Shown: one piece after another, positions 1-64,000 of the stretch
Numbering within the stretch: the stretch's first letter is position 1
How the letters are laid out: each line of letters opens with the position of its first letter
Source: a virus
Taxonomy: Duplodnaviria; Caudoviricetes
IMG/VR virus record: IMGVR_UViG_3300020036_003693
Span: 34 to 64,033 of that record
DNA length: 64,000 nucleotides
Reading direction: 5' to 3' (one strand)
Position numbers and translations under genes: made by a program
Notes under the pieces: model-generated
The model's database searches: none
The model's input: only the letters and a program-made list of their open reading frames with translations
What the model was told of the DNA's origin: nothing

Positions 1-6
1 ATCCTG

Positions 7-222
7 GTGCAGGAGTGCTTGAAGGACGCCGCGGAGCTGACATTCTGGATGCCTGAGCCAAGCAGCATCTTGCACGACTACCGAAGCAAGTCTGTGGTGC
101 TGACAACAGACCCGGTGGAGATGCGGGATTGGGCGCATAAGGTGCGGAGCGCAGTGGTGGACGGGTTGATGATGCGAGATGTGCGAGGGATGTTGGCACC
201 GAGGGGAGGAGGAGAACAATGA
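7..222 (+). CDS. hypothetical phage early protein (may be 5'-truncated by the window edge)
   Basis: 71-aa ORF; its stop overlaps the next start (ATGA); no recognisable motif. Confidence 0.55.
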   Translation: MQECLKDAAELTFWMPEPSSILHDYRSKSVVLTTDPVEMRDWAHKVRSAVVDGLMMRDVRGMLAPRGGGEQ

Positions 223-434
223 TCTTCGACAACTTGGACGATGAAGCATTAGCATCTGTGCTGGTGCATCAACAGCACTCTCTGGTGATAGTAAAGTACC
301 CCGAGGGTGAGGTTGCTATTGAGTGTGACCAATGCAAGGAGACTATTGTCACTTTCGTTAGTGACGAATGCCACTGCCCGGATTGCAAGGAGGACAACAA
401 CAATGAGACTCAAGAGAACCCCATCGAAGCGTGA
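219..434 (+). CDS. small zinc-ribbon protein
   Basis: GGAGGAGA SD; CDQC and CHCPDC motifs. Confidence 0.65.
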   Translation: MIFDNLDDEALASVLVHQQHSLVIVKYPEGEVAIECDQCKETIVTFVSDECHCPDCKEDNNNETQENPIEA

Positions 435-723
435 GTTTCTCTCAGCGCAACTGGGGGAAGTCCACAGAGTCACCAAGGCCAAGGTCAAGCGAGCGGGCCG
501 GTGCGCTGGGCGCTCCAGTGCCTTCAAGCGTTGGGTTGGATTGCCAAAACCTGCCTGTGAGAGTGACTTCAACCCGCTCCCGTTGGTGACAAGTGGTATC
601 TTGCACGTGCTCGGAGCTGAGAACGACGCCAAGGTGCGACGACTCGAACGGGAACAAGTAGCACGCAAGCGGGTGGAGATGATAGAATATCTTCGCACTC
701 GCACGGTGGGCAAGGATGTCTAG
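403..723 (+). CDS. basic hypothetical protein
   Basis: Start moved to ATG 403 behind AGGAGGACAACAACA; Arg/Lys-rich 106 aa. Confidence 0.6.
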   Translation: MRLKRTPSKREFLSAQLGEVHRVTKAKVKRAGRCAGRSSAFKRWVGLPKPACESDFNPLPLVTSGILHVLGAENDAKVRRLEREQVARKRVEMIEYLRTRTVGKDV

Positions 724-748
724 CGGTGCCCCGCAGAGACAGGCCTTG

Positions 749-835
749 CAGGTAGGAGCAACTCAGACTCTATGTAGACTGGCAAGTTGCTCCCTCCTGG
801 AGAGTCATCCTCTCTATTCTCAGTTTCTGGGAAGC
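749..835 (+). other. cluster of intergenic RNA hairpins
   Basis: caggtaggagcaact...agttgctccctcctg long stem (749-799), followed by gagag/ctctc and ttctcag/ctgggaa stems. Confidence 0.5.
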
Positions 836-927
836 GTTCTTTGCTTATAAAGTGTCTAAAACAACTAAAGTTGAACTAGGATGCTCACGTGAAATCAGTA
901 AGTTGGGGCTAGAGCTAGCTCGGCTTA

Positions 928-956
928 TTGTGGGGCATAGTAGATTCAAATATGCT
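928..956 (+). promoter_or_regulatory. putative sigma70 promoter
   Basis: TTGTGG-17 bp-TATGCT. Confidence 0.45.
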
Positions 957-986
957 AGTGCTAGTGCTAGTGTAGGCTGCTTACCT

Positions 987-1030
987 CAGGGAACCTGGCT
1001 GCGGGGCTGGGTTCTCTGGGGATTTTTTGT
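987..1030 (+). terminator. putative intrinsic terminator/attenuator
   Basis: cagggaacctggc...gctgggttctctg stem followed by gggattttttgtt. Confidence 0.4.
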
Positions 1031-1070
1031 TGGTAGTGTTGGTAGTGTTGGTTGTTGGAGGTGAGCAGAT

Positions 1071-1535
1071 ATGAAACAAGACAAAAGAGATTTTCTGACC
1101 CTACTTGGCAGCACCCTGGCTGCAACCGTAACAAGTGCTCCCGTCGCTGAGGCTCGGGCGCAGCTCCCACCGCTTCGCACAGTGGACTGGATTCTCGACT
1201 CCGCCACGGGACAGGTACGAGACGCGAATGCTGGCGGTGCTATCGTAGGTGCGTGGACTGGGGCAGTTCTCCCAGGAGACCGCTTCCCTGCCTCACGCCT
1301 CGCAGTTCTGCGGGTGATCGGCAACAGTGGAGAGGATTTCGTGCTTGCGGTAGAGATAGGCAGGCCCGAGCGTGAGGGACAACGGGAGCCCCGGTTGAGT
1401 ACCGCGTTTGCTCTCCCGCAGTCTCTCTGGCAACCGGTGAATAATGTGGCGTTGGTCGTGGGGAAGCCGGGTGGGTGGTTGCTGAGTGTGACGCTTGTGA
1501 GATTCAACGGAACTGGAGAAGGAGGTGCGAGATGA
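1071..1535 (+). CDS. hypothetical protein with Tat-like signal peptide
   Basis: GGAGGTGA SD; N-terminus DKRDFLTLLGSTLAATVTSAPVAEARA. Confidence 0.7.
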   Translation: MKQDKRDFLTLLGSTLAATVTSAPVAEARAQLPPLRTVDWILDSATGQVRDANAGGAIVGAWTGAVLPGDRFPASRLAVLRVIGNSGEDFVLAVEIGRPEREGQREPRLSTAFALPQSLWQPVNNVALVVGKPGGWLLSVTLVRFNGTGEGGAR

Positions 1536-1645
1536 AACCTTGTGGTCGGCACACCTGGAGCTTTCTCAAGTATTTCTACGTGGGGAGTGTGCGTTGGACC
1601 AAGTGGAAGTGCATAAAGTGTTCAGAGACGATGGATACCAGGTAG
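1532..1645 (+). CDS. mini zinc-finger protein (DUF1660-like)
   Basis: Hand-translated 37 aa MKPCGRHTW...WKCIKC; ATGA overlap with the upstream gene, GGAGGT SD. Confidence 0.5.
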   Translation: MKPCGRHTWSFLKYFYVGSVRWTKWKCIKCSETMDTR

Positions 1646-1694
1646 GCAAGCAGGCAAGCGTACTTGGCAGGACAGACAGAGAAAGGAGCATAGC

Positions 1695-1937
1695 ATGAGT
1701 GAGAAGATCATTATTAAGCAGATACGCGATCCCAGATATGGTCATGAACGATATAAGGTGTTCCCACTGGAGGAAGCTCATCTCAAGAAGCTGGTAAGTA
1801 AGCTCATCAAGAGTAGAGACAGGTTCGACGTAGAACCAGTCAGCGGGGCTGGTTGGATTCTATATTGTGAGAAGTACTCTGTGAGCCAGGCTTCTCTTGA
1901 AAAGATTGTCGGTGAAGGGAGGATAAGTTATGAGTGA
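1695..1937 (+). CDS. hypothetical protein
   Basis: AAAGGAG SD, 80 aa, coupled to the next gene. Confidence 0.7.
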   Translation: MSEKIIIKQIRDPRYGHERYKVFPLEEAHLKKLVSKLIKSRDRFDVEPVSGAGWILYCEKYSVSQASLEKIVGEGRISYE

Positions 1938-2562
1938 GAAGATTAAGTATCGTGGATATAAGATTCTCATTGAGCAGGATGAGGATGCACAGAATCCCTA
2001 CAAGGAGTGGGACCAGCTCAGCGATGTCACGTTCTGGCTACGGGGCTATAACCTGGACAGCACAGGCAAAGGACAACTGGACTTCGAGAGTCCAGAGGCT
2101 GTGTTGAAGGCGTATGAAGCTGGAGAGATCGTGTACTTCCAGTGGATTCACGCATATATCCACTCCGGGATCACCATCCGCTTGGACAAGAGCAGGTATC
2201 CTTTCAATGACGTGTGGGACAGCGGACTCGCCGGGGTGGTGTACGTCACCAAGGAGAAAGCGCGGAGGGAGTGGCCGAAGCTGGGTGGAAGAACTCTCTG
2301 GCTTGCGTGTGAACGGGCTGCGAAGTGCGAGGTGGAGACTCTGGACCAGTACCTGACTGGTCAGGTGTATGGATACGTGATCACGCATAAGAAGCAGGAG
2401 GTGGATAGCTGCTGGGGCTTCTATGGTTATGATTACTGTGTGCAGTCAGCCAAAGAAGCTGTGGACGACGACATCGAGCACCAAGCCAGCGGGCACGAGA
2501 AAGTCCTGGACGAGTGGATGGGATTTATCCCGGAGGAGGTATTCTGCAATGCTACAAGATAA
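1930..2562 (+). CDS. conserved phage hypothetical protein
   Basis: EQDEDAQNP..EWD and YLTGQVYGY...DSCWGFYG motifs resemble a recurrent phage early family. Confidence 0.75.
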   Translation: MSEKIKYRGYKILIEQDEDAQNPYKEWDQLSDVTFWLRGYNLDSTGKGQLDFESPEAVLKAYEAGEIVYFQWIHAYIHSGITIRLDKSRYPFNDVWDSGLAGVVYVTKEKARREWPKLGGRTLWLACERAAKCEVETLDQYLTGQVYGYVITHKKQEVDSCWGFYGYDYCVQSAKEAVDDDIEHQASGHEKVLDEWMGFIPEEVFCNATR

Positions 2563-2719
2563 CTATCGCAACTACTACGAACCTGATGCGCCTGGGCTGG
2601 TGGAGATGCTGCTGGAGCTGCTGAGCACACAGGAGTTCTGGATTGGTGTAGCGTTCACGATCTCTGTGGTGGGGATTGCGTGTTTGTTGTTTGGGAATCG
2701 AAGAGGAATAAAGAGATGA
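2549..2719 (+). CDS. small membrane protein
   Basis: GGAGGAGG SD; one hydrophobic segment FWIGVAFTISVVGIACLLF. Confidence 0.6.
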   Translation: MLQDNYRNYYEPDAPGLVEMLLELLSTQEFWIGVAFTISVVGIACLLFGNRRGIKR

Positions 2720-3162
2720 GTAAGAAATCAGAGATTGAAGAACGGAAGCAAGAATCCTTAGCCCGGCTGCGAGAACTGCTTCCTCCGGGCTCTATCGTCT
2801 ATACTACGGTTGAGAACGTCTCGCGAAGCGGAATGAGCAGGCACATTAGCTGCTATGTCCCGATTAGTGACGAAGGGAAACTCCGTATTCTCAACATCAC
2901 TTGGCACGTTCAGAACATCCTTGGCTACCGGCGCAGTGACAAGAGTGGCGGCTTGGTGGTTAGCGGCTGTGGAATGGATATGGGCTTTCATGTTGTATAT
3001 GAGCTAGCGCATTCATTGCATCCAGACGGGTTTGGCTGTACTGGGAGGGGCTGTTCTAGCAATGACCACAGTAATGGAGACAGGAACTACGAAGTGCATA
3101 AAGAAGCTGCACCTCACTGGCATAAGTCAGCGGGGTATTCAATTCGGCAAGAGTGGTTGTAG
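2716..3162 (+). CDS. conserved phage hypothetical protein
   Basis: VSRSGMSRHI and GCGMDMGFHVVYEL motifs typical of a widespread phage family. Confidence 0.75.
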   Translation: MSKKSEIEERKQESLARLRELLPPGSIVYTTVENVSRSGMSRHISCYVPISDEGKLRILNITWHVQNILGYRRSDKSGGLVVSGCGMDMGFHVVYELAHSLHPDGFGCTGRGCSSNDHSNGDRNYEVHKEAAPHWHKSAGYSIRQEWL

Positions 3163-3184
3163 GTAATAGGAAGGAGATAACATA

Positions 3185-4414
3185 ATGGCAAGCAAAGACG
3201 AGGTATTCAGCAACTACCGCAGGCAGACCGGGAAGCGCACGCAAGGGAGCACAGGCCGCGACGGACAGTACAACCTGCTCTACCATGGCAGGACCCTCTA
3301 CTCCTTCGGCACGCACTTCCCGCTGGCAATCCGCTACCACAGTGGGGCTGAGATTCCTGAAGGGAGCGAGGGCTTCGGCTGTGGTGTGCAGTATATTGTG
3401 AATGGGGACAAGTACTCCGCCACAACCACCCAGCATCAGAACCAGGCGATCAAGTCTCTCAAGCCGAATGTGCAGATTCCGTTCTCGGCGCTGGAGAATG
3501 CGTGGAACTGGGGATTGCAAGAGACCATGTACTACAAAGAGTGGGGACAGTGGTATAGCTTCGAGGAAGCCTGCGAGATAGAGCGCAAGGCTCAGGGAGT
3601 TGGTCCTGACGCTTTTGTACAGATATACAGTGCTGGTTGGGGTAGCACCACCAACCGAGACTGGGTGAACCGTGCAAACGCTCTGGCTGAGAAGCTGCGG
3701 GATGGGAGCGGGGGGTTCAAGATTGTGGCGTACCGAAAGGACACCTGGCAGCACACGCACGATGGTGGGAAGACCTGGGCACCGGGGTATTTCAGCAGCG
3801 GCAATTTTGTTGATACTGGTGAGCCTTATGATGCTGGCATCGTGTGTTGTGGGGAGGCTGATTGCGATTGGGTGGGCCCCTACCCCCGCACAGGAGAGCA
3901 ACCTATCAGCACACACCGTCTCGGAGCAGTTCTCTTCACCATTCGCGGCAACACGTTTCTCAGTAGCTTCGATGAACTCGACCGAACGAACTACTTCCTC
4001 TGTCAGGTCCCTGGCTCCCCTACCACCATCGAGGAAGCATACGAAGCCCTGGTGCCAGATGTCGTGAAGGCCCTCCCCTCCCGCGAGGGCGTGCTGCGTC
4101 AGGGGGATTGGTTCTTCATCCCGGTGAGCGAAGACAAGGACACCTTGCGAAGCATCCGTAAGGCTGCCCCTTACGTCACAAATACCAATACCTCAGCTTA
4201 TCGTTTAGGAGAGGCTACTGGAACTCACGTGGTCACACGGGCACGCAGGACGGCGGATGGGCTGCTGGTAGTGCAGGGATGCGTGAGACATTCCCCAGCG
4301 GATGGTCGTCGCCCCGAGCATAAGCGGCTGAAGCTGGGGGATGGGAAGCAGTGGTATGTCCCGGTGAAGAACACCAGTGAGGCTGGCTGGGGAGCCCGGG
4401 GGAACGTGGACTAG
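3185..4414 (+). CDS. two-domain hypothetical protein (N-terminal YSFGTHFP/YSATTTQHQ domain; C-terminal RQGDWFFIP His-rich domain)
   Basis: 409-aa ORF with AGGAG SD; motifs read directly. Confidence 0.75.
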   Translation: MASKDEVFSNYRRQTGKRTQGSTGRDGQYNLLYHGRTLYSFGTHFPLAIRYHSGAEIPEGSEGFGCGVQYIVNGDKYSATTTQHQNQAIKSLKPNVQIPFSALENAWNWGLQETMYYKEWGQWYSFEEACEIERKAQGVGPDAFVQIYSAGWGSTTNRDWVNRANALAEKLRDGSGGFKIVAYRKDTWQHTHDGGKTWAPGYFSSGNFVDTGEPYDAGIVCCGEADCDWVGPYPRTGEQPISTHRLGAVLFTIRGNTFLSSFDELDRTNYFLCQVPGSPTTIEEAYEALVPDVVKALPSREGVLRQGDWFFIPVSEDKDTLRSIRKAAPYVTNTNTSAYRLGEATGTHVVTRARRTADGLLVVQGCVRHSPADGRRPEHKRLKLGDGKQWYVPVKNTSEAGWGARGNVD

Positions 4415-4433
4415 CATCTCTAAAGGAGGCGTT

Positions 4434-4628
4434 ATGGGTATAAAACGAGGTGGTTGGATAGTCTACTGTGATGCAAGGTGCGGAGCTACCTTGGATGTGG
4501 GAAACTGTGAAGGTCAATTGGCAGCCGCAGTAGAAGCAAAACAAGAGGGCTGGACTGGAGAGTGGGACGGAAAGATGTACTGTCCTGAGTGCAGCCAGAC
4601 AAGGGAGGAGGAGGACCCTCTATGCTAG
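4434..4628 (+). CDS. small zinc-binding protein
   Basis: AAAGGAGG SD, start at 4434; CDARC and CPEC motifs. Confidence 0.7.
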   Translation: MGIKRGGWIVYCDARCGATLDVGNCEGQLAAAVEAKQEGWTGEWDGKMYCPECSQTREEEDPLC

Positions 4629-4711
4629 AACTATTTTCTTTCCTGGGGATGTCCACCTGTATCCTGGGGGCATCCATCAGCGTTATCACTCCCTGGTTCT
4701 GGGGGAGGTAG
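4622..4711 (+). CDS. putative 29-aa membrane peptide
   Basis: GGAGGA SD; MLELFSFLGMSTCILGASISVITPWFWGR. Confidence 0.4.
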   Translation: MLELFSFLGMSTCILGASISVITPWFWGR

Positions 4712-4748
4712 TGTCAAAGACCCGGCGCGTGCTGGGGAAGGAGGAAGC

Positions 4749-5111
4749 GTGAATCCTGAACTGTACGAAGAAGAGTTAGCCGCCCTCCGCGCCGAGCGGA
4801 ACGAACTGCGGGAGCGGTTGGTGGCAATGGAGCGTGCCTTTGAACGGGGCCGCGATACCAGCCAACAGGAAAAAACTCTGGCTAAAGTGTTGGCAGAGCA
4901 AATGAGCGCAAATGCAATGTTAATTCAGCGTGATGAAGACTTCCGCGCACGCGTCGAAGCGGAGTTTGGGCAGTTGCGGGAGCAACTACTGGCGGATGCA
5001 CGCGGCACATTTAGCGAATTGGCCAAATGTGCATTTATTCAGACAGCAGACAAAGTTGACGCCGCCGAAAAGCGGCTGATGAGAGGTGAAGATGCTAACC
5101 CCGCAACCTAA
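4749..5111 (+). CDS. coiled-coil hypothetical protein
   Basis: GGAGG SD with GTG start; heptad-rich E/L/A/R sequence. Confidence 0.7.
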   Translation: MNPELYEEELAALRAERNELRERLVAMERAFERGRDTSQQEKTLAKVLAEQMSANAMLIQRDEDFRARVEAEFGQLREQLLADARGTFSELAKCAFIQTADKVDAAEKRLMRGEDANPAT

Positions 5112-5577
5112 CTACTTAGCAACCTGTGACACCACTGGCTGCAACAAACAAACCGAGCTAACTGCTGATACTCAACCTGAAGCGGAGCTAGCTTTGATGT
5201 CTTGGGGCTGGCAAGTGTTCGTCAACCGAGAGCTGGAAGAGACGCTCTATGTGTGCCCAGGGTGCTCTGAGCGCCCGAAAACTCGCAGGGTCTCCGCGAA
5301 ACCGGACCCCACGCTGGCGTTCCTGGATGCACCCCCCACACCGAGCAAGACTGAGGCCGCGCAGACTGAGCTACGGGGGAGGCTGGAAGAGGCTAGAGAT
5401 GATTGGAGTTCTCGTAGCTACCACCAGGGGAACGAGTATACATCCATTAACGAAAACCGGCGTGCTGAGACCGTCTCCACAATGGAGGACTTGATGGAGA
5501 AGTTCGACAAGTTCGGGAGATGGACTCCCCGGCAGGAAGCGTTCGTGAAGAAGTTGATTCGGAATACTTTTAAGTAG
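5086..5577 (+). CDS. hypothetical protein with N-terminal zinc ribbon
   Basis: CDTTGC...CPGC; C-terminal WTPRQEAF motif. Confidence 0.7.
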   Translation: MKMLTPQPNYLATCDTTGCNKQTELTADTQPEAELALMSWGWQVFVNRELEETLYVCPGCSERPKTRRVSAKPDPTLAFLDAPPTPSKTEAAQTELRGRLEEARDDWSSRSYHQGNEYTSINENRRAETVSTMEDLMEKFDKFGRWTPRQEAFVKKLIRNTFK

Positions 5578-5588
5578 AGGAGAGAGCT

Positions 5589-5762
5589 ATGCCAGATAGA
5601 CACAACGTAAAGCCCCTAGGGGATGGAGTCTGGTATACAATCGAAGGGAACTCTATCGGTGTCACGACCAACCTGTTCGACTACGTGTGGATGACTTCGG
5701 AGCTGGTGCAGGAGCTGTTGGAGAAGTTCAATAACAACCAAGTAGAGGAGATTGACCAATGA
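5589..5762 (+). CDS. hypothetical protein (57 aa)
   Basis: Hand-translated; GAGGAG SD; stop overlaps the dcd start. Confidence 0.55.
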   Translation: MPDRHNVKPLGDGVWYTIEGNSIGVTTNLFDYVWMTSELVQELLEKFNNNQVEEIDQ

Positions 5763-6418
5763 GCAAGACTTATGACATAGAGCAACCAGGCGGAATCCTG
5801 ACAGACAGACAGATACGAGACCTATGCCCAAGCCCTGGGGAGTGGATGATCTTTCCATTCGTGAGTGAGCAGGTGCGTGTGTTGCACCATGACCTGGACC
5901 CAAAGCCTGGAGAATACCGAGAGCCCACCAAGGTGATCAGCTACGGTCTCTCCTCGATGGGCTACGACATCACCCTCTCCGCACAGGACTTCAAGGTGTT
6001 CTCACCCGTGCGCGGCACCGAGATTGACCCGAAGAACTTCGATGTGGAGGCCCTGGTGGAAGCACCAGCCCGGGGGACCAGCGCCGAGACCTATTTTCTG
6101 ATCCCACCGAACAGCTACGCTCTGGGGCACTCAGTGGAGTACTTCCAGATGCCGGAGGATGTCCTGGGAATCTGCATGGGCAAGAGCACTTATGCCAGGA
6201 GTGGACTGATCGTGAACACCACGCCGCTGGAACCTGGCTGGAAGGGGAGACTGGTGTTGGAACTGGCGAACAGCACACCGCTGCCACTACGTGTGTATGC
6301 GAACGAGGGGATCGCCCAGGTGATGTTCTTCCAGAGCGGGAGCCGACCTCTCACCACATACGGGGATCGAAGTGGAAAGTACCAGGGCCAGCAGGGGCTG
6401 GTGACAGCAAGAGTTTAG
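5759..6418 (+). CDS. dcd: dCTP deaminase
   Basis: ISYGLSSMGYDITL, GKSTYARSGL, TPLEPGWKGRLVLELAN and ANEGIAQ motifs of the dCTP deaminase family. Confidence 0.93.
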   Translation: MSKTYDIEQPGGILTDRQIRDLCPSPGEWMIFPFVSEQVRVLHHDLDPKPGEYREPTKVISYGLSSMGYDITLSAQDFKVFSPVRGTEIDPKNFDVEALVEAPARGTSAETYFLIPPNSYALGHSVEYFQMPEDVLGICMGKSTYARSGLIVNTTPLEPGWKGRLVLELANSTPLPLRVYANEGIAQVMFFQSGSRPLTTYGDRSGKYQGQQGLVTARV

Positions 6419-6428
6419 AAAAGGAGCT

Positions 6429-6761
6429 ATGATAATGACGCAACAATCGCAACCGCAACCCCAGATGATAATCGACTACTATATCACCTACAATGTAGAC
6501 CGGGATGATCTTATGCAGCAGGTGCGTGGACTGATCCTAAGAGGTTGGCAACCCTTCGGGGGAGCCTTCTCTGCACAACAGTACAACTCAGCAAAGCTGG
6601 CGATGGAGTGCGTGTTTTGCCAGACTCTGGTGTTGTATGCACCCCCACTCGCACCCCCGCCTGCCCCACTGCCAACAGCAATTGACAAGTCCACTACCCA
6701 GGGTATATCCTCTGGTGGTAGTGGTAGTCCCAACCAAGTGAAGAAAGGAGGAACCAAGTAA
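6429..6761 (+). CDS. DUF1737-like protein with Pro/Gly tail
   Basis: QQVRGLILRGWQPFGG...VFCQTLV pattern. Confidence 0.65.
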   Translation: MIMTQQSQPQPQMIIDYYITYNVDRDDLMQQVRGLILRGWQPFGGAFSAQQYNSAKLAMECVFCQTLVLYAPPLAPPPAPLPTAIDKSTTQGISSGGSGSPNQVKKGGTK

Positions 6762-6886
6762 TGCCACAAGGAGCCGGAGCGAAGGCTAAGCGAGCAGAAA
6801 AGCGGAAAGCTGCGCGGAAGCAAGCGCACAAGCAAGCGCACCCAGCGGATAAGCAGGCACAGAAGCAACAACCCAAGACGAAATAA
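6761..6886 (+). CDS. 41-aa basic Lys/Ala/Gln-rich peptide (possible nucleic-acid-binding protein)
   Basis: TAATG overlap, AAAGGAGG SD; MPQGAGAKAKRAEKRKAARKQAHKQAH... Confidence 0.6.
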   Translation: MPQGAGAKAKRAEKRKAARKQAHKQAHPADKQAQKQQPKTK

Positions 6887-6932
6887 CCCAACCAACCAAC
6901 AACGATAATTCAACATTGGAGACAACAACGAC

Positions 6933-7904
6933 ATGAGTAGCAAGCAAGCAACTGCGGTGGCTCTGGCAAGCGCCAAGGCCGGACAAGAACTTCGACTTCC
7001 CCCGGAGGACCTGATCCTCGTGGAGAACAAGTCCCACCCGCTCTACCAGGATCGAGTCCATCGCCCGACAGACCCTAACATGGTGGCGGATATGCAGGCG
7101 GGTGGCTGGGTCCACGGGACTGTGCTGGTGGTCGGTGAGGTGGTGGACACCCTGCGGACTGGGAAATACCTGGTCGTCGCTGGTCGAGGACGTACCAAGG
7201 CGGCCATCGAGGCTGGGCTGGCAGATGTTCCCTGCGTGGACCTGGGAGCTGAGAGCGAGTACTCAGCCAGTGAGTTGAAAGCGTTCATGGCCCGGGAGAA
7301 TGAACGGCGTGTGGACACAAACCCTTTGGAGAAAGCAGCCGAGGCCCTCTCGTTGATGAACACGCGGCTGGAGGAGATGAAGCCGCCGGAATGGCCGAGT
7401 GAACTGGCTTGGAAACCGAGCAAGGATCAGCGCAGCGAAGCAGTCCGGTTCACTGCTGGAGTCTTCGGCAAGAGCACCTCCTGGGTGAACCACCTTGTCT
7501 CCCTGCTGGACGAGGACAAGGTGAGTGCCGGACTCACCAAGGCGATGAAGAACGAGGAGGTCAGCGTGAACGCCGCTATGAAGTTCATGAAGCTGAATCC
7601 CCTAGAGCAAGAGGAGGTGCTGGAAAAACTCAAGCCGGTGATCAAGGCAAAAGCTGAGGCAGCAGCTACGGGGAAGGGACGCGGCAAGGCGATCTCACGC
7701 AAGGAAGCGGACGCGGTGATCAACAAGAACGCCAAGTGCAGTTTCGAGCGGAGCTGGCTGGAGAAAATCCTGAGTCGTCGCGGCACCCCAGCAGATGTGA
7801 AGGCGTTTGTCAAGGAGCTGCTTAATCCGGGCAGCCAAGACCTTCCTTACCTGCCCGGGAAACTGGAGAAGCTGCGCAGCGCCGAAATGGACTCAGATGA
7901 GTAA
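6933..7904 (+). CDS. parB: ParB-family protein (ParB/Srx CTPase domain plus HTH)
   Basis: GxxRxxA motif (AGRGRTKA), ENERR motif, HTH-like AGVFGKSTSWVNHLVSL. Confidence 0.8.
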   Translation: MSSKQATAVALASAKAGQELRLPPEDLILVENKSHPLYQDRVHRPTDPNMVADMQAGGWVHGTVLVVGEVVDTLRTGKYLVVAGRGRTKAAIEAGLADVPCVDLGAESEYSASELKAFMARENERRVDTNPLEKAAEALSLMNTRLEEMKPPEWPSELAWKPSKDQRSEAVRFTAGVFGKSTSWVNHLVSLLDEDKVSAGLTKAMKNEEVSVNAAMKFMKLNPLEQEEVLEKLKPVIKAKAEAAATGKGRGKAISRKEADAVINKNAKCSFERSWLEKILSRRGTPADVKAFVKELLNPGSQDLPYLPGKLEKLRSAEMDSDE

Positions 7905-7917
7905 AGTACGGTAGAAT
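7888..7917 (+). promoter_or_regulatory. putative sigma70 promoter
   Basis: TGGACT-18 bp-TAGAAT. Confidence 0.4.
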
Positions 7918-7928
7918 CCTCAAGTTCT

Positions 7929-8030
7929 GGCAGCCGCTTTCGCTTTGTACACAAGCCAGGCAGGTCTTTTAATGTTACCTTCCTTTTCCCTGTTTGGTCT
8001 AGTCTAAGCTACTGAGCGGTAGCGGCTGCC
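7929..8030 (+). ncRNA. putative structured leader RNA or DNA inverted repeat
   Basis: ggcagccgctttcgct/agcggtagcggctgcc outer stem plus ccaggcagg/cctgtttgg inner stem. Confidence 0.45.
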
Positions 8031-8070
8031 GGCCCCTTTGACAGAATTTCCCTTACTACCAGGAGTCCTC

Positions 8071-9567
8071 ATGTCACATCTCCCTGATGCTGAGGAGGCA
8101 TCACTACCACGCTATGACGAGAACAAGTACCAAGAATCGGAAACGGAAGCGCAGGATCAGCAAGGCAGCTTATCGGAGAGGCGAGATAATCCTCAGCGTG
8201 AAAACCTTCAACCTGAATATCCGGTTAGGGTCATTGTCGAGGGCCTGGGCATCCCAGCCACTGATGTGGAGGCTCCAAGTCCAGAGGCACTCTGGCAATG
8301 TCTAGTCGAGCAGATCGGGAGCTGGCACTTCAAACCGGACCTCCAAGCGGTGCAGATACTGCTGGCGTTCGAGGCGAGCTACCAGATCAGCACGGAGGAT
8401 CATCTCTGGCTACATTTGATAGGCCCCTCGTCTAGTGGAAAGACATCCCTGGGGATAGCGATGATAGATGGATTGTTCACCGATCATCACCAGCTCGGGG
8501 AGATAACCCCGAATACATTCCTCTCGGGGCTCACTCGTGGTAAACAGAAAGGGAAGCTAAACTCCTTCCTGCACCAGATAGGCGACCGAGGACTGATCTA
8601 TGCACCGGACTTCACGAACTTTCTCAGCAATGACCACCTCACCGTGGGGAAGATCGCAGGGCAGCTCCGAGAAATCTACGACGGGAAGATGACCAAGCGG
8701 GCCGGGAGTATGGAGCACGTGAACGAGTGGAGTGGGAACGTGGCGATGATCACTGCGTTCACACCCAGTGTGGAGAGCAAGTGGCACTCGCATAATAGGG
8801 AAGGGGAGCGGTTCCTGACGCTGCGCTGGCATGGGGCTGAGGCAGTCGGGGAGACAGAGGAGCGCCGCTTGGGGGGGCTGATGAAGCTCAACGGGAAGAA
8901 AGACCGTCAGGAGGAGCTTCGGGAGATAGTCCGGGAGCTGATACTCCAGGGAGGAGAAGAAAATGTCATTGATGAACAAGGAAAGCCCCGAGCAGTCCTG
9001 CATGGACTTACCAATCCGGGAACTACTAACATTCAAGATCGAAGTTTCAGGCTTGCCAGACTTGTCGGAAAGCTGCGCACACTTCCTGTACGAAGCGATG
9101 GTAAGAATATTTCCCACGTGGCAGGAGAAGAATCTCCTGGAAGGGTTTTTAAGCAGCTCATCAAGGTGGCTAGAGGATGGGCCAGCCTCATGCGTAGAGA
9201 CGAAGTTCTACAGTCCGATTGGGCACTCGCCGAACGTCTCGCAATTGATACTATCCCTGAGACTAGAAGGTGGCTACTTGAAAGTCTCCCTTGGGGAAGT
9301 GGCTCCGCAGTCACAAGAGTAGAACTGCTCCAGGAGATGACTCCGTTCCAGGGGAAGGAAGCTGTGGAGTGGCACCTCGCAGACTTGAAGGCACTGGGTG
9401 TGGTCGGCGTGAATGGAGCCGGTGAGGTGTTCCTGAAGGATAAGTTCGTGGCATTGGCTGAGGCGGGGTGTCCTGGGTGGGTAGCTGGGCTCCAGGTGGG
9501 GTATGAGGAGAAAGTGTTGGAAGCGCAGGACAGGATCGAGAGCAAGGAGTTCGGGGTTGTGCGATAG
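8071..9567 (+). CDS. AAA+ ATPase (MCM-like helicase/replication protein) with C-terminal winged helix
   Basis: AGGAG SD before ATG 8071; Walker A GPSSSGKT, LIYAPDF, LREIYDG, EGERF; C-terminal VTRVEL...WHLADLKALGVV. Confidence 0.7.
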   Translation: MSHLPDAEEASLPRYDENKYQESETEAQDQQGSLSERRDNPQRENLQPEYPVRVIVEGLGIPATDVEAPSPEALWQCLVEQIGSWHFKPDLQAVQILLAFEASYQISTEDHLWLHLIGPSSSGKTSLGIAMIDGLFTDHHQLGEITPNTFLSGLTRGKQKGKLNSFLHQIGDRGLIYAPDFTNFLSNDHLTVGKIAGQLREIYDGKMTKRAGSMEHVNEWSGNVAMITAFTPSVESKWHSHNREGERFLTLRWHGAEAVGETEERRLGGLMKLNGKKDRQEELREIVRELILQGGEENVIDEQGKPRAVLHGLTNPGTTNIQDRSFRLARLVGKLRTLPVRSDGKNISHVAGEESPGRVFKQLIKVARGWASLMRRDEVLQSDWALAERLAIDTIPETRRWLLESLPWGSGSAVTRVELLQEMTPFQGKEAVEWHLADLKALGVVGVNGAGEVFLKDKFVALAEAGCPGWVAGLQVGYEEKVLEAQDRIESKEFGVVR

Positions 9568-9624
9568 GGAAGAGACACGGACATCCCCGTTTAATAGATA
9601 TAAGTAAAGGGAGGTGAACATCCG

Positions 9625-9861
9625 ATGTTTCCAGTATTCATACCGATTGGGAGCGGCTCCACGAAGATAACCTACGGCCAGCTCATCATTACAATTGCTC
9701 TAGCCATCTTTATCTGCTGGCTGGTATTTACCCTGTTGCAGTGGCTGCTTCCATTGCCAACAGTAGAGTGCCTCGGAGCCAATCCACCCTGCCCGGACCC
9801 CACATTGTGGGAGGTGCTGAAGGGGCAGTGGAGATGGATTAGTGGGAAGCGGTTGTGGTAG
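9625..9861 (+). CDS. small membrane protein
   Basis: GGAGGTGA SD; TM segment LIITIALAIFICWLVFTLL. Confidence 0.7.
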   Translation: MFPVFIPIGSGSTKITYGQLIITIALAIFICWLVFTLLQWLLPLPTVECLGANPPCPDPTLWEVLKGQWRWISGKRLW

Positions 9862-9871
9862 GAGACATGAA

Positions 9872-10111
9872 ATGGCTAAGATTCTTCCTAAGAATGATGA
9901 ATGGATACGCTCCAGTACGCCTAGTCCTATGCCCGAGGGTACTCGGAGACGGTTGATGAACCGACTCTGTAGAAGGTTTGCCAAGGCACACCACACGGGT
10001 AAAGGCTGGTGGCGGGCAGCAGTCCTGCTACGACGGCTGAGGGATTCCAGCAAGCATAGGGACTTATGGGAACGCCCAACTGGTAAAAACTATAAGGAGA
10101 CAACGAAATGA
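9872..10111 (+). CDS. basic hypothetical protein
   Basis: GGAG SD before ATG 9872; Arg-rich. Confidence 0.6.
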   Translation: MAKILPKNDEWIRSSTPSPMPEGTRRRLMNRLCRRFAKAHHTGKGWWRAAVLLRRLRDSSKHRDLWERPTGKNYKETTK

Positions 10112-10221
10112 AACTAATTCTTGAAAGCATTGGCGTCGGGACGGTGATATTCCTGGGGCTGACTGCGATTGTGGTTATCTGGTTTGCAGCCAGCAGAGTT
10201 GGAGGGGGGAGCGGGAGATGA
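10108..10221 (+). CDS. 37-aa membrane peptide
   Basis: AAGGAG SD; ATGA overlaps at both ends; MKLILESIGVGTVIFLGLTAIVVIWFAASR. Confidence 0.55.
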   Translation: MKLILESIGVGTVIFLGLTAIVVIWFAASRVGGGSGR

Positions 10222-10460
10222 ACCTGAGCAAACATATCGAAGTCACCAAGCGCCAGTGGGACTACTGGAAAACCTACCTGAAGAGCAGTGGTTACGAGCT
10301 AGAGGAATGCCCAGTGGACGCAGGTGGGAACGTGCAGGTGAATGTTCGAGTCCAGGGGGAAATCTCTGCGGACCTGGCTATGTGCAGGATAAAGAACCCA
10401 AACGGCAGATGGACGAACTATATCACGATACGGATACCCGAGGTGATGAGGAGACCATAA
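10218..10460 (+). CDS. hypothetical protein
   Basis: 80-aa ORF coupled to the upstream stop. Confidence 0.65.
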   Translation: MNLSKHIEVTKRQWDYWKTYLKSSGYELEECPVDAGGNVQVNVRVQGEISADLAMCRIKNPNGRWTNYITIRIPEVMRRP

Positions 10461-10525
10461 TGCCACTAACTAATTAGGAGACAACTGATGGAAGAAAGTA
10501 AAAAACAATCCGGGAGGGCACAGAA

Positions 10526-10801
10526 ATGCGCTGGTTACTAGAGGAACTGGGCAGCGTTGCAGTCATTTGCATTCTGATGTGGGTAATTATCGGCATTTAT
10601 GATTACCTAAAAAATCTTACTAACAAAGAACACATCCATCGCTGGAGCAAGTGGAGCCAGTACACTATCCCTAGTGGGGGCATCCAACAACAACGAGTCT
10701 GTTTGGACTGCTGTTATATGCAGAATGAGATTGCCAGTGCCAGCGGGAAGCTGCTCCCAGTAGATTGGCGTGAGATAGGAGGGATTGATGGAAAGAAATA
10801 A
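10526..10801 (+). CDS. membrane protein with C-terminal HxHxW...CxxC motif
   Basis: TM segment followed by HIHRWSKW...CLDC. Confidence 0.65.
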   Translation: MRWLLEELGSVAVICILMWVIIGIYDYLKNLTNKEHIHRWSKWSQYTIPSGGIQQQRVCLDCCYMQNEIASASGKLLPVDWREIGGIDGKK

Positions 10802-12200
10802 GTTAGTCTTCCACACAGACCGCAGCCGCATCATAGACTACCGCAGGTGCCCGAGGAAGCGCTTCTGGGGGACCGAAGTAGAGATCGCGGAGACCGAGCA
10901 GGGAGTGCGTGGGATTGCTCCGCTCGCGGTGAACATTCCGATGACGATTGGGAGTGCTGTGCATGAGGGGTTGGAGATGTTGCATAAGCTGCACAGTTCC
11001 ACTATGGAACTAAACGTGACCATGCGGCTTGAGCCTAGTGTAGTAGACAAGGCAGTTACTTACGCCTTGGGCTATTACAACGGCGTCGTGGTCCGAGAAG
11101 AAGCAGCCCTCCTCACCGCTGCGCAGGACATTGCCCAGGACGAGTTTGCCTTCCTCGATGCGGAGCCGGGCGCTGAGCCAACAGGTCTCAAGCGAGCCTT
11201 CAAGATACGAGAGGGACGTGCTCTGGTGGAGGCTCTCGTGCGTAGCTACTACAAGGTAGGTCTGCCGCTGCTGCTGGATAGGTACGAAATCCTGCTGGTG
11301 GAGAAGGAGATGGCAGCACTGCTGGTGGACAACGCTGAGATCACGGTGCAGCTTAATGGGCGGGCTGATGCGATCCTCCGGGAGAAAGCGACTGGGAACC
11401 TGGCCGCGCTGAGCATCAAGACACCCAAGAAACTCGACTACCGTGCCGATGCGAACTGGAAAGAAGATGACCAGGGAATTAGTGAGTGCTACCTGATCCG
11501 TGAGATGGTGCGTGCTGGGTTGCTGGCTGACTTCGGCTACGGTGACTTCGATGAGGTCCAGGTTGGCGTGCAGATGCTGATGCTCTGCAAGGGCTACGAG
11601 AAAGAAGATAAGAAGGATGGGATATGGAAGCACGTGAACCCTGTGGTGTGGCCATATGCGCAGGAGCAGCCCAGCGGTGAGTATCTGCTGCGCCCGAGTT
11701 ATGACTACGTGAAGGAAGACGGCACAATGGGGCGACTCGGGAAGGGCTGGAACCAGCGTCATCTCTGGGAGATCGAAGAGTACTCTCAACAGCAGTGGAT
11801 AGATGAGATCGTGGAGCAGCACCCGGGGGAGCTGGAGAAGTTGCTGGTGTTCCCGCAGTTGCTATTGCGTACGAACGCCGAGATGGACACCTGGGCAACC
11901 GAAGCCGCGATGCAGGAAGCTAACCTCGCCACGTTGCGGCTGGACATGCAACGTGCAGAGCAGACAGGGATTGAGGTAAATTTCCCAATGGTCATGGCCA
12001 GTGAGTTCCCGATGTACCGGCAGAGCTGCAACTACCCGGGACCTTGTGAGTACAAGGTGCTATGCCACCCGGTGAGCGGGGAGCTGGGATTCGGTATGAG
12101 CAGTGTGGGTGAGGCGCTGGTGGTCGGTGGGTTGGTGCAGGTGGAAGGATTCAAGGTGAGGAAAGCGAATCATCCGAGCGAGGAGGAGCCTCCTGTATGA
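10785..12200 (+). CDS. PD-(D/E)XK Cas4/RecB-like exonuclease
   Basis: SRIIDYRRCPRK, GSAVHEGLE, GRADAILRE...SIKT, C-terminal CNYPGPCEYKVLC (four-Cys Fe-S pattern). Confidence 0.8.
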   Translation: MMERNKLVFHTDRSRIIDYRRCPRKRFWGTEVEIAETEQGVRGIAPLAVNIPMTIGSAVHEGLEMLHKLHSSTMELNVTMRLEPSVVDKAVTYALGYYNGVVVREEAALLTAAQDIAQDEFAFLDAEPGAEPTGLKRAFKIREGRALVEALVRSYYKVGLPLLLDRYEILLVEKEMAALLVDNAEITVQLNGRADAILREKATGNLAALSIKTPKKLDYRADANWKEDDQGISECYLIREMVRAGLLADFGYGDFDEVQVGVQMLMLCKGYEKEDKKDGIWKHVNPVVWPYAQEQPSGEYLLRPSYDYVKEDGTMGRLGKGWNQRHLWEIEEYSQQQWIDEIVEQHPGELEKLLVFPQLLLRTNAEMDTWATEAAMQEANLATLRLDMQRAEQTGIEVNFPMVMASEFPMYRQSCNYPGPCEYKVLCHPVSGELGFGMSSVGEALVVGGLVQVEGFKVRKANHPSEEEPPV

Positions 12201-12279
12201 TCACTTGTCAAATTTGTGGCGCAAAGTTCTCTTCCTACTCCGCTCTGCGTGAGCCTATCCGGGTAGTCCATAGCAGAGG

Positions 12280-12492
12280 GTGGAGTCTACTAGGGAGGCG
12301 GCTATGCCTTGGATAACCTGTCCCGAGTGTGAGGATGAGATCGAGTTTACCCTGGATGGCAAGGAAGATCGCCCAATCGTAGCGGATTGGAAGCGGGACT
12401 GCCCTTGTGTATTCACTGAAGCAGAGGAGGAAGCTCTGATCGAGGCAGCAGAGAAGTCTATTGAGGAGATGGACCCTCCCGGAGAGTATTGA
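12280..12492 (+). CDS. small acidic zinc-ribbon protein
   Basis: CPEC...CPC; likely start is ATG MPWITCPEC behind GGAGG. Confidence 0.6.
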   Translation: MESTREAAMPWITCPECEDEIEFTLDGKEDRPIVADWKRDCPCVFTEAEEEALIEAAEKSIEEMDPPGEY

Positions 12493-12517
12493 CATCATCC
12501 CCCAGGGGTAGTACTCT
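12489..12517 (+). promoter_or_regulatory. sigma70 promoter
   Basis: TTGACA-17 bp-TACTCT. Confidence 0.65.
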
Positions 12518-12572
12518 CTCCACTGTCCCTACCCTAGTAGGTAGCAGGACAACCCAAACACTGGGTAAACGT

Positions 12573-12592
12573 CAGACAGACAGACAGACAGA
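12573..12592 (+). repeat. (CAGA)5 microsatellite in a 5' leader
   Basis: cagacagacagacagacaga read directly. Confidence 0.85.
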
Positions 12593-12627
12593 CAACAGAA
12601 ACAACAAACCAAAGGAGACAAACGCAA

Positions 12628-12897
12628 ATGCAAGTTACATTACCCGCCAAGGGAAAAATTGGCAGCAACAACTACCGGGAGAAGAAACTCTACAGCTTGT
12701 CCGAGAAGCAAGTGTTGGCGCTCAGCCAGGAGTTCTTCACTAACGAAGAAGAGACTGTTGACGTGCTGGGCAAACAAGCCAAGCAGGTCATGAGCAGCCT
12801 GGTCAAGCTGGAACTGTTCAAGACCAAGCGAGATGGAAGTTTCGTGCGGACCCGGTTGGGCTCGGAGTTGCTTGAGCTGGTGGCTGCGCGGGTCTAG
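12628..12897 (+). CDS. putative winged-helix DNA-binding protein
   Basis: AAAGGAG SD; C-terminal VMSSLVKLELF...FVRTRLGSELL resembles a wHTH wing. Confidence 0.55.
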   Translation: MQVTLPAKGKIGSNNYREKKLYSLSEKQVLALSQEFFTNEEETVDVLGKQAKQVMSSLVKLELFKTKRDGSFVRTRLGSELLELVAARV

Positions 12898-12905
12898 CAC
12901 AAGTT

Positions 12906-13094
12906 ATGGGGGTGGTAGTTTATAGGGAAAACATCGGGATACACTATAGCTCTGTATGTCGAAGATGTAGGGTCGAATACCTACCTGCCCCCGGAAAGTT
13001 AGGGCCATTGGTTAGTTCTGCTCAGCAGGATCGCAACTTGCTCTGGTTCAGAACTCGTAGCAGTCGGCATGCCGCGCTGGAATGCATATGGTAG
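12906..13094 (+). CDS. possible small CxxC protein
   Basis: 62-aa ORF with CRRC; SD weak. Confidence 0.35.
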   Translation: MGVVVYRENIGIHYSSVCRRCRVEYLPAPGKLGPLVSSAQQDRNLLWFRTRSSRHAALECIW

Positions 13095-13214
13095 ATGGAC
13101 CCGAGATAGGGTCAGACTTAATACGCTACAAGGTCCTAATCTGGTTTTCACTGAAACAACAAAAAAAACTTTGACCCGATTCAAGTTTTTCGCTTTTCTC
13201 ATTCAGGTCTCACT

Positions 13215-13451
13215 ATGAACATAATGGCCCGGCTGGACTATCTCATTCCTATTGGATTTATCCTGGCTATGGTAGTCCAGGTAGTTCAGGCATTCGTGAT
13301 TCCACTACTGTTGTGGAAGCTAGTGAAGGCAGTTAAAGAACAAACAGTAGAGCTGACCAGACCAGAGGAACCTGCTCCAGTATGTGCTGAGCAAGTGGAC
13401 CTATTCACAGCATATCAACCCGGGAGTTACATACAAGATGCCAAGAACTAA
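13215..13451 (+). CDS. membrane protein
   Basis: Hydrophobic segment LIPIGFILAMVVQVVQAFVIPLLLW. Confidence 0.6.
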   Translation: MNIMARLDYLIPIGFILAMVVQVVQAFVIPLLLWKLVKAVKEQTVELTRPEEPAPVCAEQVDLFTAYQPGSYIQDAKN

Positions 13452-13611
13452 AGAAGAAAAAGCAGCTCAACTATGGTCAGTGCTTTGCCATGACTATGTT
13501 GCGCAGGAATGGACATCCCTTACGTGTGCTCGTTGTCTAAAGCATAGAGACGATCAAGTACACAGGCTGGATGATAAGGTCAAGGAGGCTAGATGCCAAG
13601 AACCCAAGTAG
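13438..13611 (+). CDS. small hypothetical protein with CxxC
   Basis: MPRTKEEK...CHDY...CARC, overlapping both neighbours. Confidence 0.55.
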   Translation: MPRTKEEKAAQLWSVLCHDYVAQEWTSLTCARCLKHRDDQVHRLDDKVKEARCQEPK

Positions 13612-14174
13612 CAATAGCAACACTGCGCCTGTTCGCCAAGATGCAAGCGAAGCAAACCACTTTTGATAAGGAGACCGGAGCTCCTGCCCAGCCCACCGGG
13701 GAAGCACTGTTCGCCAAGGGAGTCCTTGCTGCGGTGCGCTGGATGACGGACCGCGAGAGCCCGATACCATACGCCGAGCTGGAGGAGGAGATGCCAGAGG
13801 ATGGAGGGTGGTTCAACACGGATGCCATCATCCATCCGGGGCACGCATTCCAATCCACTCCAGCAGTAATCTTCCAGCCGGATTTGGTTGCTCCACCTCC
13901 GGTGACTGTCCCACAGTTCGAGCCTCCTTCCCCCTCCAGGATCATCATCCCAGGCGAGGAGCCCCCGGACCCGAACGTGAACAAGAAGCTGACAGTGCCA
14001 GGTAGCTTCACTGCGGCTCTGGAGGAGCAGCCCTGGTTACGAGAATACGTCAAAGACATCGGGTATCTCCAGGTGGAGGGTGGGAGGATGACCACGCCGA
14101 ATGACAGTAACGCCGTGGTGGTGGGCAGAGGGCTGGAGGATGGGCCGATGCTGGCTGGGGGAGGAGGTGAATGA
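13593..14174 (+). CDS. hypothetical protein with Pro-rich linker
   Basis: AGGAGG SD, 193 aa. Confidence 0.7.
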   Translation: MPRTQVAIATLRLFAKMQAKQTTFDKETGAPAQPTGEALFAKGVLAAVRWMTDRESPIPYAELEEEMPEDGGWFNTDAIIHPGHAFQSTPAVIFQPDLVAPPPVTVPQFEPPSPSRIIIPGEEPPDPNVNKKLTVPGSFTAALEEQPWLREYVKDIGYLQVEGGRMTTPNDSNAVVVGRGLEDGPMLAGGGGE

Positions 14175-14446
14175 GTAAGGACATCAAGAAACGCTGGGTT
14201 ATGGCAAAGCTGGTAGTAGTGTACCCCCTCCCAGTCCCTGCTGACTGGAACCAGGAAGATATTGATTTCTATCTGGGGGAAAGTTCCAGTTGTGCCAGCA
14301 ACCGTGTAACTGAGTTACCGGAGGTGTTGACGACGGCTGCTACTACCTGCTGGTGTGACCATGTAGAAGAGGAGTATGTAAGAGAAGTGACTCCAGAGGA
14401 CTTGGTTAAGTTTGGGATAAAGGAGGAACTAACTAATGACGGTTGA
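14171..14446 (+). CDS. hypothetical protein
   Basis: GGAGGTGA SD; SSCASN and CWC motif. Confidence 0.7.
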   Translation: MSKDIKKRWVMAKLVVVYPLPVPADWNQEDIDFYLGESSSCASNRVTELPEVLTTAATTCWCDHVEEEYVREVTPEDLVKFGIKEELTNDG

Positions 14447-14603
14447 GGAACTAGCACAGGAGCTGGTGAAGTTGTGCCAGGAGGGGAAGAAGGACTGGGA
14501 AATAGTAGCTGTCTTAGAGACTACCGGAGGCAGGAATGAAATAAAACCAACTGAAGTCCTGGCTGAACCGGCATGGGAACAGGTGTGCTTATATGCTATA
14601 TAA
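14436..14603 (+). CDS. hypothetical protein (55 aa)
   Basis: Hand-translated MTVEELAQELVKLC...; AAGGAGG SD. Confidence 0.6.
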   Translation: MTVEELAQELVKLCQEGKKDWEIVAVLETTGGRNEIKPTEVLAEPAWEQVCLYAI

Positions 14604-14617
14604 AGGAGAACAACAAC

Positions 14618-15661
14618 ATGAGACTTGTTAAACCCCAATCACAATCAACAACTGGCTCCGCGCCAACCGACAACGCCAAGAGCATCCTCATCTACGGCGA
14701 GACGCAGAGCGGCAAGACCTCGCTGATCGGCACAATCGCCCGTGAGCACCACGCTCGCACCGGGAAGATCACCCGGCTGATCCTCTGCGACGAGGGTGGC
14801 CCCAGCGCGATCCAACCCGAGATTGACGAGGGGATTATCCAGGTAGTGGACATGATGGGAGATGACCAGCCCCAGTCGAACCTGATGTGGCTGGCCAAGG
14901 GACACTTCCTGGGTGCGGATGGGAAGATTGATCAGAAACGGCAGCAACTGGAGAACATTGGGATTATTGCCCTTGACTCACTCAGCTCTGCTGCCGGTAT
15001 GATCATTAACTACTTCATCCAGAGCGGCACGAAGATCAGCCAGGACATCGTGGGGATGCGGGAGGAACAAGGGCTACGGTTTGGGAACGCCAGCCAGAGT
15101 CACTACGGAGCTACACACAACTATATCCTGCAACTGATCACGGCGTTCGCGTCTCTGCCAGTGGATCGCGTGATCCACACAGCCCTGGAGTCGAAGGCTC
15201 AGGACCAGGTGGATAACACGATTATCCTGGGGCCGATGATCGTGGGCAAAGCACTCACCGGGGTTATTCCGAGCAGGATGAATCGCATCCTGCACCTGGA
15301 GATCGCACCCACGGCGGACGGCAAGGACCGGATGTACCGAATCTACTTCCAGCCGCACATTGACTCGGTGTTGCGGAAGACCTGGCCTGCGAACTTGCGG
15401 TTGCCACTCGCAGTGCAGCCGAAGATGAAGTCCCACCCAGTGTATGGGAAGGGCTACCTGGATTTCTCCACGGGGAAAGAGCTGCTGGATTTGTTCGACT
15501 ACGCTGCCGGGCTGGTGGTGGCGAAGCAGGAACCGCCTAAGCAGGAAGAATCCCCTGTCCAGCCCGCTCCGCTGAGGACGGGCACAGCAACCAACCCGGC
15601 AACCTCGCTTCTTGGCAAGTACGCAACCGGTGCCAACGCAGCCACTCCCAAGAAGCCTTAA
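14618..15661 (+). CDS. AAA_24 / Sak4-like RecA-fold ATPase (recombination)
   Basis: LIYGETQSGKT Walker A, IIALDSLS Walker B, HTALE, GPMIVGKAL; start behind AAAGGAG. Confidence 0.8.
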   Translation: MRLVKPQSQSTTGSAPTDNAKSILIYGETQSGKTSLIGTIAREHHARTGKITRLILCDEGGPSAIQPEIDEGIIQVVDMMGDDQPQSNLMWLAKGHFLGADGKIDQKRQQLENIGIIALDSLSSAAGMIINYFIQSGTKISQDIVGMREEQGLRFGNASQSHYGATHNYILQLITAFASLPVDRVIHTALESKAQDQVDNTIILGPMIVGKALTGVIPSRMNRILHLEIAPTADGKDRMYRIYFQPHIDSVLRKTWPANLRLPLAVQPKMKSHPVYGKGYLDFSTGKELLDLFDYAAGLVVAKQEPPKQEESPVQPAPLRTGTATNPATSLLGKYATGANAATPKKP

Positions 15662-15729
15662 CAATTTGCAATCGTTCACTTCACATCTACTTAGATAACA
15701 ACAACGTAACCAAATAGGAGACAACAACC

Positions 15730-16557
15730 ATGTCAGATTTCACTGAAGTCGCGGATGGCGTCAACCTCGATGCCTCAGCGGATGGATTCGATAGCAATTT
15801 CCTGGAGCAGACCAACAAAGACGCTGGCTATGACCCGAACAAGGAACCTGGGCAGCGCAGCGTGACCCCACCGGAGGGGCCGTACTGGTTCCGGTATGAG
15901 CACAGCAAGGTGAGCGACCAGGACGCAGCAGAGAACCCGCGCACCAAGCTCCCGAACCGCTGGAAGCCTGGTGTCACCAAGCCGAAGAAAGGAACTCCAT
16001 CCAGCTTCATCGGGACATCCCTGAAGGCGATGATGCTCCGCCCTGCGGATGGGAACAAGCTCTCCCTGGAGGAGTTTGACGCACTGGGCCTGGCCGGGCG
16101 ACAGCTCTACGCCTATGTGAGCAGCCTTATGATGTACGGGCGCTCAGGTCTCACGGACTGGCTGAACTCGGTGCTGTATGAGAAGGTGCCGATTGATCAG
16201 CACGTTCGGGTGAACATCCAGATGGCAGAGGAGCTGCTCACTGGCGTCCCCGAGGGCGTCGGGATCGTAAAGTGGTCCCTCCAGTGGAAAGACGAGAACG
16301 AGGAGGACACCAAGAAACAGTTCAAGGACCTCCGCGATCTCAGCGATGGGATGGCAGCGAAGTTCAAGGACGGCACTCGCAGCAAAGCCTGGCCTCGGGA
16401 TGAGGAAGGCGAGTTGCGGACGGCGTTCTGGTGGAACCTTAACAAGAACATCGCGCAGGTGGACCAGGATGAGGAGGGCACCGAGGAGGATGAGAAGGTG
16501 CTGCTGTTCGCCCGGGCCGAGCTGCGGGATTTCCTGCCCTTCAAGGCGAGCGAATAG
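15730..16557 (+). CDS. probable single-stranded DNA-binding protein
   Basis: Acidic protein with aromatic residues directly after the Sak4-like ATPase, the usual SSB position; inferred from context. Confidence 0.45.
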   Translation: MSDFTEVADGVNLDASADGFDSNFLEQTNKDAGYDPNKEPGQRSVTPPEGPYWFRYEHSKVSDQDAAENPRTKLPNRWKPGVTKPKKGTPSSFIGTSLKAMMLRPADGNKLSLEEFDALGLAGRQLYAYVSSLMMYGRSGLTDWLNSVLYEKVPIDQHVRVNIQMAEELLTGVPEGVGIVKWSLQWKDENEEDTKKQFKDLRDLSDGMAAKFKDGTRSKAWPRDEEGELRTAFWWNLNKNIAQVDQDEEGTEEDEKVLLFARAELRDFLPFKASE

Positions 16558-16567
16558 GAGGTAGGCT

Positions 16568-16804
16568 ATGGCAACAAAGCATACTGCTGTTTGCTTGCAG
16601 AATGCCGGGGACGAAGAACCGATCTTCGTCCTCCGGGCGCAGGATGAACTAGCCCCAGGGCTAGTCCGGGACTGGGCTGAACGATTCCGCAACAACCACG
16701 AAGCTAATGGCAGCTTCAACGTCCATATAGAGTCGAAGTATTGGGAGGCTCGAGGAACCGCAGAGGAGATGGAAAAGTGGCGTAGCAGGAAGATTCCTGA
16801 CTAG
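16568..16804 (+). CDS. conserved phage hypothetical protein
   Basis: EPIFVLRAQDELAPGLVRDWA motif. Confidence 0.7.
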   Translation: MATKHTAVCLQNAGDEEPIFVLRAQDELAPGLVRDWAERFRNNHEANGSFNVHIESKYWEARGTAEEMEKWRSRKIPD

Positions 16805-16918
16805 GCTACTCAAGAATGGCGCAGGGCACACAGCACCCTGCTACCTCGCACCCACGGGTTTATTCCAAACGTCCAGTTAATTACCGTGGGTGACTCACCC
16901 AGGAGGAGCTAGGAGAAA

Positions 16919-16945
16919 AAAAATCCTGGCCCTCCCGGGATTTTT
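16919..16945 (+). terminator. intrinsic terminator (possibly bidirectional)
   Basis: aaaaatcctgg-ccctc-ccgggattttt. Confidence 0.6.
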
Positions 16946-16986
16946 AGAAACAACAACAACAACCAAGAAAAGGAAAGGTGATAGTT

Positions 16987-24803: not shown

Positions 24804-27800
24804 TTCTCTTCCTCCTTGGGTGTGGAAGGTGCTTCCTCCTCATCCAGCAGTTCTGAGATAGTCTTCTGTTTCGCCTCCAGTATATCATTGATCTGATCCC
24901 GAAGTCTCTGCTTCGCATCTGGTGAGAGGGCCAGGTTCTTCACGCGACGGTAGAGTTTTCCCAGCTCCGGCAGCACCAGGAGCTGCTCCTCAGGACTCAT
25001 CCAGGATTGGTAGATTCGGAGAGCACCAAGTGGGTCCTGCTGCGTGAGCCGTGCGAATAAATTCTGCGTGCGTGTGGTGTCCACGCCCTTCTTGATGGCC
25101 TTGCGGTCTGCCCGGGTGATAGCCCCCTCATCCACAGCCTTGCTGATCTCCTCATCCAGCACATCCAGCACAGTTTCGTCTCCTAGCTGCACCGCCTGCT
25201 TCCACTGGTTCATATACTTCCGCTTGAGTTGTCCCCGCTCGAACTCCTTGTCACCCTTGCCGGTCTTGGGATAGGCATCCTTGAGAATATCCATCATTAC
25301 GTCCTCAGCAGTGGAGGCGTTGATGTACTGAGGCGCAGGGGTAGGTCCCAGGAAGGTAATGTACTTACCCAGTCCTGTCACGCCACGCTGCTCCAAGATG
25401 TCCTTGTTCCTGAAGAAGAAAGGCTTGAGCTGGTCGAGAGCGAAGTCTCCGAGCTGTGAAGCGGTAGAGTCGGTGGAGTTTGGGTCTATGATATAGCGAC
25501 CGTGGAAGTCCTTGTTGTGCCAGTACTCACTTATCATGCGGACACCTGAGGTGAGCTTGTGGCCGAAGATTTCAAGTTGATGCTCGGCTGCTGCCTTGGG
25601 TCTCCCCTCCAACACTCGCCCGAACACAGGATAGAGTTCCTTGGTGCCCAGGTTCGGTATGTACCATCTCTCAGGGTCCCCGTTCTGATCCTTACGGCCA
25701 GTCTTAAACGCGATGAAGTCCTTCAGAGCTTCCTCTCCACTGTCATCAACGAAGGGAATCTGTGCAGTGCCGGTGTTGTACTTCGTGGCAATCACCTGCG
25801 CGATGGTGTGCATCATTGGTAGCCCAATTGCCATACCTGCGATGTAGGCCATACGGTGGGTGAAGTCAGCACGTTCCCCAGGCGTGACTGCATCCTTGAG
25901 GAACTTCACGGTGTCGTGGATAGGCATATAGGCTGTGCGTTGCGCACCGAACTGGAACCCGAGCGCGTTTACCGTGGACATCATGATCTCCTTGACCGCT
26001 TTGTTCATGTGCAGGTTTCCGTAGTTCATCTGGCCGAGGGTATCAGAGACCACTGCTTCAACCTTGGCAGAGACGCGGCGCACGTCCTTGGCGTTGGCGC
26101 GGCTACCCAGGCGTGCGATCTCGTAGCCTTGCAGGTAGTACTGAACGCCTAGCTTCGCCCGGGGCACGAACTCCTGAAGCATCGGGCGCATCACTGCTTC
26201 GATCACCGCAAAGGGAACCTTCCCTCCAGCCTTGCCTACTTCCTTACCTACACTCCATATCTTGTTTATCTCAGGATTCTCATCCGCCATTATCTCCCAT
26301 ACGTTCTGAATGTTCTTGAGTATTCCCTCGATGGCCTTCCCCTGGAAATGCCCCTCCATTCGGGCTTGGGCTCCTCCCATCTGGGCAAAGCGGACACGCT
26401 GCTGGATTTCCGGGGACTGAGAACCTGGGCGATCCCACTCCCGCAGCATCTTGTTACCTTTCCACACCACCGCACCAATGCCCACCGGAGTGAACAACCC
26501 AGTAGCCAGGGCCTTGGCTCCTTCCTTCAGCACTCCCAGAGCTGGCTTGGTCTCCCCGTGGATCGCGTGCTGAGCCGCATCCACCACTGACTTCACCGAG
26601 ATCGCAGGGAGTCGCACCGCAGCGTCCGCGCTCACCAGGGCCATGTGGAATAACCCCACGAGTTGGAACTGAGTAGCGAACGTGGAGAACGCATTCCAGG
26701 CTTGGAACGCAGGGTAACGGTGTAGGGAAGGGGATAGGTGAGAGTTCACCAGGTCTGCTACCATCCTTGGGTACACTCGAACCTTGCCACTGTCCTCGTA
26801 GGCCACATCCCCATTGGACTTCTCTACCCGCTTGACTATGTTGCTTACCTTGTCGTTCAGCGGAGCATAAAACTCAGCCATCTCAGCAAGCTGACTCCTA
26901 TCTACTACCTTCTCCATCCCGTTCTTCTTCATGTACTGAAGCGTCTCGTTCATCTTGATGAACTTCCACATCTCCTCGTACTTGGCAACGAAGTTGTCCA
27001 CGAAGTTCTCGTTCTTTAGTTTCCAACCCAGCTTCTCCACACCGTAGCGCGTGCTCTCCACAGTGCGTCCCTTGAGGAAGGACTGGCTACCGAGGAAGGG
27101 AGCGCCACCTCGGGAGGTCTCGCCGGTCCCGTGGGAGATGTCACCAGGACGCTCCCAGAGGCGTGGGAAGTAGTGATCTTCTACTTCCTCCAGGGCGGTA
27201 GGGGAGATTTTCCGTATCTCATCTCGCATCTCGGAGAGCTTGGTTCGCATCTCTCCGATGAGGTTCTGGATGTCCTTGGGAACGCCGAGACGGGCCAGCA
27301 ACTGGGGCTCAGTCCCTTCGTCCAGGGCGAAGTTCATCTCCATGCGTAGCTTCTTGGAGTTGAGTTCGCTCATCCTATAATTATTTACGTTAAGGATACC
27401 TCCCGTGTTCTGGGGCTGCTTATGATAATAGGTAAACCCCTCTGCCCAGTTCCGTACCACCAGAAGCTGCGTCTTGACGTTATCCACGGTGCGTGCTACC
27501 TCGCTCTGTTTCATCGCCCAGAGGTCTCCGATCTCACGTGCCTGTGGAGAGCGACTGCCCAGGGAGAACCACTTGCGGAACCCATCCACCGCGCCGAAGC
27601 TGATCTTGTGCGCACCATCAAGGACCTTGCCAAGCTGGTAGCCACCAGGGAGTTGCGTGAGGCGGTTTAGCACGGGGCTCTCTCGGTAGAGCCGCAAGTA
27701 GCGGAAGGTGTCCTTGACCAGTTCCATCATGTTCGTGCGTGCTGCATCCCCAAAGAGAGCAATTGCTTTCTCAGAGAAGTGCTTCCCGAAGTTATAGATT

Positions 27801-30800
27801 CCGTTCTCCACTTCGTAGGCCATTACCACGGACATCGCACGGAGCTGCTTGGGAGAGACTCCCAGGTTCATCTCACGGAGAGACTCCCTGATTTCTTTCT
27901 TCGCAGCCAGGTACGTATCAGTGGAGACAATCCGATTCGCTCGGGTGAGTGACTCCACGCGAGAGGCGAGTTCCTCTGGGGTTATGTCCAGGCCCCGGAG
28001 CCAGTCTTCTGGGTTTAGAGTTCGGTCATCCAGCACCACTGGTTGCTTGGGCCCGCTGGATTGTTTCTTCACACCAGCCAGCTTCTCAGCAGCCCGGTTG
28101 TTCACCAGCAGCCGATCCACTGCGCCTACCAAGTCATCTATCTTCACCTCAGGCTCGGCTGCACGGGCCAGGTCCGGGAAGCTCACCACAGGTTCCTTCA
28201 CTACCTCTGCTTGCTTGATCGCCAGAGCTTCCTCAGCGGTAAGTCCCATCGTCTTGCTGGTGGCATCCTTAGGACGCATCTCACCTAGCATCTTCTGCGC
28301 CTGCCCAGGGGTCTGAGCACCCAGCTTCTTCATCCCACTCAGCAAATGAGATAGCTCCATAGCCAGTTGCTTGCTTTCGATATTCCTGTCAAGGACCCCC
28401 TTCACCGGAAGAATATCCGGGGTAGCCAGCCCCAGCGAGTCATAGATTGCACGAAGACTCTCAGGGGAACGAGCTGCCAGGTCCGAGATGGACTGGTTCC
28501 GCACCGCCAGCTTTGCCTGCACTCCACGCATAGCCTGCCCGAGTGAACCCACTCGCTCAGCCGCCTGCGCAGTGAAATGATCCCAGAGACCCGCCACCAT
28601 GGGACCATACTCTTCACCAAGTTGCTCAACTACCTCAGCAGCGAACTTCGCATACCGCATCCCAGGCTTGTAGATGTGGTCATAGGCATATACAAGTGCC
28701 ATGTCGTATAGGGTCTGCCCGCCGAGCGCAGTGAGGGTAGTTCCTTTTAGGTTGTTCCGGGCTTCGGTGATCCAGCTTGGTTCATCTACCCGCGCCTCAG
28801 TCATCTGTAGAAGCTGCTGCTCGATCTGGGCTACCTGCTCTGGATTCCTTGGGTCCCTCCAGCCAAATATCTCCTGCTCCCTGGGGGATAGGTTCGCGTC
28901 CATAAGCTGAGTCTCGTACTTGCTCGGATCAGCTTTCACCTGCTCCACGCGCAAGCTCTGGTCCCCTACTTCAGCACGCAGTTTGCGAATCGCATCTACA
29001 TAGACTTCCTCGTAGCCTCTGGCCTTCTCCAACCGCGCTGCCTCGAACTTCCGTGTCTGCTCCGGGGTAGCAACTACTCGGGCTTCTGCTTCCGGTGCCA
29101 GTCGTGAGTAGAGAGCCTTCTGGAGAAGTGCTTTGCTCTTGAGCAGGCCAACATCTATGCCCTCCTCCTGTAGCTGAGTGCGCAGTTCCTCCACCGGGAG
29201 CTGACGGATCATCTGCCAGAGGGGGTTGTTCTCTGGATCAGGAATCTGCAACGAGGGGAGATTCCCAAGCTGCTCCCGGGCTTGCTGCTTTTGCTCACGG
29301 CGTGAGAGTAGCTCACGTACCAGAGACCTAACTCCAAAGAGGTTCGTGCCCGGGTTCACCGGGACGCTGCCATCTCCTGTGGGGATCGCTGCTCGGGCTT
29401 CCTGGCTAGGTTCTGGGAGACCGAGTTCCTGTGCCAGTGCGGATGGCTGATACGGTGGTTCCTCCTGCGAGAGCGGCTCAGGAGTATTCTGCTGCTCCTG
29501 CAACAACCGTTCCTTCTCTCTCAGCATCTCAGAGAATGCCTTCCCCTTCCCTTCCTTCGGCACCTTCACAGTCCACCCGCGCTCTTTCGCCTGGGAGTCC
29601 ACCTTGCTGCGCTTTCCCCTGCCTGCCTGGTTCTCACTGAGACGCTTGGGCAGCGGCACAACCTGGGTGTCCGGCTCAAGCTGCTGCTTCTCCTGCCAAG
29701 TCAGCTTGCCGTACTCGGTTGTGCGCTTGTAGAGTTCTAGCTGCGCATTGTAGTCCGCCCAATCCTCACGGAGCTGCGGGACTTCTCTCTTGGCTTCCCC
29801 AATGGGTACACTGCCCAGGTCCTCACCTGCGGGTGGGCGCTCGAAGTCACGATCCGGGCGGAATGGAACCTGGAGCTTGGGTTCTGTGGGTGGGGCTGCT
29901 GGCGCGGGCATCTCATACTGTCCAGGTGGGAGCAGCTTTGGTCCCTCAGCGCCGACCTGATTCACTGCCCGGTCTCGCAGGTTAGCAGGTGAGCTTGTTG
30001 ACGTGTCTGTGATCCCCTGGTAGATACGAGCCTGCCGCTCCGGGTCAGGAGAGATTGGATTCTTGTTGAGCAGGAAATCCAGATCAGCGATCTCCTGCTT
30101 TACTAGCTGTTGGTACTCTGGGGGTAGCTCGGAGAACTCAGGACGCCGGGCGAACCCGGAGAGATTCTGGAGGTGTCGCTCCGCTTGCGCACGGGGGACA
30201 AATAGTTGGTTCCGGCCTCCGCTTGGGACCAGGATGTCCTTGCGGAGCTGCACAATCTCCTCGGTTATCTCACGTTTGGCGCGGCTCGGCAGGTTGCGGA
30301 ACTCCTTGGAGTTCTTGAAGTCCAACAGAGTAGATAGACGTGCCTGAGCTCCAGCGCGATCAGTTGTTCCTACTCGGGGCCCCCCTCCCTGAACTGGCTG
30401 AGCTGCCGCAGGCTCTGGGAACAACAACGGCTGTGTCTGGAGTTTCTCCCCAGTGAAATCCGGGATCACCAGAGTCCGCTCCAGAGTATATGTCCCAGGA
30501 GAGGTAACTGTTTCAATATTCGCAGCCAACCCAGCCGGTTCATACTTCCCGATACGGTACACATGCCCAGGGTTGTCCAGGTCTTCTACTTTCCACCAAG
30601 CCTTCCCGTCCTCAAGTATCCGATATGTCTTGCCGAACTGGAACGGAGTCTCCATGAGCTGATCGGTGCGCTCGATGCCTGCCCATTTGGTGATCACGGG
30701 CAGCTTGTTCTCAGTGGTGGCCTCCATCAGCGGGAACTTGCTGGAGTGCAGGTCCAGGATCGCGGTGATCAGGTCTCCTCGGTCGGTAGGCAGGTTGTGG

Positions 30801-32599
30801 TCCAGGCCCCCGGCGAGGATGTAGGCTTCGGAGAGCTCACTGTCGGTAAGGCTACCCAGCCCTTTCGCTACGTAGGCCCGGGCTTTCTGTCCACCGATGA
30901 TCGCGTCGAAGAGAGGGATTTGCTCCCCAGGTGCGTACTGGAACTCTATCGGGGTCTCGCCCGGGCGGGAGAGGTTTACCTTATATTGGTCTGGGTAGCG
31001 ATTCTCGTAGATCGGAAATGTCTCCCCGAGTTGGATTGGTCCGCCTTCTGGTGCAGGACCCAGCAACCCCGCAGGCTGGAATGGCGCGGGCTCAGGCTTG
31101 GGCTGCTGTGGCTTCAGCACTCGGTGCATCGCCATTGGGATCAGCCCACCCACCAGGGTGTTAGCAAGTGTTTGCTGGAAGGTAGCCTCGGGGGCCAGTC
31201 CAAGCTCCTCCAGTATCTTTTGCCCGCCATAGGTGCCAAATGCACCCAGTCCACCCATTGAGCCGTACTCTATTACTCTGGGCAAGTATATCCCACGTGC
31301 CGCAAGCCCTGCTCTGGCCACATTAGCTGCGGTGAAACTACCCAGCATGGCTATGTTGATAAGTTGGTGTGCTGCCTGTTCACTGAGCGGCTTGTCGAAA
31401 TGCTGAATAGCCACGTCTGCCTGGACTCCTAGCATCGAACCGACTGCTGCCCCAATAGGACTTAACTGGGTCATTGTGGAGGCTCCAGTACCCAAGGCAT
31501 TTCCCAGTGCAAACTGCCCGGTGTACATGGCAGGGATACTACGTCCCAGCATGGACACCACACCCGGAGCTATCTGGATCACGGCATCCATGTTGGATTG
31601 GTTCTTCAGGAACTCCTGGAACTTTGGATCAGAGAGGACTTGCCCGTGGGCCTGCTTTATATCTGCCATACCTGGAAGGATGTTAGTGTCCTTTACCTGC
31701 TGCGGGTCCTTCCAATGAACCATTGAGAGCAGGTTAGCCAGATACTGGTTCCCACCCTCCAACATCTCGTAGGTACCAATCTTCGCGGAAAGAGACTTGC
31801 GGGTTGCTTCCACCCGAGCAACTTCTTCTGGCGTTATGTCGTGGATGCTGTCGTCAACCCGCTGCTGTTCAGCTACCAGCCGCTTGGCCATGTCGTTGAA
31901 GCTGGCGATTCCGCCTTCAGCTAGTGCCTGACGCAACATCACCGTGCTGCTCTTTTGGTTTACAGATACGCTGGGCTGCTTGTTTGCACGTGCGTAAGCT
32001 ACGTTCTGCTTGTCGTACTGACCCACGATCTTGAGATGATCCAGGTCTGGTACAGGTAGTCCTGCTTGGGTGTAGAGTTCGCCTAGTTCTCCAATAGAGA
32101 GTCCCCAGGTGCCTCTGGTGACAACATCAGCGAACTCCATGTCGGATGCCTTGGCCGGGTCCATATCCTTGAATAGGTCTATCGAGAGGGGAACCTCGCC
32201 TGCATCCGTGCGGAAGGCGGACTGGCCTACCTGAACTTTGCCAGAGGTAGGCTGGGTTGCGAGCTGGAGCTGCTTTTGCAGAGCGGACATTGGCTGGAGG
32301 CTTGGGGAGACTGCTTGTTGGATTGGGGAGGTGATCTCCGAGAGGTCCACCATGTCCTGGTAGACTGGGTATTTTCTGATCACACGCCGGGCCAGATCGT
32401 CATCAGAGAGATCGTCATAGGCCATTGGATGGCGGGATTTGATGAGCTGTGCAAAGTCCTTCAGAGACTTCTTCGGGTTAGGGATAGGGGGATCGCCCTG
32501 GTTGGACTCACCTTCCTGGGGCAAAGCCGTAACCTGAGGGGTTGCTACCGGTTTGCTTACTGGGTCTTGATCTTCAATTACGGATTCCAAGGGGATCAT
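24800..32599 (-). CDS. giant internal virion/ejection protein (large polyvalent-type, LPD38-like C-terminus)
   Basis: 2599 aa, helical; N-terminal YDDLSDDDLARRVIRKYPVY, HYFPRLW, C-terminal NKDFHGRYI; position after the pilot proteins. Confidence 0.7.
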   Translation of the reverse strand: MIPLESVIEDQDPVSKPVATPQVTALPQEGESNQGDPPIPNPKKSLKDFAQLIKSRHPMAYDDLSDDDLARRVIRKYPVYQDMVDLSEITSPIQQAVSPSLQPMSALQKQLQLATQPTSGKVQVGQSAFRTDAGEVPLSIDLFKDMDPAKASDMEFADVVTRGTWGLSIGELGELYTQAGLPVPDLDHLKIVGQYDKQNVAYARANKQPSVSVNQKSSTVMLRQALAEGGIASFNDMAKRLVAEQQRVDDSIHDITPEEVARVEATRKSLSAKIGTYEMLEGGNQYLANLLSMVHWKDPQQVKDTNILPGMADIKQAHGQVLSDPKFQEFLKNQSNMDAVIQIAPGVVSMLGRSIPAMYTGQFALGNALGTGASTMTQLSPIGAAVGSMLGVQADVAIQHFDKPLSEQAAHQLINIAMLGSFTAANVARAGLAARGIYLPRVIEYGSMGGLGAFGTYGGQKILEELGLAPEATFQQTLANTLVGGLIPMAMHRVLKPQQPKPEPAPFQPAGLLGPAPEGGPIQLGETFPIYENRYPDQYKVNLSRPGETPIEFQYAPGEQIPLFDAIIGGQKARAYVAKGLGSLTDSELSEAYILAGGLDHNLPTDRGDLITAILDLHSSKFPLMEATTENKLPVITKWAGIERTDQLMETPFQFGKTYRILEDGKAWWKVEDLDNPGHVYRIGKYEPAGLAANIETVTSPGTYTLERTLVIPDFTGEKLQTQPLLFPEPAAAQPVQGGGPRVGTTDRAGAQARLSTLLDFKNSKEFRNLPSRAKREITEEIVQLRKDILVPSGGRNQLFVPRAQAERHLQNLSGFARRPEFSELPPEYQQLVKQEIADLDFLLNKNPISPDPERQARIYQGITDTSTSSPANLRDRAVNQVGAEGPKLLPPGQYEMPAPAAPPTEPKLQVPFRPDRDFERPPAGEDLGSVPIGEAKREVPQLREDWADYNAQLELYKRTTEYGKLTWQEKQQLEPDTQVVPLPKRLSENQAGRGKRSKVDSQAKERGWTVKVPKEGKGKAFSEMLREKERLLQEQQNTPEPLSQEEPPYQPSALAQELGLPEPSQEARAAIPTGDGSVPVNPGTNLFGVRSLVRELLSRREQKQQAREQLGNLPSLQIPDPENNPLWQMIRQLPVEELRTQLQEEGIDVGLLKSKALLQKALYSRLAPEAEARVVATPEQTRKFEAARLEKARGYEEVYVDAIRKLRAEVGDQSLRVEQVKADPSKYETQLMDANLSPREQEIFGWRDPRNPEQVAQIEQQLLQMTEARVDEPSWITEARNNLKGTTLTALGGQTLYDMALVYAYDHIYKPGMRYAKFAAEVVEQLGEEYGPMVAGLWDHFTAQAAERVGSLGQAMRGVQAKLAVRNQSISDLAARSPESLRAIYDSLGLATPDILPVKGVLDRNIESKQLAMELSHLLSGMKKLGAQTPGQAQKMLGEMRPKDATSKTMGLTAEEALAIKQAEVVKEPVVSFPDLARAAEPEVKIDDLVGAVDRLLVNNRAAEKLAGVKKQSSGPKQPVVLDDRTLNPEDWLRGLDITPEELASRVESLTRANRIVSTDTYLAAKKEIRESLREMNLGVSPKQLRAMSVVMAYEVENGIYNFGKHFSEKAIALFGDAARTNMMELVKDTFRYLRLYRESPVLNRLTQLPGGYQLGKVLDGAHKISFGAVDGFRKWFSLGSRSPQAREIGDLWAMKQSEVARTVDNVKTQLLVVRNWAEGFTYYHKQPQNTGGILNVNNYRMSELNSKKLRMEMNFALDEGTEPQLLARLGVPKDIQNLIGEMRTKLSEMRDEIRKISPTALEEVEDHYFPRLWERPGDISHGTGETSRGGAPFLGSQSFLKGRTVESTRYGVEKLGWKLKNENFVDNFVAKYEEMWKFIKMNETLQYMKKNGMEKVVDRSQLAEMAEFYAPLNDKVSNIVKRVEKSNGDVAYEDSGKVRVYPRMVADLVNSHLSPSLHRYPAFQAWNAFSTFATQFQLVGLFHMALVSADAAVRLPAISVKSVVDAAQHAIHGETKPALGVLKEGAKALATGLFTPVGIGAVVWKGNKMLREWDRPGSQSPEIQQRVRFAQMGGAQARMEGHFQGKAIEGILKNIQNVWEIMADENPEINKIWSVGKEVGKAGGKVPFAVIEAVMRPMLQEFVPRAKLGVQYYLQGYEIARLGSRANAKDVRRVSAKVEAVVSDTLGQMNYGNLHMNKAVKEIMMSTVNALGFQFGAQRTAYMPIHDTVKFLKDAVTPGERADFTHRMAYIAGMAIGLPMMHTIAQVIATKYNTGTAQIPFVDDSGEEALKDFIAFKTGRKDQNGDPERWYIPNLGTKELYPVFGRVLEGRPKAAAEHQLEIFGHKLTSGVRMISEYWHNKDFHGRYIIDPNSTDSTASQLGDFALDQLKPFFFRNKDILEQRGVTGLGKYITFLGPTPAPQYINASTAEDVMMDILKDAYPKTGKGDKEFERGQLKRKYMNQWKQAVQLGDETVLDVLDEEISKAVDEGAITRADRKAIKKGVDTTRTQNLFARLTQQDPLGALRIYQSWMSPEEQLLVLPELGKLYRRVKNLALSPDAKQRLRDQINDILEAKQKTISELLDEEEAPSTPKEEEK

Positions 32600-33830
32600 T
32601 CGGGTTGGTTCCTACTGGCCCCGAGCTACCACTGGGGATGCGGCCTCCCCGGGCTCCCGTGGGCGAAGTGGCCTGAGGGTTCAGGCGTTGTTGTGGTTTC
32701 AGTATTCGTTGGCGGACAGCATCACGTTGCCGGATCAGACCAGGTAACTGCTCTTTTGCTTCTTTGACACTCTTACGGTCATGGTCATCAGGGTTGTCCA
32801 CAATCTTCTGTAGACGCTTGATGTCATCATTGACAGTCTGAAGCAGTGCGTTGTTCGTGCGCAGCTCATCCGCCGTGACTATACTAGGGTCAGTCTTGGT
32901 CTCCACGCCCACCTGGGTAGCCTGGGTCTGCGCTTGTATCTGTGGAATGCGGACCTTGTTCACCTCGGTAGCGGACTTGTTCAGCTCAGTCCGTGAGGTA
33001 GTCTGGCCCATCTTGGCTTCGCTCTCACCGAGAACCATCTTCCCAGCTTCGCCATAGTAGAGGGCTTGTACCTCTGGGGACAGCGCATCAAACTGCTCAG
33101 GCCCCGCTCCGTAGAGGGCAACTGCCTTGTCGTAGTAGCCCTTGCTCACCGCTGCGCGCTTTGCCTGCTCAGCTCGTTGTGCCCGCTTCTCCGCGTTCAG
33201 CTCCGAGACAGTCTTGGCCTTCCCCAGGTTCAGCCGCTTGGATTTCCCGGATGCAGCATCTATCTGCATCAGGTACTTCTCGCCAGTTTCCTCGTCCTGG
33301 AACACCTCATTCACATCTCGCCACTTCCCTGGGTCCTGGAACTGGAACCTGCCTGTGTTGTCAACCGGGGGCGGGATAGAAGCCCCGGCTCCACCACCTG
33401 GCAGGGCTCCTGGTGCTCCTATCCCGAAACTCATGCCCTCTCCTGGGGGTGCCATGCTTGGCTGGGCTTGTTGCTGGGGGAGTTTGTCCTGGAACAACCG
33501 GTACATCTCGGTGATCATGCTGTCCGCTTTGTGCGGAGCCAGGATTTTATCTGACCAGTGCTTGTCTCCGGCTTGCTGGAGGTCCATCAGCAACTTCAGC
33601 TTCATCGGCGCATTGGTCTCGGTGTCAGGGATACTCTGGACCATCTTGAGGAGTTGGTCCCGAGTGGACTGCACCCGGCCCCGGGTTGCTGCGTTTGCCT
33701 GGACGGCGTAGTCATTGAGACCGGCAGCGAAGCCGCTCCAGCCACTCTCGTAGCGAGCTTCACCTCGGGCTGGGTCCCCGCTGGGACGTTGGATACCGAG
33801 TTGGTTGTAGTAATCTGTTGTGTCTGGCAT
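32574..33830 (-). CDS. internal virion (ejection) protein
   Basis: 418 aa Q/A/G-rich helical protein ending NDPLGIR; located in the ejection cluster. Confidence 0.65.
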   Translation of the reverse strand: MPDTTDYYNQLGIQRPSGDPARGEARYESGWSGFAAGLNDYAVQANAATRGRVQSTRDQLLKMVQSIPDTETNAPMKLKLLMDLQQAGDKHWSDKILAPHKADSMITEMYRLFQDKLPQQQAQPSMAPPGEGMSFGIGAPGALPGGGAGASIPPPVDNTGRFQFQDPGKWRDVNEVFQDEETGEKYLMQIDAASGKSKRLNLGKAKTVSELNAEKRAQRAEQAKRAAVSKGYYDKAVALYGAGPEQFDALSPEVQALYYGEAGKMVLGESEAKMGQTTSRTELNKSATEVNKVRIPQIQAQTQATQVGVETKTDPSIVTADELRTNNALLQTVNDDIKRLQKIVDNPDDHDRKSVKEAKEQLPGLIRQRDAVRQRILKPQQRLNPQATSPTGARGGRIPSGSSGPVGTNPNDPLGIRN

Positions 33831-33847
33831 AACGTACTAGCCTCTCC

Positions 33848-34579
33848 CTAGTCCATGTTGAAGTCGCCAATGCTCATGTTATAGCCTCCGCCACTGCCTC
33901 CACCCTTCTTGAATATCTGTTGAAGCACAGGCCCCAGGAGCTGGCCAAGCTGATACGCGCTCTGCCCAGTGCCTGCCTGGGTGTTACTCTGCTGCCCGGT
34001 GATGGAGTTCATCACGGTAGCGGAGCGGGAGGTAGCAGAGTTTCCGAACTGTAGCCCGGCATTGGTGTTCTGTCCTGCGGCCTGGTTGAGCTGACCAACG
34101 GCTTGACCTCGTGCAGTGGCGGTTGCGTTGAGTTGCTGGCCTGCCTTGGCAAAGTCGAACTCCATCCCGGCAGCGCCGCGACCGCCGCCCCGGGGTGCGA
34201 ACTGCGAGACATTCTGGAGCACCTGCTCGTAGGACTTGGAGATGCCTTCGCGCTGGGGGCCCACGAGCGCATTGAATGCCGTGGCGTCGTTACTGGAGAG
34301 AACCCCCCGGAGATATTTGTCTACACCTTGGGATTGGTCTATGCCGAGCTGCCGGAACAGTCTGGACATATCCATGTCCTCCCCGCTCCAGTTGATCAGG
34401 TTATCCTTGACTGGGCCCCAGGTGCCTTCCATGTTCTTTTGCAGAGAGGACTTCCCTCCTGTGAACAAGCCAACTAGACCTCCGATTCCTGCTCCGATAG
34501 CTGTTCCCCAGGGACCGGCAAAGCTGCCGATCTGGGCTCCTGCTGCTGCTCCCCCGAGTGCTCCACTTGCGCTTGGCAT
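33848..34579 (-). CDS. internal virion pilot/ejection protein with glycine zipper
   Basis: GALGGAAAGAQIGSFAGPWGTAIGAGIGGLVGLF followed by a Q/N/A-rich body. Confidence 0.75.
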   Translation of the reverse strand: MPSASGALGGAAAGAQIGSFAGPWGTAIGAGIGGLVGLFTGGKSSLQKNMEGTWGPVKDNLINWSGEDMDMSRLFRQLGIDQSQGVDKYLRGVLSSNDATAFNALVGPQREGISKSYEQVLQNVSQFAPRGGGRGAAGMEFDFAKAGQQLNATATARGQAVGQLNQAAGQNTNAGLQFGNSATSRSATVMNSITGQQSNTQAGTGQSAYQLGQLLGPVLQQIFKKGGGSGGGYNMSIGDFNMD

Positions 34580-34586
34580 GATGTTT

Positions 34587-34612
34587 ATCTCCTAGCTATC
34601 TCCTAGCTATCT
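34587..34612. repeat. 11-bp tandem duplication containing the SD of the pilot gene
   Basis: atctcctagct x2 + atct. Confidence 0.75.
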
Positions 34613-34977
34613 TATATCCAAACTGCTCCACCCTCAGCCGGATTGGTACAGGTGAAGAGAACCCCGCTGGAGGTGTTGATCCAGCGGGAGAAGTAACCAT
34701 AGCCCTGGCTGGCGTCATCGTTTGCTGTAGGGTCACGGTCCAGGTAGGTGTTGCGGGCCTGGGCTGCCCCATCCACACCGAGCTTGGTAAGTGCTGCCTG
34801 GCCGTTCTTCTCCAGCCATACACCAGGGTCTACCTGGGATGGAGCAGAGGCTATTCCCGCAGCGAGCTGCTGTGAACGAGCGTCCAGATTGGTAAGGTCT
34901 TCGATCAGGCCCCGCAGCAGCTTGAGTAGCTGCCGCTCGTCCTGGACTTGGTTCATTGTCGGAGTAGGTCTGGCCAT
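34612..34977 (-). CDS. hypothetical virion-associated protein
   Basis: 121 aa; C-terminal WINTSSGVLFTCT...W fibre-like motif. Confidence 0.6.
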   Translation of the reverse strand: MARPTPTMNQVQDERQLLKLLRGLIEDLTNLDARSQQLAAGIASAPSQVDPGVWLEKNGQAALTKLGVDGAAQARNTYLDRDPTANDDASQGYGYFSRWINTSSGVLFTCTNPAEGGAVWI

Positions 34978-34998
34978 AGGGTGATGCTCCTTGGTGGA

Positions 34999-35325
34999 TT
35001 AGATCGTGGTGATCTCAACGCTCACCAGGGTGCCTGCACCGGCACCGACCAGCCAATAGTCGCTCAGGTTGAGCGAGTCCACGTGTGCGTCGGAGACAAA
35101 GGCCCCCTCACCGTTCTGCATCTTCAGACCGTAGTTGGTGCTGGAGACACTCTGGTTGTCGCCTCGGTAGACCGTGCCATTGTCACACTTCATCTGGATA
35201 GCTCGGCACTGGTCATTGAGCAGTAGGCCGAAGTTCTGGGAGGCGATCCCAGGCGTGATCCCACGGAGGGCTGCGAGCAGGTTCACCGGGGTAGTGCCGA
35301 TTGTGAGCAGAGCTGATTTTGTCAT
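34999..35325 (-). CDS. small beta-rich virion protein
   Basis: 108 aa; YGLKMQNGEG motif; tail-region context. Confidence 0.6.
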   Translation of the reverse strand: MTKSALLTIGTTPVNLLAALRGITPGIASQNFGLLLNDQCRAIQMKCDNGTVYRGDNQSVSSTNYGLKMQNGEGAFVSDAHVDSLNLSDYWLVGAGAGTLVSVEITTI

Positions 35326-35342
35326 AGTGGTTGTTCTCTGTG

Positions 35343-38300
35343 CTATACGTAAGCGGGTGAAAGGTTATCCGAGTTAGGACCACCGAAGGGTCTAACTGGA
35401 GTGTAAGCTCCTTGGCGTCCCCAAGGACCGATATGAAACACCGTATCGCGCTCGAACAGTACCAGCGGCGTTGGGCAGGTGATACTGGGAGTCCAGATTC
35501 TACACTTTCTGGACATCAGCGGCAAATAGAATTGCTTCTTTACACCGTTGCTGGAAGGGATAGTAAAGGGGTAGTCAACAGCTCCGTCCAGGTTGATAAT
35601 CAGGGTTGCGTCGTCATTGGAGACATACGTGATCCAGGCTTCTCGGAGGTGTTTCCAGCCTGGGATTTCACTACCCTGGGGCTGGGCGTTCCACTCGGTG
35701 CTGCTCTCCGGGTAGGATTCCGTGACCCAATAGACCACATAATTCTTGAAGGATACTCCAGTCCCGGTCCCGGTGGAGACCTGGCGAATGCGCGCATGGT
35801 GAGCAATCACCGGAGGCGCAGTGAACGGGTAGTACTGCTCCCGGAACCCATCGTGGTTGATGGTAAAGTTGCGGAAATCATTGGCGATGCCATTGGTGAA
35901 CTCCACCTCCAGTGTCACGTCCTGGCCTCCGGTGTCTGCGGAGATTAGGACTCCCTGGAACCACTCAGCGCCGATCTTGCTGCCCTTGTCCCAATCCGGG
36001 GCGCGCAGCACGATGTTCTCCGGCTGTGTGTAGAAGCTGGGTTGCCAGGACCAGCCCATGAAGATGGCGGAGCTGGTGGAGATAAACAGCTTTACCCCCA
36101 GGTTACGCGCCTCGAAGCCATCACCAGAGGCAAAGTCAATGAGCTGGAGACCTCTGATGGAGTTCTGGATAATGTCTTGTTGGAGCTGGGTGGTGTAGTT
36201 ATCTGCCCAGTGTTGCACGGTGACGGGGAGATTCCCCGTGTTGATGTCAAAGATCGTGTCTCCAAAGGATTTCTGTGCGCGCTCATCTCCTGCGTCAAAG
36301 CAGGGGAGCCAAAGCTCTGCGAAGATGGGTAGAGCTAGGTCGTTCACGCCATCTACTGTGCAAACGCGTCCGTTGGTGCCGCCCACGAGGAGCTTGAAGT
36401 TCCCCTTGCCCCGTTGCCCCAGGTGGATACGAGCTCCCAGACCAATGTTCGAGTACTCATCGAACATCCAGCCTTGAAGGTTGGAGTCGTAGATCATGGT
36501 GTGGAACTCAGCGTCTATGCCTGGGTAGTCAAAGTAGACCAGAGGGCCGTAGGTCGTGAGCCGGAACTCATCTGTACGCGTGTAGTCAGGGGCAACGAAG
36601 CCATTGACGCTGGTGCCGTTGATGCCGTCGTGGGGGAACAGGGAGTAGAGCGAGTCATTGGTGATAGAGACAGGCTGGCCTCCCTCGGAGCGGTAGATGC
36701 CATCCTTGCTCACGAAGTATATGTAAACGTCTGAGTCTACTGCTGTCGGGGAGACCAGCCCCCGGGAGTTGGCGATGGGCTCTGCACGGAATAGAGAGGC
36801 CCCGGGGATACCAGAGCCATCCCGAGTGATAATGAACATCTCGTCTGCGGAGAACGCGAAGGGGCGTCCATCATAGATGCAGCCACCCACCATCTCGCTT
36901 CCGTTGGTAGGAGCTTCCACATAGTTTCGATCACTGGTGGTATCCGGGTCGTTCCCGTTGGTCCAGTAGATGGAGAAAGGGTTGAGGGGGTCTCCGGTTG
37001 CGAATATGAACAGGCCGCCTTCGAGTGCGTATGGCCCCCAGATACTGGGGAGGGGGTTCCCTATTACTACTGGAGAGTTGATCTCCGCGAGGACGTTGGA
37101 CTGGGTGCCTGCGCTCTCGGTTAGGTAGAGCGTCTGGTCGTCTGTTGGCTGACCATAGAGGATATAGGTGCGCGAGGCGATCTCTATCAGGGTGCCCGGA
37201 GACCAGTTGAGATTGAACTTATCTCCGCTGATCCAGGAGACCTTGGGACCTACCACGGATACCTGGCATTGGAAGGGGAGCGCCACCGTTGCGAACGGCG
37301 GGAATGTGTTGAAGTTCAACGGACGCGAGTTGTTGAGCATCTCGTCGGAGAAGTTATCCTCGAAGGTAGCTCCAGCGGTGTTGCTGGTGCTGCCCAGGTA
37401 GAGGAACTCGAACCGGGAGCCGCCCCAGCGGTAGACATCACGTTTGTCCACCTGGGGATTCGGGTTCGCATCTCCCAGGTTCAGTGTGGTTAGCTGACGG
37501 CGAGCAACCACACCAGACCGAGTAGGAGGGGAAGGCAGGCTACGAGCACCAGTACGAGAATCCCGATCCTGGATGATGTAGTAGTAGGCATTCGCTCGTA
37601 GATCATCAGAGCCTTTCATATCCGGGTTGCTGCCCCCGGAGATATACCAGGAGCCAAGCCGGACTACCTGGTTGGTGGATTTGAACTTGAAGTTCACCAT
37701 CACAGAGGTAGTGTCCTTCAGGGTACGCGAGATGTCCTGGCCGACACGGTTGAGCTGGCCGATCTTGAATCGCAGGGTAAACCATTGCTGCTTACCGGAG
37801 CCTGCCTGGAATGGACCCGGGGCTTCTGCACCTGCTGTGCCGAGTCCACCACCGGTGCCGGTTCCGTCATCGAACCGGGCGAGCAGCCGCTTCTTGATTC
37901 CCTGGAAGGGTGTGCCCTCACCAGGGAAGCCAACGAGCAGCTCGGAGTAGAACTGCCGTCGCTTCTCCAGCTCCGCGTTCGCTGCCGAGAGGGACGTGTT
38001 GAACAGGTCAAACTGGTAGCGTTGGATATTCTGAGCTGTAGCCGAGACCTGGGTTTGGGTGAGGTCAAAGCTGGCGAATGTCTGAAGGTCTTCCTGGCGG
38101 AATGGGAAGAACAGATAGTTCCGCGAGAGGTCATCAGCAGCGTAGGCCAGGGTTGTGTTCGGGTCTATGTCGAACCAGACGCGGCCTTCCACGAGCTGGC
38201 TGGCATCAGATAAGTAGAGAGTAACTACTACCTCGTCTTCGTCTGTGACCTGGCGGGAGGCGAACTTGGAAAGGTCTCGCGGTGCATTGAGTCTAATGTT

Positions 38301-39422
38301 TCCGACACCTGCTGGCGCAACTCCTGGGTAAGTGAATGTAGATTGGATGTAACTACCGGACAGAGATTCTCCAGCGACATGATTGTTCGCACAGTATGCA
38401 CGGAAGGCACGCAGTCCCGCCACGCTATCCCCGGCAGATCGAGTTGCCGTGGTGCTGCAACGGACTGCGGCTTTGTTATCCTTGTCGAGAATAACATCGA
38501 GGACACGGACGTTCTCAGCGCCTGCGAGGCGCAGTAAGCAGTTAGGTATAAGGCCAGCCGTGGGGTTCGCCAGTTGGACCCAGCAAAGTCCACTGGTTCC
38601 GGTGTCATAGGAAATAGACTCAATTGTCGTATTTGCGATAAGCGCGAAGACTTGCTCGATGACGACTGTTTCATCAGAACCTCCTCCTGAGTTGACTCGG
38701 ACTCTGGTGCCTTCGTTAAGTTCGCTGCCCAGGGAGGCTGGAGCGATCCCGCAGTAGCCATTGGTGCCAGAGTCAAAGAGTATATGAGTGATGGTGGTGG
38801 AGATGCGAGAGCCGGTGGAGAGTCCTCCCGCGTTCACTGAGGCGTTCCAGGTGTTGCCGTCCTGGGAGAGCGAGGTAGCCTGGGTGATCTCGATTACCTC
38901 AGGGGGAGCTGCTTCCACCGTGGGCGGGGCAGGGAGCTCAGGTATTCCCCAGGAGTAGCAGGTGCGATCCTGAGCTACCTTGAGCAGAGAGAGCGCGTTG
39001 GCCACGTATGCCCAGTTCGCAGGGGAGCGATCCGGGCGGGCGGCGACGATTGTGAGCGGGTCCCCGGAGAGACCGGCAGCGAGAGGGGCGGAGAAGTCTA
39101 CCTGGGCATCTCCTGCGAATAGTTGTGTGCCTGCACCTACTATGTATGCGTGAGCTCCGGGGCCTGAGCTGGGGTCATTCAGCCGGTAGATCGAGTGGAC
39201 ACTGGGGTTCCCTGCGAGCTGGAACAGCAACTGGAGCCCAGGTCGGGAACGCAGCTCGCCATCCACGTAGGCGCGCAGGTTCTTAGCGAAGGGGTAGCGA
39301 CCCTCTGCGAGTTTATCCGGGGGGTGCGCAACATCTATCCCTCGAAAGAGAAACTTCCGTGAGACCCGCTGGAAGACCGAGCCTTGATTCTCACCTGTTG
39401 GACGACCTTGGGTAGTTGGCAT
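35343..39422 (-). CDS. tail nozzle/stabilisation protein (T7 gp12 / P22 gp10-like role) with large insertion
   Basis: N-terminal NLRAYVDGELRSRPG; propeller-like YFVSKDGIYRSEG, IYDSNLQGW; 1359 aa. Confidence 0.7.
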   Translation of the reverse strand: MPTTQGRPTGENQGSVFQRVSRKFLFRGIDVAHPPDKLAEGRYPFAKNLRAYVDGELRSRPGLQLLFQLAGNPSVHSIYRLNDPSSGPGAHAYIVGAGTQLFAGDAQVDFSAPLAAGLSGDPLTIVAARPDRSPANWAYVANALSLLKVAQDRTCYSWGIPELPAPPTVEAAPPEVIEITQATSLSQDGNTWNASVNAGGLSTGSRISTTITHILFDSGTNGYCGIAPASLGSELNEGTRVRVNSGGGSDETVVIEQVFALIANTTIESISYDTGTSGLCWVQLANPTAGLIPNCLLRLAGAENVRVLDVILDKDNKAAVRCSTTATRSAGDSVAGLRAFRAYCANNHVAGESLSGSYIQSTFTYPGVAPAGVGNIRLNAPRDLSKFASRQVTDEDEVVVTLYLSDASQLVEGRVWFDIDPNTTLAYAADDLSRNYLFFPFRQEDLQTFASFDLTQTQVSATAQNIQRYQFDLFNTSLSAANAELEKRRQFYSELLVGFPGEGTPFQGIKKRLLARFDDGTGTGGGLGTAGAEAPGPFQAGSGKQQWFTLRFKIGQLNRVGQDISRTLKDTTSVMVNFKFKSTNQVVRLGSWYISGGSNPDMKGSDDLRANAYYYIIQDRDSRTGARSLPSPPTRSGVVARRQLTTLNLGDANPNPQVDKRDVYRWGGSRFEFLYLGSTSNTAGATFEDNFSDEMLNNSRPLNFNTFPPFATVALPFQCQVSVVGPKVSWISGDKFNLNWSPGTLIEIASRTYILYGQPTDDQTLYLTESAGTQSNVLAEINSPVVIGNPLPSIWGPYALEGGLFIFATGDPLNPFSIYWTNGNDPDTTSDRNYVEAPTNGSEMVGGCIYDGRPFAFSADEMFIITRDGSGIPGASLFRAEPIANSRGLVSPTAVDSDVYIYFVSKDGIYRSEGGQPVSITNDSLYSLFPHDGINGTSVNGFVAPDYTRTDEFRLTTYGPLVYFDYPGIDAEFHTMIYDSNLQGWMFDEYSNIGLGARIHLGQRGKGNFKLLVGGTNGRVCTVDGVNDLALPIFAELWLPCFDAGDERAQKSFGDTIFDINTGNLPVTVQHWADNYTTQLQQDIIQNSIRGLQLIDFASGDGFEARNLGVKLFISTSSAIFMGWSWQPSFYTQPENIVLRAPDWDKGSKIGAEWFQGVLISADTGGQDVTLEVEFTNGIANDFRNFTINHDGFREQYYPFTAPPVIAHHARIRQVSTGTGTGVSFKNYVVYWVTESYPESSTEWNAQPQGSEIPGWKHLREAWITYVSNDDATLIINLDGAVDYPFTIPSSNGVKKQFYLPLMSRKCRIWTPSITCPTPLVLFERDTVFHIGPWGRQGAYTPVRPFGGPNSDNLSPAYV

Positions 39423-39431
39423 AGGGGGTTG

Positions 39432-39665
39432 CTACTCCTTGGTATGAAATACGCCAAGTCTTACTGCGGTTCTATCGTCGGATACCTGTAACTGCCCGTT
39501 AAAGATTTTCTTGCCCCACATGAACCCTATTCCGGTGAATAAGATAAGAGGATTTAACTGCACAGCGTTGTGCAGGTTGAGACTAATATACAACTTCCAT
39601 ATCCTTATGGACAGGAATCCCGGATGTAGGATGAAGATTGGGCTAGTTACAGTTACTGCGTACAT
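39432..39665 (-). CDS. hypothetical protein (77 aa, AT-richer than its flanks)
   Basis: AAGGAG SD 7 nt before the ATG; fills the intergenic gap. Confidence 0.55.
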   Translation of the reverse strand: MYAVTVTSPIFILHPGFLSIRIWKLYISLNLHNAVQLNPLILFTGIGFMWGKKIFNGQLQVSDDRTAVRLGVFHTKE

Positions 39666-39688
39666 TGGGCTGTCTCCTTGGTTATGGG

Positions 39689-41074
39689 TTACTTATCCGG
39701 TTGCGCTTCCTCATCCAGGTGCGCAGGTTTACGACGCCGTTGGAAATCCGGTTTCTCTTTGAGCAGCTCGAAGTTCCCGCTCTCTGCCTGGAGTTTCTTG
39801 TTGAATGCGATAGCCTGGAGGAGGAACCGTTGGTAGCTAGGGATGGTATCCACGAACTCCTGGCCGCCGAGCTTAAAGCAGGCGAGGTGGTGCGCCAGGT
39901 CCAGGAGTGTCTGGACGTGTTCGCTGCCCAGGTCCAGGTACTCGGCTTCGCTGGCAGGGATGGGTGCGTTCGCGGCCAGGTCAAAGGTAATGGAGTAGTC
40001 CTGGGTTGGACGCGGGTGCAGGGAGATCGTGCTCCAGGAGTGGAGGACGATGGAGCTGGGAACGCTAGTGTTGGCCTCGGTCTGGTTCCTCCAGTTTGGC
40101 TCCACTGCATCCATATCCCAGGCAGCAGAGACCTGGCATTCCACGTCGTTTATGTAACAGCGCATCAGCCCAGGAAAGACCCGCGAGAGCACGATGGCAT
40201 CCTTGAAGCGCATCATGCAGTAATCCGCACGGAACTTATCCCGGCGCTCACCCTCGGCGTTGAGCAGGGTGAACAGCGTGTAGTACTTCGCAGCCCAGGT
40301 AAAGTTCCCAGGGAGGTAGAGTGAGTTACCTGCGGTGGTGATCGTGGGAGCCAGGTCCAGGTTAGCAAGTACCTTCAGATAGTAGAGAGTCCCTGTGTCA
40401 CTCGGGGCTGGGGACATCTCGATCCGGCGTGGAGCGGTTGCCACAAGGGAGTAGGAATCCGGCACCAGGGCTGAGTCCTCCACGAGCCCTCGGACGTATT
40501 GATCCTGGCGGGCAAGGGGGAACTGTTGCGCTGGGGTGCTGGGTGGAGTAGCTGGGACTTCCCAGTAGACGGAGCGTAGGTTGATTGCATCTGCGGCGAG
40601 ATCATATTGGTTGATCGGAGTTGGGGAGACTACCTGGGAGTCTACCTCGGTGATAAAGGAGGTTGCCTGCTGGAGCGCGTTGACTGCGTGCTGGAGGGCA
40701 GTGACCAATACTGGCAGGTCATATTGCTCAGTGCCCGGCCAGGGGAGATTCCACGCAGTTATCGGAGGCTCCAGCAAGGAGTAGCAGATGGAGTTCACCA
40801 GGTCCCGGTCGAGCTGGGAGAGAGCCATCGGGTAGACCGTGGTAAGCCCCTGCTGGTAGTTGACGAACGGAGGAAGAAAGTAGTCTTTGTCAGCTATCGA
40901 AGGGGTGAAGCCTGCCCGCCGTACCCAGTAGCCGGTGAAGGCGGCCCAGGTACGGAGTGCCTCAGTGGTGTAGTCAAGTAGTTCCTCCCGGGAGAAGAAC
41001 ACGTTGGTTGGGTCATCCAGCCGATTGGAGAGCTGGTCTATGAATTGCCCCAGGGTTAGGATTTGATAAGGCAT
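39689..41074 (-). CDS. head-tail adaptor / tail tubular protein with an apparent internal duplication
   Basis: LSNRLDD...FFSREELLDYTTEAL motif; second similar module after QYDLPVLVTALQHAV. Confidence 0.65.
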   Translation of the reverse strand: MPYQILTLGQFIDQLSNRLDDPTNVFFSREELLDYTTEALRTWAAFTGYWVRRAGFTPSIADKDYFLPPFVNYQQGLTTVYPMALSQLDRDLVNSICYSLLEPPITAWNLPWPGTEQYDLPVLVTALQHAVNALQQATSFITEVDSQVVSPTPINQYDLAADAINLRSVYWEVPATPPSTPAQQFPLARQDQYVRGLVEDSALVPDSYSLVATAPRRIEMSPAPSDTGTLYYLKVLANLDLAPTITTAGNSLYLPGNFTWAAKYYTLFTLLNAEGERRDKFRADYCMMRFKDAIVLSRVFPGLMRCYINDVECQVSAAWDMDAVEPNWRNQTEANTSVPSSIVLHSWSTISLHPRPTQDYSITFDLAANAPIPASEAEYLDLGSEHVQTLLDLAHHLACFKLGGQEFVDTIPSYQRFLLQAIAFNKKLQAESGNFELLKEKPDFQRRRKPAHLDEEAQPDK

Positions 41075-41088
41075 AGAGAGAGAGAGAG
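41075..41088. repeat. (AG)7 / (CT)7 microsatellite immediately before a start codon
   Basis: agagagagagagag abutting CAT 41072-41074. Confidence 0.85.
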
Positions 41089-41093
41089 AAGAC

Positions 41094-41390
41094 CTAAGGA
41101 CGATCCATCTGTGACTGGTGCTGCCGGAGCTGGGATTGCTTCATGTCCACTAGCTGGGTCTCGATGTGTGACATCCTCAGGTTGATCAACTTCAGTTCAC
41201 CTTCTACTGATGCCTTCGAGGAGAACCGATCCTCGATCTTCTTCTCCAGACTAGCAGCCATATTAGCCAGGGCGTTGTTGATAGACAGTGAGAACCATCT
41301 ACCCCCGACCGCCATGATAAATGTCATCAAGCCGCACATGACTCCGATTGTTGACCAACTAATGTACATAAGAGATTCCTGGGGCACCAT
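41094..41390 (-). CDS. single-TM protein with coiled-coil (holin/XhlA-like)
   Basis: TM ISWSTIGVMCGLMTFIMAVGG followed by a coiled coil. Confidence 0.6.
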   Translation of the reverse strand: MVPQESLMYISWSTIGVMCGLMTFIMAVGGRWFSLSINNALANMAASLEKKIEDRFSSKASVEGELKLINLRMSHIETQLVDMKQSQLRQHQSQMDRP

Positions 41391-41435
41391 AGATTCTCCT
41401 TCTGGGGAAAGGGGAGGGGGAACTACTGGGTTAGG

Positions 41436-41894
41436 TTACTTCGGTGCAGGAGTTGCTGCCAGGGGAACTTGTCCTGGGAGCGGAGCCGGGACCAGGGTAT
41501 CCCCTTGGAGCTGGCAGCCTTCGCACTTGTGGGCCTTGCGCACGGAGTCGAACCAGGCGGTGAGCTTCTCATTGGCAGGTTTCAGACGGGATGTGACTCG
41601 AGCTTTGGCTCGGTAGTAAATGCCGAGAACTTTATCTTCGTCGTCCGTGGAGAGCATCTGGTCGAACAGGGTGCCGAGTTCCCGCTGGGCGGACTGGACT
41701 TCGGTGAGCAGTGAGTCCCGGGTGGTTTTCTCTGCGGCTGTGAGGGTCAGCGAGGAGGGCTTTCCTAACTTCTCTGACTTCTCTGACTTCGCTGGAGCTT
41801 CCTGAGCTTCCCCATAGTACAACAGGGAGCACGTGAGCAGCCCTGAGACCAGGACCAGAGTAAGTCGCGTGAGCAATGAGTATTTTGTATTCAT
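41436..41894 (-). CDS. exported coiled-coil protein with signal peptide/anchor
   Basis: MNTKYSLLTRLTLVLVSGLLTCSLLYYGEA-Q; helical body; CEGC; Pro-rich tail. Confidence 0.7.
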   Translation of the reverse strand: MNTKYSLLTRLTLVLVSGLLTCSLLYYGEAQEAPAKSEKSEKLGKPSSLTLTAAEKTTRDSLLTEVQSAQRELGTLFDQMLSTDDEDKVLGIYYRAKARVTSRLKPANEKLTAWFDSVRKAHKCEGCQLQGDTLVPAPLPGQVPLAATPAPK

Positions 41895-41941
41895 GATTGG
41901 TTGTTTGTTGTCTCCTTTGGTTAGTAGCAGGTTGTTAAGTT

Positions 41942-41976
41942 TCCTACAGGAGATAGTATATTTATCTCCTGTAGGA
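41942..41976. repeat. perfect 14-bp inverted repeat with 7-nt spacer (candidate operator/cruciform)
   Basis: tcctacaggagata-gtatatt-tatctcctgtagga. Confidence 0.85.
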
Positions 41977-41983
41977 TTGTCCA
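41955..41983 (-). promoter_or_regulatory. sigma70 promoter
   Basis: TGGACA-17 bp-TATACT on the - strand. Confidence 0.65.
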
Positions 41984-42005
41984 GAGCAGCGTGCCCGCAA
42001 TATTG

Positions 42006-45000
42006 CTAGTTCACTACCAGAAACCCAAAGCTGGTCTCAGCAGTGCAGGCCGCAACCAGGTTGATGGTAAACGAGCCAGACGCAGGAACCACGTTCTTTA
42101 CGTAGCACGTTGTATCGTTGGTGCGCGTAGAGACATGAATAGTTGATGAAGTTGTCACCAAACTATTAGTGACTGTGACCGCGGTTCCTGCCGCCGCGAC
42201 GTTGACCGTACCAGCAGATTTGTTGATCGTCTGGTTGCCGGTTGTGCCACCTGCGGTGATGGTTTGGTCGGCGTAATACTGGCGAACGATCAAGTCTCGA
42301 TAGGTCGCCGCCGTGCCATTATTAATTTCAAGTCGGCCAGCCGCGTTCCGGCCAACACCTGAATCAGTCGAATTATTAGCAGGATCACTAGACGAATCCC
42401 AGCCAATAATTCCAGAGGCTTTACTGTACATCCCTGCGCCATTGAACAGCGGGCCGACGACATTGGCGATTGAGATTTGAAGCCGTGTGCCATTTCCGTA
42501 GAAGCCGGTAGAGGTCACTGACTGCCCAATAACCAAGCCTGGTGCGGCTTGTGTTCCTAACGGGGTCAAGACCTGCCCTGCACTGCTAAGCTGCAAGACA
42601 TCCGAACCGTAAGCTCCACCGTTAATTGAAAATGCGAATTTCCAAAGCCCGGATGGATTCGCTGTGCCTTGCACGGGTAGCACGTAATGAGCCGCTTTTA
42701 CTGACTGAGATGCCGCTACACTATTTGTTTTATATCCCTGCCCTTCCTGCACAAAAGCTGGGCTGACCTGTTGGTTTCCGCTGGTCGCCGCCGTTGAGTT
42801 AGTCTGTTTGAAGCTCTCGGTAAGAGTCGTACCCAAACTGGTAAGAGTTTGGGTGACGGCACTAGAGGCAAAATTCAGGTTGGATGCGCCGAACCCGCCC
42901 GCACCGTCGTTAGTTTGAATGTCGCCACTGCTGCCACCTGGCGAACCTCCGCCGCCACCGCCACAGGCCGCTCCCTGCGTGGTGATGTTGCCGTTGGCAT
43001 CAAACTTCGCGCAGTCGTTCGTTGCCGGAGCGGAGCCCGCGTAGGTGATGAACTTGGTGGTGTTCCCCTGGACGGTGCCGACTGAGGTCGCCTGACCGCC
43101 TCCGCCAATAACGGGCAGATTGCTGGTCAGGGCAGCCGCAGAGGTAACGCAGGTTGCACAGCCAATCGTGCCGGTTGTGGTGATGGTGCCACCCGTGATC
43201 GGGGATGTAGTGGCAATGCTGGTAACTGTGCCGGAGCCACCGCCCGCAGTCGCGCAAGGCGTCACGCGCCATCGGCTTGTCGCCGCGTCGTACTGTGCAT
43301 CCGCGCATTCGTTCGCGCCCAGCGTCAGGTCGGCTCCCGTGCTAACCGTGAAGCGATTCGCCGCCTTAGAAGACGCTGATTCATTGGCGAGGACAATGTT
43401 ATTACTGCCCACGTTCCAGATGCGGTGCATCTGGCCGCTGACTTTCGTGCTGATGGCAAAAGTCAGCCCTGTTACCGTGCGACTGGCATCACTGCTCCAT
43501 CGTTGGAAGTAACTGGTGTACGTCGGATCGTAGTCATTCTGATCCGCCGTAAGCTGGCTCGGCGTTGTGGCAATAAAACCGAACGTCGCGCCATTGGTTA
43601 AGTCCCCGTCTGGCGTGGAATCTGCGCCAACCACGCCGATGACGCGCTGTGCCGGTTTATTGAATCCGACCGCCACGCACGCGGGGCAGTCTTCCGCTGC
43701 CGTGTTATTGACGTTCCATGCGAGATAGCTATTGCCGGTAATGCCCACCAGTCCCGGCGTTCCATCACCTGCGCCAAGCATGATGTTTGGCGCGATCAAC
43801 GATAGCCACGATCCCCCGCCTTTCATCCCAATACCGACATTAGGCGCATAGGCAGTGTTGCTCACATCATAAAAAGCAATACTGGGTCTGTCGTACCGCA
43901 CAGACGAATCGAAAAAGACTTGCCCGACGTTCGGGTAGGTACCCTGCTTAGTGCGGATGTGCAGTGATACGTTAGAATCCGATCCTGTAACTTGAAATAT
44001 GTTTTTGGGGGTGGTTGCTGTTGCACTATTGGTCAACCCAAAATAGTTGACTCCGCCTGTCTCACTCGTAAACAACAACAGGCTGGGGTTCCCGCTCTCG
44101 GTTGACTGGATACCTGTCCCATCGTCAAATCGCAGTGGGAACCCATCCGAGTCAATCGCGCTGGTCCAGGGGGTCTGAGAACCTCCACCACCAGAGCAAG
44201 CCACATAAGAATATGTTCCACTCCCATTGTTGTTCAGGCAACCACTGGCATTCGCAGGCCAGCCCACAATACCGGTTGTCGGAGGCAAGCCGGTGGCGTT
44301 CGTCAGTGTCAAGCTGGAAGGAGTTCCACCAGCTCCATTGAACAGGACTGGAGCACCTGCACTGCCTATGTTCACCGCGAGCGCAGTTGCTACTCCGGTG
44401 CCGAGCCCACTCACCCCGGTGGAGATGGGTAGCCCGGTGGCGTTCGTGAGGGTACCTGAAGCAGGGGTTCCCAAGACTGGGGCAGTCAGGACTGGCGCGG
44501 TGAGGGTCTTGTTCGTAAGCGTCTGCGTGCTGGTGAGACCTACGAATGTGTCAGTGCCCGCAAGGACAGTCCAAACCGCGCTACCCAGGGCACCCGTGGT
44601 AGGCTGGATGGTGACGCTGCCCGAGGTGGCATTGCGAAGCAGTACCTTACCGACTACGCTACCAGCCACACCAACCTGGAGAGTGTCAGTTCCGTTGAAG
44701 GTGAGAGCCGCTACACCTGTGCAAGCACCTGCACCGTCGTTATACTGTAGAGCACCTGTGGGTCCAATGACTGTGCAGCCGGAGCCACCACCCCCGGTGC
44801 CTGCGTTTGTCCAGGTGTCCGTAGCCGAGCAGAAGTAAATTCCCTGCGTGGCGGCTGTCTTGATAAAGACATCGGTTACGCCTGGGCCCGCGTTGCAGGT
44901 GGCCGGAAGCGCATCACCGGAAGTGATTCGGTAAGCGGTGCCAGAGCTGAACTGAGCCGTGGCAGGGGTGGCCAGGCTCAGCAGTACCAGCAGCAGCGGG

Positions 45001-45026
45001 AGGAGATACCAGAACAGTTTCTTCAT
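42006..45026 (-). CDS. tail-fibre-like protein with Sec signal peptide
   Basis: MKKLFWYLLPLLLVLLSLATPATA-Q; G/T/S-rich fibre modules (TLTNKTL, GSGTVTSIAT); 16 Cys. Confidence 0.8.
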   Translation of the reverse strand: MKKLFWYLLPLLLVLLSLATPATAQFSSGTAYRITSGDALPATCNAGPGVTDVFIKTAATQGIYFCSATDTWTNAGTGGGGSGCTVIGPTGALQYNDGAGACTGVAALTFNGTDTLQVGVAGSVVGKVLLRNATSGSVTIQPTTGALGSAVWTVLAGTDTFVGLTSTQTLTNKTLTAPVLTAPVLGTPASGTLTNATGLPISTGVSGLGTGVATALAVNIGSAGAPVLFNGAGGTPSSLTLTNATGLPPTTGIVGWPANASGCLNNNGSGTYSYVACSGGGGSQTPWTSAIDSDGFPLRFDDGTGIQSTESGNPSLLLFTSETGGVNYFGLTNSATATTPKNIFQVTGSDSNVSLHIRTKQGTYPNVGQVFFDSSVRYDRPSIAFYDVSNTAYAPNVGIGMKGGGSWLSLIAPNIMLGAGDGTPGLVGITGNSYLAWNVNNTAAEDCPACVAVGFNKPAQRVIGVVGADSTPDGDLTNGATFGFIATTPSQLTADQNDYDPTYTSYFQRWSSDASRTVTGLTFAISTKVSGQMHRIWNVGSNNIVLANESASSKAANRFTVSTGADLTLGANECADAQYDAATSRWRVTPCATAGGGSGTVTSIATTSPITGGTITTTGTIGCATCVTSAAALTSNLPVIGGGGQATSVGTVQGNTTKFITYAGSAPATNDCAKFDANGNITTQGAACGGGGGGSPGGSSGDIQTNDGAGGFGASNLNFASSAVTQTLTSLGTTLTESFKQTNSTAATSGNQQVSPAFVQEGQGYKTNSVAASQSVKAAHYVLPVQGTANPSGLWKFAFSINGGAYGSDVLQLSSAGQVLTPLGTQAAPGLVIGQSVTSTGFYGNGTRLQISIANVVGPLFNGAGMYSKASGIIGWDSSSDPANNSTDSGVGRNAAGRLEINNGTAATYRDLIVRQYYADQTITAGGTTGNQTINKSAGTVNVAAAGTAVTVTNSLVTTSSTIHVSTRTNDTTCYVKNVVPASGSFTINLVAACTAETSFGFLVVN

Positions 45027-45055
45027 AAAGGTTATGTCCTTTCCCTTGGAGAGGG

Positions 45056-48000
45056 TTAGTTGTTGAAAACCATACAGGCAATCGCGGTGTTAGCTGTTGC
45101 GCCTGCGTTGCCTGTGATTGTGACGCTACCTGCGGCTGGTTCTGCGGCTACTGTGAGCAGGGTGGTGTCCTTGCGCTGAGGAGTGCAGATAACCAGGGAG
45201 CTGGTCGTGACGAAGGAGTTTGTGATAATTGCGTTGCTGGTGCCCGCTCCGATGACAAAGGAGAATAGGGCTTTGTTGATGGTCTGGTTCCCGGCAGTGG
45301 CAGAGATGGTTGCATCCGCGTGGTATTGACGAACTTTCAGGTCCAGGTAGTTGCCGAGAGCTGTGTCGTTTACTTCCAGTAGAGTGCTGTCGGCTCGGGA
45401 GAGCCCCACGTCGTTGAGAACCAGGTTCCCGCCTTCAAGGATAGCATCTGTGATAGTAAGCAGCCCGGTGTCGTCTATCTGGAGATTGGTAACATAGCTG
45501 GCAGCATCTATACGGGACTGAAGTTCCCACTGGGATGCGCCTGCGTTGGTGGTAGGGACCGTGCGGAATCTCCAGTCCACAGTGTGGGCAGAGCCATCGT
45601 AGGAGGAACCACGCTGGATAATGTTCGGAGAGGACCGGGTGCCGTTGCTGCCAAGTGCAGTCACGGTCATCAGGAGACGATCCGCGCCAGAGGTGGTGCC
45701 TCCGGTGATGGTCTGTTGGACCGTGAACGTGTTCGAGGTGCCGATGCCTGCGAGGGTATCAGAGATTGCTGGGAGCGTGAGCGTGGTGGAGTCAGTCCCG
45801 GTGAACGTGATCGAGTTATTAACCGTGAAGGTCTTGTTGTCTGCCAGAGTGAACGTGGCAGTAGTAGCCGGGTTGGTCAAGGTGAGCCGCGAGGCAACCA
45901 GGTCTACGCCACCGTTGCCCAGCAGAGCCTTCCCGCTGGTGAGCGTGCCCGTATTGGTGACAGTGCCTGAGCCACCGCTGCCTGCGAGCCACTCCGTGGT
46001 GATCGTGCTGCCTGTGAGGGCAGTGACCGCCAGGCGATCTCCGGCGACTGGAACGTCCGTTGGCCAGACCAGGGTGTAGGTTGTGGCGATGCTGTCAGCA
46101 GCCTTGGTTGCAAAGTAGTTGGTTCCGTTCGCGGCCAACTCTAGTTGGCGAATCTCCGTGGTGTTGCCAGAAGAGGTCGAGAATGGGGAGAACTGCGCAT
46201 AGCCGTCGTTCGGACGGAACTCAAAGACATTGCTTCCCTGGGCACTGGTAGCAGTTGTCTTACGAATCAGCAGAGACTGCCCTGCTGTGTCATAGCCCTG
46301 GAAGTTGAGACCCAGGGAGAGATAGAGCCGTGAGGTGTTGTTGTAGGCACCGTTGGACCAGGTGAGTCCAGGGCCCTGGGTTTGGTCTCCACCCGTGTTA
46401 GAGAAGATAATCCCGCCTTGGGAGCCCGGGCGACCGGCAGTGGAGTCTGTGATAATAGCGCTGCTGGTGTTGCTGCTACGCAGGGTGATGTTCACCTGGC
46501 CTGTGTTGGCGGACTCACCCAGGGTGAGTGAACGGTTCGTGTTGTCCCAGGTGAGCCGGGTGCTGCCGGTGAGCAGGTTCGCGCCGTCGCCATAGCCTAC
46601 GTAGGTGGAGGTGAGGGCTGCGCTCGCGGAGATCGCCGCCCACTCAGGAGCGGTTGCACCAGCGTTCATTCGGAGACCCTGGAGGGCGGTTCCCTTGGGG
46701 AGCCGGGTGAGCACGCCGCCAGCGCGGTAGTAGAGATCACCATCGGCGTCACTGCCCAAGGTCATAGTGACGCCACCCAGGACATTGGTACTGGAAGTAA
46801 GGGTCTTGTTGGTGAACGTGTCGGTTGTTGCTTTGGCTACCAGGGTGTCCGTGGAGGCTGGCAGGGTAAGCGTGTTGTTCGCTGCTGGGGCAGCCGGGGC
46901 AATCGTAGTAGTGAACGCTGTGGAAGAGTTCCGAAGCTGTAGTTGCCCGTTCTGCGATGTGGCAGTCCCCAGGATAATCGTGCTGCTGGCGATGTCCAGG
47001 ATCGCGTTCGCTGCACCGTCGAACAGACCAGCTCCATTGTTGTAGGGGATGCTGCCGGTTGTGCCCGGGGGAGTTGCTTCGATACGCCCCGTGCCTTTGG
47101 CAACGAGAGCTCCGGCAGTTGTCATCTCCACGCCGTTGCTACTGCCCTGGGCTGTGACGTTGAGCGGCTTGACTGTGGAGGAGGTGCCGGTGGCTACGTT
47201 GAGAAGGTAGCCGGTTCCGTTGCTGGAGTTTGCAGTGGCCAGGTTGAATAGGTTGTTGCTGCCCGTTCCGGTTGCCCAGGTGAACGTGGTGAGGAACGTC
47301 CCCATGTTCAGGGAGAGGTTCGCGGAGCCGGGGGCGGTGAGTGCGTCCCAGGCGGTCGCGGCGCTGCCCGCACAGGCTCCCCAGACTGGGGCGGCTCCGT
47401 TGGTGGAGGTGAGGCAGAGCGTGCCTACCCCACCGGCTGCGGTGAACAGGATAGGCCCAGTGCCGTTGCCGTAGGCCACGCCGTTGGCGGTCGCGGTGGT
47501 GAAGTTGTGCGGCCCGGCGAGTGAGAGCGTGACGGCTCCTGTGGCCGCACTGGCGGTTATCTGGTTGGCCGTGCCCGCTAGGGAGGTGACTCCCGCCCCG
47601 CCGCCGGACCCGCAAGCGGAGCCGGTACGTGTGATAGCCCCGAGGCTGCTGATCTGTAGACACTCGTTACCGGCCCCGGGCAGGGAGTCAGGCAGGGAGA
47701 TCGTGATCTGCGCCAGGGACGTACTCTGTAGGATCGTGGAGTTGTTGTTGATCGTGTTGTGCAGCTCGAAGAATCGCGAGTGCATTGAGAGGGTCGGATT
47801 GATAGAGTTACCTAATTGTGCGGTAGCAACACCATTAGGTATCAAGTCCCCAAGGGTGTCCACAGTCCAGCGGCGCAGCCCATTCTGATAAATATCGAAT
47901 GGATGCGTGGTCATGGTACCGACAAAGCCACGATCAGGTCCGCCTTGTAAAGTACCGAGACGCACACTTATTGGAAACGCAGGGCCGGTATCTGTTACCA

Positions 48001-49900
48001 GTAGATGCGTATTAAGTGCCGAGGATAGACTTAGCGTAGGACTTGAGCCTCCTTGCGAATTTACGAACCTGGCAGGACCTCCGGTTAGGTCCAAGGCATA
48101 GGTGCTATTGCCAAACGTGTTTATACCCAGGTTGCCGGTAAGGGTGTGGTGCGATGCAGTCAGGTCAAGTTTTAGGTTCTGGCCCACAGCAAAGGCCACT
48201 CCGGCACCCCCAGGAAAGTACATGCCATTACCTGCATTAGTGGTGTTTGAATACGTAGGACGACCGGCGGTTCCATCTTGTAAGCGTATCCGTCCTGCGT
48301 CACCTGTGAACGAGGTTGCACCTACTAAATCTCCGACAAGATTGGAAGTTTCGATAGCACCGAACTTGGCCCGGGAGATAGTAACAGCGGAGTTGCTACT
48401 GCCTGGAACCAACATTGACACGTTGGTTGGGAAGCTGACAGTTGTGGCCAGGCCGGTGTCGTAGTAGGCAGTTATAGTCTGAGTACCTATAACACTGAAT
48501 GGAGTACCTCTGGAATGAATCGGCTGTCCGTTGGTCCAAGCACCGGCTACCAGGATTATTCTGTTATTACCCGTCCAAACACCCTGACCAGTTGGTGGGT
48601 CCACGAAGCCGTATCGAACCGCAATATGGTTTCCTGCGGTGTAGGTGGTAAAAGCATTACCACTGAAATTAGCCCAACTGTAATCCCTGAAGTAAATTCC
48701 ATAGTCTCCAAAGGATTCTATATTGTTGCCGTTTAGTACACCGCGAAAATAAGAGTCATAACCATCAGCCCCGGCTTCGGCCCCGAATAGTCCCCAGATA
48801 GCAGAAGCCGGTGAGTCCGGGTCCATGCCATTGTTACCGATCATGGTAACATCCCCACCGAATATGCGGTAGCCAACCCTGTTAGCCTCAACAGTTTGAA
48901 CGTAACAACGTACCAGGGTAGTGGTGTTGCCGCCTTGGATTTCTATGTGGTTGTCGCCGATCTCGTCGGTAGTGACGCCTTCGATCAGTGTTGTGAACTG
49001 CCCGGGCATCCACAGCCCCTTGCCGCCACAGTTACTGATTTTGACATTGCGGATCGTAAAGAACGCAGATTCACGATCCGGGATGAGGGAGCCAAAGACC
49101 GCGCAATGCCCTGCGGAGCCGGAGGTTTTACCCTGACCCTGGATGCCGATCTCTTCGATGGTGGTGTATAGAGTTAATCCCGGGCCTGTTACATTAAAGA
49201 CTGGGGAGTTGGGGATGCGCGCTTTTAGGATCGAGCGCAGAGGTCCGTCGCCGACGATGGTGATTCCCTGGAGGGATTGGGTGATCTCGTCGGTGAGATA
49301 GGTCCCTGCCGGGAAGTAGACGATCTTACCATTGGTACCGGCGGCTGCGGTAAGCGCGTTCTGGATACAGACTGAGTCGTTTGTTACGCCGTCTCCCGCG
49401 CAACCGAAGGAGACCTTTGCGTTGATTGCGCCCCGGTAGTCCGTGATCGCCGCCCCGGTACCGGAGAGTCCCCAATCGCCGTAGGTGACGGGGGCCGGGT
49501 AAGCGCCGGGGCCGGTGCCGCCGGAGAAGCGGATGTCGTAGCGCCCACTGCCTGCGTAGAAGAACCATTCCCCTGCGGAGTTCGCGGTGAAAGGGTTCGC
49601 CTTGGGAGTTGGCGTGCTGGCACGATCTGAGTAGATTGTCGCTGGGGTGAGTGTGCCTGCGATGTACACAGTCACGGTACAGCTTGGGACTACCATCTCA
49701 GCTTTCTCACTGGAGGAAGCCCCTGCGGTGCGAATGTTCTGGCCTCCGCGTGTGCAGAGTCCCTGGAGCTTGTCCAGAGTCTGAGCGGCTGCCTGAGTGG
49801 ACAGTAACGAGAAGAGTAGTACCAACAGGGGTAGCAGGGGTAGCAACGCAGGCAACCCAGGGAGCCTCACTCTCCCTGGGTTCGCTTGCGACCTTATCAT
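45056..49900 (-). CDS. tailspike/fibre with beta-helix (pectate-lyase-like) domain and Sec signal peptide
   Basis: Start revised to ATG 49900 because the upstream in-frame starts lie in the promoter boxes; signal ...LLVLLFSLLSTQAAA-Q; GCAGDGVTNDSVCIQNAL...VYFPAGTYL; N-terminal TPATIYSD...NPFTANSAG tailspike attachment-like domain. Confidence 0.82.
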   Translation of the reverse strand: MIRSQANPGRVRLPGLPALLPLLPLLVLLFSLLSTQAAAQTLDKLQGLCTRGGQNIRTAGASSSEKAEMVVPSCTVTVYIAGTLTPATIYSDRASTPTPKANPFTANSAGEWFFYAGSGRYDIRFSGGTGPGAYPAPVTYGDWGLSGTGAAITDYRGAINAKVSFGCAGDGVTNDSVCIQNALTAAAGTNGKIVYFPAGTYLTDEITQSLQGITIVGDGPLRSILKARIPNSPVFNVTGPGLTLYTTIEEIGIQGQGKTSGSAGHCAVFGSLIPDRESAFFTIRNVKISNCGGKGLWMPGQFTTLIEGVTTDEIGDNHIEIQGGNTTTLVRCYVQTVEANRVGYRIFGGDVTMIGNNGMDPDSPASAIWGLFGAEAGADGYDSYFRGVLNGNNIESFGDYGIYFRDYSWANFSGNAFTTYTAGNHIAVRYGFVDPPTGQGVWTGNNRIILVAGAWTNGQPIHSRGTPFSVIGTQTITAYYDTGLATTVSFPTNVSMLVPGSSNSAVTISRAKFGAIETSNLVGDLVGATSFTGDAGRIRLQDGTAGRPTYSNTTNAGNGMYFPGGAGVAFAVGQNLKLDLTASHHTLTGNLGINTFGNSTYALDLTGGPARFVNSQGGSSPTLSLSSALNTHLLVTDTGPAFPISVRLGTLQGGPDRGFVGTMTTHPFDIYQNGLRRWTVDTLGDLIPNGVATAQLGNSINPTLSMHSRFFELHNTINNNSTILQSTSLAQITISLPDSLPGAGNECLQISSLGAITRTGSACGSGGGAGVTSLAGTANQITASAATGAVTLSLAGPHNFTTATANGVAYGNGTGPILFTAAGGVGTLCLTSTNGAAPVWGACAGSAATAWDALTAPGSANLSLNMGTFLTTFTWATGTGSNNLFNLATANSSNGTGYLLNVATGTSSTVKPLNVTAQGSSNGVEMTTAGALVAKGTGRIEATPPGTTGSIPYNNGAGLFDGAANAILDIASSTIILGTATSQNGQLQLRNSSTAFTTTIAPAAPAANNTLTLPASTDTLVAKATTDTFTNKTLTSSTNVLGGVTMTLGSDADGDLYYRAGGVLTRLPKGTALQGLRMNAGATAPEWAAISASAALTSTYVGYGDGANLLTGSTRLTWDNTNRSLTLGESANTGQVNITLRSSNTSSAIITDSTAGRPGSQGGIIFSNTGGDQTQGPGLTWSNGAYNNTSRLYLSLGLNFQGYDTAGQSLLIRKTTATSAQGSNVFEFRPNDGYAQFSPFSTSSGNTTEIRQLELAANGTNYFATKAADSIATTYTLVWPTDVPVAGDRLAVTALTGSTITTEWLAGSGGSGTVTNTGTLTSGKALLGNGGVDLVASRLTLTNPATTATFTLADNKTFTVNNSITFTGTDSTTLTLPAISDTLAGIGTSNTFTVQQTITGGTTSGADRLLMTVTALGSNGTRSSPNIIQRGSSYDGSAHTVDWRFRTVPTTNAGASQWELQSRIDAASYVTNLQIDDTGLLTITDAILEGGNLVLNDVGLSRADSTLLEVNDTALGNYLDLKVRQYHADATISATAGNQTINKALFSFVIGAGTSNAIITNSFVTTSSLVICTPQRKDTTLLTVAAEPAAGSVTITGNAGATANTAIACMVFNN

Positions 49901-50012
49901 CTCGTTCTTCGCGTCGGCTGTGGCTGCGGTTCCATTGTTCACAAACTTCGTGGTAGGAGCAGACCCGGCAGATTTTGTATCGCGGCGTTGGTTGCTGATC
50001 GGTAGTGAGTGC

Positions 50013-50041
50013 ATAGTAAAGGTTCTCACAAAAATTGTCAA
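50013..50041 (-). promoter_or_regulatory. sigma70 promoter
   Basis: TTGACA-17 bp-TACTAT on the - strand; a second TTGACA at 50081-50076. Confidence 0.75.
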
Positions 50042-50124
50042 TATGGGCGCAGCTCCCAGAAATAAGCAAAGTGCTTGTCAAAGGTACCCTGCACCCATAG
50101 GGGAGAAGAAGGTGTTGGCAGTGC

Positions 50125-50151
50125 GGTCTCAGTGGTCTCGGTGGTCTCGGT
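50125..50151. repeat. 9-bp tandem repeat x3 (GGTCTCRGT)
   Basis: ggtctcagt ggtctcggt ggtctcggt. Confidence 0.8.
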
Positions 50152-50163
50152 GATGTGCCTACT

Positions 50164-50493
50164 CTAGGGCTTCGGCCACATCACGCTACCGGCGAACGGA
50201 GAATCCAGGGCTCCATTGGTAGCTCCGCCACCACCACTGCCCTGGTCCATGCCGCCGAAGCCAAAGGGATCACCACCGTTGAATGGGGAGTCGAGCTGGC
50301 AGGGGGCAGCACTGTCAGTGGCTTGGACAAATCCCTCACCACGCCAGGCGACCTTGACGTTCTCAGGCTGCGTGACAGGGGTGTTGAGCGCGGGCGTGGC
50401 GATTCCCGGGAGGGGGGTGGTAAGTCCGCCTTGCTGGGGGGATGCGACGGGCCAGCCGAGTTCTCCGAAGTCTGTGTTAAGTTGTCCTGGCAT
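50164..50493 (-). CDS. low-complexity G/P protein with repeated LDSPF-like motif
   Basis: AGGAG SD; LNTDF, LTTPL, LNTPV, LDSPF x2. Confidence 0.65.
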   Translation of the reverse strand: MPGQLNTDFGELGWPVASPQQGGLTTPLPGIATPALNTPVTQPENVKVAWRGEGFVQATDSAAPCQLDSPFNGGDPFGFGGMDQGSGGGGATNGALDSPFAGSVMWPKP

Positions 50494-50592
50494 AGTAGTT
50501 CTCCTATCTGGTAGTGGTGGATGATGTTGAAGTTGGTGGGCAGGGCTGGAGACAACCGGCAGAGCGAGTCCTCGCGGTGAGGAGCCCCTGCT

Positions 50593-51693
50593 CTAGTCAT
50601 TGAAAAGCCCTGCCATAAGGTTGATGTCGTGTACCTGAGCGTAGGCGGCTCCCATGACCCAGGGGAACTTGCCACCCAGGAGGTCCTTGGTACGAGACTC
50701 GTAGTAGGCTTGGTCCTCGCGGTACGCCTCAAGGTAGAGCCGGTCCCGCTCCTGAGTAGCTTGAGAGATGCTTGCTGCCATGATGTTCGCCTGAGCACGA
50801 TTGACCAGGCCACCGACCTTTTGGCGCAATGCCCAGGAGCACGCTTTCACCAGAGCAGTCTGGATAACGAACTCCGGGGAGAGCGTCTGGGGGATAAGTG
50901 ATGTTCGGTCATCCGCGAGAGGCCAGTCACCAAGTTGGTACAGGCAGTCGTAGATGTATGTGCCCGTGGGGGCAGGCCAGAGCTCGTGCCGGGTGGTGCC
51001 TGGGGGGATGCCAGTAGTTCCGCCAACTGCTGCTCCAGCGAACTGGGTGGTCGTGGGCGGCATCTGACAGAAGTGGGTAGCGGTGCCGGTTGCATCTCTG
51101 CGGGGGTCTCGCTTGTCCAGCCATTCCTGGGGTTTGTCCAGGATCAGGGGAAAGTTGTTGGACTTATCCCGGACACAGAGATAGCCTTTGAAGTTCGGAC
51201 TCTCGATAGGGTCTGTGCCTACCGGCTGCTCCAGGTAAGGAGGCAAGAAGTAGGCTTGGATGATCCTGGAGGAGTAGGTCCCGCTGGCCCCGGGGTAGCG
51301 GAAGTTGATGTCGAGGGTGTCTACTCCATCCCAGGCTCGAATCTCGAAGACGTTCCCACCAGAGACTCCGATCTTCACCTGACGGCGACCGATTGGGGTT
51401 TCGTAAGCTGGGAGCGAGTTGATTGCTGCTGCCAGGGTGGAGTCTACTACGATCTGCTGGGAGCCCCGGGTAACTGTGATGTCACCTTGGAGCACCTCGG
51501 GCACGACTATCTCTCCGAGTTGCAGCAGCCACGACCACTGGTGCCGATCCGCGATCTCCCGCATTGCATACCGGATGTATTGCTTCGCCAGGGGAACTGG
51601 GAAGTAATCACCGATTTCAGCTCGGAGCCGGGAGTGGAGATCGTAGAAGGTAGTTGGCATAGTAGTGGTGGCCAAGAAGGAGACCTCGGGCAT
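50593..51693 (-). CDS. head-tail adaptor protein
   Basis: AKQYIRYAMREIADRHQWSWL motif; position after the capsid genes. Confidence 0.65.
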   Translation of the reverse strand: MPEVSFLATTTMPTTFYDLHSRLRAEIGDYFPVPLAKQYIRYAMREIADRHQWSWLLQLGEIVVPEVLQGDITVTRGSQQIVVDSTLAAAINSLPAYETPIGRRQVKIGVSGGNVFEIRAWDGVDTLDINFRYPGASGTYSSRIIQAYFLPPYLEQPVGTDPIESPNFKGYLCVRDKSNNFPLILDKPQEWLDKRDPRRDATGTATHFCQMPPTTTQFAGAAVGGTTGIPPGTTRHELWPAPTGTYIYDCLYQLGDWPLADDRTSLIPQTLSPEFVIQTALVKACSWALRQKVGGLVNRAQANIMAASISQATQERDRLYLEAYREDQAYYESRTKDLLGGKFPWVMGAAYAQVHDINLMAGLFND

Positions 51694-51720
51694 CTCCTTC
51701 TACTATGGCATGGAGGAGGG

Positions 51721-52071
51721 TTAGTTCCCCCAGATAAACAACGTGACGCGGTTCGCGTTGATGTCCGTGGTGTTGACTACTTCAGTGCCGGTGATGTTGC
51801 TGTACCAGACCAGGTTCCAGTCCGAGTAGGGACCGGGTGTGGCCTTGCGTGCGCGCACGTCACCGAAGATGGCTCCACTGGAGGAGACAATGGAGGGTCC
51901 TGCTACGAGCACCGCTGCGATCACGTCCATCCCGTAGTCTTGTGGACTCAGGGCATCTTTGGTGGCGGTGAGGTAGCTGGTGGGACCATAGTGCTCTACC
52001 AGTTGGCAGCGCATCCCGGCGATCTGGAATCCCGCGTCGTGTGCTCCAAGGTTAATGTCTGTGTTTGGCAT
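51721..52071 (-). CDS. small virion structural protein
   Basis: 116 aa, beta-rich, located in the head module. Confidence 0.6.
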   Translation of the reverse strand: MPNTDINLGAHDAGFQIAGMRCQLVEHYGPTSYLTATKDALSPQDYGMDVIAAVLVAGPSIVSSSGAIFGDVRARKATPGPYSDWNLVWYSNITGTEVVNTTDINANRVTLFIWGN

Positions 52072-52073
52072 GG

Positions 52074-52289
52074 TTATTTACCTTTCTCTCCCTTTGGCTC
52101 CGGGGGCAGGAGAGCGGCTACTACTGCGATAGCCTCAGGTTCTCCGGTTCCATAGAGCAGGGTTTGTTTCTTGTCATCGCTGGTGAAGGCAGAGACCACC
52201 GCCAAGCCCAGATCGCTCCAGGCTTTGGCGAAGTCTTTTGCTACTGAAGCGTCCACCACACGGATGACTACTTTGTCAGTAGATAACAA
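52074..52289 (-). CDS. hypothetical protein (71 aa)
   Basis: TTG start behind AAAGGAGGTGA; the longer ORF-track start overlaps the upstream gene. Confidence 0.6.
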   Translation of the reverse strand: MLSTDKVVIRVVDASVAKDFAKAWSDLGLAVVSAFTSDDKKQTLLYGTGEPEAIAVVAALLPPEPKGEKGK

Positions 52290-52300
52290 GATCACCTCCT

Positions 52301-52915
52301 TTAGATGATGAGGAAGGGCCGGGAGACCAGGATGCGTTTCAAGCCGCCATCGGTTGGAACGTCCAGGGCTTTGCCCTCGAAGTTCTGCATCGTGGCCTGC
52401 GTGACAGCCGTGGCATCCGCAAGGACATCCGCGAGGCCCGTGGCGAAGACAGCAGAGACCATATCCCCGGCGACGGCGACCTTGGTGAGCGGAGTCTTGA
52501 ACTTTCTCCACACGACACCGCTGGTCTGAATCCAGCAGTAGTAGCCCTTGGTAACAGCCGCAAGGTAGTACCCCACGATAATCCCGTTGTTGTTGTCCGG
52601 CGTGACGATATAGTTGCCGAAGTTGTCCATGTTGCCGTCCCAGTAGGCAGCAACGCCCTCAGCGGGAGCCAGCGTGGAGCCCGCCTTCGAGAGCACGCGA
52701 CGGTAGAAGCCGTTGCGCAGAGCGGTAGCAGCACTGGTGGTTTTGATCGTGGTGCCGTTTGGGTTGGTGAGTTGGAATGCCGTCTCGTCGTCAATCCAGA
52801 TTTCCTGACCGAGTTGCCCGGGAGCTTGCTGGGCGTTTGCACCCCCAGCATACAAGTCCCCAGCGGTGTTCAGATACCCACCCTCCAGGCGGAATCCATT
52901 GAAAATACTAAGCAT
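52301..52915 (-). CDS. capsid decoration/cement protein
   Basis: Directly after the MCP; VGYYLAAVTKGYYCWIQTSG motif. Confidence 0.65.
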   Translation of the reverse strand: MLSIFNGFRLEGGYLNTAGDLYAGGANAQQAPGQLGQEIWIDDETAFQLTNPNGTTIKTTSAATALRNGFYRRVLSKAGSTLAPAEGVAAYWDGNMDNFGNYIVTPDNNNGIIVGYYLAAVTKGYYCWIQTSGVVWRKFKTPLTKVAVAGDMVSAVFATGLADVLADATAVTQATMQNFEGKALDVPTDGGLKRILVSRPFLII

Positions 52916-52942
52916 GATGCGTGTTCCTCCTATGGTAGTGGG

Positions 52943-54073
52943 TTATGCTCCGTGACCGTAGAACAGCTTGTTCAGACGGGGCGCACGGCAGCGCAGGTTG
53001 ATTGCGAGGTGGGTTCTGCCCACGACGCGGGTGTTCGTCGGGCTGGGCATGAAGCCGGTGAAGCCACCGCCGAACAAACGGGAGTTCTTGATGCGGATGT
53101 CCCAACTATTTGTGTTGAGCATGTAGGCGGTTTCACCTACGGTGACGGTTGTGCCCGGGGCTGGCGGAGTATCCGAGAAGGAAGCCGCCTGAGTGCCGCT
53201 GGGCATCGTGAAGGTGCTTGTGCTGAAGTCGCCATAGTCAGAGTTCACCTGGCCATAGCGGGCGCTCAGCAGCAGGTCATCTTTCATAATGACCATATTC
53301 ATGAACTTGATCGCGCCCTGGACGCCAAAGTATGGGTCCTTGACGATCTCGACGCGCTGCTTGGCTTCCATCAGGTTGTAGATATGCGACCAGATGGCCT
53401 TGGTGCCCACGAACATATCCGGCTCAGCGGAGCCAATGCAGCACTCCGTGTAGGCTTCCATGATCCGGTTGAAGTCAATCTTCCCGGTTGCACCGGAGGC
53501 TTTGCCCAGGTACTTGGGGGTTGAGTTCAGCGCAGCACCGACTTCGGAGCGGGACTGGCCGCCATAGCTGGTGTATTGGATTCCGTCGAATCCAGGTGCC
53601 ACGCCGTCGTTCAGGGCTTCGACCATCCCGTTGATGGAGAGAGAGCGATCCAGTACGCCAGCGCCGTTGTTCTGGCCGTTCTTTTGGATTTCGATGGCGA
53701 TGCGCGAGGTGAGCGACATGAACAGAGCCGCCAGGTCGTTCTCGATGATGGAGAACACGGCAAGTGGGCCGGTGTTCAGGACTTCCAGGTCTTCCAGGAA
53801 CTCAGCAACAAGGCCGACGTAGTATTTCGGTACGTGGGAGATGCTGGCAAGAATCTGCCGTTTGACCGGTGTGAACTCCGCACCCTGCGCGTAGGCTTGG
53901 GTGGGCAGGCCACGGAACAGGAAGTTGGATTGCATCTCGGTGCCGCCGTTGAACGGAATGAATCGTCCTTTGGCACGGAGAGCCATCAGCAGGGGAGCGC
54001 CCAGGAAGTAGTTGTCCTGCGCCACTGTGGGCAGAATTTCCTTGAGCGTTGTTACATTTAGTTCATCTAACAC
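52943..54073 (-). CDS. major capsid protein
   Basis: 376 aa after the scaffold; TTLKEILPTVAQDNYF...PLL, GGTEMQ, YYVG...FLED, C-terminal INLRCRAPR. Confidence 0.8.
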   Translation of the reverse strand: MLDELNVTTLKEILPTVAQDNYFLGAPLLMALRAKGRFIPFNGGTEMQSNFLFRGLPTQAYAQGAEFTPVKRQILASISHVPKYYVGLVAEFLEDLEVLNTGPLAVFSIIENDLAALFMSLTSRIAIEIQKNGQNNGAGVLDRSLSINGMVEALNDGVAPGFDGIQYTSYGGQSRSEVGAALNSTPKYLGKASGATGKIDFNRIMEAYTECCIGSAEPDMFVGTKAIWSHIYNLMEAKQRVEIVKDPYFGVQGAIKFMNMVIMKDDLLLSARYGQVNSDYGDFSTSTFTMPSGTQAASFSDTPPAPGTTVTVGETAYMLNTNSWDIRIKNSRLFGGGFTGFMPSPTNTRVVGRTHLAINLRCRAPRLNKLFYGHGA

Positions 54074-54148
54074 TAGGGTATCTCCTATGGGTTGGTGGAG
54101 ATAGGGGAGTCCCAGAGTATGGTTGAGCCGGGGGTCCCTATCCTACGA

Positions 54149-55201
54149 CTATGATCTGATAATGTCGAACTTCTCGTTGGCGTACTTACCAGAGAGATAA
54201 GCAGCGGTAGCAGCTTGTGCGGCAGTGCCTCGACCGGAGCCCTGGTTGGCAATCCGCGTCATGTCAGGAGCTCCGCCGATCCCATTTCCTGGAGAGGCGA
54301 GTTGGTCCTGAGGGATGTTGGCATTACCGGTCAAGAATGGTGAGAGCAGCCCATTGTTCGGGATGCCTCCACCATTGATAGCCATTGCGGAGGTCCGCTT
54401 GGCCAGCTCGGTGTTGACACGCTCTGCGACGGTTGCTTCGAGTTGTTCGGCGGCGAGTTGCTGTTGGCGCGCAGCCACGTTGTATTTCTCAGCCCAGATG
54501 TCCTCCAGACTTCGCCCAGAGCTGCCAGCCTCGTTAACGATCTCGGTGAGGTTGGCCAGCGGGGCTCCGAAGAGCTGCTGATGGCGAACCGCGAGGTCGT
54601 GCTGGATAGCCGGGGAGAGCATAGCGAGAGCCGAGAGGGATTGTTTCTCCTGGTTCCACGCGAGCTGGGTGACGTGCTGGATTGGGTTTGTGGGAGTAGA
54701 GGGAGCAGCAGGCGGTGTCGGCTGGACTCCCGGGTTGGGATTCTGAAACTGGTTATTCACTTGCTGATCTCCTTGGTTCTGGTTCTGGTTCTGAGATTGC
54801 GAATGCTGCGTGCCGGTAGGCAACCCAAGCTCTTCCATAAGTGTAGGATACTGGGAGGTGAGTTGCTCAAATTGCGTAGCGAACCGGTTACGTTCTGCCA
54901 CGACTGCCTCGTATTGGTCACGAGGGAGGTAGTTCTGCTGGAGGTAAGCGTCGTACTGAGAGACCTTGGTGGATAACTCAGTAAGGGCAGTGCGCTCTTG
55001 AGCAAGCTGCTGCTCAGTGAGTGCTACCTCCTGGACGCGCCTGGTGTAGTCAGATTTGGCCAGGACTTCCTCGCCGAGTTGCAGGGCAGCTTGAGGTGCA
55101 GCCGCGAAGACTGACTTGATCTGCTCTACGCCCTCGGGTGGGAGGTGGCTTGAAATCCGCCCCATCAGGGCATCGAATTGTTCTTGCCGTTTATCAGGCA
55201 T
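54149..55201 (-). CDS. scaffolding protein
   Basis: Coiled-coil, Q/N/P-rich linker, C-terminal AATAAYLSG; GGAG SD before ATG 55201. Confidence 0.7.
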   Translation of the reverse strand: MPDKRQEQFDALMGRISSHLPPEGVEQIKSVFAAAPQAALQLGEEVLAKSDYTRRVQEVALTEQQLAQERTALTELSTKVSQYDAYLQQNYLPRDQYEAVVAERNRFATQFEQLTSQYPTLMEELGLPTGTQHSQSQNQNQNQGDQQVNNQFQNPNPGVQPTPPAAPSTPTNPIQHVTQLAWNQEKQSLSALAMLSPAIQHDLAVRHQQLFGAPLANLTEIVNEAGSSGRSLEDIWAEKYNVAARQQQLAAEQLEATVAERVNTELAKRTSAMAINGGGIPNNGLLSPFLTGNANIPQDQLASPGNGIGGAPDMTRIANQGSGRGTAAQAATAAYLSGKYANEKFDIIRS

Positions 55202-55282
55202 CGGTTGTCTCCGAGTGTTAGTGAACTGGCTTCCCAAGGTGATGACTTATCTTGTTATCAGACTCAGGTTAGCTTGAGTTCG

Positions 55283-55317
55283 GGGGTTGTGTAACACACC
55301 AGGGGTTGTGGTGTCAA
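55283..55317 (-). promoter_or_regulatory. possible activator-dependent promoter
   Basis: TTGACA with a poor -10; two GGGGTTGTG direct repeats (+ strand) about 19 bp apart. Confidence 0.35.
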
Positions 55318-55330
55318 TCCCCAGGAGCTG

Positions 55331-55693
55331 CTATCCCAGGGGCGGAGCCATAGGTTGTGGTTGCAGGGTGGCGATGGCCTGGGATGCGAGTTGCATTATG
55401 GCTGCGCCAAGCTGGTCGAAGCTGGGCTTCATATCCGGGAACTGGTCCCCCAGCCCTACCACTACCTGCGTGGCTTGCATGAACTGCTGCTTGGCTTGCT
55501 CAACCTGCTGGGCTGCCATTGCCTGGGCGAGCTGGGCAGTCTGGGCTTCCTGGGAGGCAGCACCGGAGGTCTCCGGGGAGCGGTAGCTGCTGGGACCCAT
55601 GCCGACCGGAGCCGGGGGTGCTTGCTGCGGGGGCGGTTGCTCTTGTTGCGAGGGAGGGGGCGGAGCCTGGCCTCCGGTTTGTGATGCGAACAT
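55331..55693 (-). CDS. Q/P/A-rich small head-region protein
   Basis: AAAGGAG SD; lies between portal and scaffold. Confidence 0.65.
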   Translation of the reverse strand: MFASQTGGQAPPPPSQQEQPPPQQAPPAPVGMGPSSYRSPETSGAASQEAQTAQLAQAMAAQQVEQAKQQFMQATQVVVGLGDQFPDMKPSFDQLGAAIMQLASQAIATLQPQPMAPPLG

Positions 55694-55723
55694 ATTGGTT
55701 AGTTCTCCTTTGGTTATTGTTGG

Positions 55724-57916
55724 TTAGCTCTCAGCAATAGTGCTATTGCGTGGATTCGTTGCGGACATCTTTCCCTCGATGTGTGGGGGCTTCTCTCCAC
55801 TGGGTGGGCGACCGGGACGGTTTCCGCTAGGGGGAGTGGGACCACCACCACTGCCACCCTGGGGAGCGCCCTCACCACCACTCGCCGCTTGCTGCATCAG
55901 CATCAGCAGTTGCATCCTGGGATCAGCCATCATCTGGGCCTGGGCCTCCATCAGCACCTGCTGGCTAGTCACCTGGGCCTCCGCCATAGTCTTGGCTTGG
56001 AACTTGGTGCTCAGTTCCATCCACTCCGTCCAGCGCTCCACAATCGTGCCTCCCTTGGGTTCTCCCATGTTCCCCAGGTTGAGCGCCTCTGCGAGCGTCC
56101 AGGGGTCTATCGGGAACCGCCCGTCTCGCCAGAGCTGGAACTTCATCAGCATAGACTGGGTATCCGTGAACTCGAAGATACTATTGGGCACTACGTTGAA
56201 GGCGAACTGGCGACCGAACACCAGGGCACGCTGCATTAGGGTAGAGTTGATGGGAACCCCGGGAACATCCACTGGGAGGAGTTTCCCCGGGTCATAGTCG
56301 AAGTCGGTGAAGGAGAGTCCGTCCTGCCCGAGTAGCTGGAGCCGGCGCTGCGTGTTGTCGAACTGGAGGAAGTTCCATCCTGCCATGACGCCGAACTGGG
56401 TGATTGCACGCTCCAGCTCGCGGGCATAGTCAGTCGCCAGAGGTCCCTGGGCCTGGAGGAGTCGCTCGGTTGCGTCCGCTGCCGGGGCTTGCTGGAGCTC
56501 CAGGAGACTACTCACGTCAGCTACTCCGATCTGGTGATCACTGGTGGAGGCAAGCATCTGCAAGATACCCGGGAGCTGCTGCGGAATCTCATATCCACCG
56601 TCGTTCAGCCTGGAGATAACATCCGCACTCGGCAGCAGACCACTTCGCCACAGCCTACCACCGGGTTCTCGGAGGTCTATCTTCTTCCCTTCCTTCTCGC
56701 TGATCTCCTTCTTGTTAATCACCAGCATCGGGTCCAGGTTCAGGTTGAATGCGTCTACCACGCCACGGAGTAGCTGGTTGGTGGCTTCCTCAACGGAGAT
56801 GTTGTCTGCGGCGAGAGAGTAGCCGATTTGCTCCCAGGGCCACTTGTCCAGGGAGACCTGCACGACTGGGACGCGACCGTGCCAGTAGTAGCTGGGACCA
56901 TCGTAGATCAGATGGTCCTCGGTCCAGATGAGAAGTCGGCGGGTTGGATATAGATAGCATTTCTCTGCGGTTGCGACCGTGGTGTGACCTGCTGTGTCAA
57001 GCTGGAGCTGCTGCCCGAGGGTAGGCACGGTGTATTCCCAGGTGGTTCCCTTGGTCTTGATACCTGTTGCCAAGTCATAGCAGAGCTGGTCAGAGTGAAT
57101 TTCCTGCCCTGTGGTGTTGATGCTGGCGTCGAGGACATATGTGCTGTAAACCTCCACGTCCGTCCCCAGGAAGCCGAAGTTATTCACGCCGCCGCCAGGA
57201 TCATCACTGGCTCGGGTGTAGCCGAAGGAGTTCAGCAGTGGGGAGAGCCAGCCTGCTACCTTACGAGAGTCTTGACTGCGCGTGGTTGGGCGCGTGCGTA
57301 CCGGGCGGAGCCGGTTACGTGAGAGGGGCATGCGGGAGACAGCTTCAGAGAGATTGTAGAGTTTGCGCACGTGGACCGCGTAGGCTTCCTGTAGGTCCAT
57401 CCCCTGGTCACGGAGTACGTCATCTGGGCCCCCTACGTCAATGTCCAGGTCCGTGTCCATGAAGCCGGGAATACTTCGGGACCAACCGCAGATCATGTAA
57501 CCAGCACCGCAGACACCATACTGGAGGACTTCCTTGAGTACTCGGTCAAACATATTCGTGTCCAGCCAACACTTGAGGCGCTTGGTGAGAATCTTCGCGT
57601 GGTCACTCCAGAGAAGGTTCCTGGTGTAGTAGTCCCAGCGCGGTTTGATCCGCTGAGTGAGCAAGGCAATCACCTCTCGGAGCTGCCGCTTGATTCGGTT
57701 GGTGACGAGCTTCGACTTGCGCTTCGAGCGGATGTTCAGGCGAGCAGCGACCCGACAGGCGATGATGTCAATCGTCTGGTCTATGGTCTTGTAGGCATCG
57801 CCGTTCTTGAGAGAGGACTCTGCTCTGGTACGGGAGCCGATCAGCCAGGCGAGCTTTTGCTCCGGGGAGGCGCTGGCTGGTGGGCATATCGGGGAGAGAT
57901 CGTATGGTTGTGACAT
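55724..57916 (-). CDS. portal protein
   Basis: 730 aa after terL; NRIKRQLREVI, RVPVVQVSLD...GYSL, STSDHQIGVAD...ATE..LLQAQG; G/P-rich tail. Confidence 0.8.
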   Translation of the reverse strand: MSQPYDLSPICPPASASPEQKLAWLIGSRTRAESSLKNGDAYKTIDQTIDIIACRVAARLNIRSKRKSKLVTNRIKRQLREVIALLTQRIKPRWDYYTRNLLWSDHAKILTKRLKCWLDTNMFDRVLKEVLQYGVCGAGYMICGWSRSIPGFMDTDLDIDVGGPDDVLRDQGMDLQEAYAVHVRKLYNLSEAVSRMPLSRNRLRPVRTRPTTRSQDSRKVAGWLSPLLNSFGYTRASDDPGGGVNNFGFLGTDVEVYSTYVLDASINTTGQEIHSDQLCYDLATGIKTKGTTWEYTVPTLGQQLQLDTAGHTTVATAEKCYLYPTRRLLIWTEDHLIYDGPSYYWHGRVPVVQVSLDKWPWEQIGYSLAADNISVEEATNQLLRGVVDAFNLNLDPMLVINKKEISEKEGKKIDLREPGGRLWRSGLLPSADVISRLNDGGYEIPQQLPGILQMLASTSDHQIGVADVSSLLELQQAPAADATERLLQAQGPLATDYARELERAITQFGVMAGWNFLQFDNTQRRLQLLGQDGLSFTDFDYDPGKLLPVDVPGVPINSTLMQRALVFGRQFAFNVVPNSIFEFTDTQSMLMKFQLWRDGRFPIDPWTLAEALNLGNMGEPKGGTIVERWTEWMELSTKFQAKTMAEAQVTSQQVLMEAQAQMMADPRMQLLMLMQQAASGGEGAPQGGSGGGPTPPSGNRPGRPPSGEKPPHIEGKMSATNPRNSTIAES

Positions 57917-57957
57917 AGTGGTTGGGGAGATGGGAGATGGTAGGTTAGCGTTACCTC

Positions 57958-58491
57958 TTAGCGTTCATCATTATGGAGTATCCCGAAGTGATACCCGATC
58001 TCATGCGAGCGCCCGGCTGAGCGCCGCTCGTTGTTCCGCTCCATTGCGAGGCGGGCGAAGTCACGACCCGCTGGGGACATGTGCTCCATCGCAGCACGGA
58101 GCTCCCGACGATTCTCAGCGATCTCCTGGGACTCGTAGTACTCCTGGAGTTCCTTGCGAGCGGAGAGCTTAGATTGTTCTTCTCTAGAGCAGCGCCCCTC
58201 CAGGCGTCGGAGCTCCCCAAGGGTAGTCACCTCGCAGCGCGTATGGCCCGGGGGCGTTGGTAGATTAGAAGCTCCTGGGATGCGGACCTCACCAGCAGCG
58301 TTCAGGTAATAGACGAAAGGTGTGATAGTGGAGTCAGTTCCTCGGGGGAGGAAGTCCTGCCGCGCTGAGGAGCCACACTCCTCACAGGGCACGGTTAGTT
58401 TCTGTCCGGGCTTCAGGGTATCCCAGACTTCCAATGGCAGGAACTTCTGAAATGAGTGCCCCTGCTCGCACTCGAATTGGTAGTTAGGCAT
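57958..58491 (-). CDS. FmdB-like zinc-ribbon protein
   Basis: MPNYQFECEQGH...CEECG. Confidence 0.75.
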   Translation of the reverse strand: MPNYQFECEQGHSFQKFLPLEVWDTLKPGQKLTVPCEECGSSARQDFLPRGTDSTITPFVYYLNAAGEVRIPGASNLPTPPGHTRCEVTTLGELRRLEGRCSREEQSKLSARKELQEYYESQEIAENRRELRAAMEHMSPAGRDFARLAMERNNERRSAGRSHEIGYHFGILHNDER

Positions 58492-58497
58492 AGTATT

Positions 58498-60684
58498 CTA
58501 TTCTAGTTCTCCTTCCTCGATGTCGGTGTCCGCCTCAGCGTAACTCACCGAGGCTCCTCCTGTAAAGTATTCCAGTGGATCATCCGGGTCCCGTGTGGGG
58601 AGCAGCAGCCCCCGGGAGCATGGGAAGCTGAGCAGCTCGTGGGCGTCGTCCAGGACCCGCCTCCACGCGGGCGTCTCGGCCTGGTAGATGTCAATCCCGT
58701 GGAGACATATCAGGCAGATTATGAATGCGAAGATTCTGTCATCATGGGAGCCAGCCCCGGCTTCTAGTCGTATCTTGGTCTGGAGCTGGTTCACCACGAA
58801 GTCACGGAGCTCGTCCACCAGCCAGGGTGAGTTAAGCTGTGCCCACTGGCCCTTCACGATCAAGAGCGTCCACTGGATTAGCTGATCTCGGGACTTGGGC
58901 GTGGTCTCCCAGCCGTACTTCGGGGTGAGCAGCTTGAGGCGGGAGTCTGGGCGCTGCCGGATGTAGATATTCGGGTAGCCACGCTTGCGGAGTTCCATCA
59001 GGGCTGCGTCTCCGCCCCGGTTGGTCTCTGGGGCTGCAAGGGCCCAGGTGTACTCACCGGAGTAGACGGGAGAGAATAGCTTTAGAAGTGCTAACCACAC
59101 TGGCCATATCTCCAGGGTAGCTACCTTGTCGGTTGCGAGCTCAGCGACGATCTCTGCTGGGGAAAGTGGGGTTCCCTTGCGTACTACGGTGAGCACAGTA
59201 CGATCCAGTCCCTTGCCTTCAGCTCCGTCCAGAGAGACTCCATACTCGTTCCCTGGGATCGGGAGTTCCCACACGACTAACCTGTCTAGGCCATCCGCGT
59301 GGGGTTCGCGCACCGGGGTGAATGTGCAGGTGTAGCACTTGTCCTCGCCGGAGTCCCAGTACATTGTGCGAAGCCCTATTTCTCCAGTGGTCTCACTGCT
59401 CTCCGGCCAGAGTGGAGCCGGGATGCCCTCTCCCTGGAGACCATATACCCTAAGAGGGGGCTTTGCCTTGTCCTGGTACTGCTGGACTAGCTCGATGGAG
59501 AATACCATCCCGTGGCGGCTCTGGAATGCCTCCAGGTCATTCGCTGGCATCTCTGAGTAGAACTTCGCCAGGGCCTCCTCGCCTTCGATCTTCGCCTCGG
59601 AGTACTGTACCCAGTAGAACCACATCTGCTCCAGCGGCATCCGCCAGTCCAGACCCAGGGCTCTCCATAGTACCCGTTGGGAGAGCACATACTCCCGGGC
59701 CTTCTGTGCGTGGTTGATGATAAACTCTGGAGGATTCCACCCGGTTGGGATTGGTGCTACCACCTCTACCCAGGTCCTCGTGGGGTAGATGTCCGTCCCC
59801 ATGTACCAGGGCAGGAACACCGGGCAGAACTCTCCGATCCCGCTGCTCCAGCGGCGTTGGTTGTTCTTCCACAGCTCGTGCCAATAGTCGTTGCGGCCGT
59901 TGGCAGTGCTCTCCAGCATACCAAAGGTAAGTGGAGTGGGATGCCGCGCTTTGAGCAGAGAAGCGTCAATTAGTGCTTTGGGCTTGTCGAAGTCAGGGAT
60001 TTCAGACAGATGGTAGTAGTTGATGGTATCCCCACGGGAGATACCACTTGTTTGTCTCCCGTGCTGCACTGAGATGGTCATGTTCCTCTTGGCGGACTCG
60101 ATGAACACTTCCCCGGACTTATACTCTTTAATGTCATCCGGCACCAGCCACCACGGTTGGCCGAGCAGAGAGCGTTGCATCATCTCAATGAACTTCCAGG
60201 TTTTGTCCTCGTCGCTGGAGGCGAGCGCACCGCTGGTGTTCGGGATGAACAAGGCCCGGTGGAGACCTCTGGAGGTGGAGTCCGTGGTGATCCCAAGCTG
60301 GCGCGCCTTCAGGGATTGTATCTCAATCGGTCTTCCCTGGGCTTGGAGGTCACAGTAGACTGAGTTCAGGGCTTCCTGGGCGAAGTTGCGCCGGAAGGGA
60401 ATCATCTGCTGGGTATTGGAGTCCCTGATCTTGTGGTAGTTGCTTGCCCAGTGGTCATAGTCCAGGGCGCACAACAACCTCTCGTTGCGGATGAAGGCAC
60501 TCTCGTCCGGGAGCAGTGGGGAGGTGAGCTCTCCTGTCCAGCGGCCCTTGGTGTCCTTGATTGCTTTGCGGTCCAGTACCTCCACGCACGCGGCGATGTA
60601 GTCCGGCGTGTAGTAGGTGATCGGGCGCGAGGTGCGCTGCTGGACGTTGTGGATGTTGCGAGCTACGGTTTCTCGGTTATACAA
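58498..60684 (-). CDS. terL: terminase large subunit
   Basis: LKARQLGIT Walker A, HLSE Walker B, ESTANG, SLDGAEG...DRT and HDDRIFA RNase H-like residues. Confidence 0.92.
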   Translation of the reverse strand: MYNRETVARNIHNVQQRTSRPITYYTPDYIAACVEVLDRKAIKDTKGRWTGELTSPLLPDESAFIRNERLLCALDYDHWASNYHKIRDSNTQQMIPFRRNFAQEALNSVYCDLQAQGRPIEIQSLKARQLGITTDSTSRGLHRALFIPNTSGALASSDEDKTWKFIEMMQRSLLGQPWWLVPDDIKEYKSGEVFIESAKRNMTISVQHGRQTSGISRGDTINYYHLSEIPDFDKPKALIDASLLKARHPTPLTFGMLESTANGRNDYWHELWKNNQRRWSSGIGEFCPVFLPWYMGTDIYPTRTWVEVVAPIPTGWNPPEFIINHAQKAREYVLSQRVLWRALGLDWRMPLEQMWFYWVQYSEAKIEGEEALAKFYSEMPANDLEAFQSRHGMVFSIELVQQYQDKAKPPLRVYGLQGEGIPAPLWPESSETTGEIGLRTMYWDSGEDKCYTCTFTPVREPHADGLDRLVVWELPIPGNEYGVSLDGAEGKGLDRTVLTVVRKGTPLSPAEIVAELATDKVATLEIWPVWLALLKLFSPVYSGEYTWALAAPETNRGGDAALMELRKRGYPNIYIRQRPDSRLKLLTPKYGWETTPKSRDQLIQWTLLIVKGQWAQLNSPWLVDELRDFVVNQLQTKIRLEAGAGSHDDRIFAFIICLICLHGIDIYQAETPAWRRVLDDAHELLSFPCSRGLLLPTRDPDDPLEYFTGGASVSYAEADTDIEEGELE

Positions 60685-60958
60685 GATTGCTCCCTGTTAG
60701 CTTATCCATAGTCACACACTGCTCCCACTTCCCATCCCGAAAGTACCCGCGCACCACAACCTCCGCAGGGGCGTAGCGACCCGCGAGTAGCTCATCCAGG
60801 AAGACTATCTCCCCGGTGTGGATGTGCAGCCCGGAGATTATCGGACGACACTTGATCACGGACGCGGTTGGCAGGGATGGCAGCACGATGAGCACGCTTG
60901 CGCCGACTGTGGCTGCGGTGAATGCTTTGAGAAAATTTCTTCTGCTAGTCTGGATCAT
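60677..60958 (-). CDS. small protein with twin-arginine-like signal
   Basis: GGAGGG SD; MIQTSRRNFLKAFTAATVGASVLIVLP. Confidence 0.65.
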   Translation of the reverse strand: MIQTSRRNFLKAFTAATVGASVLIVLPSLPTASVIKCRPIISGLHIHTGEIVFLDELLAGRYAPAEVVVRGYFRDGKWEQCVTMDKLTGSNLV

Positions 60959-61163
60959 AGTATCCCTCCCCGGTCCATTTGTCTCGGTACTCAGCCTCAA
61001 GTTTCTCCATCATCTCGTACATGTTCTCCCAGAACATCTGATCAAACTTGGCCCACCCTTCGCGCTGCTTACGAAAGTATCCTAGCAGTTCCTCCGCTGT
61101 GGTACTCTTCTTCACGGTCTCTCTTAGCTTAGCTCGTGTTGCTTTAGCTACTCGATGGGACAT
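60945..61163 (-). CDS. hypothetical protein (72 aa)
   Basis: Start revised to ATG 61163 behind GGAGGTGG. Confidence 0.6.
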   Translation of the reverse strand: MSHRVAKATRAKLRETVKKSTTAEELLGYFRKQREGWAKFDQMFWENMYEMMEKLEAEYRDKWTGEGYYDPD

Positions 61164-61380
61164 TCTCCACCTCCACCTCAACCTCCACGGCCTCCACCTC
61201 CACCGCGTTATCAGACGCAGATAGCGCCTTATCCTCAATTTCTCGTAACCTGCGGATAGCCACAAATACACAAGGCCAGCACCAGTTGCAATCTCCCAGG
61301 CCCAGGTAGCTTGCTTGAGGGTTGCGCTCGCCGCACCGGGCACAGGTTGGACTCTTATGCGAGTACTTGGGGTTGCTCAC
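61144..61380 (-). CDS. zinc-finger protein with acidic tail
   Basis: GAGGAG SD; CARC...CNWCWPC; VE repeats. Confidence 0.55.
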   Translation of the reverse strand: MSNPKYSHKSPTCARCGERNPQASYLGLGDCNWCWPCVFVAIRRLREIEDKALSASDNAVEVEAVEVEVEVENVPSSS

Positions 61381-62089
61381 TAGGTTGCTCCTCGATGATA
61401 GCGTCTACTATGTTAGCTTCCTGGACTGGAAGCAGTGCTCGTTGCGCCACCTTGTCAAAGTACACCCGCCCAACCACCTTGTCCTCCTCGTCCCACTTGG
61501 GAAGACCAACCGCCACGTTGGTGTTGTTCTGCTGGTTCACGGAGATCACGGTGGAGGGTCCTTTGCTGGTGAGACCACTCGCCTCGAACAGCAGCTTCTG
61601 GCTCAGGTGTGCTACCCCGCCGTCCCCCTCGGTGGCGAGTTCGATAGCCTTACTCATTATCTCTGGGAGCCGACTCGCCAGGATCGCCCTGGCGTGATCC
61701 ATCCCATGCACGAACCCAGCCGCTGCGAGGCTCCCCGCGATCTCCACTCGGGATAGCCCCCTCCAGTCAATTATCTCTTCCAGCGTGGGAAGCCGGTTCT
61801 CAGCCCGCGCAGCTAGGAAGTCGCTGTCCTTCCAGTCCTCGAACTTCTCGGAGTCCAGGATCGCAGCAGAGAGGTCATCCAACACGGCGAACTTTCCCTT
61901 GACGTGGTGGCACAACTCCAGCAGCCGGGCGAACCGCATCTCCAGCGTCACCCCAAGCTGCTCCAAGATGCTACCAATCGTCCAGTCCTTGGTGACGCGC
62001 TCGATGAACTGAGCGTCCCGAGCGCGCACCGCAGTCTCCTCCGCCAGTTTCTCCTCAGTGCGCTTGCCTACGCCCCGACGTTTATTCAC
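61355..62089 (-). CDS. putative terminase small subunit
   Basis: Upstream of terL; AHLSQKLLFEASG...VISVNQQNNTNV pattern; GTG start behind GGAG. Confidence 0.5.
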   Translation of the reverse strand: MNKRRGVGKRTEEKLAEETAVRARDAQFIERVTKDWTIGSILEQLGVTLEMRFARLLELCHHVKGKFAVLDDLSAAILDSEKFEDWKDSDFLAARAENRLPTLEEIIDWRGLSRVEIAGSLAAAGFVHGMDHARAILASRLPEIMSKAIELATEGDGGVAHLSQKLLFEASGLTSKGPSTVISVNQQNNTNVAVGLPKWDEEDKVVGRVYFDKVAQRALLPVQEANIVDAIIEEQPSEQPQVLA

Positions 62090-62480
62090 CTGGAGGCTCC
62101 TTCGTGGCTGGGGCAGGTGCGACTGGCACGCGTAGCTCCTGCACACTTGGGTCAGTCACGAAGCGTCGAGACTCCCAATATTGTTCCATTGCCTCTCGTT
62201 CAGCTTCCCGGTCCAGGGCTTCTTCGGAGTGGTAGAACACGGTGCCTGTGGGAGGCTCGCCGGGTGCTGCCGCTTCTGCCAGAACCTCCTGCTCCTGCTC
62301 CTGCTCAGGAACATCCAGCGTATCCCGTTGATCATCCTTAGCCACTAGCTTATGCACACCAAGGTGCCGGTCGAACTGCCACTCGGCAGACCTGGGCTCT
62401 CCAGCGATTGCATCTGCCAGTTGTCGAATAGAGTTGGCAAGAGCAAACAAGGCGGCGGTTAGGTTACGAAGTGTTTTCAT
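62082..62480 (-). CDS. hypothetical protein with amphipathic N-terminal helix
   Basis: GGAAGGGG SD; MKTLRNLTAALFALANSIRQLADAIAG. Confidence 0.65.
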   Translation of the reverse strand: MKTLRNLTAALFALANSIRQLADAIAGEPRSAEWQFDRHLGVHKLVAKDDQRDTLDVPEQEQEQEVLAEAAAPGEPPTGTVFYHSEEALDREAEREAMEQYWESRRFVTDPSVQELRVPVAPAPATKEPPGE

Positions 62481-62484
62481 AGTG

Positions 62485-62838
62485 CTAGTTCCCCCTTCCA
62501 CGCAGTGAATCCCCTGGCAGCCAGAGCTTCTCCCCTGTGGTCTTACTGCTCTCAGCTCTGGTCAGCTCCACGATGCGGATTGCATCCGGTTCGATCATCC
62601 CGATGATCACGGAGCACCCGTGCTTGTCCAGGGTGCGACCCACCCAGAGGAGCTGCCGGTCGTCTATCTTGGACTTGTCTCCCAGCAGTAGGTATACCTT
62701 GTCCTTATCAAAGGTGAGTTGGGTAATGCCGTGGCCATAGCGTGCGACTAGCTCACGCAGCTTGGTGCCGTCTGCGAGTTCCTCTACCGGCTCTACTTGC
62801 TCAACTTGCTCTTCTACCTGCGTCGTATTCTCGCTCAT
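62485..62838 (-). CDS. hypothetical protein
   Basis: GGAGGT SD, 117 aa. Confidence 0.7.
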   Translation of the reverse strand: MSENTTQVEEQVEQVEPVEELADGTKLRELVARYGHGITQLTFDKDKVYLLLGDKSKIDDRQLLWVGRTLDKHGCSVIIGMIEPDAIRIVELTRAESSKTTGEKLWLPGDSLRGRGN

Positions 62839-63296
62839 CTCGTGTTACCTCCTGCTCCGGGCTTTGCTACTGGCAGCTTGGTTGGGCCAGAGGCTACTCC
62901 AGCTACCTGCTCCGCTGCCTTCTTCAACTGCTCCCCTGCCTCAACCGGCCTGTCCACCATCTGCACGAATCGGTCCAACTGCACCTTGAACTGCTCCCAC
63001 ACCGGCAGCCCACTCAGGATGCGTACCACATCCGGTGGATTAGAGAAGTCCAGCGAGTAGTTCTCCTCCCACTGGAGCACTCTCCCCTCTTCCAACGGCT
63101 GCGCTGCGATCCGCACAGCGAACTGCACCTTCGCGCCGGGGTATGCGAATATCTCCTGGAGCGCCGGAGCCCCTACCAGCCTGGAGGCAATGCTCCCCAG
63201 GATGATCTGGGTCAGCTCGCTCCCGTTGATCGGGATTGCTTCCTTGCGTGGGGCGTTGGTCCCCTCGGTTGGTCTGCTAGTTGTCTCGTTACTCAT
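62835..63296 (-). CDS. hypothetical protein
   Basis: 153 aa, coupled at both ends. Confidence 0.7.
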   Translation of the reverse strand: MSNETTSRPTEGTNAPRKEAIPINGSELTQIILGSIASRLVGAPALQEIFAYPGAKVQFAVRIAAQPLEEGRVLQWEENYSLDFSNPPDVVRILSGLPVWEQFKVQLDRFVQMVDRPVEAGEQLKKAAEQVAGVASGPTKLPVAKPGAGGNTR

Positions 63297-63979
63297 ACCA
63301 ATATTGTCCTCTCTTGTTGTTGTGGTTCTTGCCGCTTCTGATGCCTAGCCGCAGACTCCGCCTGGAGTTGTTGTTGTAGTTCTGCCAGTGCCCGGGTCCA
63401 TCTTCCACCGTATTGGTTCGATTTCATTTTCCCCAGCACATACAATACGTGCTTCAAGGTGATGTTATGAATTGGCTCTCGGGGCTTCCATCCAGCCTGT
63501 AATGCTGGAATCAGCGTCTTGCTATACGCGCTTGCGCCGCCCCCGGTGTTCTTACTTGCGTTATAGCTGCCGTCTGCTTCCCAACACCATAGATCATCAT
63601 CATAGCAAAAGCCGAACTCATCCACGTAGTGAATCTTCCGGCTATAAAGTCCGTCCATATACTCTTGTTCGGTTGGAATCCTCAGCCAGCCGATTGGCCA
63701 GCAGTGATTCTCCGCGTTCATTATCGCCGTGACAATCTCTTCCTGTTGCTTCTGGTTCTGTACCTGCTGGGCTGCCTTCTGCTTTACACCAAAGTCAGGA
63801 TTCCCTGGTCCGGTCTCTACCCCGCCTTGGATCGCCTGGTTCATCAGCCGTTCAATCTCCGCTGTCACCGTGGTTCCATTTCGCCTGCACCAGCTCTGCC
63901 ACTTCTCTCTATTGCTTGCTGTTGTCCTGATCAACACTCCCACGAGCTGGTCTACTTCGCTTTTCTTCGGTCTTCCCAT
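63293..63979 (-). CDS. protein with N-terminal ribbon-helix-helix-like DNA-binding domain
   Basis: MGRPKK...VGVLIRTTASNREKWQSWCRRNGTTVTAEIERLMNQAI, Arc/MetJ-like pattern. Confidence 0.6.
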   Translation of the reverse strand: MGRPKKSEVDQLVGVLIRTTASNREKWQSWCRRNGTTVTAEIERLMNQAIQGGVETGPGNPDFGVKQKAAQQVQNQKQQEEIVTAIMNAENHCWPIGWLRIPTEQEYMDGLYSRKIHYVDEFGFCYDDDLWCWEADGSYNASKNTGGGASAYSKTLIPALQAGWKPREPIHNITLKHVLYVLGKMKSNQYGGRWTRALAELQQQLQAESAARHQKRQEPQQQERTILV

Positions 63980-64000
63980 TGCGCCTTCTCCTCTACTGTG

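Follow-up and report, generated by a model that had tools for sequence, protein, structure and literature searches.

We propose that the tailspike and the tail fibre encoded in the window, the whole 64,000-nt stretch of phage DNA analysed here, are receptor-binding appendages which are exported by Sec, folded with disulfide bonds in the periplasm and attached to the particle at or after lysis, a reading to which we give a probability of roughly 0.55. The larger protein is best explained as a tailspike of the depolymerase type that has a long fibre shaft, the second protein as a fibre. Each appendage would be made as a pre-protein and moved across the host inner membrane by Sec, and signal peptidase I would cut it ahead of a Gln. 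The appendages would fold and trimerise in the periplasm, where many local Cys pairs could become disulfides. Heads with the leaderless portal, adaptors, nozzle and internal proteins would be put together in the cytoplasm, and the appendages would dock via the N-terminal anchor domain of the spike only once holin lesions or lysis join both compartments. In P22-like phages the tailspike is likewise added last, and this step can be carried out in vitro. To our knowledge, the tailed phages that have been studied all follow cytoplasmic assembly as their default, and we know of no precedent among them for a cytoplasmic particle that meets periplasmic spikes only at lysis. Our literature searches turned up no published case of a Sec leader on the fibre or tailspike of a tailed phage.

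The window is a near-complete podovirus genome (completeness 97%), and the whole 64,033-bp record was covered. The first-pass annotation had described two adjacent fibre-type genes of 1614 aa and 1006 aa, and both open reading frames were confirmed at their places (Table 1). It had also stated that the window is without a further obvious receptor-binding gene, and indeed no fibre-type gene besides spike and fibre was found across the 97%-complete genome. Among cultured phages, the closest relatives are two podophages of Acidobacteriota, Tunturi 1 and 2 (PP887698, PP885685), which are the only isolates matched by the portal of the window (27.7% identity over 84%). The terL, MCP and adaptor of the window match Tunturi_1 as well and the gene order is shared, at a distance of 23-28% identity between Tunturi 1/2 and the window phage.

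Table 1. Features of the tail region, with positions in the window and strand; a slash in a leader motif marks the predicted cleavage site.
Feature	Position	Strand	Remarks
orf366, SU10-adaptor-like, 366 aa, leaderless	50593..51693	-	conserved directly upstream of spike
109-aa gene between adaptor-like gene and spike	50164..50493	-	protein conserved in L011
Sigma-70-like site TTGACA-17-TACTAT upstream of spike	50013..50041	-	10/12 matches
Tailspike-fibre hybrid gene, 1614 aa	45056..49900	-	leader, N-terminal anchor, pectate-lyase-like beta-helix, long fibre-like shaft, C-terminal domain common with fibre
Spike leader, residues 1-40	49781..49900	-	three Arg, Leu/Pro-rich hydrophobic core, A-A-A/Q
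Spike N-terminal beta-sandwich anchor domain, residues 41 to ~150, invariant Cys49-Cys74	49451..49780	-	AlphaFold2 model, structural matches
Right-handed beta-helix, pectate-lyase-like, residues 160-418 by Pfam	48647..49423	-	PF12708, PF13229; phrog_2234 tail spike
C-terminal domain, ~118 aa, common to spike and fibre	45059..45412	-	42% identity over 119 aa, E 3e-18
Tail fibre gene, 1006 aa	42006..45026	-	leader, small N-terminal handle with Cys bridge, poly-Gly, fibre repeats, C-terminal domain common with spike
Fibre leader, residues 1-25	44952..45026	-	canonical type I signal-peptide shape: two Lys, 16-residue Leu-rich core, A-T-A/Q
Fibre N-terminal handle with Cys44-Cys66, then Gly run	44787..44951	-	module seen after leader elsewhere
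Fibre copy of shared C-terminal domain	42009..42365	-	sequence match to spike copy
orf152, 152-aa helical protein, leader G-E-A/Q, C-terminal CxxC	41436..41894	-	directly after fibre
orf461, second SU10-adaptor-like protein, 461 aa, leaderless	39689..41074	-	annotation match

Leaders were called by one fixed rule of thumb of our own rather than by SignalP, and cleavage sites were set by eye. Type I signals with A-x-A/Q had been claimed for both genes, and the n/h/c anatomy with small residues at -3 and -1 is seen by this rule in each. In the minus-strand structural module the rule flags 3 of 18 genes, namely spike, fibre and orf152, and none of the head, adaptor and internal virion genes of the window. 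A wider scan of the whole window adds two ORFs, one lipoprotein-like (23704-24216) and one Tat-like. Spanin-like ORFs are present in the window too. The leader of the spike is long: counted from ATG 49900 it has 40 aa, and counted from an alternative GTG 49870 it has 30 aa, with a hydrophobic core of about 21 residues. As judged from sequence, the leaders look like genuine Sec/SPI signals which are conserved physico-chemically while their sequence diverges. In close relatives (P0008, P0009, P0011, P0012 and L011) the leader sequence is unrelated and conservation starts exactly at A/Q.

The same rule was applied to five related phage loci, where it flags nearly every fibre- or spike-type gene past the adaptor and none of the head and packaging genes; upstream of the spikes the only further flag falls on a small membrane protein of L008. 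Leaders are found on fibre and spike genes and on small adjoining genes in the window, in four metagenomic loci and in Tunturi_1, and never on head, portal or adaptor. Small leader-bearing genes follow the fibres in L010 and Tunturi_1 too. In the cultured Tunturi_1 the leaders are on gp12, 13, 14, 16 and 17, and gp12 has the same leader and Cys-pair N-domain. Signal peptides go unmentioned in the paper on Tunturi 1/2, and virion proteomics is not reported there (PMC11924767). By our placement of the cleavage sites, Gln is found at +1 in spike, fibre and orf152, and likewise in most leaders of Tunturi_1, L006 and L010; in 75 kb of the MAG that contains related phage contigs it occupies +1 in 3 of 6 cleavable leaders, a sample too small to judge by. 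Fibres are leaderless in Tunturi_3, which has the same host strain as Tunturi_1/2, and in Tunturi_4, from another Tunturiibacter species. The leader route is therefore not needed by the host.

The domain that follows the spike leader belongs to a family with 3313 cluster representatives, from which 156 members were examined. Whether homologues keep the signal peptide had been raised in the first-pass annotation, and most of them do (116/156). Both Cys are kept in 112 of the 116 leader-bearing members. The 37 leaderless members start at a Met two to five residues ahead of the conserved block, close to where cleavage is predicted; the Cys pair is missing in 31 of these. The association between leader and Cys pair is strong when the 156 members are counted one by one (Fisher p 4e-22). 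It comes down to just 3-5 independent pairs on supported branches, and the AU test does not reject placing all 31 members that have neither leader nor pair in one clade (p 0.30). Leaderless members fall into 22 clades on the best, weakly supported tree. The split may reflect very few evolutionary events, possibly one. Local pairs account for 16/16 Cys of the fibre (permutation p 3.5e-5) and 12/13 Cys of the spike (p 7.5e-5, with the unpaired C332 dropped post hoc), against none across the 3260 aa of the three internal virion proteins. The controls of this permutation are not significant.

It is conceivable that the two proteins are appendages of the virion built in the cytoplasm in the customary way, and that the hydrophobic N-terminus does not serve Sec export of the virion pool. 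It might be a pro-peptide or a membrane-targeting stretch that a different protease takes off, or export might concern no more than a minor fraction of the protein. Such a route would agree with what we know as the default of all studied tailed phages, with the atypical length of the spike leader and with a leader/Cys split that may be a single event. However, it leaves unexplained the textbook n/h/c shape with A-x-A and the free divergence of the leaders, as well as the near-invariant Cys pair that comes only with a leader and the local Cys pairs throughout both proteins. Nor could an internal start give a leaderless isoform of the spike: there are no in-frame starts between the leader core and the conserved domain, and Met116 of the long ORF would remove the first conserved Cys. 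Altogether we consider cytoplasmic assembly of these appendages unlikely.

The first-pass annotation had compared the domain after the spike leader with podovirus tailspike attachment domains; the sequence it quoted for this domain is present, and the predicted fold is compatible with the likeness. In its AlphaFold2 model (pLDDT 88) this domain resembles tailspike particle-binding domains. The best solved structural match is the N-domain of the Pan3 tailspike (Z 8.5; rmsd 2.4 across 80 residues), and further matches are Pam1 (Z 7.7) and the head-binding domains of Sf6 and P22 (Z ~7.2; P22 1lkt and 2vky 7.1-7.2), a range of Z 7-8.5 that overlaps with generic beta-sandwiches such as CnaB and transthyretin. 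The BFVD matches are tailspikes and depolymerases, and the profile match to the tail spike 9vyg is weak (E 0.36). The domain is found at the extreme N-terminus of the predicted mature spike and is followed from residue 160 by the beta-helix. The pectate-lyase-like character of this helix, also proposed before, is confirmed by two Pfam families above their gathering scores, PF12708 (54 bits, cut-off 27, E 2.6e-14) and PF13229 (26.7 bits, cut-off 25.9, E 5e-6), which suggests that it is probably a polysaccharide depolymerase. The fibre-like shaft behind it spans about 900 aa.

With the N-domain of the spike, the handle of the fibre and the two C-terminal domains, no Pfam family came to E 0.01 or to its gathering score. 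The handle search found one homologue only, and the handle module is also seen behind a leader in P0030, P0104, P0098, P0124, P0020, P0023 and a 534-aa protein of L006. The repeats of the fibre match thousands of ordinary tail fibres. Among the neighbouring genes, an SU10_adaptor-like gene also lies directly upstream of a leaderless spike homologue, and this conserved adjacency makes orf366 a candidate docking partner of the spike. As for orf152, it is a candidate exported assembly factor. PDB sequence searches with orf366, orf461 and orf1359 gave no match. The count of promoter-like sites in the region, such as the one ahead of the spike, is not above that in shuffles.

A different possibility is that both proteins are exported and never join the particle, acting instead as depolymerases or adhesins that are free or on the cell surface and have a promoter of their own. 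They would then be comparable to lambda Lom or Bor or to free phage depolymerases, and the phage would bind its host by another tail part. The promoter-like site upstream of the spike would suit this idea, the beta-helix could work as a soluble enzyme, and host binding could in principle fall to the nozzle-like protein of 1359 aa. But the N-domain matches particle-binding domains and is found at the extreme N-terminus of leaderless tailspike homologues, and the adaptor-like gene is conserved directly upstream in leader-bearing and leaderless phages alike. The match of the fibre repeats to ordinary tail fibres and a genome in which no other fibre-type gene was found also speak against it, and it seems quite improbable to us. 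The earlier interpretation had left a choice between exported appendages and surface adhesins or depolymerases. The first option gains from the character of the leaders, the anchor-like fold and the retention of the leader by most homologues; the second is disfavoured because of the anchor domain and because the leaderless homologues are ordinary tailspikes.

The leaders might also be uncleaved signal-anchors that tether the appendages to the periplasmic face of the inner membrane, from which they would be picked up, or released by another cut, at lysis. The length of the hydrophobic core in the spike leader would allow this, and close relatives have open upstream extensions that would make the n-region longer. 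The fibre leader is short and canonical, however, the small -3/-1 residues are conserved where sequence conservation begins, and the leaderless homologues start at that same boundary, so we think that this reading has little chance of being correct. With regard to the gene starts, the ORF-finder start of the spike at 50041 lies within the promoter-like site and is off by 47 codons, and the internal Met116 of this long ORF was rejected as a start. The fibre start at ATG 45026 lies about 10 nt 3' of the ribosome-binding site AAGGGAAAGGA. That the leaders are start-codon artefacts or chance hydrophobic N-termini, as the misplaced ORF-finder start and the in-frame Met behind the leader could suggest, is barely credible, since the conserved domain with its first invariant Cys starts upstream of that Met, leaders recur in 116/156 family members and in nearly every fibre-type gene of related phages, and the ribosome-binding site of the fibre is good.

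Export and late attachment, the reading we prefer, can be compared with several known systems. The P22 gp9, Sf6 gp14, Pam1 and Pan3 tailspikes have an N-terminal particle-binding beta-sandwich followed by a right-handed beta-helix depolymerase, a layout which the predicted spike resembles (fold Z 7.2-8.5). P22-type tailspikes have no leader and fold in the cytoplasm, whereas the spike described here has a Sec-type leader and a conserved Cys pair, and additionally a fibre-like shaft and a C-terminal domain. Phage lysis proteins that depend on Sec, such as signal-peptide or SAR endolysins and spanins, use the host machinery as lysis factors and not as virion parts; spanin-like and lipoprotein-like ORFs of this kind are also present in the window phage. 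Virion proteins with Sec signals are known from Ff phages, where g3p, g6p and g8p, including the receptor-binding protein, have periplasmic disulfides and join the particle outside the cytoplasm (PMC8310372). Yet the Ff proteins belong to an unrelated virus realm and are membrane-anchored, and the particle is extruded via the envelope without lysis. The window phage differs in its icosahedral DNA-filled head, which is presumably built in the cytoplasm. On reading the translations we saw no C-terminal membrane anchor on spike or fibre, and both end in the shared domain without a hydrophobic tail. In Porphyromonas phages, genes have SPI-type leaders that expose an N-terminal Gln, following the Bacteroidetes Q-rule (Matrishin 2023, PMC10367356; Bochtler 2018, PMC5837995), and all three window leaders end likewise in A/Q by our reading. 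Matrishin 2023 names capsid, spanin and unknown genes as envelope modifiers and no tail parts (PMC10367356). Tunturi 1/2 share with the window phage the portal, the gene order and leader-bearing tail genes.

We see about even odds for a wider reading, in which virion assembly is split between two compartments throughout a large, mostly uncultured group of podophages, Tunturi 1 and 2 among them. The cytoplasm would be the site for heads and core tails. All receptor-binding appendages would pass via Sec, be trimmed to an N-terminal Gln, acquire their disulfide bonds in the periplasm and dock only once the holin has joined the two compartments. The usual teaching is that tailed phages are assembled wholly in the cytoplasm. 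If the appendages are exported, the last assembly step would hinge on host Sec, signal peptidase and the disulfide machinery, disulfides could stabilise the receptor-binding proteins, and the envelope would already contain a depolymerase before lysis. Expression of such tailspikes for enzyme or host-range work would then require periplasmic folding, and annotation pipelines should keep leader-bearing proteins instead of dismissing them as non-structural. The link to Tunturi 1/2 makes the idea directly testable, with the leaderless Tunturi_3 on the same host strain as a natural control.

A scan of viral contigs gave no matches with the MCP and matches to the repeat region only with the fibre. 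The scan of genome contigs led to a single 3.7-kb contig within an Ignavibacteriales MAG, which also contains portal fragments of the same related phage. This binning is weak evidence for a host because of the GC mismatch between the MAG core (51-52%) and the phage contigs (56-58%) and a tetranucleotide correlation of 0.29. Among the sequencing runs listed as matching, none is an RNA run. The DNA runs, with shares of 0.22-0.43, come from two studies of wastewater and activated-sludge metagenomes.

The simplest account of everything we saw, to which we give a probability of about 55%, is that both appendages, the 1614-aa tailspike and the adjacent 1006-aa fibre, and probably a small helper too, would be exported by Sec, that their leaders (predicted Sec/SPI-type N-terminal signals) would be cut before Gln, that oxidative folding would take place in the periplasm, and that the proteins would dock onto cytoplasm-built particles once lysis merges the compartments. 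We infer export, cleavage, disulfides and timing from sequence features and their distribution, which are what we observed directly. Docking at lysis is feasible in principle, because the tailspike of P22-like phages joins at the end of assembly and can be added with purified components. Filamentous phages also export their receptor-binding protein, as proposed here, but their assembly is an extrusion. We found no description of Sec leaders on tailed-phage fibres or tailspikes in the literature. The nearest published case is in Porphyromonas phages, where signal peptides are noted on capsid and spanin genes and on unknown ones, and tail parts are not named (Matrishin et al. 2023, PMC10367356).

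The first-pass annotation had described signal peptides on both fibre-type genes, and their n-, h- and c-region features bear this out. The fibre leader is canonical, with 25 residues, two Lys, a Leu-rich core of 16 residues and A-T-A then Gln. Its ATG, at 45026, follows a good ribosome-binding site and lies 29 bp past the spike stop. The spike leader is longer (40 residues from ATG 49900, the start of the 1614-aa form, or 30 from GTG 49870), and combines three Arg with a Leu/Pro-rich core and A-A-A then Gln. The ORF-finder start of the spike at 50041 falls within a TTGACA-17-TACTAT site, and a start at Met 116 (numbered in the long ORF) is implausible as it falls inside the conserved N-domain. 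Neither gene has an in-frame start between its leader and the conserved domain that follows, therefore a leaderless isoform cannot be made. Our own fixed rule (n-region net positive, uncharged hydrophobic run, small residues at -3 and -1) flags three of the 18 genes of the structural module, namely spike, fibre and orf152, a 152-aa gene immediately 3' of the fibre, and leaves the adaptor-like, nozzle-like and internal proteins of the window unflagged.

Coordinates of the features in the window and in two related phage loci
Feature	Position	Strand	Observation
Replication genes	to ~23 kb	+	family A polymerase, Dda-like helicase, Sak4-like protein and dCTP deaminase among them
170-aa ORF	23704-24216	-	lipoprotein-like leader ending A-A-C
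90-aa ORF	24237-24509	-	two-TM-like; adjoins 170-aa ORF, end of structural operon
Structural module	60.7 kb down to 24.8 kb	-	
Internal virion proteins (243, 418, 2599 aa)	24800-34579	-	zero Cys in 3,260 residues
98-aa protein	41094-41390	-	N-terminal TM and coiled coil; after fibre
orf152	41436-41894	-	helical, leader-bearing, C-terminal CxxC; after fibre
Fibre	42006-45026	-	1006 aa
Spike	45056-49900	-	1614 aa
109-aa gene	50164-50493	-	Gly/Pro-rich, between adaptor-like gene and spike; conserved at protein level in L011
93-aa ORF	60677-60958	-	overlaps large terminase start; begins with twin-arginine motif S-R-R-N-F-L-K and hydrophobic stretch
L010, small protein after fibre	16986-17399		leader-bearing, also with CxxC
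L021 (leaderless relative), glutaredoxin gene	498-719		73 aa; overlaps spike gene start by eight bases

An exhaustive HMMER search with spike residues 41-165 found 3,313 cluster representatives at E <= 1e-3 and 1,563 at E <= 1e-10. We classed the best 150 of the 3,313 together with six additional homologues taken from the first search. The expectation that homologues keep the leader was confirmed, as 116 of these 156 members are leader-bearing; 37 are leaderless, with a Met two to five residues ahead of the conserved block, and three fit neither class. In an alignment of eleven members Cys 49 and Cys 74 (pre-protein numbering) are invariant, along with some 25 further positions of the N-domain. 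Among the 156 members both Cys are kept in 112 leader-bearing and six leaderless proteins (Fisher p 4e-22), and three of these six resemble leaders that gene calling cut short. The leaderless proteins begin at the point where cleavage is predicted to leave the mature N-terminus of the leader-bearing ones. On a poorly supported tree of the 110-residue N-domain the leaderless members form 22 separate clades, with only three to five independent pairs on supported branches. A tree joining the 31 leaderless members that lack the pair is not rejected (AU p 0.30), and therefore the split could stem from very few events. Thus the link between leader and Cys pair is strong by counts but may not be phylogenetically independent. 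The leader-bearing members span clusters at <=50% identity, yet retain both Cys almost without exception, whereas among the 31 decay takes every form (20 lack both Cys, ten keep only the second and one only the first), a signal that survives the caveat of kinship.

Along the whole of both proteins the cysteines are unevenly placed. All 16 Cys of the fibre lie in eight neighbour pairs, 3-22 residues apart, and 12 of the 13 in the spike in six (random placement p 3.5e-5 and, with the unpaired C332 dropped post hoc, 7.5e-5; controls: terminase p 0.60, 1359-aa protein p 0.07). Such putative local pairing is the pattern of extracytoplasmic proteins. The alternative ranked next, which we regard as unlikely, is a cytoplasmic route in which the leader has some other use; this Cys pattern speaks against it. 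The neighbouring structural proteins contain about 1% Cys, and the absence of Cys from the internal virion proteins may reflect passage through tail and periplasm in an unfolded state.

The pectate-lyase-like beta-helix proposed for the spike is recovered by Pfam (PF12708, 54 bits; PF13229, 26.7 bits), and spike and fibre have a C-terminal domain in common (~118 aa, 42% identity, E 3e-18). The N-domain is modelled as an all-beta sandwich (AlphaFold2, 31 sequences, mean pLDDT 88). The suggested likeness to tailspike attachment domains holds in part. In the PDB, Foldseek matches the N-terminal chains of two tail spikes, one from the tail complex of cyanopodophage Pan3 and one from the tail machine of cyanophage Pam1 (probability 1.00, E ~6e-3), and 18 viral tailspike or depolymerase-type proteins match in BFVD at E < 1e-3. 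Re-alignment gives Z of 8.5 for Pan3 (rmsd 2.4 over 80 residues), 7.7 for Pam1, 7.4 for Sf6 and 7.1-7.2 for the P22 tailspike head-binding domain, but CnaB and transthyretin sandwiches lie in the same Z range, so the fold alone is suggestive and not proof. The place of the domain, at the mature N-terminus ahead of a depolymerase beta-helix, fits a particle-binding domain. That spike and fibre are exported without being virion proteins is very unlikely, the place of the domain speaking for the virion. An adaptor-like 366-aa gene lies directly 5' of the spike in the window, L011, L008 and Tunturi_1; in L009 a 340-aa gene occupies this position. For a single leaderless relative the upstream gene was readable and could be typed; it too is SU10_adaptor-like, and it ends three bases before the spike gene.

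Among GenBank phages the window portal has matches in two isolates only, Tunturi 1 and 2 of Tunturiibacter (27.7% identity over 84%), and Tunturi_1 is matched by the terminase, head protein and adaptor as well. Its gp12 has the same leader and Cys-pair domain as the spike. Leaders also open gp13, gp14 (the annotated tail spike, whose leader follows an internal Met that lies 11 codons inside the ORF as annotated), gp16 and gp17 (annotated as virion structural protein), and none is found on gp1 to gp11. Four metagenomic phage loci repeat this pattern. The Tunturi paper (PMC11924767) mentions no signal peptides and reports no virion proteomics. The tail fibres of Tunturi_3, a podovirus on the strain that Tunturi 1 and 2 infect, and of the siphovirus Tunturi_4 are leaderless, so the host does not impose the trait.

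Nearly all homologues of the N-terminal third of the spike open with a leader of the same shape. Among the closest relatives (P0008, P0009, P0011, P0012 and contig L011, whose N-domain is 81% identical) the leader sequences are unrelated and conservation starts exactly after the predicted A|Q site. A divergent leader before a conserved mature end is signal-peptide behaviour, and the spike leader is kept as a feature and not as a sequence. An uncleaved anchor, for which the hydrophobic run would serve, is very unlikely beside this boundary. Gln stands at the predicted +1 of all three window leaders and of most in Tunturi_1 (gp12, 13, 16, 17), L006 and L010. These ends recall the Bacteroidetes Q-rule, for which a figure of 77% is given for Ignavibacterium album, but the hosts of the cultured relatives are Acidobacteriota, and we found no published statement on the Q-rule in that phylum. 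Close-relative fragments (L011, L015 and L016, on contigs C60, C70 and C63; adaptor 65%, portal 70% and spike N-domain 81% identical to the window) are binned in the Ignavibacteriales MAG G001. The core of this MAG differs from them in GC and tetranucleotide make-up, therefore the binning is probably an artefact, or reflects co-abundance of phage and host. Parts of the window sequence occur in sequencing runs from metagenomes of wastewater and activated sludge.

The window takes in nearly all of a 64,033-bp record with an estimated completeness of 97%. Its structural module runs from large terminase, portal, a 362-aa scaffold-like gene and major head protein through small genes, the 366-aa protein and the conserved 109-aa gene to spike and fibre, and ends with two small genes, the 461-aa protein, the nozzle-like 1359-aa protein and the three internal-virion-type proteins. 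The 366-aa and 461-aa proteins are both similar to the SU10 podophage adaptor family PF24175 (ESM Atlas, feature scores 0.96-0.98; structure TM 0.67-0.77 for the 366-aa protein), and the phage is short-tailed. The 109-aa gene is easily overlooked because a longer out-of-frame ORF overlaps it. No endolysin domain was recognised within the window; the 170-aa and 90-aa ORFs are possible lysis or exclusion genes. The products of the two small genes after the fibre could act in assembly as an exported helper or form a spanin-like pair. The 93-aa ORF matches Pfam TAT_signal at E 6.6e-4 with 19.9 bits, under the cut-off of 22.7.
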